A stretch of 57,870 bases of DNA from Candidatus Margulisiibacteriota bacterium (GCA_041658645.1 JBAZZV010000010.1:1-57870); one strand, 5' to 3'; counted from the first letter of the stretch, positions 1 to 57,870 are shown. Program-made: numbers and translations. Notes: a model not told the origin generated them from the letters alone.

Positions 1-668
1 GCCGCCGCGTAACTTGCGCAATTGTCGTGGATCAGTTTGTTAACCTGGGTCGCGGCTTGGGCGATGTTCGCCGCGGAAAGCGCGTCCCAATTGATCTGGG
101 AGAGAGCGATCTGGCCGCGGAGATTCTCCGGCAGGGCGCTGTTGATCCGCTCCAGTATCCCCTTGATATTGATCTTAAACGACTTATCCTGGGCATAGGC
201 CACCCCGGCCGCGATCGGTCTTTGGCTTTTTTCCAAGGCTTGCTGAAAAGGGACCAGCAAATTGCCGTTCAACAGTCCCAGCACATGGTTCAATTTTACC
301 AAGTCACCGTCATTTTTCTTTGACTTTTCATCGGTCAGACTTTTGATCACTTTTTGCAGGATCCGCTCGATCGGCAGAGCTTCTGCCGCTACTCCGGTTT
401 CCTTAACCAATTCCTTGGTCACTTGGCCCCATACTTCCCAGGCATGGTTATTTAAGCTGCCGGGCTGTCCCGGTTGGCCTAAAATGCTCCTGACCTGCGC
501 GCTAAGATCAACAAAGGTCGATAAAGTAGCAAGCGCCCAGGACATTTCCCCCAGCGTCGCGATCTGGTTGCTGGTCGTGGTGGCTGATTCCGGTAAAGTG
601 GCGCCGGCCGGTACGGCCCGCAGCTTGACCCCACTGGCGCTACATATTGTATTTACATCCATAGTCAT
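1..668 (-). CDS. hypothetical protein. Partial: ATG at ~668, runs off the left edge
   Basis: Translating the minus strand by hand gives an open frame >220 aa (MTMDVNTICSASGVKLRAVPAG...) from ATG ~668 to position 1 with no stop. A GGAGG lies 8 nt upstream. It is missing from the ORF track because it has no in-window stop. Confidence 0.45.
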   Translation of the reverse strand, partial: MTMDVNTICSASGVKLRAVPAGATLPESATTTSNQIATLGEMSWALATLSTFVDLSAQVRSILGQPGQPGSLNNHAWEVWGQVTKELVKETGVAAEALPIERILQKVIKSLTDEKSKKNDGDLVKLNHVLGLLNGNLLVPFQQALEKSQRPIAAGVAYAQDKSFKINIKGILERINSALPENLRGQIALSQINWDALSAANIAQAATQVNKLIHDNCASYAA

Positions 669-682
669 GATCTTTTGCCTCC

Positions 683-1405
683 TTAAGGTATTGGAATAAC
701 CACAGTAGGTGCCGCGGTGGCTGGCGGCTTGCTGGTCCCGCTAGCTTTAGTCCACGGCTGCTGCTTGCCCGTCCCTGTTGGGCTGGTTGGCGTAGGTTTG
801 GTTGAGCTAGCTTCCGGTTTAGCGGATGTTTCCGGCGCGGCGGAAGTTTCCGGCTTGGCGCTGGCGTCTGCCTGGGGAACCGGAGCCTGGGTCGACGCTG
901 GAACCGGGATGGGGGTCATGGTGATCGGGCAAATAGTGATCGGGGTCGGGGTCGGAATAAATATTTCCGTACCAGAGGCGGCCCAAGCGAATAACCGATG
1001 GTCAACCCCCTTGGGGGTCGTGCTGTTGACCGAGAGGATCCAGCCAATATCTCCCTTGAGATGCTTTTCATTCGCCGCCCGCAAGGCCTGGGCGGTCGTC
1101 GTAATAGCCTCCGCACTCGGCGCCGCTTCTCCGCAATACTCGATCGAGACCTGACGGGCAGCCAGCTCCCAGCTCTCCTCCGCCGCGTCATTGAGGTAAA
1201 AATGGACCCCTGGCTGCTGGGTCGGCCGTTGGGCCGAGGCTGAAGTACAATCGAGCGGGGACGGCACCGGGGTGAAAATAAAGCCGGCGATCTCGTCCCA
1301 GACGGAATCAGCGCTCTTCGCCGGCCGGCCGCTAGCCGCCGCACTGACTATAGACTTAACCGTATTATAGAGCGAACTTATCCCTGTTATTGACATAACG
1401 ATCAA
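683..1405 (-). CDS. hypothetical protein with a Pro/Thr/Ala-rich low-complexity C-terminal region
   Basis: 240-aa ORF. Its C-terminal ~90 aa are PT-rich linker-like (TPTPITICPITMTPIPVPASTQAPVPQ...). It is co-directional with, and 12 nt upstream of, the next CDS. Confidence 0.4.
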   Translation of the reverse strand: MIVMSITGISSLYNTVKSIVSAAASGRPAKSADSVWDEIAGFIFTPVPSPLDCTSASAQRPTQQPGVHFYLNDAAEESWELAARQVSIEYCGEAAPSAEAITTTAQALRAANEKHLKGDIGWILSVNSTTPKGVDHRLFAWAASGTEIFIPTPTPITICPITMTPIPVPASTQAPVPQADASAKPETSAAPETSAKPEASSTKPTPTSPTGTGKQQPWTKASGTSKPPATAAPTVVIPIP

Positions 1406-1472
1406 ATGGTTATCGGCCCCTCAGCCGGGAAATTTCACTTTTTTTATCATTTGTGCTACAATCACTATAATC

Positions 1473-2810
1473 ATGGTCAGGATCTTCCCTTTTCGGGGCA
1501 TTTTCTACAATACAAAAAAGATCAAGCACCTCTCCAAAGTCACCTCCCCCCCCTATGACATCATCAGCCCGGAACAGCAGGGCGAGCTGTATAAGCTAAG
1601 CGATTTCAATTTTGTCCGGATGATCCTGGGGAAGGAATTCAGCGGCGACGGGCCGTATAACAACCGCTATGTCCGGGCGGCCGCCTTCCTCGACGGCTGG
1701 CTCCGCCACAAGATCATGCTCCAGGATGACGAGCCGGCCTTTTACCTTTATGAGCAGATCTTCAGTTGCCAGGGGAAAAAATACGTCCGGATCGGCTTTT
1801 TCGGTATCCTCCGCCTGGAGGACAGCGGCCGCGCCAAGGTCCATCCCCACGAGGAAACCTACCCCAAAGCCAAGCTCGACCGCCTCAATCTAATGAGAGC
1901 GACCCATGCCAATCTCGACTCGGTCTTCTCGTTCTACTCCGATCCGAAAGAGAAGATCATCAAGACCCTCAAACCCTTTATGAAGCGCAAGCCGCTACTC
2001 GAGGTCCGGGACCGCGACAATGTCGTCCACCGGGTCTGGCGGGTGGATAAAAAGGCCGCGATCAGCCGGATCATGCTGGAGATGAAAGACAAGCCGGCTT
2101 TCATCGCCGACGGCCATCATCGTTTCGAGGCGGCGATCCGCTACAAGAACGAGCTGAAGCTCCGCAACACCAAGTTCTCCGAAGACGAGTCTTATAACCA
2201 TGTTTTAATGTATTTCACCCCGATCGAAGGGAAAGGTTTGGCGGTCCTGCCGATCCACCGGGTGATCAGCAATGTCGCCTATTTCGACTCGCTCCACTTT
2301 GAGCAAGATTTGGCTAGTTATTACGATGTTGTCCCCTACCCGGCCGGCAAAAAGAGCTCCGAAGCTGTGCGGAAAAAGCTGATGAAAGACCTGGCCAAGG
2401 CGGGTGAGACCAAACACGCGTTCGGCCTCTATCTGGGGAACTACCGCTACTTCCTGCTGACCTTGCGGGACGAGGCAAGCATTGACGAGATGGTCGCCGA
2501 GGAAAAGCCAAAGGCCTGGAAGCATCTGGACGTGACCATCCTCCACTACACCATCTTTGAGCGGCTGCTCAATATCGCTAACGAGACCGAGGACAAGGTC
2601 ACCTACTTCAAGAACGACCTCGACGCGATCAAGGCGGCCGATGAGCCCGGGGCCAACTTCGCTATTCTCCTCAACGGGACGAAGGTCGAGGAGATCATTG
2701 CCGTGGCCGGCGAGCTGGAGAAAATGCCGCACAAGTCGACCTATTTTTACCCCAAGCTCCTCTCCGGCCTGATCGTTAACCGCTTAGAGCACGGCGAAAA
2801 AGTGAAGTGA
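1473..2810 (+). CDS. DUF1015 family protein
   Basis: 445 aa. Begins MVRIFPFRGIFYN...SPPYDIIS and contains ADGHHRFEAA, both typical of DUF1015. A TACAAT/TATAAT box lies immediately upstream. Confidence 0.65.
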   Translation: MVRIFPFRGIFYNTKKIKHLSKVTSPPYDIISPEQQGELYKLSDFNFVRMILGKEFSGDGPYNNRYVRAAAFLDGWLRHKIMLQDDEPAFYLYEQIFSCQGKKYVRIGFFGILRLEDSGRAKVHPHEETYPKAKLDRLNLMRATHANLDSVFSFYSDPKEKIIKTLKPFMKRKPLLEVRDRDNVVHRVWRVDKKAAISRIMLEMKDKPAFIADGHHRFEAAIRYKNELKLRNTKFSEDESYNHVLMYFTPIEGKGLAVLPIHRVISNVAYFDSLHFEQDLASYYDVVPYPAGKKSSEAVRKKLMKDLAKAGETKHAFGLYLGNYRYFLLTLRDEASIDEMVAEEKPKAWKHLDVTILHYTIFERLLNIANETEDKVTYFKNDLDAIKAADEPGANFAILLNGTKVEEIIAVAGELEKMPHKSTYFYPKLLSGLIVNRLEHGEKVK

Positions 2811-3367
2811 TCATTCTCGCCTCCGCCTCACCCCGCCGCCGCCAATTACTTCGCCGGCTGGTCAAACATTTCCGGGTCATCCCCAGCCGGGTCGATGAAG
2901 GGAAAATAACCGCGGCCAATCCTCCCCGCCTGGCCGAAAAGACCGCCCGCGCCAAGTGCGCCGAAGTGGCCGACCGTTACCCCACCGCAGTCGTCATCGG
3001 AGCAGATACGATCGTCGTCCTTGGCCAGACTATTCTGGGCAAACCAGGGAGCCAGAAAGAGGCCAGCTCCATGCTCACCCGGCTCTCCGGCCGGACCCAC
3101 CTTGTCATTACCGGTCTGGCGGTCTACGACCCCTCAAGCGGCAAGATCAATTCAACGCGAGAGATCACTTATGTGAAGATGAAAAAGGTTGGTAAAACCG
3201 AAATAATGGCCTATGTCAAAAGCGGCCGGCCGCTGGATAAAGCGGGTGGTTATGGTATCCAGGAGATCGAGAAAATCTTCATCGAAAGAATAAAAGGCGA
3301 TTATGACAATGTGGTCGGGCTACCCCTGCTGACCCTCCAGAAACTCCTCAAGCCAATATTGAAATAA
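2807..3367 (+). CDS. maf: Maf-like nucleoside triphosphate pyrophosphatase
   Basis: ILASASPRRRQLL...VIGADTIVVLGQTILGKP...GRTHLVITGLAV motifs. Start overlaps the DUF1015 stop. Confidence 0.9.
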   Translation: MIILASASPRRRQLLRRLVKHFRVIPSRVDEGKITAANPPRLAEKTARAKCAEVADRYPTAVVIGADTIVVLGQTILGKPGSQKEASSMLTRLSGRTHLVITGLAVYDPSSGKINSTREITYVKMKKVGKTEIMAYVKSGRPLDKAGGYGIQEIEKIFIERIKGDYDNVVGLPLLTLQKLLKPILK

Positions 3368-3585
3368 CTGTCCCGACGACATTAGTATATCAAATATGTC
3401 CCGACGGTCATAATGGTCGAATAATAATGGAATCGTCGGGATCCCGGTTCGGCGAAGCCGACATCGGGATAATGTCGGGATCCCGATTTCCGCCGCAGGC
3501 GGAACATCGGGAAATTTTCCGCTGAAACCTGCCGATATATATATGTAGGGAGCCATACCTATCACCGACTGTCGAGACAAGTAAA

Positions 3586-3611
3586 CCGGAGAGCCTGTTC
3601 TCCGGTTTTTT
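3586..3611 (+). terminator. Rho-independent terminator after maf
   Basis: ccggagaGCCTGTTctccgg followed by tttttt. Confidence 0.65.
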
Positions 3612-3673
3612 GTTGGGCTTTTCGACGCCCACCCCATCTTGCGTCAATTGGAACACGGCGATAAAGTTAAGAC

Positions 3674-4216
3674 TTAATCAACCATAAATCCAATCCGTTT
3701 TTTTGATCTTTCAGTAGGAATTATTAGCGCTCTGATTGCATCAAAAACAATCTTGAATTGTTTGTCATATTTTCCTTCCAGCTCCTCGATCTTTCTTAAA
3801 ACATCTTTATGAGAAGACACCAATTCGCGCAACTTCACAAATGTATTAATTATTAAGATGTTAACTTGTATTGCCCTCTTACTATTTAGAACGGAAGAAA
3901 GCATCGCCACGCCCTGCTCCGTAAAGACATAAGGCAGTCTATAAGAATATTTCAACTCTTTGAGGTGGTCACAAATTGTGACCACCTCCGCTTTTTCCTT
4001 TTTGCTTAATTGGAACATAAATCCCTCCGGGAAACGATCTTGATTCCGTTTAACGGCTTGATTTAAGACCTTAGTTTCAACCTGGTAAAGTTCAGCCAAA
4101 TCTCTGTCAATCATCACTTTTCGCCCTCTTATTAAGTAGATCGCCTTTTCAATCCTTTCCGCTGGAATAATATTTGCCATGAATTCTCCCTCCACAATGT
4201 AAATTAGCGCCCTCAT
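3674..4216 (-). CDS. ORF6N (KilA-N-like) domain protein. Probable start at [23 protein letters not shown] (~4180)
   Basis: [42 protein letters not shown]...[17 protein letters not shown] matches the ORF6N family. The central segment [15 protein letters not shown] appears frame-shifted relative to the family consensus (SQF.TSSW..RR) over a 27-bp palindrome. Confidence 0.7.
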
Positions 4217-4500
4217 CCTTTATTCGCGAAGGAGCTAAAGCAATTGAAAACACGCGGTAAGTAGCGACGACCTCTCCAACTTGAGGTCACAAATTGTGAT
4301 CTCAAGATTTCTGCTTCTTGAGCGCTCAATTTGAACATAAAATCGATTGGGAACCGCTCCAGATTTCTTTTTACTGTTTGAGTTAATACTCTAGTTTTTA
4401 CTCCATATAACTCGGCAAGGTCATTATCTAACATTACTTTTTACTTTCTAATTAAATATATTGCTTTTTCAATCCTCTCCGTTGGGATAATACTTACCAT
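4213..4500 (-). pseudogene. disrupted tandem partial duplicate of the ORF6N gene
   Basis: The minus strand reads [19 protein letters not shown], then a stop. It resumes as [63 protein letters not shown] and then fuses to the start region of the intact copy. A third ~40-bp remnant (LRAQFGTSS) with the same RBS/start motif lies at ~4500-4600. Confidence 0.55.
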
Positions 4501-4864
4501 CAATTCACTCTCCTCATATTAAAGTAGCGCCCGCCTCAACTTGAGGTTCCAAATTGGGCCCTCAAGTTATCACTTACTGGAACCTGCGACTGAACGTCGC
4601 GGCTCCAATTATATTCTTTTTATGCGAGGAAACCGCGAAGTTTATTCGCAGGTTTCCGAGCAATAGTTAGTAGCAATAACACAGTCTCGCCAGGCTGACC
4701 AAAGCCAGATATTTCCGCCCCCAGCAGGAACGCTTGTCCGACACCATCCGTTTCAATCTTCTGATGCTTTTATCTTTTTCTCTATCCGTCATCTCGTTCA
4801 CCACCTTTCATTGTAAACACCGGGGGACTCCCTGATTTGACCCAGGGAGCCCCCGGCGCAGCCA

Positions 4865-5119
4865 TTACGCCACTACCAGCGCGGCTTCCTGCAGGACATT
4901 AAGCAGTTCGCCCAGTTTGTTCTGAAAAACCATGATGCTGGACTTCTCAAACTTGTTATCCGCGACCAGCCGGCTCTCGGTCAGCATTATATAGCGGGTA
5001 TCGTTCTTGGCCGCCCGGACCGACACAAAATAGGTCCGGCGCCCGGCTTTTACCATCCGTTTGAACAACTCTTTGCTTCCGATCGACTCCGTCTTCGTTT
5101 CTGTTTCCATCTCTCTCAC
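4865..5119 (-). CDS. DUF3276 (PUR-alpha-like) family protein
   Basis: ELFKRMVKAGRRTYFVSVRAAKNDTRYIMLTESR resembles the Bacteroidetes-type DUF3276 pattern (RTYFFDVK...YL.ITES). A GC-rich hairpin lies just past the stop (4820-4858). Confidence 0.5.
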   Translation of the reverse strand: MREMETETKTESIGSKELFKRMVKAGRRTYFVSVRAAKNDTRYIMLTESRLVADNKFEKSSIMVFQNKLGELLNVLQEAALVVA

Positions 5120-5145
5120 CTCCTTCTTTCTTAATCCGTCTTCCG

Positions 5146-5277
5146 TCAGTTAACCTTTTCGTAACTGATGATCCGCTCCTTCAACCAATTCCAGCGCAAC
5201 CAAGCTTGCAGCTCGTCCGACTTCATAAAGATCTCGCGCACACAGTTAAACGGCAGATGATACACCACTCTATACAT
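5146..5277 (-). CDS. small hypothetical protein (MYRVVYHLPFNCVREIFMKSDELQAWLRWNWLKERIISYEKVN)
   Basis: The ORF track gives 5146..5328. A GGAGGTGAGGGGA RBS precedes the internal Met at ~5277, and that start overlaps the comM stop. Confidence 0.3.
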   Translation of the reverse strand: MYRVVYHLPFNCVREIFMKSDELQAWLRWNWLKERIISYEKVN

Positions 5278-6826
5278 TCCCCTCACCTCCCCAACGGTCC
5301 AATGTCCTGTATTGTGTCGCCTCGGCAATATGCCGCGCCTGGATAGTGTCCGTCCCTTCCAGGTCGGCGATCGTGCGGGAAACTTTAAGTATCCGGTCGT
5401 AAGCCCGGCCGCTCAAGCGAAGATGGAGAATAGCTGATTTAAGGAGATTTTCGGCTTCGGGATCGAGTTGGCAAAACGCTTTCATCTGCTTCGGGGTCAT
5501 CCGGGCATTGCAATGAACTTCCGTCCCTTTGAAGCGCGCTTGCTGGGTCAGCCTTGCCTGACTGACCCGCTCCCGGACCAGCTTAGAACTCTCCCCTTCC
5601 GGCTGGGCCGCCAGTTCCTCTTGCTTCAAGCGGGGAACTTCAATGTGCAGATCGATCCTGTCCAGAAGAGGCCCGGAGAGTTTCCCCCAATAATTTTTGA
5701 CCCGGTACGGCGGACAGACGCACTTTTTCACCGGGTCGAGATAATTGCCGCAGGGACAAGGGTTCATCGCCGCCACCAGCATGAACTGGGCAGGGTAAGT
5801 TATGGTCGAATGGGCCCGGGAGATGGTCACCTGGCCATCCTCGAGCGGTTGGCGCAAAACCTCCAGCACCTCGCGCTCAAACTCCGGGAATTCATCCAGG
5901 AAAAGGACGCCTAAATGAGCCAGCGAGACCTCACCCGGCCGGGGGATCCGCCCGCCCCCGATCACCCCAATATCGGAGGTGGTGTGGTGGGGAGAACGAA
6001 AGGGCCGGGTAGTTATCAAAGCGTGCTTGCCGTCAAGCAGGCCGGTCACGGAATAGAGCTTGGTCACCTCGAGGGCTTCGGAGATCGAGAGTGGCGGCAG
6101 GATGGTCGGCAGGCGGCGCGCCAGCATCGTTTTACCGGAACCGGGGGAGCCGACCAGGAGCACGTTGTGTCCACCGGCCGCCGCCACTTCCAACGCCCGC
6201 TTCACGTGCCCCTGGCCTTTGACATCGGCAAAATCGAGGTCATATTCCGGCTCCGGCGGAAAGAGGGCGGCAATATCCACCTGGTGCGGAACGATCGTCT
6301 TCAGACCACTAATATGGTCGACTGCTTCCCGTAAGTTCGCGACCGGCAAGACGGCCAAGCCTTCGACCAGCGCCGCTTCGTCCGCGTTCTCCCGGGCGAC
6401 CATGACCTGTTTCTTCCCCTCTTGCTTTAACGACAGGCAGATCGGCAGGAGGCCGTTGATCCCACGGACCGAGCCATCAAGCGATAATTCGCCGAGGACG
6501 ACCGTTCCGTTCAGTTGCGTCGTCTTGACCTGTTCGGAAACAGCCAGCATGCCGAGGGCGATCGGCAGGTCGTAGAGCGGCCCCTCTTTTTTGGTATCGG
6601 CCGGAGCGAGGTTGATCGTAAAGTAACCGCCGGGGAATTCAAAACCGGAGTTCTCGATCGCCGCCCGGACCCGGTCGCGTGATTCACGGACCGAGGCGTC
6701 CGGCAAGCCGACGATCGATTGTCCCGGCAAACCTTTTTGCGCGTCGACCTCGACTTCAATTAAATAAGCTTCTAACCCAAGGAGCGCCGCGGAATCAATT
6801 TTAACTAACACCCATTCCCTCCCCAC
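5270..6826 (-). CDS. comM: YifB/ComM family Mg-chelatase-like AAA+ ATPase
   Basis: N-terminal Lon-like domain, Walker A LLVGSPGSGKTML, and a C-terminal Mg-chelatase subunit ChlI-like region. Confidence 0.9.
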   Translation of the reverse strand: MGREWVLVKIDSAALLGLEAYLIEVEVDAQKGLPGQSIVGLPDASVRESRDRVRAAIENSGFEFPGGYFTINLAPADTKKEGPLYDLPIALGMLAVSEQVKTTQLNGTVVLGELSLDGSVRGINGLLPICLSLKQEGKKQVMVARENADEAALVEGLAVLPVANLREAVDHISGLKTIVPHQVDIAALFPPEPEYDLDFADVKGQGHVKRALEVAAAGGHNVLLVGSPGSGKTMLARRLPTILPPLSISEALEVTKLYSVTGLLDGKHALITTRPFRSPHHTTSDIGVIGGGRIPRPGEVSLAHLGVLFLDEFPEFEREVLEVLRQPLEDGQVTISRAHSTITYPAQFMLVAAMNPCPCGNYLDPVKKCVCPPYRVKNYWGKLSGPLLDRIDLHIEVPRLKQEELAAQPEGESSKLVRERVSQARLTQQARFKGTEVHCNARMTPKQMKAFCQLDPEAENLLKSAILHLRLSGRAYDRILKVSRTIADLEGTDTIQARHIAEATQYRTLDRWGGEGNV

Positions 6827-6837
6827 AACCCGACCAT

Positions 6838-7206
6838 TTAATTAATGGCAAAGGCATTTTTGTACAACTCGATCGCCCTAGAGCCGTCCGGCTGGCGGTA
6901 GATCGTGATCACGTCAAAGCGGCAATTCGTGCCGACAATGCGCTTTCTATATATGAAGGTGCGAGCGGCGTGGATGATGCTGCGGCGCTTGTTCCGGTTG
7001 ACCGCGCTAAGCGGGGCCCCATAACTGCGGGCGGAATAGTTTTTGACTTCAACAAAAACGAGGTCGTCACCTTCGCGGGCAATGAGGTCGATCTCACCTT
7101 GCTGGGAACGGAAGTTCCTTTCAACGATCTCATAACCTTGCTGGCTTAAATAGCGTTCCGCTATCTCTTCTCCCGCTAACCCCTGCCGATAACTTTCCAT
7201 CCCCAT
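6838..7206 (-). CDS. yraN: YraN family (UPF0102) endonuclease-like protein
   Basis: GEEIAERYLSQQGYEIVERNFRSQQGEIDLIAREGDDLVFVEVK is the typical YraN pattern. Confidence 0.85.
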   Translation of the reverse strand: MGMESYRQGLAGEEIAERYLSQQGYEIVERNFRSQQGEIDLIAREGDDLVFVEVKNYSARSYGAPLSAVNRNKRRSIIHAARTFIYRKRIVGTNCRFDVITIYRQPDGSRAIELYKNAFAIN

Positions 7207-7358
7207 GACGGTAGGGATTAAGCAAACTTATTACCAGCTACAGCCCGAATTCTCTAATTTAGGCCCTAATGCTCTAATATTTATTGATCTATTAGGATAT
7301 TCGTACCCACATATTCGAGCATTCGAGTGGTATAGTCCGACGAAAAATCGCCGGTGGC

Positions 7359-7411
7359 GAAAAAAAACAGCCCCCTGTCTTCCGCCGGACTTTCAGGAAA
7401 ACAGGAGGCTG
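7359..7411 (-). terminator. Rho-independent terminator downstream of hup
   Basis: The minus-strand RNA folds as CAGCCTCCTGT...ACAGGGGGCTG followed by UUUUUUUU. Confidence 0.6.
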
Positions 7412-7417
7412 CGGGGA

Positions 7418-7699
7418 CTAATTGATCTGGTCAAAAAGGCGCTGGCCGGTCGAGAACTTGATGACATTGCGGGCCGGGATGGTCAGCTCCTTACCGGTCT
7501 GGGGATTGCGCCCCGGGCGGGCTTTCCGTTTCAGTTTCCGCCAGGAGCCGAAACCGACCAGGCGGACCTCCTGCCCCTTTTTCAGGGACGATTCGATCGA
7601 ATTGAAAGTGGAATCAAGGATCGCCATGATCTTGGTCTTCGACATCTTGGTCTGCTTGGCGACCTGGTTGCAGAGTTCTTGTTTGTTCACGTCGTTCAC
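7418..7699 (-). CDS. hup: HU family DNA-binding protein
   Basis: MNDVNKQELCNQVAKQTKMSKTKIMAILD...RLVGFGSWRKLKRKARPGRNPQTGKELTIPARNVIKFSTGQ. Confidence 0.9.
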   Translation of the reverse strand: MNDVNKQELCNQVAKQTKMSKTKIMAILDSTFNSIESSLKKGQEVRLVGFGSWRKLKRKARPGRNPQTGKELTIPARNVIKFSTGQRLFDQIN

Positions 7700-7759
7700 C
7701 TCCCCCGGATAATTATTTATGGCGATTATAGCAACGCGTCGAGTTGAATGTCAAGCCAG

Positions 7760-8365
7760 TCAAGGGAGAGCGGAGAGCGGGTAAAATGAGCGCCGGTGGA
7801 TCGGACAGGGGCCGCAGCGCGCCAGGGCGAGCAAATGCCTCCGGGTGCCGTAACCCTTGTGCCGGTCAAAACCATATTCCGGATAACGTAAATGATATTC
7901 TGCCATCAGCCGGTCGCGCGTCACTTTAGCCATGACCGAAGCGGCGGCGATCGAGGTGCTCCGGCCGTCCCCCCCGTTGATCCCCATCTGCGGCAGGGAG
8001 AGCGCGACCCGGTAGCGGCCGCCATCGAGCAACAGATACTCCGGCTTGATCTTGAGCTTAAGGACTGCCAGCTCCATCACCAACAGGTTGGCGCGGCCGA
8101 TATTAATTTTATCGATCTGGCGATGGCCGACTGCGGCCAGACCGATCGCGATCGCTTGGCGTTTGATCTCCACGAATAATCTTTCGCGCTGTAGAGGGGT
8201 CAGTTTTTTAGAATCATCCAGGCCGGGGAGGCGGCAACTAAGCGGCAGAATGACTGCGGCCGCGACGATCGGTCCGGCCAGTGGCCCGCGGCCGGCTTCG
8301 TCCACGCCGGCGATCAATTTAAACCCCTGGCGCTGGAGCCTTTTTTCGAAAACTAACGAGGGCAT
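7760..8365 (-). CDS. rnhB: ribonuclease HII
   Basis: LIAGVDEAGRGPLAGPIVAAAVIL...DDSKKLTP...LLLDG motifs. Confidence 0.9.
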   Translation of the reverse strand: MPSLVFEKRLQRQGFKLIAGVDEAGRGPLAGPIVAAAVILPLSCRLPGLDDSKKLTPLQRERLFVEIKRQAIAIGLAAVGHRQIDKINIGRANLLVMELAVLKLKIKPEYLLLDGGRYRVALSLPQMGINGGDGRSTSIAAASVMAKVTRDRLMAEYHLRYPEYGFDRHKGYGTRRHLLALARCGPCPIHRRSFYPLSALP

Positions 8366-8379
8366 CGGCCCTTATTATA

Positions 8380-8931
8380 CTAGATGAGGCCAGACTTGGA
8401 CAGCGGCCAAATGCGGAGAAAAGCGGGGCCGATCAGGTTCTTTTTCGGGAGGAAACCCCAGTAACGGCTGTCAGCCGAGGCGGGGCGGTTGTCACCCATG
8501 ACGAAATACGAGTCGGACGGGATGGTGACCGGACCGAAATTAGCGTAATCCTGGTTCATGGTGTGCGTTTCGACCAACGGTTGGCCGTTGATATTGATCA
8601 CGCCATCCTTGATCACCAGCGTCTCCCCCGGCAAACCGATCAGCCGCTTGATCAGGTCCTTTTTCTGCAGGCTGGTATCGGACACGCCGCGGAAAACAAC
8701 GGTCTCCAGGCGCTGGGGGGCGCGGAAATGATAAATGACCTTGTTGACCACGATCCGGTCATTGATGTCGAGGGTCGGCTCCATTGAACCGGAGGGAATC
8801 CAGAAAACTTGGAGAAAAAACGCCCGGATGACCAAAGCGAGGGCTAGGGCGACAACGATCGTCTCAGTCCAGTCTAATAACCAGTGCTTAAACCGCAACA
8901 TCAGTTGGAGCCTGTTGTCCGGCTTCTTCAA
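8380..8931 (-). CDS. lepB: signal peptidase I
   Basis: N-terminal TM segment, SGSMEPTL (Ser box) and GDNRPASADSRYWGF. Confidence 0.9.
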   Translation of the reverse strand: MKKPDNRLQLMLRFKHWLLDWTETIVVALALALVIRAFFLQVFWIPSGSMEPTLDINDRIVVNKVIYHFRAPQRLETVVFRGVSDTSLQKKDLIKRLIGLPGETLVIKDGVININGQPLVETHTMNQDYANFGPVTIPSDSYFVMGDNRPASADSRYWGFLPKKNLIGPAFLRIWPLSKSGLI

Positions 8932-9259
8932 TGCGAGTAGCGCGGCTGCCGATCCTCTTCCTCATATAATAAAGCTTGGCGCGGCGAACCTTGCCGCTTT
9001 TCAAAATTTCGACACGTTCAATTTTCGGCGAATAGAGTGGGAAAGTTCTCTCTACCCCTACCCCCTGGACCAGCTTGCGGACGGTAAAATTGACGCGGAC
9101 ACCGGCCCCGCCTCGTTTGATGACGATCCCCTCAAAGCCCTGGACCCGCTCTTTGCTCCCCTCAATGATCTTGGAGAAGACCTTAACTGTGTCTCCAGGC
9201 TTAAAAGCCGGTAACTTGCGTTTCATCTGTGACTGTTCGATATCTTCAATAACGCCCAT
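8888..9259 (-). CDS. rplS: 50S ribosomal protein L19
   Basis: LPAFKPGDTVKVFSKIIEGSKERVQGFEGIVIKRGGAGVRVNFTVRK. Confidence 0.9.
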   Translation of the reverse strand: MGVIEDIEQSQMKRKLPAFKPGDTVKVFSKIIEGSKERVQGFEGIVIKRGGAGVRVNFTVRKLVQGVGVERTFPLYSPKIERVEILKSGKVRRAKLYYMRKRIGSRATRIEEAGQQAPTDVAV

Positions 9260-9301
9260 AACAAAAGCTCCTTAAATAAAACTGGTGGTAAATCGACAGG
9301 T

Positions 9302-9856
9302 CTAACTGCCCAATAACCTATCGAGTATTATAGCACAAGCCGAGCGGACTGACAAATGGTTATACTCGCCCGGACCACAAATGGGGGGCAATACGTGGTC
9401 AACTTTGGTAAATACTTCTTCCGCCAAGCCCCAGCCAGTGCCAAAAAGCAAAAGGTATGGATTATTTGATGTTTTGATCTCCGAACTCAGTCCTCCGAAC
9501 TCAATACTCCCTCTTGGTTTGGCCGAGGTGGCGATGATCTTCGGCCGCCGCCCTTCGGCGGCCGCGATCTCCTCGATCACTTCTTCCAGGTCAGCTTTGA
9601 TCGAGATCAGCCGGAACGCCTCCACCCGGGTCCAGTTAAATTCCAGGCTCGTTTCGTCCATCCAAAATTCAAAGATCCGCTGGGCGAACGCCCTTTGGGC
9701 CGGCATAGGATTGACCACATAATACTTTTTTACCCCAAAAGTTACCGACGAACGGGCGATGTCGTGCAGGTCAAAGCCGGTCACACAGGTCGTGACTATG
9801 TCGCCATTTTTGTTATAGACCGGGTGATGTAATAAGGCCAGATAGACGGCCGCCAT
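9302..9856 (-). CDS. putative small SPOUT-class (TrmL/TrmH-like) RNA methyltransferase
   Basis: LLLFGTGWGLAEEV and GEYNHLSVRSACAIILDRL resemble SPOUT motifs 2 and 3. It sits where rimM normally lies between trmD and rplS. Weak call. Confidence 0.35.
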   Translation of the reverse strand: MAAVYLALLHHPVYNKNGDIVTTCVTGFDLHDIARSSVTFGVKKYYVVNPMPAQRAFAQRIFEFWMDETSLEFNWTRVEAFRLISIKADLEEVIEEIAAAEGRRPKIIATSAKPRGSIEFGGLSSEIKTSNNPYLLLFGTGWGLAEEVFTKVDHVLPPICGPGEYNHLSVRSACAIILDRLLGS

Positions 9857-9857
9857 G

Positions 9858-10580
9858 TTAGTTTCTCTGGACGATCTCGGCCAGCATGAGCCGGTCTTGA
9901 TCGCTCAACTCTCCCCTGGCCAGCAGGTCCGGCCGGCGTTCCAACGTCCGTTTCAACGATTCCTTACGGCGCCACTTTTCGATCTCCGCATGATGGCCGG
10001 AGAGCAGGACTTCGGGGACTTTTTTCCCCTCGAACTCTTCGGGTTTGGTATAGCTCGGATAGTCGAGCAAACCATCGTGGAATGAATCACGCTGGACCGA
10101 TTCTTCTTCTTTGACCACCCCGGGGAGATAGCGGGCGACCGCGTCGGTCAAAACCAGGGCGGGCAGTTCCCCGCCGGTCAAGACATAATCACCGATCGAA
10201 AGCTCTTCGTCCACCAACCCCCGGACCCGCTCGTCAACCCCTTCATAATGCCCGCAGAGGAGGACCAGGTGTTCCGCTTTGGCCAGCTCTTTGATCTTAG
10301 CCTGGGTTAGGGTCTGGCCAGTTGGGCAAAGCAAGATGACCCTGGTCCCTGGTCCCTGGACCCTGGCCACTGCTTTCGCGATCGGCTCAACTTTCATGAC
10401 CATCCCCGGCCCGCCCCCATAGGGCGAATCATCGGCGGTCTTGTGTTTGTCTGAAGTAAAATCGCGCAGGTCGACCAGGTTAACGGTCAAGAGCCCTTTA
10501 TCCCGGGCTTTTTTCAGCAGGCTGGCATCAAGCGCCCCCCGGAGCATCTCCGGGAAGAGGGTGAGGATATCGATTAGCAC
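9858..10580 (-). CDS. trmD: tRNA (guanine37-N1)-methyltransferase
   Basis: MLIDILTLFPEM...DDSPYGGGPGMVMKVEPI...YTKPEEF. Confidence 0.9.
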   Translation of the reverse strand: MLIDILTLFPEMLRGALDASLLKKARDKGLLTVNLVDLRDFTSDKHKTADDSPYGGGPGMVMKVEPIAKAVARVQGPGTRVILLCPTGQTLTQAKIKELAKAEHLVLLCGHYEGVDERVRGLVDEELSIGDYVLTGGELPALVLTDAVARYLPGVVKEEESVQRDSFHDGLLDYPSYTKPEEFEGKKVPEVLLSGHHAEIEKWRRKESLKRTLERRPDLLARGELSDQDRLMLAEIVQRN

Positions 10581-10611
10581 AACTTCAAACGTCCAACTTC
10601 AAAGAACGCGG

Positions 10612-11034
10612 TTAGAGGCCGCGGATCTCTTGGATGATCCCGTCTTTGACCACGATCTCGGCGCCGCCCACCTTTTTATAAAGGTTGTCGCCGACGGCCA
10701 CATTGACCGGGCCCTCCAGCGGGCCCTGGACGAACTCGGAGCCGATTTGGAGGCGTTTAGACTCTTCCGTCTTCATCATTAAGTCGGAGCGGGAAGCCGC
10801 CTGGCGGTTTTTCTCTTCGTCGAACTGGTGCTTGAAAGCGGCCGCCTTCTGCATCAACCCTTTCTTTTTGAGGTCTTCCAGATAAGTCTTACCCTGCATC
10901 TCCATCTGGTTCAGCTGGCCATCGAGGTTGGCGATCGCTCGCTCCAACTCCTTGCTCAAGTTTTCCTTGAACGCCTCGGTCACGATCGCTTTCACCATAA
11001 CTATTCTTTTTAATTCGAGTGATTTTTCTGCCAT
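10612..11034 (-). CDS. ylqD: YlqD family protein
   Basis: 140-aa charged coiled-coil protein between the KH protein and trmD, as in the Bacillus rpsP-ylqC-ylqD-rimM-trmD operon. Confidence 0.5.
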   Translation of the reverse strand: MAEKSLELKRIVMVKAIVTEAFKENLSKELERAIANLDGQLNQMEMQGKTYLEDLKKKGLMQKAAAFKHQFDEEKNRQAASRSDLMMKTEESKRLQIGSEFVQGPLEGPVNVAVGDNLYKKVGGAEIVVKDGIIQEIRGL

Positions 11035-11051
11035 TTTATTACCTCCTAGGG

Positions 11052-11291
11052 TTATCTATCTTCGGTCAATATCTCGACCGATATTTTCTTTTGTTGTTTG
11101 GCGGCGGCGGCTTTGATGATGTTGCGGATGGAATTGATGATCCGGCCTTCCCGGCCGATCACTTTACCAGCATCTTCCGGCGCGGTCTTGATCTCGATGA
11201 TAGTGGCCAGTTCGCCCTGGGCCTCATTGACGCTCACGGCTTCGGGTTTATCGACCAGTGTTTTGACGATGTATTCGACCAGCTCTCTCAT
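11052..11291 (-). CDS. KH domain RNA-binding protein (YlqC/UPF0109)
   Basis: LVEYIVKTLVDKPEAVSVNE...TIIEIKTAPEDAGKVIGREGRIINSIRNIIKAAA. Confidence 0.85.
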   Translation of the reverse strand: MRELVEYIVKTLVDKPEAVSVNEAQGELATIIEIKTAPEDAGKVIGREGRIINSIRNIIKAAAAKQQKKISVEILTEDR

Positions 11292-11303
11292 GGCAGCTTC
11301 TCC

Positions 11304-11639
11304 TTAACTCGCCGGCACGGCCGCCGGGGGAGTGTTCTCGACCGGGGCCGGTTCACCCTTCTTTTTTCGTTTGGGGAGCGCCGCCAGGTCCATCGGCGGC
11401 AGGATCCCGGCTTTACCGAAGAGGATGCGGACTTTATCGGTCGGCATGGCCCCTTTCTTGATCCAGGCGAGGGCTTGCTCCTTATCCACCTTGAATACGG
11501 TCGGCTCGCTCAACGGCTGATATTGCCCCAGGATCTCGATCACCCGGCTGCTCGGCGTGGCCGATTCATCCTGGACCACAACCCGATAGAACGGGCGGTT
11601 CTTCGTGCCGACTCTTTGTAATTTGATCTTGGCTGCCAT
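11304..11639 (-). CDS. rpsP: 30S ribosomal protein S16
   Basis: MAAKIKLQRVGTKNRPFYRVVVQDE... Confidence 0.9.
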   Translation of the reverse strand: MAAKIKLQRVGTKNRPFYRVVVQDESATPSSRVIEILGQYQPLSEPTVFKVDKEQALAWIKKGAMPTDKVRILFGKAGILPPMDLAALPKRKKKGEPAPVENTPPAAVPAS

Positions 11640-11651
11640 AACCAGGGAATA

Positions 11652-12695
11652 TTATATCACAGCGAGGCGTTTTTGGTAAGAGGTAATTTTCTCGCTTAAT
11701 TCAGCGACCGTATCCGAGCCGAATTTCTCCAGCAGGGCGCTAGCGATCTCCAGGGCGACCACCGCCTCGCCGATGACCGCGGCCGCCTCGACCGCGCAGA
11801 CGTCAGCCCGCTCGATATGGGCCGGGGAAGGTTTTTTGGAAGCCAGGTCGACCGATTGGAGCGGTTTGCCCAAGGTAGCGATCGGTTTCATCGCCGCCCG
11901 GATGACGATCGGTTCACCGTTCGACATGCCACCCTCCAAGCCGCCGGCCTGATTGGTCTTATGATAAAACCCCCTACCCTTATCATAGAAGATCTCATCA
12001 TGGGCCCGGGACCCGGGGAGACCAGCCAGGGCAAAACCAGTCCCGATCTCGACCCCCTTGACCGCCGGGATCGCCATGACGGCCCGGGCCAGGTTGCCGT
12101 CCAGCCGCCTGTCCCAGTGGACATAACTCCCCAAACCGGCCGGCACCCCGCTCACCGTCACCTCAAAAAGGCCGCCAAGCGAGTCGCCGACCGCTTTGGC
12201 CTGGTCGATCATTTTTTCCCATTCGGCTTGTTTTGTCGCGCCGCCGATCGCCATGACCCGGCTGGTAACCTTGATCCGCACCTCGGCCAGGAGTTTCCTG
12301 GCGATCGCCCCCACCGCCACCCGAACAGCTGTTTCCCGGGCGGAAGCGCGCTCGAGTATATTGCGGATATCTTTCTGTTCGTATTTTAAGGCGCCGGGGA
12401 GATCGGCATGGCCGGGGCGAAGCTGGGTGATCGCTTGTTCGAACAGTTCAGTGCTTTTATTAGGTATAAGGATGGCAATGGGACTCCCGATGGTTTTCCC
12501 CTGACGGACACCGGAAAGTATCTCCGCCCGGTCGGTCTCGAGCTTCATCCTGGCACCCCGGCCATAACCTTGCTGGCGCCGGGCCAGATCGGGATCGAGG
12601 TCGGCCGCGCTAAGCGCCAGATGGGCCGGACACCCTTCCAGGATGGCCACTAAGGCTTTGCCGTGCGATTCTCCCGCGGTCAAAAAACGCAACAT
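11652..12695 (-). CDS. aroC: chorismate synthase (start at internal [13 protein letters not shown])
   Basis: [24 protein letters not shown]...[12 protein letters not shown] motifs. The ORF track extends to 12911, but the conserved N-terminus begins at 12695. A TATAAT box lies 9 nt upstream of the ATG. Confidence 0.9.
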
Positions 12696-12776
12696 TGTGG
12701 GGGAATTATAACACGGGGAAAGGGCACAGGCAAACCAAAAGCTTTTACCAATATCTCGTGCTATAATAAATATTGT

Positions 12777-13106
12777 ATGACGCGGCTGGCTAATTATATC
12801 GAGAAGGTCGACTTGCCGGACAAAACCTTTGTCGGCACGATCGCTTTCCGGAGCGAAGAGCTGACCCTCCCCGACGGGAGTAAAATGGCCCTCGGCATAG
12901 ACGACAGCCATTGGATCCTGGTCTACCAGGAAAAACCAGGGTCAGCTTTCCAGGTCTACGAATGTGACTGGCCGGAGAGGAAGATCGTCGTAGACAAAAA
13001 GAGCGGCGGCGAACACGATCTGGCCCGTTTTAAAAAGCTGGTCCAGTACTTTTTCGCTCATTCGCAGGTCGAGGATCTGGTCACAATCCTGCCGCCACAA
13101 GGATAA
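12777..13106 (+). CDS. hypothetical protein ([27 protein letters not shown]...)
   Basis: Internal Met of track ORF 12663..13106, with a TATAAT box 9 nt upstream. No recognisable family. Confidence 0.35.
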
Positions 13107-13110
13107 ACAT

Positions 13111-13347
13111 ATGAAAGAAATACACGGTCTCGGCGCTTTCGGCATCGCCCCTTTTATGAGCGATGACCTGCTCAAGCAGGCTAAATATGCCAACATCAAG
13201 AGCCGGGCCGGCAAGATGGCTTATTTAGCCGCCCTGGGCGAGAGGGCCCCTAAGCCCGAGATCAGAGCGGGGGTCCATGAGGCGGGCGGCGCGCTCAAGT
13301 GGATCGCCGACCAACTGTCAAAGGAGGAAAAGTCAGATGAGGAGTGA
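13111..13347 (+). CDS. small hypothetical protein
   Basis: 78-aa ORF between the previous CDS and ilvD. Its end overlaps the ilvD start. Confidence 0.3.
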
Positions 13348-14989
13348 TGCGTTAAAGAAGAAAGCCCCGATCCGGGCCTTGCTCCATGCGACTGGGGTTT
13401 CTAGTGAAGAGATGGGCAAGCCGTTCATTGGCCTCGCTTCAAGTTTTACCGACCTCGTCCCCGGCCATGTCGATATGCGCTCTCTCGAGCGGGTGATCGA
13501 GAAAGGGATCCACGCCGGCGGCGGAGTCTCCTTCACTTTTGGCCTGCCGGCGATCTGCGACGGCATCGCCATGGGACACAAAGGAATGTACTATTCCCTC
13601 CCTTCGCGCGAGTTGATCGCTGACACGATCGAGTCGGTCACCGAAGCGCACCAGCTCGACGGGCTGGTCCTCCTGACCGCTTGCGACAAGATCACTCCCG
13701 GAATGCTGATGGCCGCGGCCCGCTTGAACGTTCCGACGATCATCGTCACCGCCGGGCCGATGCTGGCCGGTTGTTATAAAATGACCCGGCTCGACCTGGT
13801 CCACGACACGTTTGAGGCGGAAGCGGCTTACAAACAGGGGAAGATCAGTAAAAAAGAACTCGATAATCTCGTGCTGAACGCCTGCCCGGGGGCCGGCTCC
13901 TGCTCCGGCATGTTCACCGCCAACACCATGGCCTGCGCGACCGAAGCGATGGGCATGTCACTCCCCTACTGCGGCACTTCGCTCGCCGTCTCCTCCAAGA
14001 AAAAGATGATCGCTTACGAAAGCGGCAAGAAGGTCGTCTGGCTGGTCAAGAAAAACATCACGCCAAGAAAGATCATGAACCTGAAAGCTTTTATGAATGC
14101 CATCCGGCTCGACATGGCGCTCGGCGGCTCGACCAACGCGGTCCTCCATTTGACCGCTATCGCCCATGAAGCGGGGATCGCTCTGCCGCTCGACCTGTTC
14201 GACCAGATCAGCCGGGCGACGCCGCATATTGCCAGCATCCGGCCCGGCGGCAACCACTTTATGGAAGATCTGGAGAACGCCGGCGGGGTGCCGGGAGCGC
14301 TCCACACGCTCGGCAAGTTGATCGTCAACAATCCGACCGTTTCCGGTTTGACGATCAAGCAGATCGCCGCCGCCGGCGAGGTCTTTGACCGCGAAATAAT
14401 CCGCCCCCTCTCGAACCCCTACCACAAACAGGGGAGCTTGGCCATCCTGACGGGGAATCTCGCGCCACAAGGCGGGGTCGTCAAACAGACCGCTGTCTCT
14501 GCCAAAATGATGAAACATAGCGGCCCGGCCAAGGTCTTTGACTCCGAAGATGCCGCCCAAAAAGCGATCCTCGCCGGCAAGGTTAAACATGGTGACGTGG
14601 TAGTCATCAGATACGAAGGGCCAAAAGGCGGCCCGGGGATGCGGGAGATGCTCTACCCGACTTCGACCATCGCCGGGATGGGATTGGCGGAATCGGTCGC
14701 GCTGATAACTGACGGGAGATTCTCCGGCGGCACCCGCGGACCATGCATCGGTCACGTCTCGCCCGAAGCAGCCGAAGGCGGTCCGATCGCGATAATTAAA
14801 AATGGGGATATCATCGACATCGATATCCCGAACAGGAAACTGCATGTCCGGTTGAGTACGAGCGAGATCGAAGCGCGGTTGGCTCACTGGAAAGCGCCCA
14901 AACCGAGATTCACTACCGGCTGGCTGGCGCGGTACCAGCAAATGGTCACTTCGGCCAGCACGGGCGCGGTTTTGAAATCTGGCCTATAA
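13337..14989 (+). CDS. ilvD: dihydroxy-acid dehydratase
   Basis: [20 protein letters not shown]...CDGIAMGH...[25 protein letters not shown] before ATG 13337. Confidence 0.9.
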
Positions 14990-15009
14990 TCTGTTAAAAT
15001 TTATATAAT

Positions 15010-16686
15010 ATGCAATTGACTGGCGCGCAAGCATTGCTTGAATCGTTAAAAAATGAAGGGGTCGATATTATTTTCGGCTACCCCGGCGGGGTGGTCCTTC
15101 CCCTTTATGACGCTATGTATTCCTTCAAGGATATTAAGCATATCCTGGTCCGCCACGAACAAGGGGCCGCCCACGCGGCCGACGGTTACGCCCGGGCAAC
15201 CGGCAAAGTCGGCGTTTGCCTGGCGACTTCAGGTCCCGGGGCGACGAATTTAGTCACCGGCATCGCCAACGCCCACATGGATTCGATCCCGATGGTGGCG
15301 ATCACCGGCCAGGTAGCGACCTCGCTCCTCGGCCGCGATTCCTTCCAGGAAGCCGACGTGACCGGTATCACCATGCCGATCTCCAAGCATAACTACCTGA
15401 TCAAAAAGACCGAAGACCTGCCGCGGATCATTAAAGAAGCGTTCCATATCGCCCGGAGCGGCCGGCCGGGCCCGGTCGTGGTCGATATTCCAAAAGACGT
15501 TTTTGTCAATAAGATCGATTATAAATATCCGGATAAGGTCGATATTCCGAGCTACAAGCCGCGGACCGAGGGCCATCCGAAACAGATCGCCCTGGCGGTC
15601 AAGGCGATCCAGGCGGCCAGACAGCCGATCATTTACGCCGGCGGCGGCGTGATCGCGGCGGACGCGGCCAAAGAGTTGAAAGAATTAGCCGAAAAGTGCA
15701 ATCTGCCGGTGACTACTACCCTGATGGGCCTCGGCGGCTTTCCGGAAACGCATGAACTCTCCATGGGGATGCTCGGGATGCACGGCACCGCTTACGCCAA
15801 TTACGCCGTGACCGAATGTGATCTTTTAATCGGCATCGGCGCCCGCTTTGACGACCGGGTGACCGGCCACATCGAGAAATTCGCTCCTAAAGCCCGGATC
15901 ATCCACATCGACATCGATCCGGCCGAGATCGGCAAGAATGTCCGGGTCGACATCCCGATCGTCGGCGACGTCAAGCGGGTCCTGCGCGCCCTGCTCGACA
16001 AAGTCGGGCCGAAGGAAAAGCACGCGCCGTGGGTCGAGACGATCGCCGAGTGGAAAAAGAAATATCCCCTCGCCTACAAGATGGACGACGTGATCAAGCC
16101 GCAGTATGTGATCGAACAGACCCACGAACTGACCAGGGACCGCGACACGATCATCGTGACCGAGGTCGGCCAGCACCAGATGTGGGCGGCCATGTTCTAT
16201 AAGTACACCAAGCCGCGGAGTTGGATCTCGTCCGGCGGGCTCGGGACGATGGGTTTTGGCCTCCCCGCCGCCAACGGCGCCCAGTTCGGCCGCCCCGACG
16301 CCCTGGTCATCGACTTTGCCGGCGACGGTTCGATCCAGATGAATATCCAGGAGCTGACGACTGCGGTCAACAACCGGCTGCCGATCAAAATATTCGTGCT
16401 CAACAACAGCTTCCTTGGCATGGTGCGGCAATGGCAGGAGCTGATCTATGACCGGCACTATTCGCACACCAATCTCTGCAACAATCCGGACCTGGTCAAG
16501 ATCGCGGAAGCCTACGGCGCGGTCGGGATGAGAGTGACCAAACCGTCCGAAGTCCGCGGGGCGATCGAAAAGGCCTTGGCCATCAACGACCGCCCTGTCC
16601 TGGTCGACTTTGTGGTCGCCAAAGAAGAGAACGTCTTCCCGTTCGTGCCGCCAGGCCAGGCGATCAACGAAATGATCATTGACTAA
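15010..16686 (+). CDS. ilvB: acetolactate synthase large subunit
   Basis: [27 protein letters not shown]...ThDP-binding [12 protein letters not shown]. Confidence 0.9.
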
Positions 16687-16687
16687 T

Positions 16688-17170
16688 ATGAAACACACAA
16701 TTAGCGTCATAGTAGAAAATAAGCCGGGGGTCCTCTCGCGGGTCAGCGGGCTGTTCAGCCGGCGGGGTTTTAACATTGAATCCCTGGCCGTCGGGATGAC
16801 GGAAGTTCCGACGATGTCGCGGATGACAATCGTTGTCGAAGGGGACGAAAAAGACCTGGAGCAGATCACCAAGCAGCTTTATAAGTTGATCGACACCTTG
16901 AAGGTGTTCGATCTGCCAGCGGATAAGTCGATCCAGAGTGAGTTGGTGCTGGCTAAAGTCGCCGCGAACGAAAAAACGCGGCCGGAGATCACCCAGATCT
17001 GCGAAATTTTCCGGGCCAAGATAGTCGATGTGGCGGAAACGTCGCTGACGCTCGAGTTGACCGGCGAAGAGAGCAAGGTGGAAGGGGCGATCAAGCTCCT
17101 CTCAAAATTCGGCATCAAGGAACTGGTCAGGACCGGCAAGATCGCGCTCCAACGCGGCAGCGCCGAGTAG
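16688..17170 (+). CDS. ilvN: acetolactate synthase small (regulatory) subunit
   Basis: MKHTISVIVENKPGVLSRVSGLFSRRGFNIESLAV is an ACT domain. The ATG lies 1 nt after the ilvB stop. Confidence 0.85.
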   Translation: MKHTISVIVENKPGVLSRVSGLFSRRGFNIESLAVGMTEVPTMSRMTIVVEGDEKDLEQITKQLYKLIDTLKVFDLPADKSIQSELVLAKVAANEKTRPEITQICEIFRAKIVDVAETSLTLELTGEESKVEGAIKLLSKFGIKELVRTGKIALQRGSAE

Positions 17171-17175
17171 TCGAG

Positions 17176-18246
17176 TTAGATTAATTCTCCGTTCATCATT
17201 ACCATTCTTGAAGAACCATCTGCATTTATAAAAGTGATGGTCGGATGCCACATCAAGCAGTCGCGATGGGTCCCTGATGTATTGGCACCTCCGAACTTTT
17301 TATTTCCTCCAGCTGCCTTGTGGGCGGTTCCCTTTATTTTTTCGTCAAACAGCATTTCACCGGTTTGAGGGAAATCAGCGACGCCGATCCCCAATTCTCC
17401 GATCACGGCGGCCTGCGGGTCGTCTTCCTTAAAGAAGGCATTTCGCAATCTTAACAGGAATTCGTCCGCCGATCGTGACGAGGATAAATAATCTATGCTG
17501 GAGATGCGGCCTCTAGAATAACCAAAGCGGATAGGGAATGCCGGGATGCCAAAGTCTCCGATCGTTCCATCTACTATGGCTACTCCTTCCGCGGAATCTT
17601 CAAGCGGAGCCCAATAGGCTTCACCCGGAGGCCAATTCCCAAAATCTCCGGGTTTATCGATCGTCAGTTCGCAATGAAGCGGCCGGTTGCCAATGCCCAG
17701 GAGCAGAGAGGTTCCAAGCTGGGTCGTGATCCTGGCTTCTCGCGCGCCGGCAAACGCGTCGCTTATTTTTTTCATTCTTTCCGCCATGATACCGTAATCC
17801 ACATCCCACAGAAGCGCTTCTTCAGTTATTCCCGGCGAATGCATTACGCGGCTTTGTTTTCCTATTGAAACTAGACTGTCTGGGACATCCGGGCAAAGTT
17901 CTTTTGATCCAATTTGATGGCCAAGCAGCTGGACCCTGAACGGTGTTTCCGGTTTCCCTTCGCTGGTCACTCCTCCGGTAAACGCATTGACGAACACATA
18001 AGGCCCGCCTTCCGACACGCTGGCTAAAAGCCTTTCAATCCCTCCGTTTTCAAACCGTCTTTCTCCTATATTATGAGCTCTGACACTATTGCCCAATTCT
18101 CCCGCCGCCGCCACAAAAGCGCTTCCAACGCCAGCCCTGGGAATATCATGGACAACAAAAACTTGTTCACCTTTTTGTATTTTTAAAGTATGCTGTAATA
18201 TCCCTCTCGCACTCGCGGTCAATCGGCTCATTGTGCCAACGCTCAT
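17176..18246 (-). CDS. probable M29-family (AmpS/PepS-like) aminopeptidase
   Basis: Length and motif pattern (…IGELGIGVADF…THRDCLMWHP…) resemble thermophilic aminopeptidases. Moderate confidence only. Confidence 0.5.
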   Translation of the reverse strand: MSVGTMSRLTASARGILQHTLKIQKGEQVFVVHDIPRAGVGSAFVAAAGELGNSVRAHNIGERRFENGGIERLLASVSEGGPYVFVNAFTGGVTSEGKPETPFRVQLLGHQIGSKELCPDVPDSLVSIGKQSRVMHSPGITEEALLWDVDYGIMAERMKKISDAFAGAREARITTQLGTSLLLGIGNRPLHCELTIDKPGDFGNWPPGEAYWAPLEDSAEGVAIVDGTIGDFGIPAFPIRFGYSRGRISSIDYLSSSRSADEFLLRLRNAFFKEDDPQAAVIGELGIGVADFPQTGEMLFDEKIKGTAHKAAGGNKKFGGANTSGTHRDCLMWHPTITFINADGSSRMVMMNGELI

Positions 18247-18272
18247 AATCTTTCCTCCATTTTAAATTTAAT

Positions 18273-18680
18273 TCAGGCTCCAACCTTATTAGTATCAGCC
18301 GGCAGCCCCATCTCCCCGCTTAAAAGCTTTTTTTGCAGATCTACGATCTTCCATTCGATAAATTCGTGAAGATCGTGCGGTTTAACCTTTGGGAACACCT
18401 GTTCCAGTATTTCCAGAGGTACTTTTATCCCAAGTTCGTCTTTTAAACGTTTAACCGCCGTCCGATCCAGCACCGCCGAGGTTCCCAGTTCGCTTTCTTT
18501 CTGGCCCATGCTCCAGTTATCTTCATAAAGCTTGGCGGCAACCCCCTGCTTTAGGCCGATCCCCTTCAGTTTATCGAGTTCGATCACTACCCGGGCAACA
18601 TTCGGGCGCACTCTTATTGATAATCCCCTCTCAATGAGCCTGTCTGTCCTTACTGGCGGAAATCTCTTAACTCCTTCCAT
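18273..18680 (-). CDS. hypothetical protein (start at MEGVKRFPPVRTDRLIERGL)
   Basis: Internal Met preceded by an AGGAGGAAAATAAAC RBS. No family recognised. Confidence 0.35.
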   Translation of the reverse strand: MEGVKRFPPVRTDRLIERGLSIRVRPNVARVVIELDKLKGIGLKQGVAAKLYEDNWSMGQKESELGTSAVLDRTAVKRLKDELGIKVPLEILEQVFPKVKPHDLHEFIEWKIVDLQKKLLSGEMGLPADTNKVGA

Positions 18681-18805
18681 GTTTATTTTCCTCCTGTTTA
18701 ATCGGCCTTGGCACTTTTGCTTCCAGTTTTTTATCGTGCTACAATATTCTCGTAGATTGGTCTGGAAAATTTCACTTAGATTGAAAATTGAGGAGGGCAA
18801 TTAAA

Positions 18806-19798
18806 ATGGCAAAAGTTTATTACGACAAGGACGCGGATCTCGGGTTATTGAAGGATAAGACGGTGGCGATCATCGGTTACGGGAACCAGGGAACGGCCCA
18901 GTCACAAAATTTACGGGATAGCGGCGTCAAAGTCATTATTGCCGAAGTCGAAGGGACGCCGAATTGGAAAGCGGCCCAGGAAGCCGGTTTTGAGGTCATG
19001 GACGCCAAATCGGCCGCCAAGGCGGGCGACATCATCCAGGTCCTGATCCCGGATGAGGTCCAGGGGGGAGTTTACAAGGAAGCGCTCAAGAAAGCGCTGA
19101 AAAAAGGGAAGACCTTGATGTTCTCCCACGGTTTTAATATCCACTTCCGGGCGATCAAGCCCCCCAAGGATGTCGATGTCATCATGGTCGCCCCCAAAGG
19201 TCCCGGCGCCATGGTCCGCAACACCTACGTTGACGGCGCCGGCGTCCCCTGCCTCATCGCCGTTTACCAGGACGCTTCCGGTAAAGCGAAAGAAACCGCC
19301 CTCGCCTACGCGAAAGGGATCGGCGGCACCCGTGCCGGCGTTTTCGAAACGACCTTCAAAGAAGAGGTCGAGACCGACCTCTTCGGCGAACAGACCGTCC
19401 TCTGCGGCGGCTGCACCGCGCTGATCAAAGCCGGGTTCGAGACGCTGGTCGAAGCCGGTTATCAGCCGGAAATGGCCTACTTTGAATGCTGCCACGAGCT
19501 GAAACTGATCGTCGACCTGATCTACAAGCAGGGGCTGCTCGGCATGCGCAAAGCGGTCAGCAACACCGCCGAATACGGCGATCTGACCGTCGGGCCCAAG
19601 ATCATCGACGAGAAGGTCAAGAAGCGGATGAAGAAAGCGCTCGACCGGATCCAGAACGGCGCCTTCGCCCGCGAGTTCATCAAGGAGAACAAGGAAGGGT
19701 GCAAAAACTTTAACGCCCTGCGCGAAAAAGACAAGAACCACCAGATCGAGAAGGTCGGCGGCGAGCTCCGCGGCATGATGCACTGGCTTAAGAAATGA
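18806..19798 (+). CDS. ilvC: ketol-acid reductoisomerase
   Basis: [29 protein letters not shown]... GAGGAGGG RBS. TACAAT box ~75 nt upstream. Confidence 0.9.
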
Positions 19799-19826
19799 CG
19801 AATGACTAATGACGAATGACTAATTT

Positions 19827-20429
19827 ATGAATAACACACGTTGGGCCGTAGCCATATTATTGATCGGGGCGCTGCTGGTTGGATCGGCGGCGGAAGGGAA
19901 AAAGAAAATGAATAAACAGTATGCTGTCCTGGAAACATCACTGGGGAAGATAGTTTGCGAGCTGTTGCCGAAAGAAGCCCCGGCTACCGTCAAGAACTTT
20001 ATCGGACTGGCCAAAGGGGAACGCGGTTGGCTCGACCCAAAGACCCAGGAGATAGAGAAAAAGCCGTTGTACAACGGGACGATTTTCCACCGGGTCATTC
20101 CCGATTTCATGGTCCAGGGAGGAGACCCGCTCGGCAACGGAACGGGCGGACCGGGCTATAAGTTTGACGACGAGGCACCGCAAACCACCACTTTCGACAA
20201 GCCGGGCCGGCTGGCCATGGCCAACTCCGGACCGAACACCAACGGGAGCCAGTTTTTCATCACCATCGCCCCGACCCCCTGGCTCGACGGCAAGCACACC
20301 ATTTTCGGCCTGGTGGTCAAAGGACAGGATATCGCGGATAAGATCGCCACTGCCCCGCGTGACGAACGCGACCGGCCAAAGACGGAGATCGTTCTAAAGA
20401 AGGTCACTATCCTGGATAAGCTCCCTTGA
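19827..20429 (+). CDS. ppiB: peptidyl-prolyl cis-trans isomerase (cyclophilin type) with signal peptide
   Basis: FHRVIPDFMVQGGDP...GNGTGGPGYKFDDE...NSGPNTNGSQFFIT. Confidence 0.85.
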   Translation: MNNTRWAVAILLIGALLVGSAAEGKKKMNKQYAVLETSLGKIVCELLPKEAPATVKNFIGLAKGERGWLDPKTQEIEKKPLYNGTIFHRVIPDFMVQGGDPLGNGTGGPGYKFDDEAPQTTTFDKPGRLAMANSGPNTNGSQFFITIAPTPWLDGKHTIFGLVVKGQDIADKIATAPRDERDRPKTEIVLKKVTILDKLP

Positions 20430-21046
20430 TCGCCCAGCTGATCGACCTGATCGTCGTCTTCGTCACCGGAACGATCTCGGCGGTCGGTTATCTCGGCGTC
20501 CTGGTCCTGATGACGCTCGAGTCGGCCTGCATCCCGATCCCCTCGGAGATCATCATGCCCTTCTCCGGTTTTCTCGCTTCGACCGGCAAACTTTCTATTT
20601 GGGGGATAACCCTGGCCGGAGCGTTCGGCAACCTGATCGGCGCCGTGATCACTTACGCCATCGGCTACTACGGTGGCCGGCCGTTCGTCCTCAAATACGG
20701 CAAGTATTTCTTTATCCGGGAACACGAGCTGCATAAAGCGGAAAAGTTTTTCGCCAAGTATGGCGATTTCTCCGTTTTCCTCTCGCGCAACCTGCCGGTC
20801 ATCCGGACCTTTATCTCCCTGCCGGCCGGCGTGGCCGAGATGCCATTCATCAAGTTTTCCGTCTACTCTTTCCTCGGGTCAATTCCCTGGTGCTTTGCCT
20901 TGACCTATCTCGGCTTTTTGCTGGGCAGCAACTGGCTGGTCATTCGCCAGTACGGGCATTACCTCGACATCCTGGCCGGGATCGCGATCGCCAGCCTGGT
21001 GGCAAAAATAGTTTGGGACTATTACCATAACGGGGAAGAAAAATGA
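20426..21046 (+). CDS. DedA family membrane protein
   Basis: GYLGVLVLMTLESACIPIPSEIIMPFSGFL...SRNLPVIRTFISLPAG. Confidence 0.85.
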   Translation: MIAQLIDLIVVFVTGTISAVGYLGVLVLMTLESACIPIPSEIIMPFSGFLASTGKLSIWGITLAGAFGNLIGAVITYAIGYYGGRPFVLKYGKYFFIREHELHKAEKFFAKYGDFSVFLSRNLPVIRTFISLPAGVAEMPFIKFSVYSFLGSIPWCFALTYLGFLLGSNWLVIRQYGHYLDILAGIAIASLVAKIVWDYYHNGEEK

Positions 21047-22182
21047 AAAAAGCGCTCGCTATCCTGGGTTCCACCGGCTCGATCGGCAAGCAGGCCCTTG
21101 AGGTCGTCTCGATCTTCCCCAGTTCGCTGAAAGTCTCCGCCCTCGCCGCCAAGGATGAGGTCGACCTGATCGTCGAACAGATCAAGAAGTTCCAACCGCG
21201 GATCGTCTCCGTCCAGAACGAAGAAGTCAAAGCCAAAGTCGAAGCCAAGCTCGCAGGCGTAAAAGTCGAGCTCTATACTGGGACCGAGGGTTTGCAGAAA
21301 GTCGCCACCTGCGCCGAAGCGAAGATGGTCCTCGTCGCTATCCCCGGCTCGCTCGCTTTGACCGCCGTACTCGAAGCGGTAAAACTCAAGAAAGATATCG
21401 CCCTGGCCACCAAAGAAGTCCTGGTTGCCGCCGGTGAGACATTCATGAACGAAGTTAAAGCGGCCGGCATTAAAGTCTTCCCAATCGATTCCGAACATTC
21501 GGCGATCGCCCAATGCCTCCGCGGCGAGGACAAAAAGACGGTCAAGAAATTGATCCTGACCGCTTCGGGTGGGCCGTTCCTGAAAACCCCGGCCGAGAAG
21601 TTCGCCCAGCTGACCGCCAAGGAGGCGCTCCAGCACCCAACCTGGAAGATGGGGCCAAAGATTACGATCGATTCGGCAACCTTGATGAACAAAGGTTTCG
21701 AAGTGATCGAAGCGCATTATCTCTTTGGCCTTGATTACACCCAGATCGAGGTCGTCATCCACCCCGAGAGCATCATCCACTCGCTGGTCGAGTTTAGCGA
21801 CGGCTCGGTCAAGGCCCAGCTTGGCGCCCCCGACATGCGGATCCCGATCCAATACGCTTTATTAGAGGAGACTCGCCAGGCAAACCACTGGGGCCGCCTC
21901 GACCTGACCAAGAGCAACCACCTGACCTTCGCCAAACCGGATAAAGTGAAGTTCCCCTGCCTTGAATACGCCTATGAAGCCGGAAAAAAAGGGGGAACCC
22001 TCCCCGCCGTCCTCAACGCAGCAAACGAAGAAGCGGTCAGCCAGTTCCTGAAGGGTAAATTCACCTTCGACCAGATCCCGGTCAAAATCAAACAGGTGAT
22101 GGATGGACACCAAAACAAAGAAAAACCTTCCCTCGAAGATCTGCTTGAAGCCGATAAAATTGCCCGCTCCCAGCTGCTGTGA
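21043..22182 (+). CDS. dxr: 1-deoxy-D-xylulose 5-phosphate reductoisomerase
   Basis: MKKALAILGSTGSIGKQALEVV...DSEHSAIAQCL...LTASGGPF. Confidence 0.9.
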   Translation: MKKALAILGSTGSIGKQALEVVSIFPSSLKVSALAAKDEVDLIVEQIKKFQPRIVSVQNEEVKAKVEAKLAGVKVELYTGTEGLQKVATCAEAKMVLVAIPGSLALTAVLEAVKLKKDIALATKEVLVAAGETFMNEVKAAGIKVFPIDSEHSAIAQCLRGEDKKTVKKLILTASGGPFLKTPAEKFAQLTAKEALQHPTWKMGPKITIDSATLMNKGFEVIEAHYLFGLDYTQIEVVIHPESIIHSLVEFSDGSVKAQLGAPDMRIPIQYALLEETRQANHWGRLDLTKSNHLTFAKPDKVKFPCLEYAYEAGKKGGTLPAVLNAANEEAVSQFLKGKFTFDQIPVKIKQVMDGHQNKEKPSLEDLLEADKIARSQLL

Positions 22183-22195
22183 TATACTTGTTTTC

Positions 22196-23935
22196 ATGAC
22201 GAAAGAGATCGATCTGGAAGTGCTCCGCCACTCCACCTCCCACGTGATGGCCCATGCCGTCCAGGAGATCTTTCCGAGCGTTAAGCTGGGGATCGGCCCG
22301 GCTATCGAAAACGGCTTTTATTACGATTTTGACCTCCCGACCCAGATCACCCCGGAAGACCTGACCAAGATCGAAGCCAAGATGCGGGAGATCATCAAGA
22401 AAGAGCATAAATTTGAACGGCAGGAGATGGACAGGGCCAAGGCGATCGAGCTGTTCGAGGCGCGGGGCGAGAAGTACAAAGTCGACCTCCTCAACGAGAT
22501 CCCCGATAACAAGGTCACCTTGTATAAGAGCGGCGATTTCCTCGACCTCTGCCGCGGCCCGCATATTGAACATACGGGACATATTAAAGCGTTTAAATTG
22601 CTCTCAATCGCCGGCGCTTACTGGCACGGGATCGAGACCAATCCGATGATGCAGCGGATCTACGGGACCGTCTTCCCGACGCAAAAAGAGCTTGATGATT
22701 ATCTGAAGCAGATCGAAGAAGCCAAAAAGCGCGACCATCGCAAGCTCGGCCGGGAGCTAGACCTCTTCTCGATCCATGAGGAAGCGGGCGCCGGTCTTGT
22801 CTACTGGCACCCCAAAGGGACGGTCCTGCGCGGTTTGATCGAGGATTTCCTGAAAAAGGAAAATAAAAAGCGTGGCTACGAGTTCGTCACTATTCCGCAC
22901 ATTGGCAAAATCGACCTTTGGAACACTTCGGGCCATACGAACTACTATCGAGAAAACATGTACTTCATGCAGATCGACGAGCAGGATTACGTCCTCAAGC
23001 CGATGAACTGCCCGGGCCATATTTTGATCTTCAAACGCAAAACCCGCAGTTACCGCGACCTGCCGATCCGCTATTTTGAGCTCGGCACGGTCTACCGCTA
23101 CGAGAAATCGGGGGTTCTGCATGGCCTCCTCCGGGTCCGCGGCTTTACCCAGGACGACGCCCACATTTTCTGCCGCGAAGACCAGTTGGAGGAGGAGATA
23201 CTCTCTATCCTCGATTTCATCAACTATGTCATGAAGGTCTTTGGCTTTGCCTTCAGCGTCAACCTCTCGACCCGGCCGGAAAGCTTTGCCGGGACCAAGG
23301 AGAGCTGGGAGCGGGCGACCGCCATCCTCGAAAAATCGCTCCAGGACCAGGGGATCCCGTTTGAGATCGACCCGGGCGCCGGCACTTTCTACGGCCCGAA
23401 GATCGACGTCAAATTAAAAGATTCGCTCGGCCGCGAATGGCAGGGGCCGACCGTCCAGGTCGATTTTAACCTGCCGCAGCGCTTCAACCTGGCCTATGTC
23501 GGGGACGATGGGAAAGAACATACCCCGGTCATGATCCATCGGGCGATCCTGGGAAGCCTGGAACGCTTTATCGGCGCCTTGATCGAACATTACGCCGGCG
23601 CCTTCCCCACCTGGCTCGCCCCGACCCAGGCGCTGATCCTGCCGATCGCCGACCGCCATATCCCCTACGCGGAAAAGGTCAGGGACTCCCTTCTGGCGGC
23701 CGATGTCCGGGTAGAGGTTGATTCCCGCCGCGAAACCATCGGCGCCAAGATCCGCGACGCCCAGATGCAAAAGGTCCCCTACATGCTGGTCGTCGGCGAC
23801 AAGGAAGCGGAAGCCGGGACCGTCTCGATCCGCCTTAGGAACGCCGCGACCTCGGCCACCAAGAGCCTCAGCGATTTTCTCTTTGACCTGAAGAGAGAAA
23901 TAAGCTATAATAGTGGTGAGAATGACGGGAGTTAG
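22196..23935 (+). CDS. thrS: threonine--tRNA ligase (N-terminal TGS domain apparently absent)
   Basis: Starts MTKEIDLEVLRHSTSHVMAHAV (the HxxxH of the second additional domain), followed by class II catalytic and anticodon-binding domains. ~580 aa. Confidence 0.9.
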   Translation: MTKEIDLEVLRHSTSHVMAHAVQEIFPSVKLGIGPAIENGFYYDFDLPTQITPEDLTKIEAKMREIIKKEHKFERQEMDRAKAIELFEARGEKYKVDLLNEIPDNKVTLYKSGDFLDLCRGPHIEHTGHIKAFKLLSIAGAYWHGIETNPMMQRIYGTVFPTQKELDDYLKQIEEAKKRDHRKLGRELDLFSIHEEAGAGLVYWHPKGTVLRGLIEDFLKKENKKRGYEFVTIPHIGKIDLWNTSGHTNYYRENMYFMQIDEQDYVLKPMNCPGHILIFKRKTRSYRDLPIRYFELGTVYRYEKSGVLHGLLRVRGFTQDDAHIFCREDQLEEEILSILDFINYVMKVFGFAFSVNLSTRPESFAGTKESWERATAILEKSLQDQGIPFEIDPGAGTFYGPKIDVKLKDSLGREWQGPTVQVDFNLPQRFNLAYVGDDGKEHTPVMIHRAILGSLERFIGALIEHYAGAFPTWLAPTQALILPIADRHIPYAEKVRDSLLAADVRVEVDSRRETIGAKIRDAQMQKVPYMLVVGDKEAEAGTVSIRLRNAATSATKSLSDFLFDLKREISYNSGENDGS

Positions 23936-23940
23936 TTCGT

Positions 23941-24447
23941 ATTAGGGATTATCTAATAAACGAGCGGATCTGGGCAAAAGAGGTCCGGCTCATCGCCAAT
24001 GACGGCAAGCAGCTGGGCGTGGTAGCGACCACTGAAGCGCTCCGGCTGGCCCGCGAACAAGGGATCGACCTGGTCCTGATCGCGCCGGCCTCCAAGCCGC
24101 CCGTCGCGCGTCTGGCCGATTACGGCCGGCTCCGCTACGAGCTCTCCAAAAAGGAGAAAGAATCGCGCAAGGCGTCAAAGACCGGGACCATCAAGGAAGT
24201 TAAACTTTCCTCCAAGATCGCCCAGCACGATTTTGATGTCCGCGTCAATAAAGCCAAAGAGCTGCTGGAAAAAGGGTTCAAGGTTAAGATCAATATCATG
24301 TTCCGCGGTCGGGAGATGGCCCATACCGACCTGGGTCGCAAGGTATTGGACCGCCTGGTCGAGGCGGTAGCTTCGGTCGGCAAGGCCGAGGCCCCTCCTA
24401 AGATGGAAGGTCGCAACCTTAATCTGATGCTCGGACCAAAGAAGTAA
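23941..24447 (+). CDS. infC: translation initiation factor IF-3 with non-AUG (ATT) start
   Basis: In-frame IRDYLINERIWAKEVRLIANDGKQLGVVATTEALRLAREQGIDLVLIAP... has no ATG after the upstream stop at 23923-25. An ATT at 23941 (or ATA at 23956) is the only plausible start, as in E. coli infC. Confidence 0.8.
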   Translation: MRDYLINERIWAKEVRLIANDGKQLGVVATTEALRLAREQGIDLVLIAPASKPPVARLADYGRLRYELSKKEKESRKASKTGTIKEVKLSSKIAQHDFDVRVNKAKELLEKGFKVKINIMFRGREMAHTDLGRKVLDRLVEAVASVGKAEAPPKMEGRNLNLMLGPKK

Positions 24448-24451
24448 AAAT

Positions 24452-24649
24452 ATGCCAAAAATAAAAACCAGAAAAGCCGCCGCCAAACGTTTCGTCATTA
24501 AAAAATCGGGCAAGATCATGCGCCGGCATGCCGGCCGGCGCCACCTGCTGGAGTGCAAATCGGCTACCCAGCGCCGCCGCCTGAAGAAAAACGCCGTCCT
24601 ATCACCAGCGGACGTTCGCCGCGTCCACGATATGCTACCGGGAGGATAA
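24452..24649 (+). CDS. rpmI: 50S ribosomal protein L35
   Basis: MPKIKTRKAAAKRFVIKKSGKIMRRHAGRRH. Confidence 0.9.
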   Translation: MPKIKTRKAAAKRFVIKKSGKIMRRHAGRRHLLECKSATQRRRLKKNAVLSPADVRRVHDMLPGG

Positions 24650-24650
24650 C

Positions 24651-25001
24651 ATGGTCAGAGTAAAAAGAGGATTCACCGCCCGCCGCCGCAAAAAGAAGCT
24701 TTTTGCCAAGACGAAAGGCTTCCGGATCACCCTCCGGACACAGCTGCGGCGCGCCAAACAGGCGGTCATTAAGGCCGGTGTCCACGCCACCCGCCATCGC
24801 CGCGACAAGAAAGGGACGATGCGCCGCCTCTGGACCACCCGGATCAACGCCGGCGCCCGCGCCCTGGGGATCAAATACAGCCTGCTGATCAACGCGCTGA
24901 AAAAGGCCGCCATCAAGCTGGACCGCAAGAGCCTGGCCGATCTCGCGCTTAACCATCCGGCCGATTTCGCGAAGATCGTCGCTCACGTCACGAAATCATG
25001 A
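24651..25001 (+). CDS. rplT: 50S ribosomal protein L20
   Basis: MVRVKRGFTARRRKKKLFAKTKGFR... Confidence 0.9.
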   Translation: MVRVKRGFTARRRKKKLFAKTKGFRITLRTQLRRAKQAVIKAGVHATRHRRDKKGTMRRLWTTRINAGARALGIKYSLLINALKKAAIKLDRKSLADLALNHPADFAKIVAHVTKS

Positions 25002-25489
25002 TCGAGATGCAGCTCGGTGGGCTCGGTTTTGACCCCCGCAATCTCTCCCCGCTGGTCCTCCTCCGCGACCAGGAAGAGCTGAATTTCCTCCCCATCTGGA
25101 TCGGGGTATTTGAAGCCGCGGCCATCGCCATGGAACTGCAAGGGGTCCAGCCCCCCCGCCCCATGACCCATGACCTGCTAAAAGATGCCATCGAAAAGCT
25201 CGGTGGCAAGACCAAGCGGGTCCTGATCAACGACATGAAGGAAGGGACCTTTTTCGCCGCGGTCGAGGTCGAGACTAAAGAAGGAAAACTGCTGACCCTG
25301 GACGCCCGCCCGTCGGATGCCATCGCCCTGGCCGTCCGCAGTCAGGCGCCGATCATGGTCGCCGAAGGGGTCATGATGCAGGCCAAGCTGGTCAATTCGG
25401 AAAAAGATGCCGAGGAAACAAAGAAGTTCAAAGATTTTATCGCGGACCTCCGCCCCGAAGACTTCACCAAGTATTACAAGAAAGATTAA
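24998..25489 (+). CDS. bifunctional nuclease (DUF151/BFN) family protein
   Basis: LPIWIGVFEAAAIAMELQGVQPPRPMTHDLL...ARPSDAIALAVR. Confidence 0.7.
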   Translation: MIEMQLGGLGFDPRNLSPLVLLRDQEELNFLPIWIGVFEAAAIAMELQGVQPPRPMTHDLLKDAIEKLGGKTKRVLINDMKEGTFFAAVEVETKEGKLLTLDARPSDAIALAVRSQAPIMVAEGVMMQAKLVNSEKDAEETKKFKDFIADLRPEDFTKYYKKD

Positions 25490-25845
25490 CTTCTCGAGAT
25501 CAGGAGCACCCCGACGACGATCGTCACGATCCCGGCCCAGCGGATCAAGCTGACCTGCTCTTTAAAGAAGATCAGTGAGAGGATCGCCACCAGGACGTAA
25601 CCCAAACTGACCATCGGGTAGACCAGGCTTAGCGGCAGCCGCGACAGGACGACCAGCCAGAAAAGCGAAGAGAGGCCAAAACAGGCAAAACCGAAAAAGA
25701 CCCACGGATTGAGGATCATCGGGACGATCTTAAAAAGAAGCTGGCTGGCCGGGAATGTCCCGAACGCCATCATTCCCTTCTTCATCAGCATCTGGCCGGC
25801 GATCGCCAGCAGGACCGAGACGATCATGATCAGATAATTCATCAT
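25486..25845 (-). CDS. small EamA/SMR-like 4-TM transporter (ArnE/ArnF-like)
   Basis: 119 aa from ATGATG preceded by a GAAGGAG RBS. Four hydrophobic helices. The track ORF extends to 26010 with an implausible N-terminus. Confidence 0.55.
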   Translation of the reverse strand: MMNYLIMIVSVLLAIAGQMLMKKGMMAFGTFPASQLLFKIVPMILNPWVFFGFACFGLSSLFWLVVLSRLPLSLVYPMVSLGYVLVAILSLIFFKEQVSLIRWAGIVTIVVGVLLISRS

Positions 25846-26228
25846 TATGGTAACTCCTTCTTTAATATGACTACGGCTCGAGCGCTCCGGCCGACCGCGT
25901 AAACAACTTTGAGATCTTTTTCCCGCACGACCTTGAATGAACCTTCCCCTAAAGACTGGCCATAACCAACCGCCGAGTTTTTCAACCAATTGTGCTCGCC
26001 GGCCGGCCAATGTGGTTGGTCAGTATACCAGGCGGGATTTTTGACCAATTCCACCCCAGCCGAAGCTAAACCTGCCTCGGCCAACCACTCCGCTTGTTCC
26101 CGCCGATAGAAAAGGACCGCCGCGACATGGTTATTATAGACCATTTTCCCGAGAAAAACAGCCAGCAGGAGCAATGCTCCGGCAACCAGAATAGCGACCA
26201 GCAGAGCGGCCCCTGACCTCCTCTTCAT
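25845..26228 (-). CDS. GspK/PilX-like minor pseudopilin
   Basis: MKRRSGAALLVAILVAGALLLL N-terminus is typical of GspK-type pseudopilins. Overlaps the upstream gene by 4 nt. Confidence 0.45.
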   Translation of the reverse strand: MKRRSGAALLVAILVAGALLLLAVFLGKMVYNNHVAAVLFYRREQAEWLAEAGLASAGVELVKNPAWYTDQPHWPAGEHNWLKNSAVGYGQSLGEGSFKVVREKDLKVVYAVGRSARAVVILKKELP

Positions 26229-26635
26229 CTGACCCCGACCGTAAATTCGGCCTTGTTCAGTGCGATCCTAATCAAACCAGGTTCCGGATAACTGAAAGTA
26301 AGCCGCCCAATCTCCCCTTCTGAAGTTAAATAAGCGCTCCAACTGCCGGCCCGCCGCCTGACTTTACCATCGACCAAGCGATAATTGACATTTTCACTCC
26401 CCACTTGAAGGAACACTTCCTGCGAAGTCGACCCACAGAGAACCGCCGAGGCGGAGCGAATATCGATCGTCACTCTTTCGGCCAGGTTAGTTTCGATCTG
26501 GGCGAGGGCGTTCTTTCTCACAACCAGTCGCCAACTCCTTACCCCTGTTCCCAAAGCGCCAAAAATGACCGTAAAGATCAGCGCAGTTAGGCTGAGGGCG
26601 ATGATCGCTTCAACCAGCGTGAAGCCCCTCTTCAT
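26225..26635 (-). CDS. prepilin-type N-terminal cleavage/methylation domain protein (GspJ/PilW-like)
   Basis: MKRGFTLVEAIIALSLTALIF prepilin motif (G/FTLVE). ATGA overlaps with both neighbours. Confidence 0.6.
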   Translation of the reverse strand: MKRGFTLVEAIIALSLTALIFTVIFGALGTGVRSWRLVVRKNALAQIETNLAERVTIDIRSASAVLCGSTSQEVFLQVGSENVNYRLVDGKVRRRAGSWSAYLTSEGEIGRLTFSYPEPGLIRIALNKAEFTVGVR

Positions 26636-26910
26636 AAATACTTGCTCCTTAAGGTGTATAAAATCAGCGGCGGCCGACCTTTTTGCCACTCCTGCTCCAA
26701 TCTAACTACAACCAGCTCGGGAGCGATTGACGGCTGATGGCTGATAACTTCCATTTGACTGCGCAGGAAGAGGGTCGCCTGGCGCAGTTTGCCGGCGCGG
26801 GCCAATTCGACCTGCGCCGATTTGACCAGCCAGGTGAACGCGACAAAAACAGCGAGGAAGAGCCCCATGGCGGCCAGCACCTCGACTAAAGTAAACCCCC
26901 GCCTATTCAA
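26632..26910 (-). CDS. prepilin-type pseudopilin (GspI/PilV-like)
   Basis: MNRRGFTLVEVLAAMGLFLAV. Confidence 0.6.
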   Translation of the reverse strand: MNRRGFTLVEVLAAMGLFLAVFVAFTWLVKSAQVELARAGKLRQATLFLRSQMEVISHQPSIAPELVVVRLEQEWQKGRPPLILYTLRSKYL

Positions 26911-27214
26911 CGCGGACCCTCCCGGCCGAGGAGAGGATCACTTTGCGGCTCCGCCCGATCAATTCGGTCCCGCTCCCGCCTGGCGGGGGGAAACCACTGG
27001 CCGCGAAACGGAAACGCCCGCTGGCTTGGGTTTGGCCAACAGTTAGAGCGGTCGCTTGAGTAGTGCGCAGATCGGAGGCCAAATGTTCTGCCAGACCGTT
27101 CAGGCGGAGGTTTTCTTTTAATTTGGTAAAAGCGGGTAAAGTAAACGAAAGGAGCAGGCCACACAGCCCGATCACGACCAATAGCTCGACCAAAGTGAAC
27201 CCCCTCCGCCCCAT
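26903..27214 (-). CDS. prepilin-type pseudopilin (GspH/FimT-like)
   Basis: MGRRGFTLVELLVVIGLCGLLL. Confidence 0.6.
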   Translation of the reverse strand: MGRRGFTLVELLVVIGLCGLLLSFTLPAFTKLKENLRLNGLAEHLASDLRTTQATALTVGQTQASGRFRFAASGFPPPGGSGTELIGRSRKVILSSAGRVRVE

Positions 27215-27247
27215 CCCCTACCTCCTACTGACAACTAACGACTAATA

Positions 27248-28093
27248 TCACGCTTCAACGATCAGATTATCGATCAACCTGGTCTTGCCAACATAAGCCG
27301 CCACGGCGAGTAACATCCGGCCACGGACCCCCTTGGCATCTTCGAGCGTTTCCGGATCGGCCGCGACCAGATAATCAAGGCGGACCGACGGTTCGCTCCC
27401 AATCAAGGAACGAAGCCGGTACATGATCTTATTTAAATCTCGCTCTCCCGCGCCGATCTCGCTCTGGGCCAGGCGGAGCGCTTTATACAGAATGGCCGCC
27501 GACTTCCTCTCCCGGGGATTAAGATAAGCGTTGCGCGAGCTGAGCGCCAGCCCGTCGAACTCCCGGACCGTCGGCAGAGCGACCACCGTAACCGGCAGGT
27601 TAAGATCACGCACCAGTTGTTTGACGATTAACTGCTGCTGGTAATCTTTTTCGCCGAAAAAAGCGGCATCGGGGCAAACAATGTTAAATAACTTGGTGAC
27701 GACCGTGGTCACGCCGCGAAAATGGTTCGGGCGGGTCCGGCCGCACAGTTTCTTGGCCAGCTTCTCTACTTCCACGAAGGTCTTAAACCCCTCCGGGAAC
27801 ATCGCTCTGGCTTCGGGGGTGAAAAGGACATCGATCTCAAAACTTTTCAGCAGCTTCTTATCGTGGCGGAGGTTACGCGGGTAACTGGCAAAGTCTTCGC
27901 TCGGGCTGAATTGGAGCGGATTAACAAAGACGCTGGCGACCACGACCTCGCAACGTTTTTTCGCGGCGGCGATAAGAGAAAGATGTCCCTCGTGGAACGC
28001 GCCCATAGTCGGGACAAAACCGACTTTCTTGCCGTGACTTTTGGCTTTGAGGGAAAAAAGACGCATCTCGCCCGGCTCTTTGATCTCGCGCAT
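27248..28093 (-). CDS. panC: pantoate--beta-alanine ligase
   Basis: VGFVPTMGAFHEGHLSLI... Confidence 0.9.
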   Translation of the reverse strand: MREIKEPGEMRLFSLKAKSHGKKVGFVPTMGAFHEGHLSLIAAAKKRCEVVVASVFVNPLQFSPSEDFASYPRNLRHDKKLLKSFEIDVLFTPEARAMFPEGFKTFVEVEKLAKKLCGRTRPNHFRGVTTVVTKLFNIVCPDAAFFGEKDYQQQLIVKQLVRDLNLPVTVVALPTVREFDGLALSSRNAYLNPRERKSAAILYKALRLAQSEIGAGERDLNKIMYRLRSLIGSEPSVRLDYLVAADPETLEDAKGVRGRMLLAVAAYVGKTRLIDNLIVEA

Positions 28094-28198
28094 TTTACCT
28101 GATCAGCCAGTGATGGGCGACCAGCCAGATAGCAATGGCGATCGCCAGGGCGGTAGCCTTCAAAGTGAGGTTGATAGTAAATAGTCTTTTAAGCATCG
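28094..28198 (-). CDS. possible small hydrophobic peptide (MLKRLFTINLTLKATALAIAIAIWLVAHHWLIR)
   Basis: 33-codon ORF. Its ATG overlaps the topA stop (ATGCTTAA), and it ends 5 nt before the panC ATG. Found by hand translation and not in the ORF track. Confidence 0.25.
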
Positions 28199-30387
28199 GC
28201 CGGCTCCGGCGGTTTCACGGCCGGCGTTTCCCCGGGTTGCGGCCGCTGCCAGGTGGCGAAATCGCATTTGGGATAATTGCTGCAACTGTAGAAGAGCTTT
28301 CCCCGCTTGGTCCGTTTCTCGACCAGCTCGCCGCCGCATTTTTGGCACTTGACGCCGATCTTCTTGAGGAGCGGCTTGATGCTCTTACATTCGGGATAAC
28401 CGGTACAGGCGAGGAACTCGCCGAAACGGCCGCGCTTGATCGTCATCGGCTTGCCGCACTTAGCGCAAACTTCCTTGAGGGCCGCCGCCTTGGCTTCTTC
28501 TTCCGGCAGGTTCTTGGTAAATTTGCATTTGGGATAGGTCGAGCAGGCAATGAACTTGCCGTAGCGCCCTTCGCGGATGACCAGCTTGTTGCCGCAATCC
28601 GGGCAGAGCTCATCGGTCATGATCTCCGTCTTGACCTTCTCCATTTTCACTTCGGCCTCGGCCAGCGCCGCGGAGAACGGCTTATAAAACTCATGGAGGG
28701 CGCCGACCCACTGGACTTTACCTTCGGCGACCGCGTCGAGCTGGTCTTCCATCTGGGCGGTGAACTTGATGTCAAGGATCTGGGGAAAATGCTTGACCAG
28801 CAAACCATTGGTCGTGATGCCGATCTCGGTCGGCTTGAGCGCCTTCCCTTCCTTGATGACGTAGCCCCGGTCCTGGATCGTGGAGATGATCGGGGCATAG
28901 GTCGACGGGCGGCCGATGCCGCGCAGTTCCAGCTCTTTGACCAGCGAAGCTTCAGTGTAGCGCGGCGGCGGCTCGGTAAAATGCTGCAGCGGGAGGAGTT
29001 CTTGCAGTTGCAGGGCCGCGCCGGCGGCCAGGTCGGGCAGACTGGCGCTCTGCTCGTCTTCCGGAGAAGCCTCATCCCGGCTCTCTTCGTACAATTTAAG
29101 GAAACCTTCAAACCGGATGACCGAACCAGTCGCCCGGAGGAGGTATTCGCCCGCCGCGGCGGGCAGGCCGGCGGAGATGTCGACCGAGGTCTGGTCAAAA
29201 ACGGCCGCTTCCATCTGGCAGGCGACAAAGCGCTTCCAGATCAGCTCGTAGAGCTTGAGTTCATCGGGGTCCAGGCTCTCCTTCAACTTTTCCGGGGTCC
29301 GGGCGATTGCGGTCGGACGGATCGCTTCATGGGCGTCCTGGGCCTGTTTCTTTTTTTTGTACCTGATCGGCGCCGCCGGAAGGAACTTCTTGCCAAAAGC
29401 CTCCCCGATGTAGCGCCGGACCTCGGTCTCGGCTTCCGCCGCAATGCGGACCGAGTCAGTGCGCATATAGGAGATCAAACCGACCCGGTCCTCGCCTTTA
29501 ACTTCTTTGCCTTCATAGAGTTTCTGGGCCAGGACCATCGTCTTTTTAGCCGAGAAGCCGAGCTTGCGGGCGGCGTCTTGCTGCAGCGTGCTGGTAATGA
29601 ACGGCGGCGAGGGGTTCCGCTTATGTTCTTTTTTCCTGACCTCTTTGACCGCGTAGTCGGCCTTCCCCAGTTCGGCGACGATCGCCTTGGCCTCCGCCTC
29701 GCCGGGAATGATCTTCCCTTTGTCTTTAGGGCTGACCCCCAGTGCTTTCTCCCCCTTAGCGATCAGCTTGGCGGAAAATTCCAGTTTCTTATCATCGGCC
29801 AGGCGGGCGGTAATGTCCCAGTATTCCTGGGCTTTGAACTTGCCGACCTCGGCTTCCCGTTCGCAGATCAGGCGGACGGCGACCGATTGGACCCGGCCGG
29901 CCGACAGCCCTTTACGGACTTTCTTCCAGAGGAGGGGACTTAATTTATAACCGACCAGGCGGTCGAGGATCCGCCGCGCCTGCTGGGCGTTGACCCGATC
30001 GAGGTCGATCTCGCGGGGATGCTTGACGGCCGAGGTAACGGCTTCTTTGGTGATCTCGTTAAACTCGATCCGCTTGATCTTTTTGTCCATATCAAGCAGG
30101 ACCTGCAAATGCCAGGCGATCGCTTCCCCTTCACGGTCAGGATCGGGGGCGAGGAAAACCATTTTAGCTTTGGCCGCGGCCGCCTTGAGATCTTTTACGA
30201 TCTTCTCTTTACCTTTGATGATCTGGTAATTCGGCTCAAAATCCTTGTCGACCTTGACGCCGAGCGATTTGGCCGGCAGGTCGCGGACATGCCCCCCCGA
30301 AGCGACCACGGAGAAATCCTTACCGAGGAACTTCTCCAGGGTACGCCCCTTAGCGGGTGACTCAACAATAACTAAATTCTTAGCCAA
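28189..30387 (-). CDS. topA: DNA topoisomerase I with C-terminal zinc ribbons. Likely TTG start (MAKNLVIVESPAK)
   Basis: IVESPAKGRTLEKFLG..., Toprim and topoisomerase IA domains, and multiple C-terminal CxxC motifs. A GGAGG sits 9 nt upstream of TTG 30387. The track ATG at 30411 lacks an RBS. Confidence 0.9.
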   Translation of the reverse strand: MAKNLVIVESPAKGRTLEKFLGKDFSVVASGGHVRDLPAKSLGVKVDKDFEPNYQIIKGKEKIVKDLKAAAAKAKMVFLAPDPDREGEAIAWHLQVLLDMDKKIKRIEFNEITKEAVTSAVKHPREIDLDRVNAQQARRILDRLVGYKLSPLLWKKVRKGLSAGRVQSVAVRLICEREAEVGKFKAQEYWDITARLADDKKLEFSAKLIAKGEKALGVSPKDKGKIIPGEAEAKAIVAELGKADYAVKEVRKKEHKRNPSPPFITSTLQQDAARKLGFSAKKTMVLAQKLYEGKEVKGEDRVGLISYMRTDSVRIAAEAETEVRRYIGEAFGKKFLPAAPIRYKKKKQAQDAHEAIRPTAIARTPEKLKESLDPDELKLYELIWKRFVACQMEAAVFDQTSVDISAGLPAAAGEYLLRATGSVIRFEGFLKLYEESRDEASPEDEQSASLPDLAAGAALQLQELLPLQHFTEPPPRYTEASLVKELELRGIGRPSTYAPIISTIQDRGYVIKEGKALKPTEIGITTNGLLVKHFPQILDIKFTAQMEDQLDAVAEGKVQWVGALHEFYKPFSAALAEAEVKMEKVKTEIMTDELCPDCGNKLVIREGRYGKFIACSTYPKCKFTKNLPEEEAKAAALKEVCAKCGKPMTIKRGRFGEFLACTGYPECKSIKPLLKKIGVKCQKCGGELVEKRTKRGKLFYSCSNYPKCDFATWQRPQPGETPAVKPPEPADA

Positions 30388-30507
30388 ATTACAAGACCTC
30401 CGAAAAGCCATATTAACAGAGGGAGGCAGACTATGTCAAATAATAAGCAATTTTATTGCCAGGTTTAGCCAAGTACAAATAGAGGTAAAAACGGCGAAAA
30501 TTCGCCG

Positions 30508-32133
30508 TCAGCGCCCAAAGCGCTTCGCCAGCTCTTCGGACGAGATCCGGACCATGGTCGGCCGGCCATGAGGACAGGTCAGCGGATTGGCTGTAGCCAG
30601 CAGATCTCGGATCAATTGGACCATTTCCTGGGGAGTTAACTTATCCCCGGCTTTGATCGCGCTATGACAGGCGACCAACTTGCGGACGGTCTCTTGCCGG
30701 ACCTCGATCTGGGGGCTTTTCCCGGCCACGGCCAGATCGGCAACTATATCCTGTAACAACAGTTGCGGAGCGGCTTGACCGGAGAGGGCCGGCACGCTCC
30801 GGAGGAGAAAACTGTTCCCCCCGAACTCCTCGATCTCAAAACCGAGAGTATTTAAGTAGGCCAAGTTCTCTTTCAGAACGACAGCCTCCGGCGCAGGGAA
30901 CTCCACCGTCTCCGGCATCAACAACGACTGACGACTAACCGCTAACGATTGAAGGCTAAGCCGGTCGTAGAGTATCCTCTCGTGCGCGGCATGCTGGTCG
31001 ATCAGGGTCAATTCGCCCTCGCCGGTCGCTACTATGTACATATTGTTGATCTGACCAAGCGGGAAGAGCGGCAGGTCGTGACTGGGTATGGCCGCAGTGC
31101 TGGGAAACGAACTATTGTCCATCGGAAAAAGAACGTCGGCCATCGCCGGCTGCCAAGCACTATCTGATCTGCCGGTCTCGTAATACCCCCCAGCTGGTTG
31201 GCTGATAGCCTGGTCCCCCAGGGCTTTTTTAACCGCCTCCCTTACCCCATCCATCACCAACTGATTGCGGACGAACTTCACTTCCCGTTTAGCCGGGTGG
31301 ATATTGACATCGACCTGCTGCGGGTCGATCGCGAGGAAAATGACCGCTACCGGATAACGGCCGTGCGGGATCAGGGTCCGGTAAGCCTCTTCCAGCGCTC
31401 GGTTGAGGAGGAAATTCTTGATGAACCGCCCGTTGACGAAAAAGTCTTCATAATTCTTGTCGATCCGGGTCAGCGTCGGCCGGCTGACGAAACCGGTGAC
31501 CTGGCCGCCCTTGAATTCGCCGCTGACCTCAACCAATCCTTTCAGGATCTCTGGGCCGTAGACCGAGAGGATCGCGTCGGCTAACTGGCCGGTCCCGCCG
31601 GTAGTGAGGAGCGGCTTGCCGTCGGAGCTGAAGCGGAAGGCGATCCCGGGATAAGCCAGGGCGTATTTGGCGGCGACCTGGCCGCAATGGCCGAGCTCGG
31701 TCGAGTTGGCTTTCAGGAATTTCCTCCGGGCCGGAGTGTTGTGGAAGAGGTCCTTGACCGTGACCGTCAACCCGCGGCCGGCCGGGTTCCGCTCAATCTT
31801 CGTTTTCGACACCGCCGCGATCGAAGGGAGCGCTTCTCCCCGGAAACCGAGAGTGTGGAGATTGAAAAGATCGTCGTACTCGGCCAGTTTGGAGGTCGCG
31901 TGGCGCTGCAGGGCTAGCTTGATCTCGGCTTCGGTCAAACCGCGGCCGTTATCGGCCACCCGGATCAATTTCTTCCCCGCTTCATCGACTTCGATAATGA
32001 TCTGGCTCGCACCAGCATCGATCGCGTTCTCGACCAGCTCTTTAACGACCGAGGCGGGACGCTCGACCACTTCCCCCGCGGCGATCTTATTGATCAGGTC
32101 TTCCGGCAGGATCTTAATACTTTGATTCGCCAT
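30508..32133 (-). CDS. mutL: DNA mismatch repair protein MutL
   Basis: IKILPEDLINKIAAGEVVERPASVVKELVENAIDAGAS... Confidence 0.9.
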   Translation of the reverse strand: MANQSIKILPEDLINKIAAGEVVERPASVVKELVENAIDAGASQIIIEVDEAGKKLIRVADNGRGLTEAEIKLALQRHATSKLAEYDDLFNLHTLGFRGEALPSIAAVSKTKIERNPAGRGLTVTVKDLFHNTPARRKFLKANSTELGHCGQVAAKYALAYPGIAFRFSSDGKPLLTTGGTGQLADAILSVYGPEILKGLVEVSGEFKGGQVTGFVSRPTLTRIDKNYEDFFVNGRFIKNFLLNRALEEAYRTLIPHGRYPVAVIFLAIDPQQVDVNIHPAKREVKFVRNQLVMDGVREAVKKALGDQAISQPAGGYYETGRSDSAWQPAMADVLFPMDNSSFPSTAAIPSHDLPLFPLGQINNMYIVATGEGELTLIDQHAAHERILYDRLSLQSLAVSRQSLLMPETVEFPAPEAVVLKENLAYLNTLGFEIEEFGGNSFLLRSVPALSGQAAPQLLLQDIVADLAVAGKSPQIEVRQETVRKLVACHSAIKAGDKLTPQEMVQLIRDLLATANPLTCPHGRPTMVRISSEELAKRFGR

Positions 32134-32214
32134 GTTTTAATTGTACCGCAGTTGAAAATGATGGTAAAGGGTTAGGCTGGTAGCCGCTGGCAGCCGGCGG
32201 ACGGCGCCGTCTTT

Positions 32215-32967
32215 CTATTTATTACATATTTCATCTACACGTTTAGTAAACCCAAGGTAAGCAATCCTTGTCTTTCGACCTAGCTCAATAATTTCACCAG
32301 ACAACTTTCCTGATTTCGCATCATATTCAGAAATAGCGACTACATCTAGGTAATTTACAAGCTTGGCAATAAAAGAGTTGAAAAGAGGAAGAGGATTAAC
32401 CTCCTTAGTTTCCTCGAGTGGTATTTTATTCTGTCCAAGTTGCTGCCTGGCCCGGAATAAATTGTTACGAGCCTTGATAAAATAAATAAGCGCGGAAGCA
32501 GTCTCACTATCATCCAATAGCCTTGTCGCGCTCTCTATGTTTTTTGCGCTTTCAAGAAAAAGCGAATAGCTGCCTTCCAGCTCAACTTTGGCTTCTATCA
32601 ATAATTTTTTCCTGTTCCCGACAAGCCTTCCTAAGTGTTTGGCCCTGCCATTCAATTGGTTGTATTTTAAGGCTAAAGCAACGTTATCCAGGGAAGACTT
32701 GTATTGGCTATTATTATAAGCAGTTACGGCGTAATGATAATAAATTCTACTTAATTTTAAGTTCGCGTTTTTAAGATATTTGGTTTCTTTTGTTTGCCGC
32801 AGAATAAATTGATATTTGTTTTTGGCCTCCTCATATTTTTGTTTTTCTAATAAACTATCGGCTTCCTTGCTGATTAAGGCCTGATCGCCACGGAAAGCCA
32901 AGAGAACAAACAAAACACTCAGCATAAAAAGCAAGATGCTTACTGGGCTTAATAATCCTCTGCCCAT
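32215..32967 (-). CDS. hypothetical membrane-anchored protein (low-GC island begins here)
   Basis: N-terminal TM helix followed by a K/E/N-rich domain. An AGGAAAGG RBS precedes the Met at 32967. Confidence 0.4.
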   Translation of the reverse strand: MGRGLLSPVSILLFMLSVLFVLLAFRGDQALISKEADSLLEKQKYEEAKNKYQFILRQTKETKYLKNANLKLSRIYYHYAVTAYNNSQYKSSLDNVALALKYNQLNGRAKHLGRLVGNRKKLLIEAKVELEGSYSLFLESAKNIESATRLLDDSETASALIYFIKARNNLFRARQQLGQNKIPLEETKEVNPLPLFNSFIAKLVNYLDVVAISEYDAKSGKLSGEIIELGRKTRIAYLGFTKRVDEICNK

Positions 32968-32991
32968 TTGTCCGCCTTTCCTTTTCATCTT

Positions 32992-33477
32992 TTATTGAGA
33001 ATATTTTCCCAGGGCGACGCTTGAATCAATTAACTTTCTAGCCTGTTTTGACGAGAAGCAAACGGATCCCTTTCCGTTTTTACGGGTTTTCTTTCTCGGC
33101 TTCCCTTTTATAATTTTAGGAGGGTCGCTTTTTATTTTAAGAGAGGACATGGTGTTTAGGGCCCCTTTATATTTTTTTACATCCAGGGAATGATTTTTAG
33201 AATTTTCGCTGGTCAGAAACGAACAATGAGGATTCATGGTTGGCCAGTATCTATACCCTTTTACGGCAACAAATGCCGCAAGAAGAGCCAAAAGCCATCT
33301 CACGAGCATAAAATCAACTGTATCTTTGTTCATAGCAGGTCCCCTAGCTAAGATATTGGATAGGTCCGGTTTGGCCTGAAACCTGGGAGGCAAAACAAAA
33401 GGAGATAAAAGACAAACCACTGTAATTGCCAGAAAGAGCAGGGTTAAACTCTGGTATAATTTATCCGGTAATTTCAT
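32992..33477 (-). CDS. hypothetical membrane protein
   Basis: Two predicted TM segments and a basic C-terminus. Confidence 0.35.
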   Translation of the reverse strand: MKLPDKLYQSLTLLFLAITVVCLLSPFVLPPRFQAKPDLSNILARGPAMNKDTVDFMLVRWLLALLAAFVAVKGYRYWPTMNPHCSFLTSENSKNHSLDVKKYKGALNTMSSLKIKSDPPKIIKGKPRKKTRKNGKGSVCFSSKQARKLIDSSVALGKYSQ

Positions 33478-33563
33478 TATTATCTTGCCCGGGCCGTCCC
33501 GACGTTACGCCTGCCTGTCGGCAGACAGGTCGGGACAACCCAAGCCGAAAAAGCAACGAGGCT

Positions 33564-34229
33564 TTATTCCTCACCAAAAAACTTATCCAGAAAATTAGCC
33601 GCCCTGTCTTTTGCCCCAAGGCCAAAAGCAATGGCAAAGGCCAATCCCACGGCGCCAACTATTATGTTAACTGAAGTTGTAAGCCACTCCAGGGGAACCC
33701 CAAGTTGCCCCAAAGCCGCTAGGGCCGCAAAGATAATAATGGCAGACTGTACGACATTCGCTAAAACATTGGCGTTGGTAAGACCAATATTATTGGCAAT
33801 AACCAGCATTACCGCAGAAAGTAAAAGCGCGACAAAGATGCCTACGCCTAAAACATAGGCGGCTGACAAAGCCGCCGGCAGATAGGCCAGGAGTCCTCCC
33901 AGCAAAGCTTTCGCCGAAGCTAATCCTAAGATACTGGCGACTGCGGTTACTGTCACGAAAATAGTTAGCCAATAAACTAACTCTCCCAAAAGTTCCGTTG
34001 GTCCCTTTTTAAGGCCGCCTTTGGTTAAGAACTCCGTAAAACCAATTTGTTTGCTTCCTTTGTTAAGTCGCAGGACTCCCAGGGCGGTGATTACCAACCA
34101 CTGCGAACCTTTAGCGATCAGAAGACCGATAAGCAACAAGATCAACGCATATAACAAACTTAAAAGCAGCGGCCCTACAGTCAACAAGGTATCCCTAATT
34201 GGTCTTAAAAAAATTAATAATAAATCCAT
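33564..34229 (-). CDS. multi-pass membrane protein with repeated conserved-TM-helix segments (MscS-N-terminal-like)
   Basis: Repeated hydrophobic helices (ILGLASAKALLGGLLAYLPAALSAAYVLGVGIFVALLL...). Confidence 0.45.
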   Translation of the reverse strand: MDLLLIFLRPIRDTLLTVGPLLLSLLYALILLLIGLLIAKGSQWLVITALGVLRLNKGSKQIGFTEFLTKGGLKKGPTELLGELVYWLTIFVTVTAVASILGLASAKALLGGLLAYLPAALSAAYVLGVGIFVALLLSAVMLVIANNIGLTNANVLANVVQSAIIIFAALAALGQLGVPLEWLTTSVNIIVGAVGLAFAIAFGLGAKDRAANFLDKFFGEE

Positions 34230-34274
34230 AGTTTCCCCCCATTTTTACGTCATTCGCCCCTCGTTTCCCAGGCC

Positions 34275-34454
34275 TCACCTCCTGTTCCTTGATTTCCATT
34301 GCCATAAAGCGGTTAAAACAGCCCATCCAAATTTAAATGGCCCAAAAAGATATACTCCCCGATCTTTTTCAAGCACTTCGTGCCTTCCCCCCTGAAACCG
34401 GGAAAAATATAACTCAAGATACTTTCCAAACCTTGATTCTTCTTTTTCCGCCAT
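34275..34454 (-). CDS. possible small ORF (MAEKEESRFGKYLELYFSRFQGGRHEVLEKDRGVYLFGPFKFGWAVLTALWQWKSRNRR)
   Basis: Hand-translated ~59-aa ORF with an AGGAGG RBS. Not in the ORF track. Confidence 0.25.
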   Translation of the reverse strand: MAEKEESRFGKYLELYFSRFQGGRHEVLEKDRGVYLFGPFKFGWAVLTALWQWKSRNRR

Positions 34455-34468
34455 AATAAGCCTCCTAA

Positions 34469-35161
34469 TTATCGCTCGATATTAGCACCGACATCTTCCA
34501 TAATATAGTCGGCTAGTTTATCCCTCTCGGCCCTTTTGCTTCTAAAATAATATCCTTTCATATATTTCAGGACCCTAACTCGCTCCTTAAGTGCTATCAC
34601 CTCAATATCGCCAGGCAACTTATCAACAACATTATGATGCGCTCCGATAAAGAGAATTCCGGTTTCATTCTCTTTTAGCGTTTCGCCTATTCTTTTAGCA
34701 ACGTAATTATCTCTCTCTTCTAATGTTTTATTTTTACGGCAGACATATTTAAGATAAGCAATGGTTTTCCCGATAAAAGTCCTGGCTTTCGCCAATTCCT
34801 TAACCGATTTATATTCTTTCATTACGATACCTATATCTTCGGTCTTTACCAAAATTGCCCCTCCCTCAATCAGGTGATCAATAATTTCATAATTCTTACT
34901 GCCACGTTTGACCCCATCCGCTACAATCTTCATCCCCATCTCCCCGTCCGCCACCAACCCATCCTGATAAACCTTATAGCCCTTAGGCTGCAAATTCTCA
35001 AAGAACTTAAAAAGCGCCCCCCAAAATGAGGCGATAGTCTGTTGATGCGCCGCCCACCGCTCTCGGCCGCAGATCGCTATTCCTTTTTTCTCTGTCTCGG
35101 CGGCAATCGTTCCCAGATCTGCGCTACTGTGAATTATGGGAACATACAGGAGTTTTCTCAT
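34469..35161 (-). CDS. hypothetical protein (gvp-island associated)
   Basis: 230-aa ORF. No family recognised. Confidence 0.4.
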   Translation of the reverse strand: MRKLLYVPIIHSSADLGTIAAETEKKGIAICGRERWAAHQQTIASFWGALFKFFENLQPKGYKVYQDGLVADGEMGMKIVADGVKRGSKNYEIIDHLIEGGAILVKTEDIGIVMKEYKSVKELAKARTFIGKTIAYLKYVCRKNKTLEERDNYVAKRIGETLKENETGILFIGAHHNVVDKLPGDIEVIALKERVRVLKYMKGYYFRSKRAERDKLADYIMEDVGANIER

Positions 35162-35297
35162 CTGCCTCGCTTTTTAGGGAAGTGCTGCCGCCTTCCTCTA
35201 CTATCTTCCCTACCACATTAATAATGTTCCCGATCCCCTCAAAGACCTGATTTATTCCAAGACTGGAAATAAGGGTTTTTTCGTCTTCGGCCGTCAT
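35123..35297 (-). CDS. possible small protein sharing the FEG.G...VVGK motif with the Hsp20/GvpH-like N-terminus
   Basis: Hand-translated MTAEDEKTLISSLGINQVFEGIGNIINVVGKIVEEGGSTSLKSE.... Its ATG overlaps the upstream stop (ATGA). Confidence 0.3.
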
Positions 35298-35617
35298 AAT
35301 CTCACCTCGGGCATCAGCTTCTTTTTCTGCAATACTTGCTGACGAAGATCCAGCATGTATTTTTGCCTGGCTTCCCTTCTTCTGATTCTCTGCATCCTTA
35401 GATCATTCATAAGTCTTTTAAGCTCTGCTCGCCTTTTTTCTCGATCTTCGCGAAAACCTTCGAAGATTTCAGTAACTTTTGCCTGGCGCAGATCTCGATC
35501 TTCTTCCGCGATCTCTCTTGCCAAAACTGCCTCAGGCTCAATTAGTTTTATGCCCTGCCTCACCGGCACGCGGGCGGCAGGCCTGGTTTTTGTCTGTCTT
35601 TTTTTCTTCCTAGGCAT
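35294..35617 (-). CDS. highly charged (R/K/E-rich) hypothetical protein
   Basis: 107 aa, predicted coiled-coil, within the gvp cluster. Confidence 0.4.
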   Translation of the reverse strand: MPRKKKRQTKTRPAARVPVRQGIKLIEPEAVLAREIAEEDRDLRQAKVTEIFEGFREDREKRRAELKRLMNDLRMQRIRRREARQKYMLDLRQQVLQKKKLMPEVRL

Positions 35618-35634
35618 TTTAAGATACCTCCTTT

Positions 35635-35931
35635 CTAGCCCATTACCTTGGCTTCCAATTTTTCTAACCGTTTTTGAAGCGTTTTATTTTCTTCTTCCAG
35701 CTTTTTAGCCTGCGAAGAAATAAAAGAATCCTGCTGCCACCAGTCAATCCCAATCTCCATCGCCTTTTCCACCGAACACACCAGAAGTCTAATCTTAATA
35801 TTTAACAGGTCTACATCCGCGAGCGAGATCTTAATATCGCCGGCAATGACAATTCCCTTGTCCAGAACCCTTTCTAAGATATCCGCTAAATTCGTAGCAT
35901 TGGTCGCGTGGGCCATTCCTTGCATAACCAT
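35635..35931 (-). CDS. gvpJ: GvpA-family gas vesicle protein (GvpJ/GvpM-like)
   Basis: LADILERVLDKGIVIAGDIKISLADVDLLNIKIRLLV...GIDWW is the GvpA/J/M core. AAGGAGGG RBS. Confidence 0.8.
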   Translation of the reverse strand: MVMQGMAHATNATNLADILERVLDKGIVIAGDIKISLADVDLLNIKIRLLVCSVEKAMEIGIDWWQQDSFISSQAKKLEEENKTLQKRLEKLEAKVMG

Positions 35932-35950
35932 AATTTTCTTCCCTCCTTTT

Positions 35951-36211
35951 TTACGCTATTTTACTAGCTTTAATTACCAGTTCTGCGGTTTTCTTGCGTA
36001 AATTAATTATATTTCTACAAATCTCGCAGACTGAACTGCCTTGATCATATTCCAGGCATTTAAGCAGAGGAGTGAGTTCATTTATTAAAAGCTGGGCTCT
36101 ATTGCCTTTTACTTTAGGATCACGGGTCTCATTTAAACTCCGGGTTATTTCTCTTGTTTTGCGTTCCTTTTGTTGGAAAATTCCGCAGTTTACTTTTTCT
36201 TCTTCAGACAT
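35951..36211 (-). CDS. hypothetical protein (gvp cluster)
   Basis: 86 aa with a CxxC. Good RBS. Confidence 0.4.
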   Translation of the reverse strand: MSEEEKVNCGIFQQKERKTREITRSLNETRDPKVKGNRAQLLINELTPLLKCLEYDQGSSVCEICRNIINLRKKTAELVIKASKIA

Positions 36212-36221
36212 GTTCCCCCCT

Positions 36222-36578
36222 TCACATTAAATCTCCTAACGGCCCGAGATTCAGATTCAGCTCTTCGTCTTTTACATTAAATATTTCTTTTAACTCTGCC
36301 ATTTTCTTATCAAGCTTTATAAAAGTTTCGCCCATTTTCTCGATTTGTTCATCAGTTAAAGAGCCACTTTCAACTCTTCGCGCCGCTTGTTTTTCCATGA
36401 GTTTCCTGATTAGCTCTATCAGGGTTAAGACCAGCTTTGCCAATCCCTGTTCTACCTGTTTAGGATCAATATTAATTCTCTCCGCGGATTTAAGCTTCAC
36501 CGCGGAATCCTGCATCTCTGCCGGATCCTCCATTACTATCGTTAAAGAACTGGATCCATGCCCTGCACTATCCGGCAT
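36222..36578 (-). CDS. gvpK: gas vesicle protein GvpK
   Basis: INIDPKQVEQGLAKLVLTLIELIRKLMEKQAARRVESGSLTDEQIEKMG...LNLNLGPLGDLM matches the GvpK pattern. Confidence 0.75.
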   Translation of the reverse strand: MPDSAGHGSSSLTIVMEDPAEMQDSAVKLKSAERINIDPKQVEQGLAKLVLTLIELIRKLMEKQAARRVESGSLTDEQIEKMGETFIKLDKKMAELKEIFNVKDEELNLNLGPLGDLM

Positions 36579-36579
36579 T

Positions 36580-36783
36580 TTAAGTTGACTCCTTCATGCG
36601 CGCAACTTCGTACTTTTCCATGGTTTCAACCGAAGAGACCAGAACCCGCAAGCCGATGTAAACCAGATCAATATCGGCCACCGAAATAACAATATCTCCC
36701 GCCACAACCGCTCCTTTGTGCAAGACCCGATCCAGCGCTTCAACCAGAGTTACTTCTTTCTTCTCATAATAAGGCCCGGTCAT
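36580..36783 (-). CDS. small GvpA-family protein (GvpS/GvpM-like)
   Basis: LVEALDRVLHKGAVVAGDIVISVADIDLVYIGLRVLVSSVETMEKY. Confidence 0.75.
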   Translation of the reverse strand: MTGPYYEKKEVTLVEALDRVLHKGAVVAGDIVISVADIDLVYIGLRVLVSSVETMEKYEVARMKEST

Positions 36784-37562
36784 TTCCCCTCCAAACTAGC
36801 GAAGCTGTAAGCTGGCCATGGGCCGGATATCTCCAGTTCCAGGCCGGAAGCCGCATAGGTTTTCTGTAAATCCGACACTCTAGATTTAAACTCGGAGACT
36901 TTCTTTTTCGGAATTAAATAGGCGCCGTTTAAAATCGTCTCGGCCTCCTTTATAGTCAGCTCTTTGGGCTGTAGTTTATTCAAACAATTTTTATCCGCGA
37001 ACTTCACCAGTTCTTCGTGAATAGCGGCGGCATCTTCGTTCATCTTTTTTTCGCTCTCTTCAAAAATCAAACTGGCTCTTTTCCTTTTTAAGAAATACGC
37101 CGCGCCTTCTGATTTATCTTTTATCGCCAAATCAATATCCTTGATATGCTGATTGCTGCGCGCAAGCTCTTCTTTTAATTTATTGGCATCACAATAAACT
37201 TTTACTCCCCATTCCTCTTTTCCATCAAGATTTAAAATAATCTCCAGGAAACCCTGGTAATTTTTCTCAAGCATAGCTTCAAGCGATTTGGCGGTTTTAA
37301 AGATGGTCCCGAATTTTATGGGAACAACTGCCGTCTTTTCTGCAAGGCGAGAAATTATATTATTATGATGCATAACTTTTTCTTCCAGCCATTTAGGATC
37401 TTTCTCAACCTTAAGTTTAAATGCCTCTTCTTGAAAATCATCAATAGTTGTTTTTTCAACCACCGCCGCTATATCTTTGTAAGAGATAGTCTGACTCCCC
37501 TCTCCCGCAAAATTTGATTGCGAAGCAGCGATTAGGCAAAATAAACAAAGTCCTTGCTCCAT
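36780..37562 (-). CDS. gvpL: GvpL/GvpF family gas vesicle protein (paralog 1)
   Basis: MEQGLCLFCLIA... N-terminus and the GPWPAYSF signature. Confidence 0.8.
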   Translation of the reverse strand: MEQGLCLFCLIAASQSNFAGEGSQTISYKDIAAVVEKTTIDDFQEEAFKLKVEKDPKWLEEKVMHHNNIISRLAEKTAVVPIKFGTIFKTAKSLEAMLEKNYQGFLEIILNLDGKEEWGVKVYCDANKLKEELARSNQHIKDIDLAIKDKSEGAAYFLKRKRASLIFEESEKKMNEDAAAIHEELVKFADKNCLNKLQPKELTIKEAETILNGAYLIPKKKVSEFKSRVSDLQKTYAASGLELEISGPWPAYSFASLEGK

Positions 37563-37583
37563 ATTTTTTATTCCTTATTGGTT

Positions 37584-37838
37584 TTATTCATGCCGATCGT
37601 AAGAAGTAATAGTTAAATCTTTATCCAAAACCACATCGTATTGATGTTTTTCCATTATCTTCTTGCCGATGGCTTTCATAGATTCACTTTCTTCCACCAC
37701 CTCAACCCTGGCCTCCCAACCGGTATCCACAACAGAGGTCTTGACCACAAAGGCATTGGGTTTCTTAAGCGTCTTCTTAAAGAAATTTTCAACCGTTTCG
37801 GTCGCGGCTACAACATCACCTTTTGTTTTTTCAGCCAT
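37584..37838 (-). CDS. gvpO: probable gas vesicle protein GvpO
   Basis: VVKTSVVDTGWEARVEVVEESESM...YDVVLDKDLTITSYDRHE fits the GvpO pattern. AGGAGGG RBS before MAEKTKG. Confidence 0.55.
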   Translation of the reverse strand: MAEKTKGDVVAATETVENFFKKTLKKPNAFVVKTSVVDTGWEARVEVVEESESMKAIGKKIMEKHQYDVVLDKDLTITSYDRHE

Positions 37839-37854
37839 TTTAATTCCCTCCTTT

Positions 37855-38049
37855 TTATTTTCCGCCTTTGGCGGAAACTTTGGTTCCACATTTTGGACAA
37901 TACTTATAGTCGTAGCTAAACCTCCAGTGATGCCCGCATTCAGAGCATCTTATGGTAAGCGCCTCTCCGCAATTAGGACAATTATCATGGTCGCTATAAG
38001 TTGTGGTTTTACATTTTGGACATTTAAAGGGACCGGTTCCTTCCCCCAT
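37855..38049 (-). CDS. double zinc-ribbon protein
   Basis: CPKC...CPNC and CSEC...CPKC pairs. GGAGGAGG RBS. Confidence 0.5.
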   Translation of the reverse strand: MGEGTGPFKCPKCKTTTYSDHDNCPNCGEALTIRCSECGHHWRFSYDYKYCPKCGTKVSAKGGK

Positions 38050-38220
38050 TCTTATTCACCTCCTCCAGCACTTTCTTTCTTCCCTTCAATCTTTTCCTTT
38101 TCGGCTTCCAACTTTTCGGTTAACTTTCTAGTTTTCCCAACAAATTTCCCTACTATTTCTGCAGGCGCCAAGGAAGGCTAACAAGACAATATCATGGAGG
38201 CTCAAAGGCAAAAATGTCAT

Positions 38221-38466
38221 TTATTCTTCTTCTCCTTCTTTGTATTTTCGAATGGCTTCCAAGCGCTCCATTATTTTCGTTTCTCTCTTTTGATACTCAT
38301 CTTCGGTAATCTCCCCCATATCTAAAAGGGTTTGGGCTTCTAATAACGCCTGTTGAGGCTTGGCTTCATCGGAAAGCTCCTCATCGACTTGGGTCTTTAT
38401 CGCCTCAAAGATCCCCATAAATCCCTGGACCGGCAGCATTAATATATCATCGATTATAAATGCCAT
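38221..38466 (-). CDS. gvpG: gas vesicle protein GvpG
   Basis: MAFIIDDILMLPVQGFMGIFEAIKTQVDEELSDE...LLDMGEITEDEYQKRETKIMERLEAIR. Confidence 0.7.
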   Translation of the reverse strand: MAFIIDDILMLPVQGFMGIFEAIKTQVDEELSDEAKPQQALLEAQTLLDMGEITEDEYQKRETKIMERLEAIRKYKEGEEE

Positions 38467-38566
38467 ATCAAAAATCCCAATGTCAAATGGATGTCCGCCT
38501 TAGGCGGATTATTTAAATAATTTATTCCATCATTTGTCATTTTTAATTGGTCATTGGCCATTAATT

Positions 38567-39301
38567 TCAAAACATCAGCTCCACATTGGCGAAATTATAG
38601 GGCGCCAGCGGCCCGACATATTTCAAATTTATTCGATCCTTATGCTGTTCGTGGATTTTATTCACTAATTCGTCAAAATCTTTTTCTTTCTCCTTCTCCA
38701 CCAAAAAGGCCGCATTCATTAGCCAGGGATCGCCATAGGTAGAATTCAACTTATAATCAACCGCCAATTTCTTAAATTTTCCCAGCAAGTCTTCAACTTC
38801 CTTTTCTTTTTTTATCTTTAAAAGTTCCTCAACTCTTCTTCCAATCTCCATTAAATTTGGATGGGGGGAACTTTTTAATTTTTTTATCTCCGGCGTTTCA
38901 GCAATTTCGGCAAAGATCGGTTCCAGAGCCGTCCACATGACCCGCAAGCCCAGTTCTACTTTACCCTTCATATTTTTAATCATATCCTTCAAGGTTGCTT
39001 CAAAGCGTTTTAATCCCTTTTCTACTACTTCCGCTTCACTCTTCGCAACAGTGCAAAAGCGCACCGGAAGCGCGGTAAATTCTTGCATAGCTTCCTCAAC
39101 CACCAGTTCATGCGGCATCAAATTCTCCCGCAAGGCTTGATACCTCATCTTGGGCGAGCGACTTACGACTGCGCCCAGCCCATCAAAAGAAATGGCATAA
39201 ACCCTGTCACTCCGGCCTCCGATACCCGGAGTCTTAAACTCTTTTCCCTCTTTAGGGTTATCTATAATGCAATAGACATATATACCCTCTTCGCCTGTCA
39301 T
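38567..39301 (-). CDS. gvpF: GvpL/GvpF family protein (paralog 2)
   Basis: GIYVYCIID... and GPLAPYNF. Confidence 0.8.
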   Translation of the reverse strand: MTGEEGIYVYCIIDNPKEGKEFKTPGIGGRSDRVYAISFDGLGAVVSRSPKMRYQALRENLMPHELVVEEAMQEFTALPVRFCTVAKSEAEVVEKGLKRFEATLKDMIKNMKGKVELGLRVMWTALEPIFAEIAETPEIKKLKSSPHPNLMEIGRRVEELLKIKKEKEVEDLLGKFKKLAVDYKLNSTYGDPWLMNAAFLVEKEKEKDFDELVNKIHEQHKDRINLKYVGPLAPYNFANVELMF

Positions 39302-40407
39302 TTTTCCTTTGCCTCATCGGACAGCGCCGCTACCAGAGCGCCTTTGGCTACCGTGCGCAAAGGCTGGGATGCCATCCGCACTGATTTTATGGCTAAGGGA
39401 AATTTAGATCGCTCCAAAATGCTTTTAAACCTGTCTGAAAATCCGGGAGGCAAAGAAGTTCCCCCTGATAAAATAATAGAAAGGGGTTTATCAAGGCGCG
39501 GCATCTTTTTGTTCTTTTCAAATTCCCTTTTTATGTTTTCAATAACATATTCAATGAGATGACTGTAATAGATAGATAAGGCGCTTTCTATTCTGGATAG
39601 GCCGGTTTCCTTGGATAGATCAAGACTGGTTTCTTTAATAGCAGAGATGCGGCTCGCAGTTTCATCGACACTCAAAGCTACCTGCTGATCAATCCAGTCC
39701 CCGGCCTTGGTAACGCTAAAGGCAACTATGGGAACGGAAAGGTAGGAAAGGCACATATTGACCATGCCGCCGCCAAAAGAAAGTCCGATCCCAGAAAAAT
39801 CTTCATCGCCTAACTCCGCCAGAACTATGGCGTGCGCCTCATTGATTACTTTAGGGGTATAGCCAAGCCTGGCGATAAAACCATAGAGAATTTTCTCATG
39901 ATAGATAACGTTGAAATCAGCATCAATTGGCTCACCGGGGACGGAATAGTAAACGATCTCGCCATCGCGGCGGGGTTTTCCTAAAACGCTTTTAATTAAA
40001 AGTTCTACCATGGGCAAAGCTTCTTTTTCCGAAGGGCTGACAATCCCTTTCTGGAGCGGTCGGCGGGTATCTTTGTGGAAAATATTGGCAAATTCCAGAG
40101 CTTCATCTCCCACTACGTACAGCTTGTTATCTTTGATAATATACTTAACCCGGGAATTATCCAGCATATTGCGGGTAAAATCCGTGTGTTCTACCTCAAA
40201 GAAGGCATCTCGCTGAGATCTAAAGATGATGGAATCGCCGTTTTTCTCCGCGAATTTTATAAAACAGGTCCCAATGTCTATCCCCTTACCATATTCTGCC
40301 TGCCTGCCTGCCCGTCCGGCAGGCACGGCTTTCTCGATTACCTTAACCATCTTTGCAACCTTCTTTTTAACTTTTCCGCCTTTGGCGAACTTTTTCCCCT
40401 TTACCAT
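39298..40407 (-). CDS. actin/Hsp70-fold ATPase (Hsp70-NBD/MreB/EutJ-like) with a Lys-rich N-terminal tail
   Basis: Phosphate-1 GKGIDIGTCFIKFA, connect/phosphate-2 VINEAHAIVLAELGDEDFSGIGLSFGGGMVNMCL, and adenosine motif SIILSGGTSLPPGFSDRF. The GGTSLPP and INE..A motifs look more Hsp70/MreB-like than ParM-like. Strong RBS. Confidence 0.65.
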   Translation of the reverse strand: MVKGKKFAKGGKVKKKVAKMVKVIEKAVPAGRAGRQAEYGKGIDIGTCFIKFAEKNGDSIIFRSQRDAFFEVEHTDFTRNMLDNSRVKYIIKDNKLYVVGDEALEFANIFHKDTRRPLQKGIVSPSEKEALPMVELLIKSVLGKPRRDGEIVYYSVPGEPIDADFNVIYHEKILYGFIARLGYTPKVINEAHAIVLAELGDEDFSGIGLSFGGGMVNMCLSYLSVPIVAFSVTKAGDWIDQQVALSVDETASRISAIKETSLDLSKETGLSRIESALSIYYSHLIEYVIENIKREFEKNKKMPRLDKPLSIILSGGTSLPPGFSDRFKSILERSKFPLAIKSVRMASQPLRTVAKGALVAALSDEAKEK

Positions 40408-40410
40408 AAC

Positions 40411-40932
40411 TTACCTCCCTTTTGCCTTTTTAAACGCTTCGACCGCGCCTCCGAGGTTAAACTTGTCTTTCTCATCAGTTGTAACCTTTTCAAGATTACT
40501 TTCCATCTTTACCTCCTCTAATTCTATCGGCGGAATGAAACTGGTTTTAATTTGAATTCTTTTCTCCTCATCTTCTGTCTCTCTTAGCCTTCTGACACCG
40601 GGACGATAAGACCCGCTTCTGACAATCCTCTCTTTAACCGGCAAGGCCCCTATTTCACGGGCAACTTCTTTGGCAACTCCTTTAGCGACTTCCTCCAGCA
40701 TTGACTTATCTACGATAAACTTCCAACCCTCACCCGATAAAAGCTTTGCTCCTTTGGGAGCCAGAGCAAAATATTTGCCCTCATTTACCCTCAAATATCC
40801 TTGTCGAATAAGGGATTTACAAACCAGATCCGCATAACCAGGAGATATTCCTAATCTTTGGGTAATCAAACTTCTCCCGGCCTTACCCTTTTCTCCGACA
40901 ACCTTTAATATCTCTTGTTCAGTTGTTCCCAT
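40411..40932 (-). CDS. winged-helix (MarR/PadR-like) DNA-binding protein with an acidic C-terminal extension
   Basis: EQEILKVVGEKGKAGRSLITQRLGISPGYADLVCKSLIRQGYLRVNEGKYFALAPKG. GGTGAGG RBS before MGTTEQ. Confidence 0.5.
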   Translation of the reverse strand: MGTTEQEILKVVGEKGKAGRSLITQRLGISPGYADLVCKSLIRQGYLRVNEGKYFALAPKGAKLLSGEGWKFIVDKSMLEEVAKGVAKEVAREIGALPVKERIVRSGSYRPGVRRLRETEDEEKRIQIKTSFIPPIELEEVKMESNLEKVTTDEKDKFNLGGAVEAFKKAKGR

Positions 40933-40973
40933 CCTCACCCACCATTCGCTTCGCTCATAAGCCCGCCACCCCA

Positions 40974-41969
40974 CTAGGTGGGGAGAGTAAGCTTTTTAAC
41001 CGAAAATAAATCACAACCGTTGCTCGTATATTCATATAAAAGATCAAAAGCCTTTTTTAACTCCACAAATTGCTTGGCGGCCTCCGGATTATCTGGATTT
41101 TTGTCGGGGTGAAGCTTTCCGGCCATGGCACGGTAGGCCCGTTTAACCTCTTCCGGAGGGGGATCTTCTACTATTCCCAAAACTGCCTTGGCATAGAAAA
41201 TTTCATCCGGAGTTAATTTCTTTATCTCAATAGTGGCAAAACTGTAAGGGGGCAGAGGGCCTACGCACTTAAAGTTTATTTTACCCTCATACTTTCTATC
41301 TAATTCCGCTAGTTCCTGTTCAAAGACCTCCTTTTTATCTTTATCAAGCAAAAAAGCTGTATTGAAAATCATCCTGTCATTTAAAGTAGCATGCTTACAA
41401 AAAGCGCCAGCTTGTCCGCCAGAGGCGGACAAAGCCGTGATTATCTCCTCGGCAATTCTATCTTTTTTTCTATCCAGGAAATCTTTAACCATTTTTCCAA
41501 GGATTATGCCACCCTGAATTCTTTCGCCGGGAGGCTTTTGAGTAACCTCGTCTTTGAAGCATTGAATCTCTGCTATTTCTCCTATCTCTTTTAAGACGCC
41601 ATTCATCTCATTCCAAATGCCCACCAAATCCAATTCGATTTTCCCGCTTAAGGTTTCCATAATTTCTTTAAATAGTTTATAGCCCTTTTTCATTATTCTT
41701 TGAGTTTCGTTATCTCCGTCTATAAAAGTTCCAAATTTGAGAGGAACAACTGAATAATTCTGCATGACTTTTTCAATGATAGATTGATGTCTAAGCAGGT
41801 AATTTACTAGCTCATCTTTGCGCAGAGTCGCGAAAGGAATTGGTTTACTATCACTTACTACCAAAGAAATATCTTCATAAGGGATAGTAAAAATCTCCCC
41901 ACCGATCCCCTGGATATCAAAGGTCTGCAGCTTATTGTCCGGGATGACACAATAGAGGTATTTCATCAA
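40974..41969 (-). CDS. GvpL/GvpF family protein (paralog 3) fused to a C-terminal J-domain
   Basis: [11 protein letters not shown]... and VGPLPPYSF (GvpF), followed by EEVKRAYRAMAGKLHPDKNPDNPEAAKQFVELKKAFDLL, a DnaJ J-domain with the HPD tripeptide. Confidence 0.75.
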   Translation of the reverse strand: MMKYLYCVIPDNKLQTFDIQGIGGEIFTIPYEDISLVVSDSKPIPFATLRKDELVNYLLRHQSIIEKVMQNYSVVPLKFGTFIDGDNETQRIMKKGYKLFKEIMETLSGKIELDLVGIWNEMNGVLKEIGEIAEIQCFKDEVTQKPPGERIQGGIILGKMVKDFLDRKKDRIAEEIITALSASGGQAGAFCKHATLNDRMIFNTAFLLDKDKKEVFEQELAELDRKYEGKINFKCVGPLPPYSFATIEIKKLTPDEIFYAKAVLGIVEDPPPEEVKRAYRAMAGKLHPDKNPDNPEAAKQFVELKKAFDLLYEYTSNGCDLFSVKKLTLPT

Positions 41970-44143
41970 CTCACCCCCGCTTCTCCTCTTCTCTTATAAA
42001 GAGAGGGGGATGGGGGATGAGTTTTTATTTCCTTGATCGCCTGACTAAAATAGGGCCTATCAATTTCAAACTTCGAATAATCCAGTTTCCTGCCCTTAGC
42101 TTTATCGATAAAATCTCTAATCGCTAACATAGATGCTCGCCGGCAAATAGCTTCGATGTCGGCGCCGGAAAGCTCCCCGGTCTTTTCAGCCAATTCGGAA
42201 AAATCAACCTCTTTAGCTAAAGGCTTATCTTTGGCATGGATTTTAAAAATCTCGACTCTGGTCTTCTTATCCGGCAAAGGCAGTTCAAACTTCAGATCAA
42301 ACCGGCCTGAACGGAGCAAGGCGGAATCGACCATATCAAAACGATTGGTAGCGGCTAAAACAACCACTCCTTTAAGCTCTTCAATGCCATCCAGTTCAGT
42401 TAAAAACTGACTGATAACGCGCTGGGCAACTTGAGAATCTCCTCCCCCGGCTCCGCGAACAGGGACCACGCTTTCGATTTCATCAAAAAACAAAATAGTC
42501 GGCGCCGCTTGTTTGGCTTTTTTAAAGATCTCGCGGACAGCCCGCTCGGAATCACCCACATATTTAGACATAAGTTCAGGGCCTTTAACTGAAATAAAAT
42601 TCACCCCGCTCTCTTTGGCTAAGGCCTTGGCCAAAAGAGTTTTCCCGGTGCCGGGAGCGCCATAAAGCAAAATCCCTTTAGAGGGCTTAGTCGCGGCTTT
42701 TTCAAACATTTGAGGATATTCCAGCGGCCACTGAATGGTTTCTTTTAGGTTTTCCTTGATCTCATCCAGCCCGCCGATATCCTCCCAACCCACCTCCGGG
42801 ACCTCCACAAAGACTTCACGAATAGCCGAGGGCTCCACCTCTTTCATCGCCTCCATAAAATTATCCATGGTAACTTCAAGTTTCATAATTTTTTCATAAG
42901 GGATCTCCGCTACGGCAAAATCCAATTGAGGAAATAATATACGCAAGGAGGCCATAGCCGCTTCGCGGCAGAGCGCCTCAAGGTCGGCGCCCACAAAACC
43001 ATGGGTGATAGCAGCTAATTTTTCCGAATTAACATCTTTGGCTAGCGGCATGCCCCGGGTATTGATGTTTAAAATTTCCAATCTGCCGTTTTTATCCGGG
43101 ATAGGAATGCTTATTTCCCGGTCAAATCTGCCGGGACGACGCAGAGCCGGGTCAATGACATTGGGAATATTAGTCGCGGCGATCACAATTAGCTGACCCC
43201 GGGACGCCAGTCCATCCATCAGCGCTAATAGTTGCGCCACCACTCTTTTTTCAACCTGTTTTTCGCCGCCCATTTCTTCTCTTTTGGGAGCGATGGAATC
43301 AATTTCATCAATAAATAGTATCGCCGGAGCATGAGCCGCGGCATCTTCAAAGACTTCGCGTAGTCTGCCTTCTGATTCACCATAAAATTTCCCCATGATC
43401 TCCGGCCCGGAAATGCTGGTAAAATAAGCGTCAGTTTCACTGGCCACGGCGCGAGCAATCAGGGTTTTGCCGCAGCCGGGAGGCCCGTAAAGAAATACCC
43501 CTTTGGGAGCTTCAATTCCCAATCTCTCAAAAATTTGCGGATACTTAAGAGGGAGTTCGATCATTTCCCTGATTTTCCGTATTTCTTTATGTAAGCCGCC
43601 AACATCCTCATAAGTTACCCGATGCGGCCCAGCTTTAGACGCTCCTTCCGTTTTTAATTTAATTTGGGTGGTAGGAGCAATAACTACAATTCCCTCCGGA
43701 ACTGCTTCTATTACTTTAAACTCCTGATATTTGGTCCCAAAAAGGAGTGCTCTGACTCGATTTCCCGCTATAAGAGGAATGCCTTCAAGTATCCGCCCCA
43801 TATAGCGGGTATCCTGGGAAGCCATAAGGGTTAAGGGTTGAACGGTAATGCGGGTGGCAGGCTGACTTTTAGCCGGACTTACTTTTACTTTTTCATCCAG
43901 GCCCACTCCGGCATTATCTCTGATAATTCCGTCAATTTGTATGAGCCCCTTTCCCCGATCTTCGGCAAAACAGGGCATTACTTTTGCGGGAGTTGATTTC
44001 TTACCCTTTATCTCGATAATTTCTCCAACCTCTACCCCGATATCTTTCATATCATCAGGATCGATGCGGGCAATGGCCCGACCCACATCTTTAGAGAGGG
44101 ATTCGGAGACCTTTAGGGTTAATGTTTCTTTTTTCTTTGCCAT
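41966..44143 (-). CDS. Cdc48/VAT/p97-like double AAA+ ATPase
   Basis: Cdc48-N-like domain plus two AAA modules (GPPGCGKT...DEID and GAPGTGKT...DEIE, with SRH regions). The track ORF extends to 44200. [12 protein letters not shown] at 44143 is the likely start. Confidence 0.85.
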
Positions 44144-44154
44144 AATTCTTAAAA

Positions 44155-44214
44155 TGTAGGGACAACCCTTGTGGTTGTCCGTTTTTTCGGACAGGGACAA
44201 GCCCTGTCCCTACA
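44155..44214. repeat. paired hairpin element (A+B) filling the hsp20-cdc48 intergenic gap
   Basis: tgtagGGACAAcccttgtggTTGTCCg tttttt cGGACAGGGacaagCCCTGTCCctaca. The outer tgtagggaca/tgtccctaca arms are also complementary. Confidence 0.6.
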
Positions 44215-44216
44215 AT

Positions 44217-44750
44217 TCATTTTTGTATCTTTATCTCCAAAACCCCATTCTTATAGGTTGACGCCATTGTTTCAGCTTTAACTTTTGAAGGGAGCAGAAC
44301 TTCTTTGTGATACTTCCTGTCGCCTTTTGCGGCAGAAATATCCAGGATATCTTCTTTGAGATCAAGCTTGATATCAGTTTCTTCAATCCCCGGCATCTCC
44401 ACCACCAGCAAGACGTGATCCTTCTCATCGAAAATATCGACCTCCGGTTCCCTTTCTTCTTCGACCACGGTTTTGCCTTCAGGGGTACGATGGATGTTGC
44501 CGAAGGAAGAGACTTTGGGCCCGCCTTTGGCCATGGTATTGATCGTGAAACCATACATCATTTTACCTTTCTTGCCGCCTAAACCCTCAATATCTATTGC
44601 CCCCGTTTTTTTAAGCTCTTCGCCCTTTTCCGCTAGTTTTCCTACAACATCAAGCAAACTTCCCAATCCCTCAAATATCCCACCCAGGTTAAATCCTGCT
44701 TCGACTTTTGGTTCCTCTTTTTTACCTTTTTTCTCTTTTGCCATTTTCAC
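44217..44750 (-). CDS. Hsp20/alpha-crystallin family protein (GvpH-like)
   Basis: ACD: DIFDEKDHVLLVVEMPGIEETDIKLDLKEDILDISA...GVLEIKI. GTG start overlapping the gvpF stop. Confidence 0.8.
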   Translation of the reverse strand: MKMAKEKKGKKEEPKVEAGFNLGGIFEGLGSLLDVVGKLAEKGEELKKTGAIDIEGLGGKKGKMMYGFTINTMAKGGPKVSSFGNIHRTPEGKTVVEEEREPEVDIFDEKDHVLLVVEMPGIEETDIKLDLKEDILDISAAKGDRKYHKEVLLPSKVKAETMASTYKNGVLEIKIQK

Positions 44751-45496
44751 TCATCCTCCTTTATTACAACATTCACAAAATTATACGGCGGCAGGGGACC
44801 AACATATTTAAACTGCGCCCGTCCGCCTTTGGCGGAGTATTTTTTATCCAGCTCATCAACCAAAGTATCAAATTCCATTTCGCGAGCTTTATCGACTAAA
44901 AAAGCGGCGTTGAGAAACATATTTTCAGTCAAAAGTTTTCCTAAGGCGATATTATAGGCGCTGTGGCGCAAATGAGTGAGGATTTCTTCCCCCTCCTCTT
45001 CTTTTTTCTTTTCAAGCAACCTCTCAACCAACTTTCCAGCTTCAATTTGTTCCTCCAAGCCCGAAGCCCCTTTCTTCTTTTTTGCGCTAACTTCAGGGCT
45101 GTTGGCAATTTCTTTATAGATTACTTTCATGTCTTTCCAGAATGCCTTGAGCCCCAGCTCAACTTTACCGTCCATATCCCGCAAAAGACTTTTAAACTCA
45201 CTATGTCTTTTCCCTAGAAGATTTCTTATCTCGTCGGCGCTTTCGGCAATACTGCAAAACCGAACCGGAAGCACGGTAAATTCCTGCATTACTTTTTCGA
45301 TTGCCTTTTCATGGGCAATTAAATTATCCCGGCTCAAAGTATATTTTGTCATGGGGGTATTGCTGACCACGGCCGAAAGACCTTCGCAAGAAATAGTTGT
45401 CACCTCATCCCCTCGCCCGCCAATACCAATGGAACCAAAGTTACAAGGGAAGTTCGTTTCAATAATGCAGTAAATGTATTTTCCCTCTTTATCCAA
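44747..45496 (-). CDS. gvpF: GvpL/GvpF family protein (paralog 4)
   Basis: GKYIYCIIE... and VGPLPPYNF. Confidence 0.8.
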   Translation of the reverse strand: MDKEGKYIYCIIETNFPCNFGSIGIGGRGDEVTTISCEGLSAVVSNTPMTKYTLSRDNLIAHEKAIEKVMQEFTVLPVRFCSIAESADEIRNLLGKRHSEFKSLLRDMDGKVELGLKAFWKDMKVIYKEIANSPEVSAKKKKGASGLEEQIEAGKLVERLLEKKKEEEGEEILTHLRHSAYNIALGKLLTENMFLNAAFLVDKAREMEFDTLVDELDKKYSAKGGRAQFKYVGPLPPYNFVNVVIKEDE

Positions 45497-45866
45497 CAGT
45501 TACACTCCCTTTTCCATGACAGGCCAGACAGGGCAGGCCGCTTAAAGCTGATCCTCTGCCCCTACATTGCTTACATGTTTTAATTGGCTCTTTAATTGGA
45601 ACTACTCCTTTCCCATGACAGACGACACAGGAGAAAAAGCTCCTGGGGTTTTTCATTCCCCGCCCCCCGCAATAAGCACAAACTACAACCGGCGGTTGTA
45701 CGGTGATGGTTCCTTTTCCGCCGCACGCCGGACATTTAGCTTTTTGAGTAGTACCAACTAAGCCTTTCCCGCCGCAAAAAGCGCAGATAAAATCGCTTTT
45801 ATGTAAAATCTGCCCTTTCCGTTTATCTAAACCTTTTTTCCAATCATAAGCAATCCACTCTTCCAT
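45489..45866 (-). CDS. DnaJ-type CR zinc-finger protein (6x CxxCxGxG)
   Basis: CAFCGGKG, CPACGGKG, CAYCGGRG, CVVCHGKG, CKQCRGRG, CLACHGKG. Confidence 0.65.
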   Translation of the reverse strand: MEEWIAYDWKKGLDKRKGQILHKSDFICAFCGGKGLVGTTQKAKCPACGGKGTITVQPPVVVCAYCGGRGMKNPRSFFSCVVCHGKGVVPIKEPIKTCKQCRGRGSALSGLPCLACHGKGSVTVG

Positions 45867-45867
45867 A

Positions 45868-46221
45868 CTAATATTGTAGGGCCATTCTTTGCCATTTAGG
45901 GACGCCTTGAGGGGCGCCTGTGGCCGGCAGACTTTTGCGCCTAGCCCTGCCGCCGGCGGTAAGTTGGCCCGCTTCGGCCGCCTGTAGTTTCCGGCTTTCC
46001 TTTTCTATGTCAGCTAAGCGCCGCTGAATTATTGTTTTGCGGCGTTCAACGATTGAACTTTCTTTCTCGAGTCGTTCTCTCTCTTTTCCCAGCATATATA
46101 AATCCAGGAAAGTCGAGTCTTGATTGCCTCGAGGAATAGAACGCCTGCCCGTAGAATGCAGCGTCCGCAGGCCATGAAGACCGGCGATGTTCACGGCCCC
46201 GTTTTTGCGCCGCTCTTTCAT
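45868..46221 (-). CDS. hypothetical basic/coiled-coil protein (gvp cluster)
   Basis: 117 aa, overlapping both neighbours. No family recognised. Confidence 0.4.
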   Translation of the reverse strand: MKERRKNGAVNIAGLHGLRTLHSTGRRSIPRGNQDSTFLDLYMLGKERERLEKESSIVERRKTIIQRRLADIEKESRKLQAAEAGQLTAGGRARRKSLPATGAPQGVPKWQRMALQY

Positions 46222-47150
46222 ATTTTCACCCCCTCGTAATGCTTATTAATTAACTCATTAACAAGTTTCCTGACTTTAGCCTGATTGGTTCTGCTACCCA
46301 CGCGGCTGGTCTCGGACGCCAGGATGTCAGTGCAAATTTCCCGGAAGATCCCTTTATCGGCATCGTGAGTTCCATTAAGCACCTTTAAACTCTTAGCAAT
46401 CATGATGCAGCCGCGAATGGTGGGAGCAAACTCGCATTTTCCGGATCCCCGCAGAGCTCGCACAATCCCTACAATTTCCCCGGCTTTATCCTTAGATATT
46501 TTTGCTTTAGCGGCAGTAATATCTATCTCTGTTTCTTCATCATAATGATCCAGATCCATAGTAATCATGCGGTCGCGCAGGGCATCCTGACTGCGGTGTA
46601 CCCCGGCGTATTCTTCAGGGTTGCTGGTAAAGATGGCGGTAAACTCCGGGTCGACCCGAAGATAGGACTCTCCTCCTCCTCGACCAACCGGCAAATCCAT
46701 TATCTTTTCCTGCAAAATAGAAAGCAAGATATTATTAGCTTCCGGACGGGAGCGGGTAAACTCATCATATATTAATGTAAAGCCGTATTTACAGGCCACC
46801 GTTAAGCGGTTATCCACCCAGCGCTTAACCATATCTTCTTCCACTTTCAAAACACGCGAGATAAAGCGATCCACCACTTTTCGGATCCGGTAGCCGTATT
46901 CACCACCCACTAAATCAGAGGTTTTAAACTCTTCATCCCCATGAATAAGCACCACGGGCCGGCCGATTTTGCTGGCAATGTGCATCGCCAGGGTGGTTTT
47001 ACCCGTCCCCGCACCCCCGCGAAAATGGATAGGAAACCCCGCTTTTATATAAACCATAGACCGATCAGCCAATTCTTTCACCTGTTTTGTCTCCACAAAA
47101 TCGGGCATCGACTTTGGGTCCAAAACGGTAGTCATTTCATCGATGGACAT
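46218..47150 (-). CDS. gvpN: gas vesicle protein GvpN (MoxR/CbbQ-like AAA+)
   Basis: Walker A FRGGAGTGKTTLAMHIA, Walker B LIYDEFTR, 310 aa. AAAAGGAGG RBS. Confidence 0.85.
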   Translation of the reverse strand: MSIDEMTTVLDPKSMPDFVETKQVKELADRSMVYIKAGFPIHFRGGAGTGKTTLAMHIASKIGRPVVLIHGDEEFKTSDLVGGEYGYRIRKVVDRFISRVLKVEEDMVKRWVDNRLTVACKYGFTLIYDEFTRSRPEANNILLSILQEKIMDLPVGRGGGESYLRVDPEFTAIFTSNPEEYAGVHRSQDALRDRMITMDLDHYDEETEIDITAAKAKISKDKAGEIVGIVRALRGSGKCEFAPTIRGCIMIAKSLKVLNGTHDADKGIFREICTDILASETSRVGSRTNQAKVRKLVNELINKHYEGVKI

Positions 47151-47170
47151 TTTTTTACCTCCTTTTTTTT

Positions 47171-47230
47171 CGGACAGGGATAAACCCTGTCCCTACATGA
47201 TAATGTAGGGACAACCCTTGTGGTTGTCCG
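47171..47230. repeat. paired hairpin element (B'+A') upstream of gvpN
   Basis: cGGACAGGGataaaCCCTGTCCctaca tgataa tgtagGGACAAcccttgtggTTGTCCg, the same family as 44155-44214 in the opposite order. Confidence 0.6.
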
Positions 47231-47236
47231 TAAAAT

Positions 47237-47557
47237 CTATTTCCCTACCAACCCAGTCCCCTGACACTCAAGACACGGAAGATCGCCTTTGCCTATATTG
47301 CGTCCGGTGCCCTTACAGGCAGAACACTTTTTATCACTGCGCTTACCTGGAATTACTCCCTTGCCCCGGCAGGCAATGCAGGTATTGCGGGTTTGGGGTT
47401 GGACCCCGCTTCCCCCGCAATATGCACAGTCTACATAGGGTTCTTCAACCGTAACCTGCCCGGCGTCACCGCAAACCTGGCAGTTAGCCAACTCCGAGAG
47501 AAGGTCAAAAGGATCTTTGCCCGTGCCTTTACAAAAGGCACATTTTATTTTCGGCAT
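47237..47557 (-). CDS. DnaJ-type CR zinc-finger protein (6x CxxCxGxG)
   Basis: CAFCKGTG, CQVCGDAG, CAYCGGSG, CIACRGKG, CSACKGTG, CLECQGTG. Confidence 0.65.
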   Translation of the reverse strand: MPKIKCAFCKGTGKDPFDLLSELANCQVCGDAGQVTVEEPYVDCAYCGGSGVQPQTRNTCIACRGKGVIPGKRSDKKCSACKGTGRNIGKGDLPCLECQGTGLVGK

Positions 47558-47572
47558 AACCTTGCCCTCCTT

Positions 47573-48229
47573 TTAGCTCTTTCTCGGTCTTCCTCTTTTA
47601 CCTTTTTTCTTTGGCTTAGCGGATTCTTCTACTGTCTTAACTTCTATGCCCGCGGCAATGGGTTTGCCTTTTTCAATTTTTATAGCAACCCCATGCCTAG
47701 CTTTTTCCATCTGCTCCGCCATTTTCTGCCAGGCACCGCTTGCCGCTGTCATGTCATCCTTAACCTCAGCCAAATAACTACTTACTTCTTTATCTATTTC
47801 CATTATTCTCTTCTGAATTCCAGATAACATGGCCTTGAAATCTTTCAACCTATTCGTTTCTCCAGTCTTCAATGCTTCTTCAAGAGCTTCAGCCATTTCC
47901 TTATGCTCCTTCTGAAGTTCTTTAAGCATTCTCTTTACATTGCTGACTAAATCTTCAGCAAATTTGGCTAGATCCTTTGCCTGTGCGGTAGCCATCTTCC
48001 TGTGGTCGCCAGCAAAACCCTTTAATAGGCCACTGGTTGTATCCACCAAATCACCCACAAAGGAACTTAAATCTTTCCTTTGCTCCGCACCCATTTTCAC
48101 CCGATCCCGGTTAAAGCCCTTAAGGGTATCATGGGTATCTGAAAAAATATTCCCTAAAACACTTATTCTGGCATCATAATCGCCTACAATTTTATCCGCT
48201 AAACTTTTCATCTCTTGTGCAATTGACAT
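47573..48229 (-). CDS. GvpC-like repeat protein (33-residue repeats) with a basic AT-hook-like C-terminus
   Basis: LKGFNRDRVKMGAEQRKDLSSFVGDLV and LKGFAGDHRKMATAQAKDLAKFAEDLV lie 33 residues apart. C-terminal KKKGKRGRPRKS. Confidence 0.5.
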   Translation of the reverse strand: MSIAQEMKSLADKIVGDYDARISVLGNIFSDTHDTLKGFNRDRVKMGAEQRKDLSSFVGDLVDTTSGLLKGFAGDHRKMATAQAKDLAKFAEDLVSNVKRMLKELQKEHKEMAEALEEALKTGETNRLKDFKAMLSGIQKRIMEIDKEVSSYLAEVKDDMTAASGAWQKMAEQMEKARHGVAIKIEKGKPIAAGIEVKTVEESAKPKKKGKRGRPRKS

Positions 48230-48284
48230 TTCCCTTACCTCCTCTTATTTGACATAAACTTTCGAATCCCTGTCTGCCGGCAGG

Positions 48285-49040
48285 CTATTTTGTGGCAGTC
48301 ATCACCCCCTTTCCTCCTACGCCCTTCCACCTTCGCTCTTCGAGCTCCGGCGGACAAGCCGGGCTTCGGAGGACACGCTTTTTCGCCATGGTTAAAGATA
48401 AACTGCGCCAGGACCCGGCTGCGGCTATCCTTTCTTCCTGAAAGCCCTTGAGCATGGCTTTAAAGTCTCTTATTCTTATGGTTTCGCCTTTACTTAAAAG
48501 CCCCCTTATTCCTTTCGCCAACTCCTCATTTTCTTTACGATATTCGGCAACTTGGGCCTGGAAACCCTTAAGCATTTTTGTTACTTGATCCTGCCGCGCC
48601 AGCTGCTGCTTTTTAATTTCAGAGAACTTGGCCTTAAACTCGTCCAGCCGAATTTGCTCACCGGCGACTAATTGTTTATTGAAATCCGCAAATCCTTCCT
48701 TTAATGTCCCGGCAACCGCCTTTTGCTCCGCCAGATAATCTTCCAAAAGTTTCTTTACCTCTTTTTCCCGATTGCTTTGCTCTTCCAAAATCCCCCGCAT
48801 CATTTGATCAAAATCCTTATGCCGCAGGGAGTCGGTTTTGGCCAATTTCTCACGGAGTTCTTTGCTTAACGATTCTCTTTCTTCCCGGGTTTCAAGCAGG
48901 GCTTTTTGAAAACCATCCAGCATTTGGTGGGTATCAGAAAAAATGCATTCTATCGAAGCGATGCGGTCTTCATAAGAAGAAATAACATCACAAGCAAGGA
49001 ACTGCATCTTTTCCGCGACATTTGATACGCCGTCAACCAT
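48285..49040 (-). CDS. GvpC-like repeat protein (paralog)
   Basis: Repeated MLDGFQ / TLKEGF / MLKGFQ and R.(D/E)FKA units. Shares the N-terminal IFSDTH..L.GF with the 47573 protein. Confidence 0.5.
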   Translation of the reverse strand: MVDGVSNVAEKMQFLACDVISSYEDRIASIECIFSDTHQMLDGFQKALLETREERESLSKELREKLAKTDSLRHKDFDQMMRGILEEQSNREKEVKKLLEDYLAEQKAVAGTLKEGFADFNKQLVAGEQIRLDEFKAKFSEIKKQQLARQDQVTKMLKGFQAQVAEYRKENEELAKGIRGLLSKGETIRIRDFKAMLKGFQEERIAAAGSWRSLSLTMAKKRVLRSPACPPELEERRWKGVGGKGVMTATK

Positions 49041-49134
49041 TTCTACCTCCGATTATTTTAAGAAAGATTCCTGGTGCAGAATGCCTTATTCCGGGATTCC
49101 TCAGCAAGAATCGTTCCCATAAGTTTCAAGAAAC

Positions 49135-49344
49135 TTACGCTGCTGCGGTTGCCGTGAGGCCTACTGCTTCAGCATATTTCAAGAATGTCTCAACACCGGC
49201 GACCACAACTCTGGCTTCAATCGCCAGAAGCTCGATCCCGACTAAGGATATCCTTACCCACGCGTCAATCACGATGCCCTTATCGAGAATGCGATCGATG
49301 ACTTCTACCAAGCTGGAACTTCCAATTGCTTTTTCAACTGCCAT
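49135..49344 (-). CDS. gvpA: gas vesicle structural protein GvpA
   Basis: [64 protein letters not shown] is near-identical to canonical GvpA. AAAGGAGGTGA RBS. Confidence 0.95.
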
Positions 49345-49375
49345 GTTTTTTCACCTCCTTTTGTTTATAATATAA

Positions 49376-49405
49376 TGTAGGGCAAGGGCTTATCCCTTGC
49401 CGAAC
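49376..49405. repeat. single hairpin element of the same family upstream of gvpA
   Basis: tgtagGGCAAGGGcttatCCCTTGCCgaac. On the minus strand the hairpin is followed by CTACATTATATTATAAA, ~40 nt before the gvpA RBS. Confidence 0.5.
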
Positions 49406-49642
49406 TCCCTTAATCAATAATCATCATAAATTTGGGATTCTGTTTCTTTTATGGCTGTTTTTAACAGGCCAAGAATGCCTAAAAGTTTCCGCAACCACTT
49501 AAACATTCTCATTTTCCAATTTCCGGGTTGATTTTATAGTCATAAATAAAGAAAAAACCAAGGCTGTATAAAGGCATACCTTAGCTTTTCCGAAAAATTA
49601 AGTTTGGTGAAGCTCGCGGAAATCCGCGAATTTTTATTTTCC

Positions 49643-49694
<52 letters not shown>

Positions 49695-49951
49695 ACTATT
49701 TAATCTATCACTCATCATTATGATGAGATCACTCATCGGTAATTGTGTGTTCATTTTTTTACTTCTCTTTCCTTCCGAGCTTCCACCTCCGCACTCTAAG
49801 CGGACAGGTCGAAGAGCCAGGCAGTAATTTACATTACTACTAAGGAAGTATATGGCATTTAGCCCATTTGTCAAGTTGTTTTTGACCTATGGGCTATTCT
49901 TCTCTTATACCCAATTGGCTTAGACTGTAAGCCTGGAAGGAGGAATAATAA

Positions 49952-50368
49952 ATGGCAATTTTAAACGGCCTTGGCAAAAAGATCAAAATGCTAAGAAACG
50001 CAAGGGGCTTGACCCAGGAAGATTTAGATGGGCTTACTGGGCTACATTATACATTTATTGCTAAAATTGAAGCCGGGAAGAAACAACCTAGTTTAAAAAG
50101 CCTGGCAAAAATAGCTAAAGCGTTAGGCATCTCCCTTTCGCGGCTTTTTGAAGAAAAACAAAAGGTTCCTATCAAACCCCCGCTAAATAAATTAATAAAG
50201 ATTCTTGAAGATAGGGATCCAAAAGAAGTAAATCTTATTATCGAATTGGCAGAAACTATTTTTTCTAAAGCAGACAAGCTATTAAAACAAAAAGGGTCAC
50301 GACAAAAGTCGGGGGGGGGGGGGGGGGGGGGGGGGGGGATCAGGTTAAGGTATAATGGAAAGGAATGA
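49952..50368 (+). CDS. XRE-family (Cro/C1-type) HTH transcriptional regulator. The 3' end runs through the poly-G tract
   Basis: LRNARGLTQEDLDGLTGLHYTFIAKIEAGKKQPSLKSLAKIAKALGISL. The C-terminal SGGGGGGGGG is encoded by the G-tract, so the true C-terminus is uncertain. GGAGGA RBS. Confidence 0.55.
   Translation: MAILNGLGKKIKMLRNARGLTQEDLDGLTGLHYTFIAKIEAGKKQPSLKSLAKIAKALGISLSRLFEEKQKVPIKPPLNKLIKILEDRDPKEVNLIIELAETIFSKADKLLKQKGSRQKSGGGGGGGGGIRLRYNGKE
50311..50338. repeat. ~28-nt poly-G homopolymer at the island/core boundary
   Basis: Read directly from the sequence. Immediately precedes the rlmD start. Confidence 0.9.
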
Positions 50369-51618
50369 AGATACTGACACTCGACGAAAAAGGGCGGGGC
50401 GTTGGGCCGGAAGGGTTACATGTCTCCTTCGCTTACCCCGGCGATGAAGTCGAAGCTATCCTGATCAACCGCCGCAAGAAAACCGGCCGGCTGGTCAAGC
50501 TGATCGAAGGCTCCCCGAACCGCCAAACTCCCCCCTGTCCCTACTTTGGCCGTTGTGGCGGCTGCCCCTGGCAAGGGTTGAAATACAAAACGCAGTTGCA
50601 GTTCAAGGAAGCGCGGATCAAAACGCTTTTCGGTGACTGCCAACCGATCATCCCCTCGCCTGACGAGTACGGCTACCGCAACCGGATGGATTATGCTTTT
50701 GGTCCGGAGCATACCCTCGGGCTGAAGGACGACCGGGACAACATTATCGATCTCGACAGATGTCTTTTAGCTTCGGCCCGGAGCAACGAGCTGTTGGCGC
50801 GTCTGCGCCAATTCAGCGTCCGCCACGATCTAAAAGAGTACGACCGCGGACAGGGGCTCCTGCGCCACGTCGTCATCCGCGAAGGGCTAAACATCAAGAA
50901 CGCCGTCCTGAACGTCATCACCTCCAACCTGGGTGAGTTCCCTCTGGAGACACTCTGGGAGGAATTAAAAGGGAATGTTGAGGGGATCACCTGGAGCGTT
51001 AATCTCTCGCCGGCCGATCGCTCCTACGGCGACCTCCAGGCGACGCTCGGCCAGGACTATTTATTGGAATCTTTACTCGACCTCAAGTTCAAGGTCCCGG
51101 TCCAATCGTTTTTCCAAACCAATACCCGCCAGGCGGAAAGGCTGCTACAAGTTATTAAAGATTTTGCCGGGTTGCAGGGAGGAGAAATGGTCTTCGACCT
51201 TTACGCGGGGACAGGAAGCATCGGTCTCTCGTTGGCCGACCGCGCCCGGGAAGTGATCGGTCTGGAAGAGAACGAAGCGGCGGTTGCGCTCTCCCGGGCC
51301 AACGCCGAGCTGAACGGCTTGAAGAACTTTACCTCCCTGGCCGGCCGGGTCGAAGCGGTCATCGCTTCACTCGGCAAAAAACCAGAGATCGTCATTCTTG
51401 ATCCGCCCCGCCCCGGCTTACATAAGAAGGTGATCCAGGAGCTGGGGAAGATCGGGGCGCCGAAAATCGTCTATGCCTCTTGTAATCCGACCACCCAGCA
51501 AGTCGATGTTGCCGGATTAACGGCGTTCGGGTATCAGATCAAGCAAAGCCAACCCCTCGATATGTTTCCCCACACCCCGCACATCGAGAATGTTATCTTA
51601 CTTGTTAAGAGAAGCTAA
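50365..51618 (+). CDS. rlmD: 23S rRNA (uracil-C5)-methyltransferase RlmD/RumA family
   Basis: TRAM domain, a CPYFGRCGGCPWQ Fe-S cluster motif, and a SAM methyltransferase DLYAGTGSIGL...ILDPPRPG. Confidence 0.85.
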   Translation: MKILTLDEKGRGVGPEGLHVSFAYPGDEVEAILINRRKKTGRLVKLIEGSPNRQTPPCPYFGRCGGCPWQGLKYKTQLQFKEARIKTLFGDCQPIIPSPDEYGYRNRMDYAFGPEHTLGLKDDRDNIIDLDRCLLASARSNELLARLRQFSVRHDLKEYDRGQGLLRHVVIREGLNIKNAVLNVITSNLGEFPLETLWEELKGNVEGITWSVNLSPADRSYGDLQATLGQDYLLESLLDLKFKVPVQSFFQTNTRQAERLLQVIKDFAGLQGGEMVFDLYAGTGSIGLSLADRAREVIGLEENEAAVALSRANAELNGLKNFTSLAGRVEAVIASLGKKPEIVILDPPRPGLHKKVIQELGKIGAPKIVYASCNPTTQQVDVAGLTAFGYQIKQSQPLDMFPHTPHIENVILLVKRS

Positions 51619-52869
51619 AATCTCTTCAAACCCGGGAAAAGAGGTTTCGATACAAGCGGTATCGGTCACGCGCGTCCTGCCCTCGGTAATCAGGCCGGCA
51701 ATGGCGGCCGACATGGCAATGCGGTGGTCGCCGTAGCTTTCGATCTTGGCTCCGGTTAGTTTGGTCGGCCCCGTTATTTTCAGCCCGTCATCCAGTTCTT
51801 CGATCTTGGCTCCCATCTTGCGCAGCTCTGAGGCTATCGTCTTGATCCGGTCGCTCTCTTTGACCCGCAGCTCTTTCGCCCCGCGGATCTCGGTCGTCCC
51901 CACCGCCTGGGTGGCCGCCACGGCGATGATCGGGATCTCGTCGATCAGCCGCGGAATGATCTCCCCGTCAATTTTCACCGCTCTTAATTCCGAACTCCGA
52001 ACTACCAGGTCGGCGCGCGGTTCGCCGGAGATGATCCGTTCGTTCTCGACCACCAGATCAGCCCCCATCCGGTGGAGAACGTCGATGATCCCGGTGCGGG
52101 TCGGATTGACCCCAACCTCCCGCAAAGTAATGACCGCCCCGGGAAGGATCAAGCCGGCGACGATAAAGAAGGCGGCCGAAGAGATATCCCCCGGCACGTC
52201 AACCTCGGCACCGTCAAACTCTTTCTGACCAGTGATTCGTGATTCGTGGTTCGTGATTCGTATAGTTGCGCCAAAGTGTTCCAGCATCCGCTCTGTATGG
52301 TCACGCGACTGGTTCTTTTCAAGAACTGATGTTTCGCCGCCCGCGAACAGGCCGGCCAGTAATACCGCGGATTTGACTTGCGCGGAGGCCACGGGAAGTT
52401 CGTAAGAGATCGGTTCGAGGTTGCCGCCAAAGATCTGGAGCGGAGCGTAGATCTCGCCGTCGCGCTCTACCCCGGCTATACTCGCGTTCATCAGCCGGAG
52501 CGGTTTGGCGATCCGCCCCATCGGCCGGCGCTGGATCGAGGCGTCGCCGGTTATTTTCGTAGTAAAGCTCTGGCCGGCCAGTATCCCGGAGATCAGCCTG
52601 ATCGTCGTCCCGGAATTACCGACATCGAGGGCCTCTTTAGCCGGCCTTAAACCTTGCAGCCCCTTCCCCATAACTCGCAACTCGGACCCCGTAACATTAA
52701 TGGCAACGCCTAGCTTCCGAAAGCAGTCAATGGTCGCTAAGCAATCAGCGCTGGCCAAGTAATTTCTGATAACAGTCTCACCCCGGGCCAGGGCGCCCAG
52801 CATGACCGCCCGGTGGGAGATCGATTTATCGCCGGGGAGGCGGAAGTCAGCTTTGACCATAAATAGCAT
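51598..52869 (-). CDS. aroA: 3-phosphoshikimate 1-carboxyvinyltransferase (EPSP synthase)
   Basis: LPGDKSISHRAVMLGALA...VPGDISSAAFF... Confidence 0.9.
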   Translation of the reverse strand: MLFMVKADFRLPGDKSISHRAVMLGALARGETVIRNYLASADCLATIDCFRKLGVAINVTGSELRVMGKGLQGLRPAKEALDVGNSGTTIRLISGILAGQSFTTKITGDASIQRRPMGRIAKPLRLMNASIAGVERDGEIYAPLQIFGGNLEPISYELPVASAQVKSAVLLAGLFAGGETSVLEKNQSRDHTERMLEHFGATIRITNHESRITGQKEFDGAEVDVPGDISSAAFFIVAGLILPGAVITLREVGVNPTRTGIIDVLHRMGADLVVENERIISGEPRADLVVRSSELRAVKIDGEIIPRLIDEIPIIAVAATQAVGTTEIRGAKELRVKESDRIKTIASELRKMGAKIEELDDGLKITGPTKLTGAKIESYGDHRIAMSAAIAGLITEGRTRVTDTACIETSFPGFEEILASLNK

Positions 52870-53704
52870 CGCGGGCAGTTTTGGCTTTGAGCAGTTCTTC
52901 GCGGATCTTTTCGCCGTTGCCTTCTTTGACCGCTCTTTCCAGCTCGGCCAGCGCTTTTTTAAAAGCGCCGATCATTTTCAGAACAGCCTTTTTATTGGTA
53001 GTGAACATATCGACGCCAAGAATGGGATCGCCCGAAGCAATCCTGGTCGTGTCACGGAAGCCGGATGCCGCTGCTTTGGCCATCAACTCTTTTTCCGGCT
53101 CGCCGGCGATCGAATTCACCAGTGCCGCGGCAACGGCCAGCGGCAGGTGGCTTATTCCCGCAACAACGAGATCATGAGTTTTTGTGTCCATTTCCAAAAC
53201 CGAACCACCCAACCACCCAACCACCTGTTTGATCTTTTCCAGGGCCTTTTGACTCGTTTTTGATGTTTTTGTAATGACCCAGGTCTTATTCCTGAACAGT
53301 TCGGCCTCAGCCGCTTCGAGTTTGGTCGTTTCTTTCCCGGCCATCGGATGGCCGCCCACAAAGAAAACGCCTTTCGGCATCGCCTTTTCCGCCGCGGAGA
53401 CTATTTCGTATTTTGAACTGCCCACGTCGGTTACGATCGCGCCTTTTTTCAGGCTCTTGGAAATTTCGTTGATGACCGGCAGGATCAGGTTCAGCGGGGT
53501 GCAAATAAAGACCAGGTCGGCATCGCTCACCCCTTTGCTGTGGTCAGTGGTGCCCTCATCGATCGCTCCCATGGCCTTGGCCGCTGTCAGTGTTTCTTCT
53601 CGCCGTGGGATGCCGACTATTTTAAGGTCTTGAACGCCTGATCTCTTTAAACCCAAACCGATCGAACCGCCGATCAGGCCCAAACCGATTATCGCTATCC
53701 TCAT
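52847..53704 (-). CDS. tyrA: prephenate dehydrogenase
   Basis: MRIAIIGLGLIGGSIGLGLK Rossmann motif...HPMAG. Confidence 0.85.
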   Translation of the reverse strand: MRIAIIGLGLIGGSIGLGLKRSGVQDLKIVGIPRREETLTAAKAMGAIDEGTTDHSKGVSDADLVFICTPLNLILPVINEISKSLKKGAIVTDVGSSKYEIVSAAEKAMPKGVFFVGGHPMAGKETTKLEAAEAELFRNKTWVITKTSKTSQKALEKIKQVVGWLGGSVLEMDTKTHDLVVAGISHLPLAVAAALVNSIAGEPEKELMAKAAASGFRDTTRIASGDPILGVDMFTTNKKAVLKMIGAFKKALAELERAVKEGNGEKIREELLKAKTARDAIYGQS

Positions 53705-53713
53705 GCCGCTATC

Positions 53714-54475
53714 TTACCTTTTTTCCAGCCGCTCCGCCAGTTGATCGACCCCCACCGCGATCTGGCCAAGCTCATCCCTGGAACGATCATCGATCCGTTC
53801 GCCGCTGTTACCGGCGACGATCTTCCGCAGGCTGGCCAGAAATTTTTGGAAACGCAAGCCGGTATAATTGGCCAGGAAGAGGCCGTAAAAATAGAGGAAA
53901 ATAAAACCGAGCGGCGCCAGGACAACGTTAAGAAAGAGGATATAGTTGACCCGCTCGATGAACCGCCCCTCACCGACCTCGACCTTGCTCTTCCCTTTCT
54001 CGATCTCGACATAAGCCCGGCCGATAAAGGCACCATAATCGCGGCTAAATTCGGCCGTGATCACGCCACTCTCGGCGCTGACGAGCTTACCCTCCTTGAG
54101 GTTGACCAGCTTAAGGGCTGACTGGCGAAAAGTGTAAAAGTCGCCGACCAACGCGACAAAATCTTCCGGGATCCCCCCGGCCCGGAACTGTGTGTAATCG
54201 ACCAGCCAGTTCCCCATCTGCATCAGACCGACCCGGGCCAGGGCCGGCCGCTGGTCAAGGTCGAGCCGGACCTGGAGCCCGGCCGAGCGGAGGCTCTGCA
54301 AGGCACTCAATTGGCGCCAGCTGTCGCGCATCAGGTTATTGTAATCATTGACAATGGTACTGATGTGAAAAATACTGCTGGAAAAAGCGCTGGTCAGGAT
54401 AAAAACGCCGATCAGGTAGCCAAACATGATCTTGCCCGGAAAACTCCAATGCCGGAAGTTCAGCTCAACGGTCAT
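53714..54475 (-). CDS. membrane protein with two TM segments and a C-terminal HAMP domain (no kinase domain)
   Basis: Two TM helices flank a periplasmic segment. C-terminal LASLRKIVAGNSGERIDDRSRDELGQIAVGVDQLAERLE is HAMP-like. Confidence 0.5.
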   Translation of the reverse strand: MTVELNFRHWSFPGKIMFGYLIGVFILTSAFSSSIFHISTIVNDYNNLMRDSWRQLSALQSLRSAGLQVRLDLDQRPALARVGLMQMGNWLVDYTQFRAGGIPEDFVALVGDFYTFRQSALKLVNLKEGKLVSAESGVITAEFSRDYGAFIGRAYVEIEKGKSKVEVGEGRFIERVNYILFLNVVLAPLGFIFLYFYGLFLANYTGLRFQKFLASLRKIVAGNSGERIDDRSRDELGQIAVGVDQLAERLEKR

Positions 54476-55670
54476 GGAACAACACCTCCAATAAATGATG
54501 CCCGGCAGCCACGCGGAATTTAGACCGGCCGATCTCTCGCTCTGAATAACCTTTGATCAACTGACGGCCAGCGGCTAACGGCGCGGGATAGATCACGAAC
54601 GGGACATCGTCCCTGGTGTGGGTCATGTATTTGATCGGCGTCGGATGGTCGGGCAATACCAATATTCGCGTATCGCGTAACGCGTTACCTGCCTGCCGGC
54701 AGGCACGGCGCGTAACGTGTTTCAGCATGGCGCCAACAACATATTTATCAAAATCCTCGATCGCCTGGATCTTATGTTTGACGTTTCCTTCGTGGCCGGC
54801 CTCATCCGGCGCTTCGACGTGGACGAAGACAACATCATTGCGCCGGAGTGCTTGCAGGGCGGCCGCGGCCTTGCCGCGGTAATTGGTGTCAAGATAGCCG
54901 GTCGCTCCGGGAACATTGATCACTTCCATCCCAAGGATCTTCCCCAACCCTTTCAATAAATGGACAGCAGTAATGATCGCCGCCTTCTTGCCAAAACGGC
55001 GCCGGAACGACAGCAAGTCAGGCCTTTTCCCCTGCCCCCACGGCCAGATCATCGTCGCCCGGCTGGTCAGGCCATGCAGGATGACCTCGCTCTCGTTCAT
55101 CAGGCGAAGGAGCTGGTCGGCCCCCTTCCCTTGAGGGAGATAACCGTTGATCTTTTGGCCGGTGATATCGTGCGGCGGGACGGTCTTGATCTTCTCCAGC
55201 GGCGCGGCGGCGGAGTCGGTCATCACTAACAGGTTGCGGTAGCTTAGCCCGGGATAGAATTTAACCCCACGGGAACCGATCTCCCGGTTGAGTTTGGCCA
55301 GGATCCGGCGAGCCTCCGGCGTCGCAATATGATGGGCGGTAAAGTCTTTCATCCGGCCGTACTCGACCGTGACCAGATTGCAGCGAAAGGCTACTTCGCC
55401 CGCCTTTAATTCGATTCCCAAGCTGGCCGCTTCCAACGGACCCCGTCCGGAATAATATTTCTGCGGATCGTTGCCAAAAATGCTCATGGCGGCAACATCT
55501 GAACCAGGTTCTAAGCCGCGAGGGATATTGTTAGTCCAGCCGCAGAGGCCGTTTTGGGCCAGGAAGTCGAGGTTGGGGGTCCGGGCGGCCGCCAGAGGGG
55601 TTTTTCCGCCGAGTGCCTTGAGCGGCAGGTCGGACATGCCGTCACCGATCAGGACTAGATACTTCGTCAT
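54465..55670 (-). CDS. apgM: cofactor-independent phosphoglycerate mutase, archaeal-type (ApgM family)
   Basis: MTKYLVLIGDGMSDLP...AARTPNLD... Confidence 0.75.
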   Translation of the reverse strand: MTKYLVLIGDGMSDLPLKALGGKTPLAAARTPNLDFLAQNGLCGWTNNIPRGLEPGSDVAAMSIFGNDPQKYYSGRGPLEAASLGIELKAGEVAFRCNLVTVEYGRMKDFTAHHIATPEARRILAKLNREIGSRGVKFYPGLSYRNLLVMTDSAAAPLEKIKTVPPHDITGQKINGYLPQGKGADQLLRLMNESEVILHGLTSRATMIWPWGQGKRPDLLSFRRRFGKKAAIITAVHLLKGLGKILGMEVINVPGATGYLDTNYRGKAAAALQALRRNDVVFVHVEAPDEAGHEGNVKHKIQAIEDFDKYVVGAMLKHVTRRACRQAGNALRDTRILVLPDHPTPIKYMTHTRDDVPFVIYPAPLAAGRQLIKGYSEREIGRSKFRVAAGHHLLEVLFHDR

Positions 55671-56077
55671 TTTTTCTTCAGGGACTTAGGAATTTCTTCC
55701 AATAATTTCTCGAGCTCTTTTTCAGGGATCGATATCTTAGGAGCTTCTATTTTAAGGGGTTTAACTTCCGGGGTGGGAGCAGAAATAATCTTTTCCTTGA
55801 TGAAGGAATTGACCTTGGGGGCGTTATCCTCGACCGCCGGATAAACGCTTTTGACCAGGCTGGTCGAGACGGCAACAAAATAAGAATTGGCCAGCATCTT
55901 GCGCGCTTCGCCGGAAATGAGCGACGAGTCGAGCAACAAGCGGACAATGATGACCAGGATAACAAGCGAGACGACGACCACCAGCATATTTTTGACCGTC
56001 TTGAGGAGCCCGCCGGCGTTCTTGAGCAGATAAAAAAGGATCAACCCGGCAATGGCCAGATCAATGATATTCAACAT
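55667..56077 (-). CDS. CvpA-like membrane protein
   Basis: MLNIIDLAIAGLILFYLLKNAGGLLK... N-terminal helices. Confidence 0.45.
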   Translation of the reverse strand: MLNIIDLAIAGLILFYLLKNAGGLLKTVKNMLVVVVSLVILVIIVRLLLDSSLISGEARKMLANSYFVAVSTSLVKSVYPAVEDNAPKVNSFIKEKIISAPTPEVKPLKIEAPKISIPEKELEKLLEEIPKSLKKK

Positions 56078-56541
56078 TAAGCTTGCGCCATCCTTTGCTT
56101 GAAAGCTTTGAGCTTTTCTTTTAACTCGGGATACTTCAGCGCCAGGATCTCGGCCGCCAGGATGGCCGCGTTCTTCGCCCCGTCGATCGCCACACTCGCC
56201 ACCGGCACGCCGGGCGGCATCTGGACGATCGAAAAGAGAGCGTCATGGCCGGAGAGGGCCTCGGTATGAACGGGAATGCCGATGACCGGGAGGATAGTCT
56301 GGGCGGCGACTACGCCGGGGAGAGCGGCCGACATGCCGGCCGCCGCAATGATCAAGTCATAATTGTTTTCCGCTTCGCGGGCGAACTTTTCGACCGCCTG
56401 GGGGGTGCGGTGGGCGGAAGCGACAACGACCTCATAGCCGATCCCAAACTCCTTGAGCTGGGCTTCCGTTTTGGCCAGAAGCCCGAGATCGGACTGGCTA
56501 CCGCAGATGATCCCAACTTTCGGATTTCTGATTTCGGACAT
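56077..56541 (-). CDS. purE: N5-carboxyaminoimidazole ribonucleotide mutase
   Basis: VGIICGSQSDL...AAGMSAALPGVVAAQT. Confidence 0.9.
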   Translation of the reverse strand: MSEIRNPKVGIICGSQSDLGLLAKTEAQLKEFGIGYEVVVASAHRTPQAVEKFAREAENNYDLIIAAAGMSAALPGVVAAQTILPVIGIPVHTEALSGHDALFSIVQMPPGVPVASVAIDGAKNAAILAAEILALKYPELKEKLKAFKQRMAQA

Positions 56542-56553
56542 TCGGATTTTCTC

Positions 56554-57786
56554 CTATGGCGTGACGGTCATGATCTGGCGGGCCTGCTCCGGGTATTTCG
56601 CCACGAAGAGGAGCTCCGCCCGGGTCAACGGTTTCTGGGTATGGACATTAGCATAACGGACCAGTTCGAGTATCCGCTCCGCTTCCTGGTCGTCCTTGAA
56701 CTCAACCTCGATCTTGCCGAAAACGTTGCGGAAACCTTTAATGCCGGAGTATTCCCCGACGGTGATCATCCGGCCGGTCTCAACCAGCTCCGGTTCACCG
56801 CGGCCTAGCTCTTCGTATTCGTAGAGCTCATAATTGCGGCGGTCCTTCAGCGCCCCGTCGGCATGGATCCCCGACTCATGGGCGAAAGCGTTGGCGCCGA
56901 CCCCGACCTGGTTGACCGCGATCGGGATCCGGAAGGCGTAGGAAGCGTAATTGGCGATCTGCCACGCCTTATCCAGCTTGATCTCGGCTGGCATCAGATT
57001 TTTACCGCGCAGGCCGCTGCTGTATTTAAGCGCCAGCAGCACAGAGAGAAGATCGGCGTTCCCGGCCCGCTCCCCAACCCCGTTGACCGTGGTATTGATG
57101 TAGGCATCCTGGCCGCCGTCGAGCACCCCTTTGGCCCCCAGGACCGAGCAGGCGACCGCCATCCCGATATCGTTGTGGCAGTGGAGCTCGATCGGCAGCT
57201 TGATCTGCTCGGCCAATATCTTCAACCGTTCGTAGATCGTCTGCGGATCGTCCGCGCCCAGGGTGTCGCAATAGCGCAAGCGCTTGGCCCCGTGTTCCTT
57301 GGCAGCCAGACCGTATTTGACCAAATAATCGATCTCCGTGCGGGAAGCGTCTTCGGCGTTGACCCCGACGGTCTCGGCCCCCAGTTTATAAGCGGTGTCG
57401 ACTGCGGCGGTCATGCTGGAAATGATCGTGTCTTCCGTCATCTTCCCCATGAATTTATTCTCGAGCATGATGTTCGAGGTCGAGATCGAAAGATTGAGAT
57501 GCCTGATCTTGGGCGTCAGCTTGAAAGAGAGCTCAACATCCTTCTTGAGCGCCCGGGCCCAACCTTCCAAGCGGATCGGGGCAAGCGCCCCCAGGGCGGC
57601 CAACTCGAGGTTGGCATTGAGGTAATTGGTCTCATGATGGGTGAAAGGAAAACCGAATTCAGATTGGAATATCCCCATTTCGTTCAGGTACATATTGATG
57701 ATGGTTTTTTCCAGCTTAGCCAGGCCGATGCGCGAGGTCTGCACTCCGTCCCGGTTAGTAACGTCAATAATATGGATTTTTGGCAT
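56554..57786 (-). CDS. LeuA/CimA/NifV-family synthase (citramalate, homocitrate or 2-isopropylmalate synthase)
   Basis: MPKIHIIDVTNRDGVQ..., HCHNDIGMAVA, HESGIH. GGGGGAG RBS. The track start at 57822 has no RBS. Confidence 0.75.
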   Translation of the reverse strand: MPKIHIIDVTNRDGVQTSRIGLAKLEKTIINMYLNEMGIFQSEFGFPFTHHETNYLNANLELAALGALAPIRLEGWARALKKDVELSFKLTPKIRHLNLSISTSNIMLENKFMGKMTEDTIISSMTAAVDTAYKLGAETVGVNAEDASRTEIDYLVKYGLAAKEHGAKRLRYCDTLGADDPQTIYERLKILAEQIKLPIELHCHNDIGMAVACSVLGAKGVLDGGQDAYINTTVNGVGERAGNADLLSVLLALKYSSGLRGKNLMPAEIKLDKAWQIANYASYAFRIPIAVNQVGVGANAFAHESGIHADGALKDRRNYELYEYEELGRGEPELVETGRMITVGEYSGIKGFRNVFGKIEVEFKDDQEAERILELVRYANVHTQKPLTRAELLFVAKYPEQARQIMTVTP

Positions 57787-57870
57787 GTAACTGCACTCCC
57801 CCTTCCCGCCAAAGGCGGACACGGAGCTTAAATTATAGCGTAAATTAGGCGGTTCGACAACTTGGCTATT

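Follow-up and report, generated by a model that had tools for sequence, protein, structure and literature searches.

REP elements are defined as a class by a conserved, unpaired GT(A/G)G head that adjoins one side of a palindrome (PMC2817692, PMC3733652), and GTAG-headed examples include GTAGGGTGGGCTTcAGCCCACC of H. influenzae and TGTAGGAGCGGCCTTGtGTCGCGAA of P. putida (PMC2817692 Table 1). The GTAG REP superfamily is found predominantly in Gammaproteobacteria (Di Nocera et al. 2013, PMC3733652) and comprises, among others, the REP/BIME elements of E. coli and the REPs of Haemophilus and Pseudomonas (Nunvar et al. 2010, PMC2817692). Its members share the GTAG head, a GC-rich stem of 6-9 bp and a short loop, fall into sub-families that differ by complementary stem changes, and lie mostly between co-directional or convergent genes and near stop codons; the same units flank RAYT genes. 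They also form head-head (HH) and tail-tail (TT) heterodimers a few bp apart, in which two different stem types are joined (PMC3733652). In the REPIN-RAYT systems of Pseudomonas, two inverted REPs with their heads outside form one long hairpin, and this structure has been proposed to be what moves (Bertels and Rainey 2011, PMC3116915; RAREFAN preprint 10.1101/2022.05.22.493013). According to published work on the class, REP units are non-autonomous, and the RAYT (REP-associated tyrosine transposase), which belongs to the HUH/Y1 enzymes of the IS200/IS605 superfamily, acts on them in trans by recognizing the unpaired GTAG head and the hairpin in single-stranded DNA, where it cuts and joins. The units therefore spread into intergenic DNA regardless of the function of the neighbouring gene. 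Once transcribed, REPs can stabilize mRNA, and those located less than 16 nt from a stop codon can damp translation (summarised in PMC12306157).

Here we analyzed a contig of 57,870 nucleotides from a Candidatus Margulisiibacteriota metagenome-assembled genome (the window), in which a low-GC gas vesicle (gvp) island carries a small family of hairpin elements. We consider it very probable that these elements are ordinary REPs of the GTAG superfamily, a type of small transposase-mobilized repeat known from many unrelated bacteria, and not control sites of the gvp island. They are thus an already known kind of element, of which the window provides an additional member.

Results and discussion

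Anatomy and placement of the five units

Related GC-rich elements had been noticed in the initial annotation at three intergenic sites, before genes named cdc48, gvpN and gvpA. The gene identities are correct (Cdc48-like AAA, GvpN of the AAA_5 type and GvpA), and the three sites do hold related elements, which we could resolve into five units of one architecture. Each of the five is 27 nt long and consists of a TGTAG head, a perfect 8-bp stem, a 5-nt YTTRT loop and a final G. They are thus palindromic stem-loops within the 20-40 bp range of GTAG-type REPs, with the head unpaired 5' of the stem in 5/5 units, and all of them are extragenic, being held by the gaps between hsp20 and cdc48, between a zinc-finger gene and gvpN, and upstream of gvpA. 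In anatomy they match the units of H. influenzae and P. putida; the likeness to the superfamily is one of architecture.

Site 1, between hsp20 and cdc48, is a head-head heterodimer of the REPIN or BIME type. Its left half, unit A (44155-44181, plus strand), reads TGTAG-GGACAACC-cttgt-GGTTGTCC-G; on the transcribed strand, 8 nt separate its end from the cdc48 ATG at 44146. The spacer TTTTTT (44182-44187) lies between A and the right half, unit B1 (44188-44214, minus strand), which reads TGTAG-GGACAGGG-cttgt-CCCTGTCC-G and whose TGTAG begins 2 nt after the hsp20 stop codon (44217-44219). Site 2, between the zinc-finger gene and gvpN, is a tail-tail heterodimer. The left half, unit B2 (47171-47197, minus strand), has the stem of B1 with the loop tttat and is followed on the mRNA strand by A8 and then by the gvpN Shine-Dalgarno GGAGG. 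The right half, unit A' (47204-47230, plus strand), is identical in sequence to A and begins 6 nt beyond the 106-aa zinc-finger gene, whose stop codon is at 47237-47239. The GTAG heads of this dimer face each other and create a perfect 11-nt palindrome with a 4-nt spacer, TGTCCCTACAT-gata-ATGTAGGGACA (47188-47213). At both sites the first stem starts 7 nt after the stop codon. Site 3 holds a singleton, unit C (49376-49402, plus strand; TGTAG-GGCAAGGG-cttat-CCCTTGCC-G), in the gap that separates gvpA from the divergent XRE gene; from the unit it is 32 nt downstream to the gvpA ATG (49344) and 17 nt to the Shine-Dalgarno of that gene. Compensatory changes that keep the palindrome separate the three stem types, GGACAACC, GGACAGGG and GGCAAGGG, and the joining of two different stem types in HH and TT dimers at sites 1 and 2 is exactly the arrangement described in PMC3733652.

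This anatomy modifies two features first ascribed to the elements. A conserved tail had been proposed to follow each hairpin on the minus strand; CCCTACATT(A/T)T is indeed present there for A, A' and C, but not for B1 and B2, which are oppositely oriented. The GTCCCTACATT sequence reported as this tail is real, but it corresponds to the GTAG head in reverse complement, the repeat being read from the other strand. Nothing marks the sites as operon boundaries: they lie at intercistronic or upstream junctions of a co-directional gene array, and no minus-strand promoter-like site adjoins site 1 or site 2.

Scans of the whole window speak against a chance occurrence. The pattern TGTAGGGNCA..TGNCC matched five times against 0.02 expected from shuffles; four of the matches are units and the fifth (45531-45566) is a loose match within a coding region. 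A search for perfect hairpins preceded by GTAG returned exactly the five units and one unrelated 7-bp hairpin (372-388), and 6 of the 16 perfect hairpins with a stem of at least 8 bp in the 57.9 kb come from these sites. All five copies lie inside 5.3 kb of the low-GC island, and the other approximately 52 kb are devoid of units. When up to 2 stem mismatches and either a GTAG or a GTGG head were allowed, the rest of the contig, including the approximately 40 kb of GC-rich flanks, still gave no decayed copies. At the scale of the contig the units therefore look island-specific. Rfam covariance models gave no match at E <= 1 on either strand of 43900-50400.

Distribution of the family in other genomes

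That the motif might be specific to the island did not hold beyond the contig. We scanned 185,579 species genomes (596 Gb) with the pattern TGTAGGGMMANNNYTTRTNNNTKKCCG, in which the inner three stem positions of either arm were left free, and found at least 120 stretches in many phyla, compared with approximately 17 chance matches expected by our own arithmetic for 596 Gb. Among the matches listed, 124 of 155 have 8/8 complementary stem positions, for which the chance is 1 in 256. The family is independent of the gvp genes: 117 of the 120 loci listed have no match to an island protein, with 3 giving any tblastn match to 15 proteins of the gvp island. The hosts are mostly uncultured (Margulisiibacteriota/Saganbacteria, WOR-3, Zixibacteria, Stahlbacteria, Brocadiales and Syntrophaceae) plus Prevotella, and in this the family differs from the described GTAG superfamily. 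REPs usually occur in high copy number across a host genome, and the foreign genomes contain at least 49 units in 17 stretches in CAYRBN01 and at least 23 in the Syntrophaceae genome CAZAGD01. The data sketch a GTAG-type REP family, together with its cognate RAYTs, in several little-studied phyla.

The exact 27-mer of unit A occurs in at least 22 copies in at least 18 foreign loci, that of B1 in at least 16 foreign loci and that of B2 in at least 19. The stem of unit C with the loop tttat is found in Saganbacteria and Margulisiibacteriota loci (L068, L084 and L122). Dimerization recurs as well. Among the matches listed, neighbouring units no more than 60 nt apart in foreign loci form 61 HH, 30 TT and 18 direct pairs, the TT dimers having gaps of 3 nt to 56 nt, and each genome has its own pair of stem types. 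The A+B pair of the window is found elsewhere in at least 12 HH and at least 7 TT arrangements, including a second Margulisiibacteriota genome, JBDRHP01 (L082, L083 and L120). As in the superfamily, the units prefer intergenic positions: by a crude gene call on the foreign loci listed, 24 of 181 unit clusters lie inside genes, and the intergenic ones are mostly between co-directional genes (68, with 27 convergent and 18 divergent). Of 122 distances to a stop codon measured in the foreign loci listed, 29 are 15 nt or less.

The sharing of exact 27-mers by many phyla is unusual for REP families, which are typically lineage-specific. Mis-binned contigs in metagenome-assembled genomes could be the source of some of this cross-phylum sharing.

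Association with RAYT genes

Among the loci listed, eight carry a RAYT-like gene with family units within 400 nt. In the Saganbacteria locus L068 one inverted unit is located on each side of the gene, and it is directly beside this gene that the unit C stem with the tttat loop is found; in L028, seven units on one side face four inverted units on the other. Four of the RAYT-like proteins match Pfam Y1_Tnp, and the three tested with the NCBIfam model NF047646, 'REP-associated tyrosine transposase', all pass it (100.6, 87 and 92.9 bits for a cutoff of 80). The same proteins score far lower with the IS200 model NF033573 (20-29 bits, below its cutoff of 55).

These proteins, together with the hairpins, also call to mind IS200/IS605 elements, whose short subterminal hairpins are recognized as single-stranded DNA by a Y1/HUH transposase. 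The window differs from such elements in that its units have no transposase gene between them or next to them, and are scattered singly or as dimers without forming the left and right ends of one element. We found no RAYT gene in our search, which covered this 57.9-kb contig of the genome. Features are also shared with REPIN-RAYT systems: like a REPIN, site 1 consists of inverted REPs with the heads outside, folded into one long hairpin, and RAYT genes are flanked by REPs of this family in other genomes. Site 1 differs in its spacer of only 6 nt. REPIN-RAYT systems are furthermore described as mostly vertically inherited, whereas here identical 27-mers are found in several phyla and the copies of the contig only in the low-GC island.

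The suggestion of small mobile REP-like repeats, the last of three readings offered in the initial annotation, is thus the one that the evidence supports. By analogy with the published systems, we infer that the units were mobilized in this genome by a RAYT acting in trans, and that they came to rest in three gaps between genes of the gvp island, which is low in GC and was probably acquired horizontally.

RNA folding and the possibility of a function

As units within the gvp array, the REPs would be transcribed in the minus-strand gvp messages, where they would probably form stable RNA hairpins. Folding of the minus-strand transcripts, which had been proposed as a check, predicts one long hairpin at site 1 (-33.8 kcal/mol, z -4.8) and three adjacent hairpins at site 2 (-42.2 kcal/mol, z -4.6). 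Site 3 is predicted to form a single 8-bp hairpin that is unexceptional in its 101-nt context (z -0.66). Such hairpins could shield the upstream message from 3' exonucleases, and stems this close to the hsp20 and zinc-finger stop codons could damp the translation of these genes, as in E. coli REPs. An effect on gvp mRNA, by stabilization or translational damping, is therefore plausible, and it is only as a possible side effect of REPs transcribed within an operon that the RNA processing or attenuation signals initially envisaged survive.

A stronger version, compatible with a REP origin, is that selection keeps the units as cis-regulatory RNA hairpins that set relative gvp expression, as 3' exonuclease barriers, processing sites or dampers of hsp20 and zinc-finger translation. 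The stable folds of both dimers and the position of their stems, inside the <16-nt window for damping by E. coli REPs (PMC12306157), are consistent with this. So is the related gvp island L005 (GvpN 83% identical), where a single related hairpin, its GTAA head degenerate and its stem compensated, occupies the same position just before the gvpN Shine-Dalgarno, which hints at retention, and perhaps function, at the gvpN junction. The other related islands do not follow: in L003 (GvpN 93% identical) the element preceding gvpN is a different one, the hairpins that follow hsp20 in L004 are unrelated, L126 and L127 contain no family units, and the Stahlbacteria-type island L128 carries an inverted pair of its own, of the GTAGGGCAA type, at another junction. 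All five units are kept in each of three near-identical assemblies, but these are 99.9% identical and the shared units are therefore uninformative on selection. Moreover, both unit orientations are present, so there is no single conserved RNA motif. Overall we regard selection for such a role as unlikely.

It is likewise doubtful, taken as one scenario, that the low-GC gvp island introduced a REP family of foreign origin to a Margulisiibacteriota genome of higher GC otherwise without it, that REP/RAYT families cross phyla on genomic islands, leaving as a trace the identical 27-mers in Margulisiibacteriota, WOR-3, Zixibacteria, Stahlbacteria, Ignavibacteria and Acidobacteria genomes, and that both dimers have since been co-opted to tune the ratios of gvp proteins.

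Operator and terminator readings

The units had also been proposed to be operators, that is, inverted repeats such as the site 2 palindrome bound by the wHTH or XRE protein of the island to control gvp promoters. The perfection of this palindrome and the location of site 3 upstream of gvpA, toward the divergent XRE gene, could be taken to favour this idea. However, the palindrome is the automatic product of two inverted REPs, and TT dimers recur elsewhere; the same 27-mers are present in genomes without gvp genes; and the genes on either side of sites 1 and 2 are co-directional and tightly packed, the transcribed strand showing no promoter-like site there. An operator should be restricted to the island and conserved with its regulator, but in most related gvp islands no units are present at the corresponding junctions (L003, L126, L127 and L128), and L128 possesses an XRE-type gene yet no such unit before gvpA or gvpN. 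We therefore consider operator function highly improbable.

Intrinsic terminators or attenuators splitting the gvp array into separate transcription units deserve no more credence: a consensus scan calls unit A at site 1 terminator-like on both strands, with the minus-strand tail CTACATTTTA, but this weak U-containing tail is found in 1/5 units only, B1 and B2 are followed by A-runs on the transcribed strand, A' by CUACAUUAUCAUG and C by CUACAUUAUAUU, neither of which is a clean U-tract, the sole good T-run (44182-44187) is on the non-coding plus strand, after unit A, and the 15 terminator-like sites of the region are a modest excess over shuffles (8.7 +/- 2.9).

Consequences for annotation and use of the cluster

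Being most probably REPs, the hairpins should not be reported as gas-vesicle regulators. If the gvp cluster is moved to a heterologous host, for instance to serve as an acoustic reporter, two stable inverted-repeat dimers go with it, and these could affect mRNA fate, translation or cloning stability. The units also bear on gene calling: in two other assemblies the cdc48 start is placed at a TTG within the B1 loop, for a protein of 744 aa, and the ATG at 44146 gives 726 aa, with nine codons before the CDC48_N match.

Five hairpin units of one architecture at three gvp junctions

The window is one complete contig (57,870 nt) of an NCBI MAG labelled as Candidatus Margulisiibacteriota bacterium. 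The gvp island covers approximately 32,000-50,340 of the window, with a GC content of 0.41-0.47 vs 0.55-0.59 in the flanks. Its minus-strand genes code successively for GvpA (49135-49344), two coiled-coil proteins, a 106-aa DnaJ-type zinc-finger protein (47237-47557), GvpN (46218-47150), a 117-aa protein and a second zinc-finger protein, GvpF/L (44747-45496), an Hsp20-like protein (44217-44750) and a Cdc48-like AAA ATPase (41966-44146), after which further gvp genes follow. The family of related hairpins that the initial annotation placed at three junctions of this island was confirmed and resolved into five units: A (44155-44181, +) and B1 (44188-44214, -) at site 1, between hsp20 and cdc48; B2 (47171-47197, -) and A' (47204-47230, +), the latter identical to A, at site 2, between the zinc-finger gene and gvpN; and C (49376-49402, +) at site 3, before gvpA. 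All five consist of TGTAG, a perfect 8-bp stem, a 5-nt YTTRT loop and a G, and the stem types GGACAACC, GGACAGGG and GGCAAGGG differ from each other by compensatory changes. The conserved tail GTCCCTACATT described with these hairpins is the reverse complement of the unit head AATGTAGGGAC. Units A, A' and C point one way and units B1 and B2 the opposite way.

A loose form of the motif matched the window five times against 0.02 matches expected from shuffles, and these shuffles together with hairpin scans of the window rule out a chance origin of the units. A relaxed scan of the remaining ~52 kb of the contig found no more copies, either intact or decayed. One candidate sixth unit at 45531-45567 (-), inside a CxxCxGxG zinc-finger ORF (45489-45866), was rejected as a loose match without the 8-bp stem.

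In the terminology of PMC3733652 for repetitive extragenic palindromes (REPs), site 1 is an HH heterodimer because its GTAG ends lie outside, the two units being separated by a 6-nt T-run, site 2 is a TT heterodimer because its GTAG ends lie inside, around a 6-nt spacer, and site 3 is a singleton. When the transcribed strand was folded as RNA, the site 1 pair formed one long hairpin (-33.8 kcal/mol, z -4.8) and site 2 three adjacent hairpins (-42.2 kcal/mol, z -4.6); at site 3 there is a single hairpin, unremarkable in its context. GTAG-type REPs are recognised by a GTAG head next to a short GC-rich hairpin, in inverted paired copies (PMC2817692, PMC3733652), and the best-supported reading of the five units is that they are non-autonomous REPs of this type.

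The family is spread over many lineages

We scanned 185,579 species genomes with the pattern TGTAGGGMMANNNYTTRTNNNTKKCCG, for which we calculate about 17 chance matches (1.2e12 positions / 6.9e10), and at least 120 stretches matched. Among the matches listed are Margulisiibacteriota/Saganbacteria, WOR-3, Zixibacteria, Stahlbacteria, Desantisbacteria, Brocadiales, Syntrophaceae, Chloroflexi, Prevotella, Aggregatibacter and others. As the pattern left the inner three bases of either arm free, the full complementarity of the 8-bp stem in 124 of the 155 listed matches (1 in 256 by chance) already answers the question of structure without circularity. Whether the motif is island-specific had been raised as a point to check. 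With 15 island proteins, tblastn matched 3 of the 120 listed loci, none of the three being a gvp cluster, and on this ground a gvp-specific element was rejected.

A family-level search of the 120 listed stretches yielded 296 units. Among the matches listed, the preferred pair of stem types is genome-specific, and the A+B pairing of the window recurs as dimers of the HH (at least 12) and TT (at least 7) kinds, including in another Margulisiibacteriota MAG, JBDRHP01 (loci L082, L083 and L120). Exact 27-mers of A, B1 and B2 occur in at least 18, 16 and 19 of the foreign loci listed, respectively. That different phyla share identical 27-mers could be due to an old family under tight constraint, to horizontal spread or to mis-binning of MAG contigs.

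With crude gene calls on the listed loci, most unit clusters lay between genes, 68 of them between co-directional, 27 between convergent and 18 between divergent genes, 24 of 181 clusters fell within called genes, and the distance to a stop codon was within 15 nt in 29 of 122 measured cases. This placement agrees with the published behaviour of REPs.

Association with REP-associated tyrosine transposases

In 8 of the 120 listed loci a gene for an IS200-like Y1 protein has family units within 400 nt. The Saganbacteria locus L068 shows the textbook arrangement, with one unit on either side of the gene, inverted and with the heads outward, and in the Prevotella locus L028 seven tandem units flank the gene on one side, with four inverted units on the opposite side. 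The head-to-tail array at L028 is unusually regular: the seven units (5887-6132, 35-37-nt period) lie directly upstream of the transposase gene and the four inverted ones downstream. Four of the REP-flanked proteins match Pfam Y1_Tnp, and all three proteins tested pass the curated 80-bit cutoff of NCBIfam NF047646 'REP-associated tyrosine transposase' (RAYT) with 100.6, 87 and 92.9 bits and fail the IS200 model. These RAYTs are divergent, the Saganbacteria protein being 48% identical to that of WOR-3 and 34% to that of Prevotella. For the REP class it is established that a RAYT recognises the GTAG head plus hairpin as single-stranded DNA and mobilises the element (PMC3479197, PMC8266576), and by analogy the window units are probably mobilised in trans in this way. 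The REP-like option of the initial annotation is sustained by the GTAG head and hairpin, the inverted dimers, the spread over lineages and the association with RAYTs elsewhere.

No RAYT was found in the window by a motif regex or by tblastn with four RAYTs; the sole weak matches were to the REP units, which is explained by an in-frame REP dimer within the WOR-3 RAYT ORFs. In the two ORFs concerned (L023, 802-1437 (-); L105, 2197-2832 (+)) this dimer lies just after the HUH motif and inserts ~30 residues (..VQQHGQPQGLSLHR..RDRARPCP..) that the Saganbacteria RAYT lacks.

Related gvp islands and possible effects of the units

The hairpins had also been proposed as possible operators for the island's wHTH (40411-40932) or XRE (49952-50368) proteins. 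The related island L005 (GvpN 83% identical) does have one related hairpin, ATGTAAGGACAGGT-cgtg-ACCTGTCC, immediately ahead of the ribosome-binding site of gvpN; its head is degenerate and its stem compensated. At the homologous junctions L005 is alone in this: in L003 (93%) the pre-gvpN position holds a different GC-rich element, L004 (84%) has unrelated hairpins after hsp20, family units are absent from L126 and L127, and the Stahlbacteria-type island L128 has no such element before gvpA or gvpN. Intergenic gaps of gvp clusters thus take up the REP family that the lineage happens to have. This is expected of a mobile repeat and not of a conserved operator, and the operator proposal is not supported. 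A dedicated RNA signal is likewise not supported. Consensus scans for terminators and promoters gave nothing convincing on the transcribed strand, and a known RNA family was rejected for lack of any Rfam match within 43900-50400.

L128 has an inverted pair of its own, GTAGGGCAA...TTGCCCTAC (8780-8845), between two small ORFs downstream of gvpN, a junction non-homologous to all three window sites. A second GC-rich element of ~60 nt, CCTCCGAAGCCC..GGAGCTCGAAGAGCGAAGG..GGGCGTAGGAGG, lies in the window at ~48310-48385 (-), at the 3' end of a 251-aa ORF (48285-49040) whose C-terminus may thus be repeat read-through. A related copy precedes gvpN in L003 (1093-1145), where the window has a REP dimer, and none was found in the 120 REP loci listed.

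Lying within co-directional gene arrays, the REP units should be transcribed, and stems start 7 nt past the stop codons of hsp20 and the 106-aa zinc-finger gene. As summarised in PMC12306157, REPs of E. coli stabilise upstream mRNA and lower translation when less than 16 nt from a stop codon. By analogy, it is plausible that the units here have a comparable side effect on Hsp20, on the zinc-finger protein and on downstream genes.

Origin and edges of the island

The units of the contig are restricted to the low-GC island and the A/B-dimer loci of a Margulisiibacteriota MAG have a GC content of 0.46-0.48, which suggests that the units arrived with the island. The same island is present at 99.9% identity in two other assemblies (L001, L002), and a third (L130) confirms its left junction with mutL and topA. 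Housekeeping genes flank it, to the left mutL, topA and panC and to the right aroA and a gene resembling those for tRNA methyltransferases, and no tRNA or tRNA-linked integration site was found in the window. By length arithmetic the 18.4-kb L001 contig is approximately the island alone; this extent and the GC contrast fit an island that varies between strains or was acquired horizontally.

Two very long poly-G tracts bracket the XRE-type gene. The first (49643-49691) separates gvpA from the XRE gene and consists of (TG)8 and then G33, a G-run that varies in length between the assemblies, with G27 in L002 and G9-A-G6 in L001. The second (50311-50338), a G28, gives the XRE protein a C-terminal Gly run and falls on the island's right edge, where low GC changes to high GC. 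Assemblies break there from both sides, L001 ending at it and L131 and L132 starting with G46 and G27, and the window contig alone bridges this junction. Both could be homopolymers that are hypervariable, through phase variation or as G-quadruplexes, or could stem from a problem of sequencing or assembly.

The 2.96-kb gvpN-to-hsp20 module (44155-47230) has the same two REP types at both ends (A+ B- / module / B- A+), their order swapped and orientation kept, and the two A copies (44153-44181 and 47202-47230) share an identical stretch of 29 nt, AATGTAGGGACAACCCTTGTGGTTGTCCG. Coincidence, a split BIME-like cluster or the trace of module insertion by inter-REP recombination could each account for this. 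At site 1, the cdc48 ATG at 44146 has no Shine-Dalgarno sequence, its space being taken by the REP dimer. The gene callers of L001 and L002 start cdc48 at a TTG at 44200, within the B1 loop (744 aa), and in the relatives L005 and L128 cdc48 overlaps the upstream gene.
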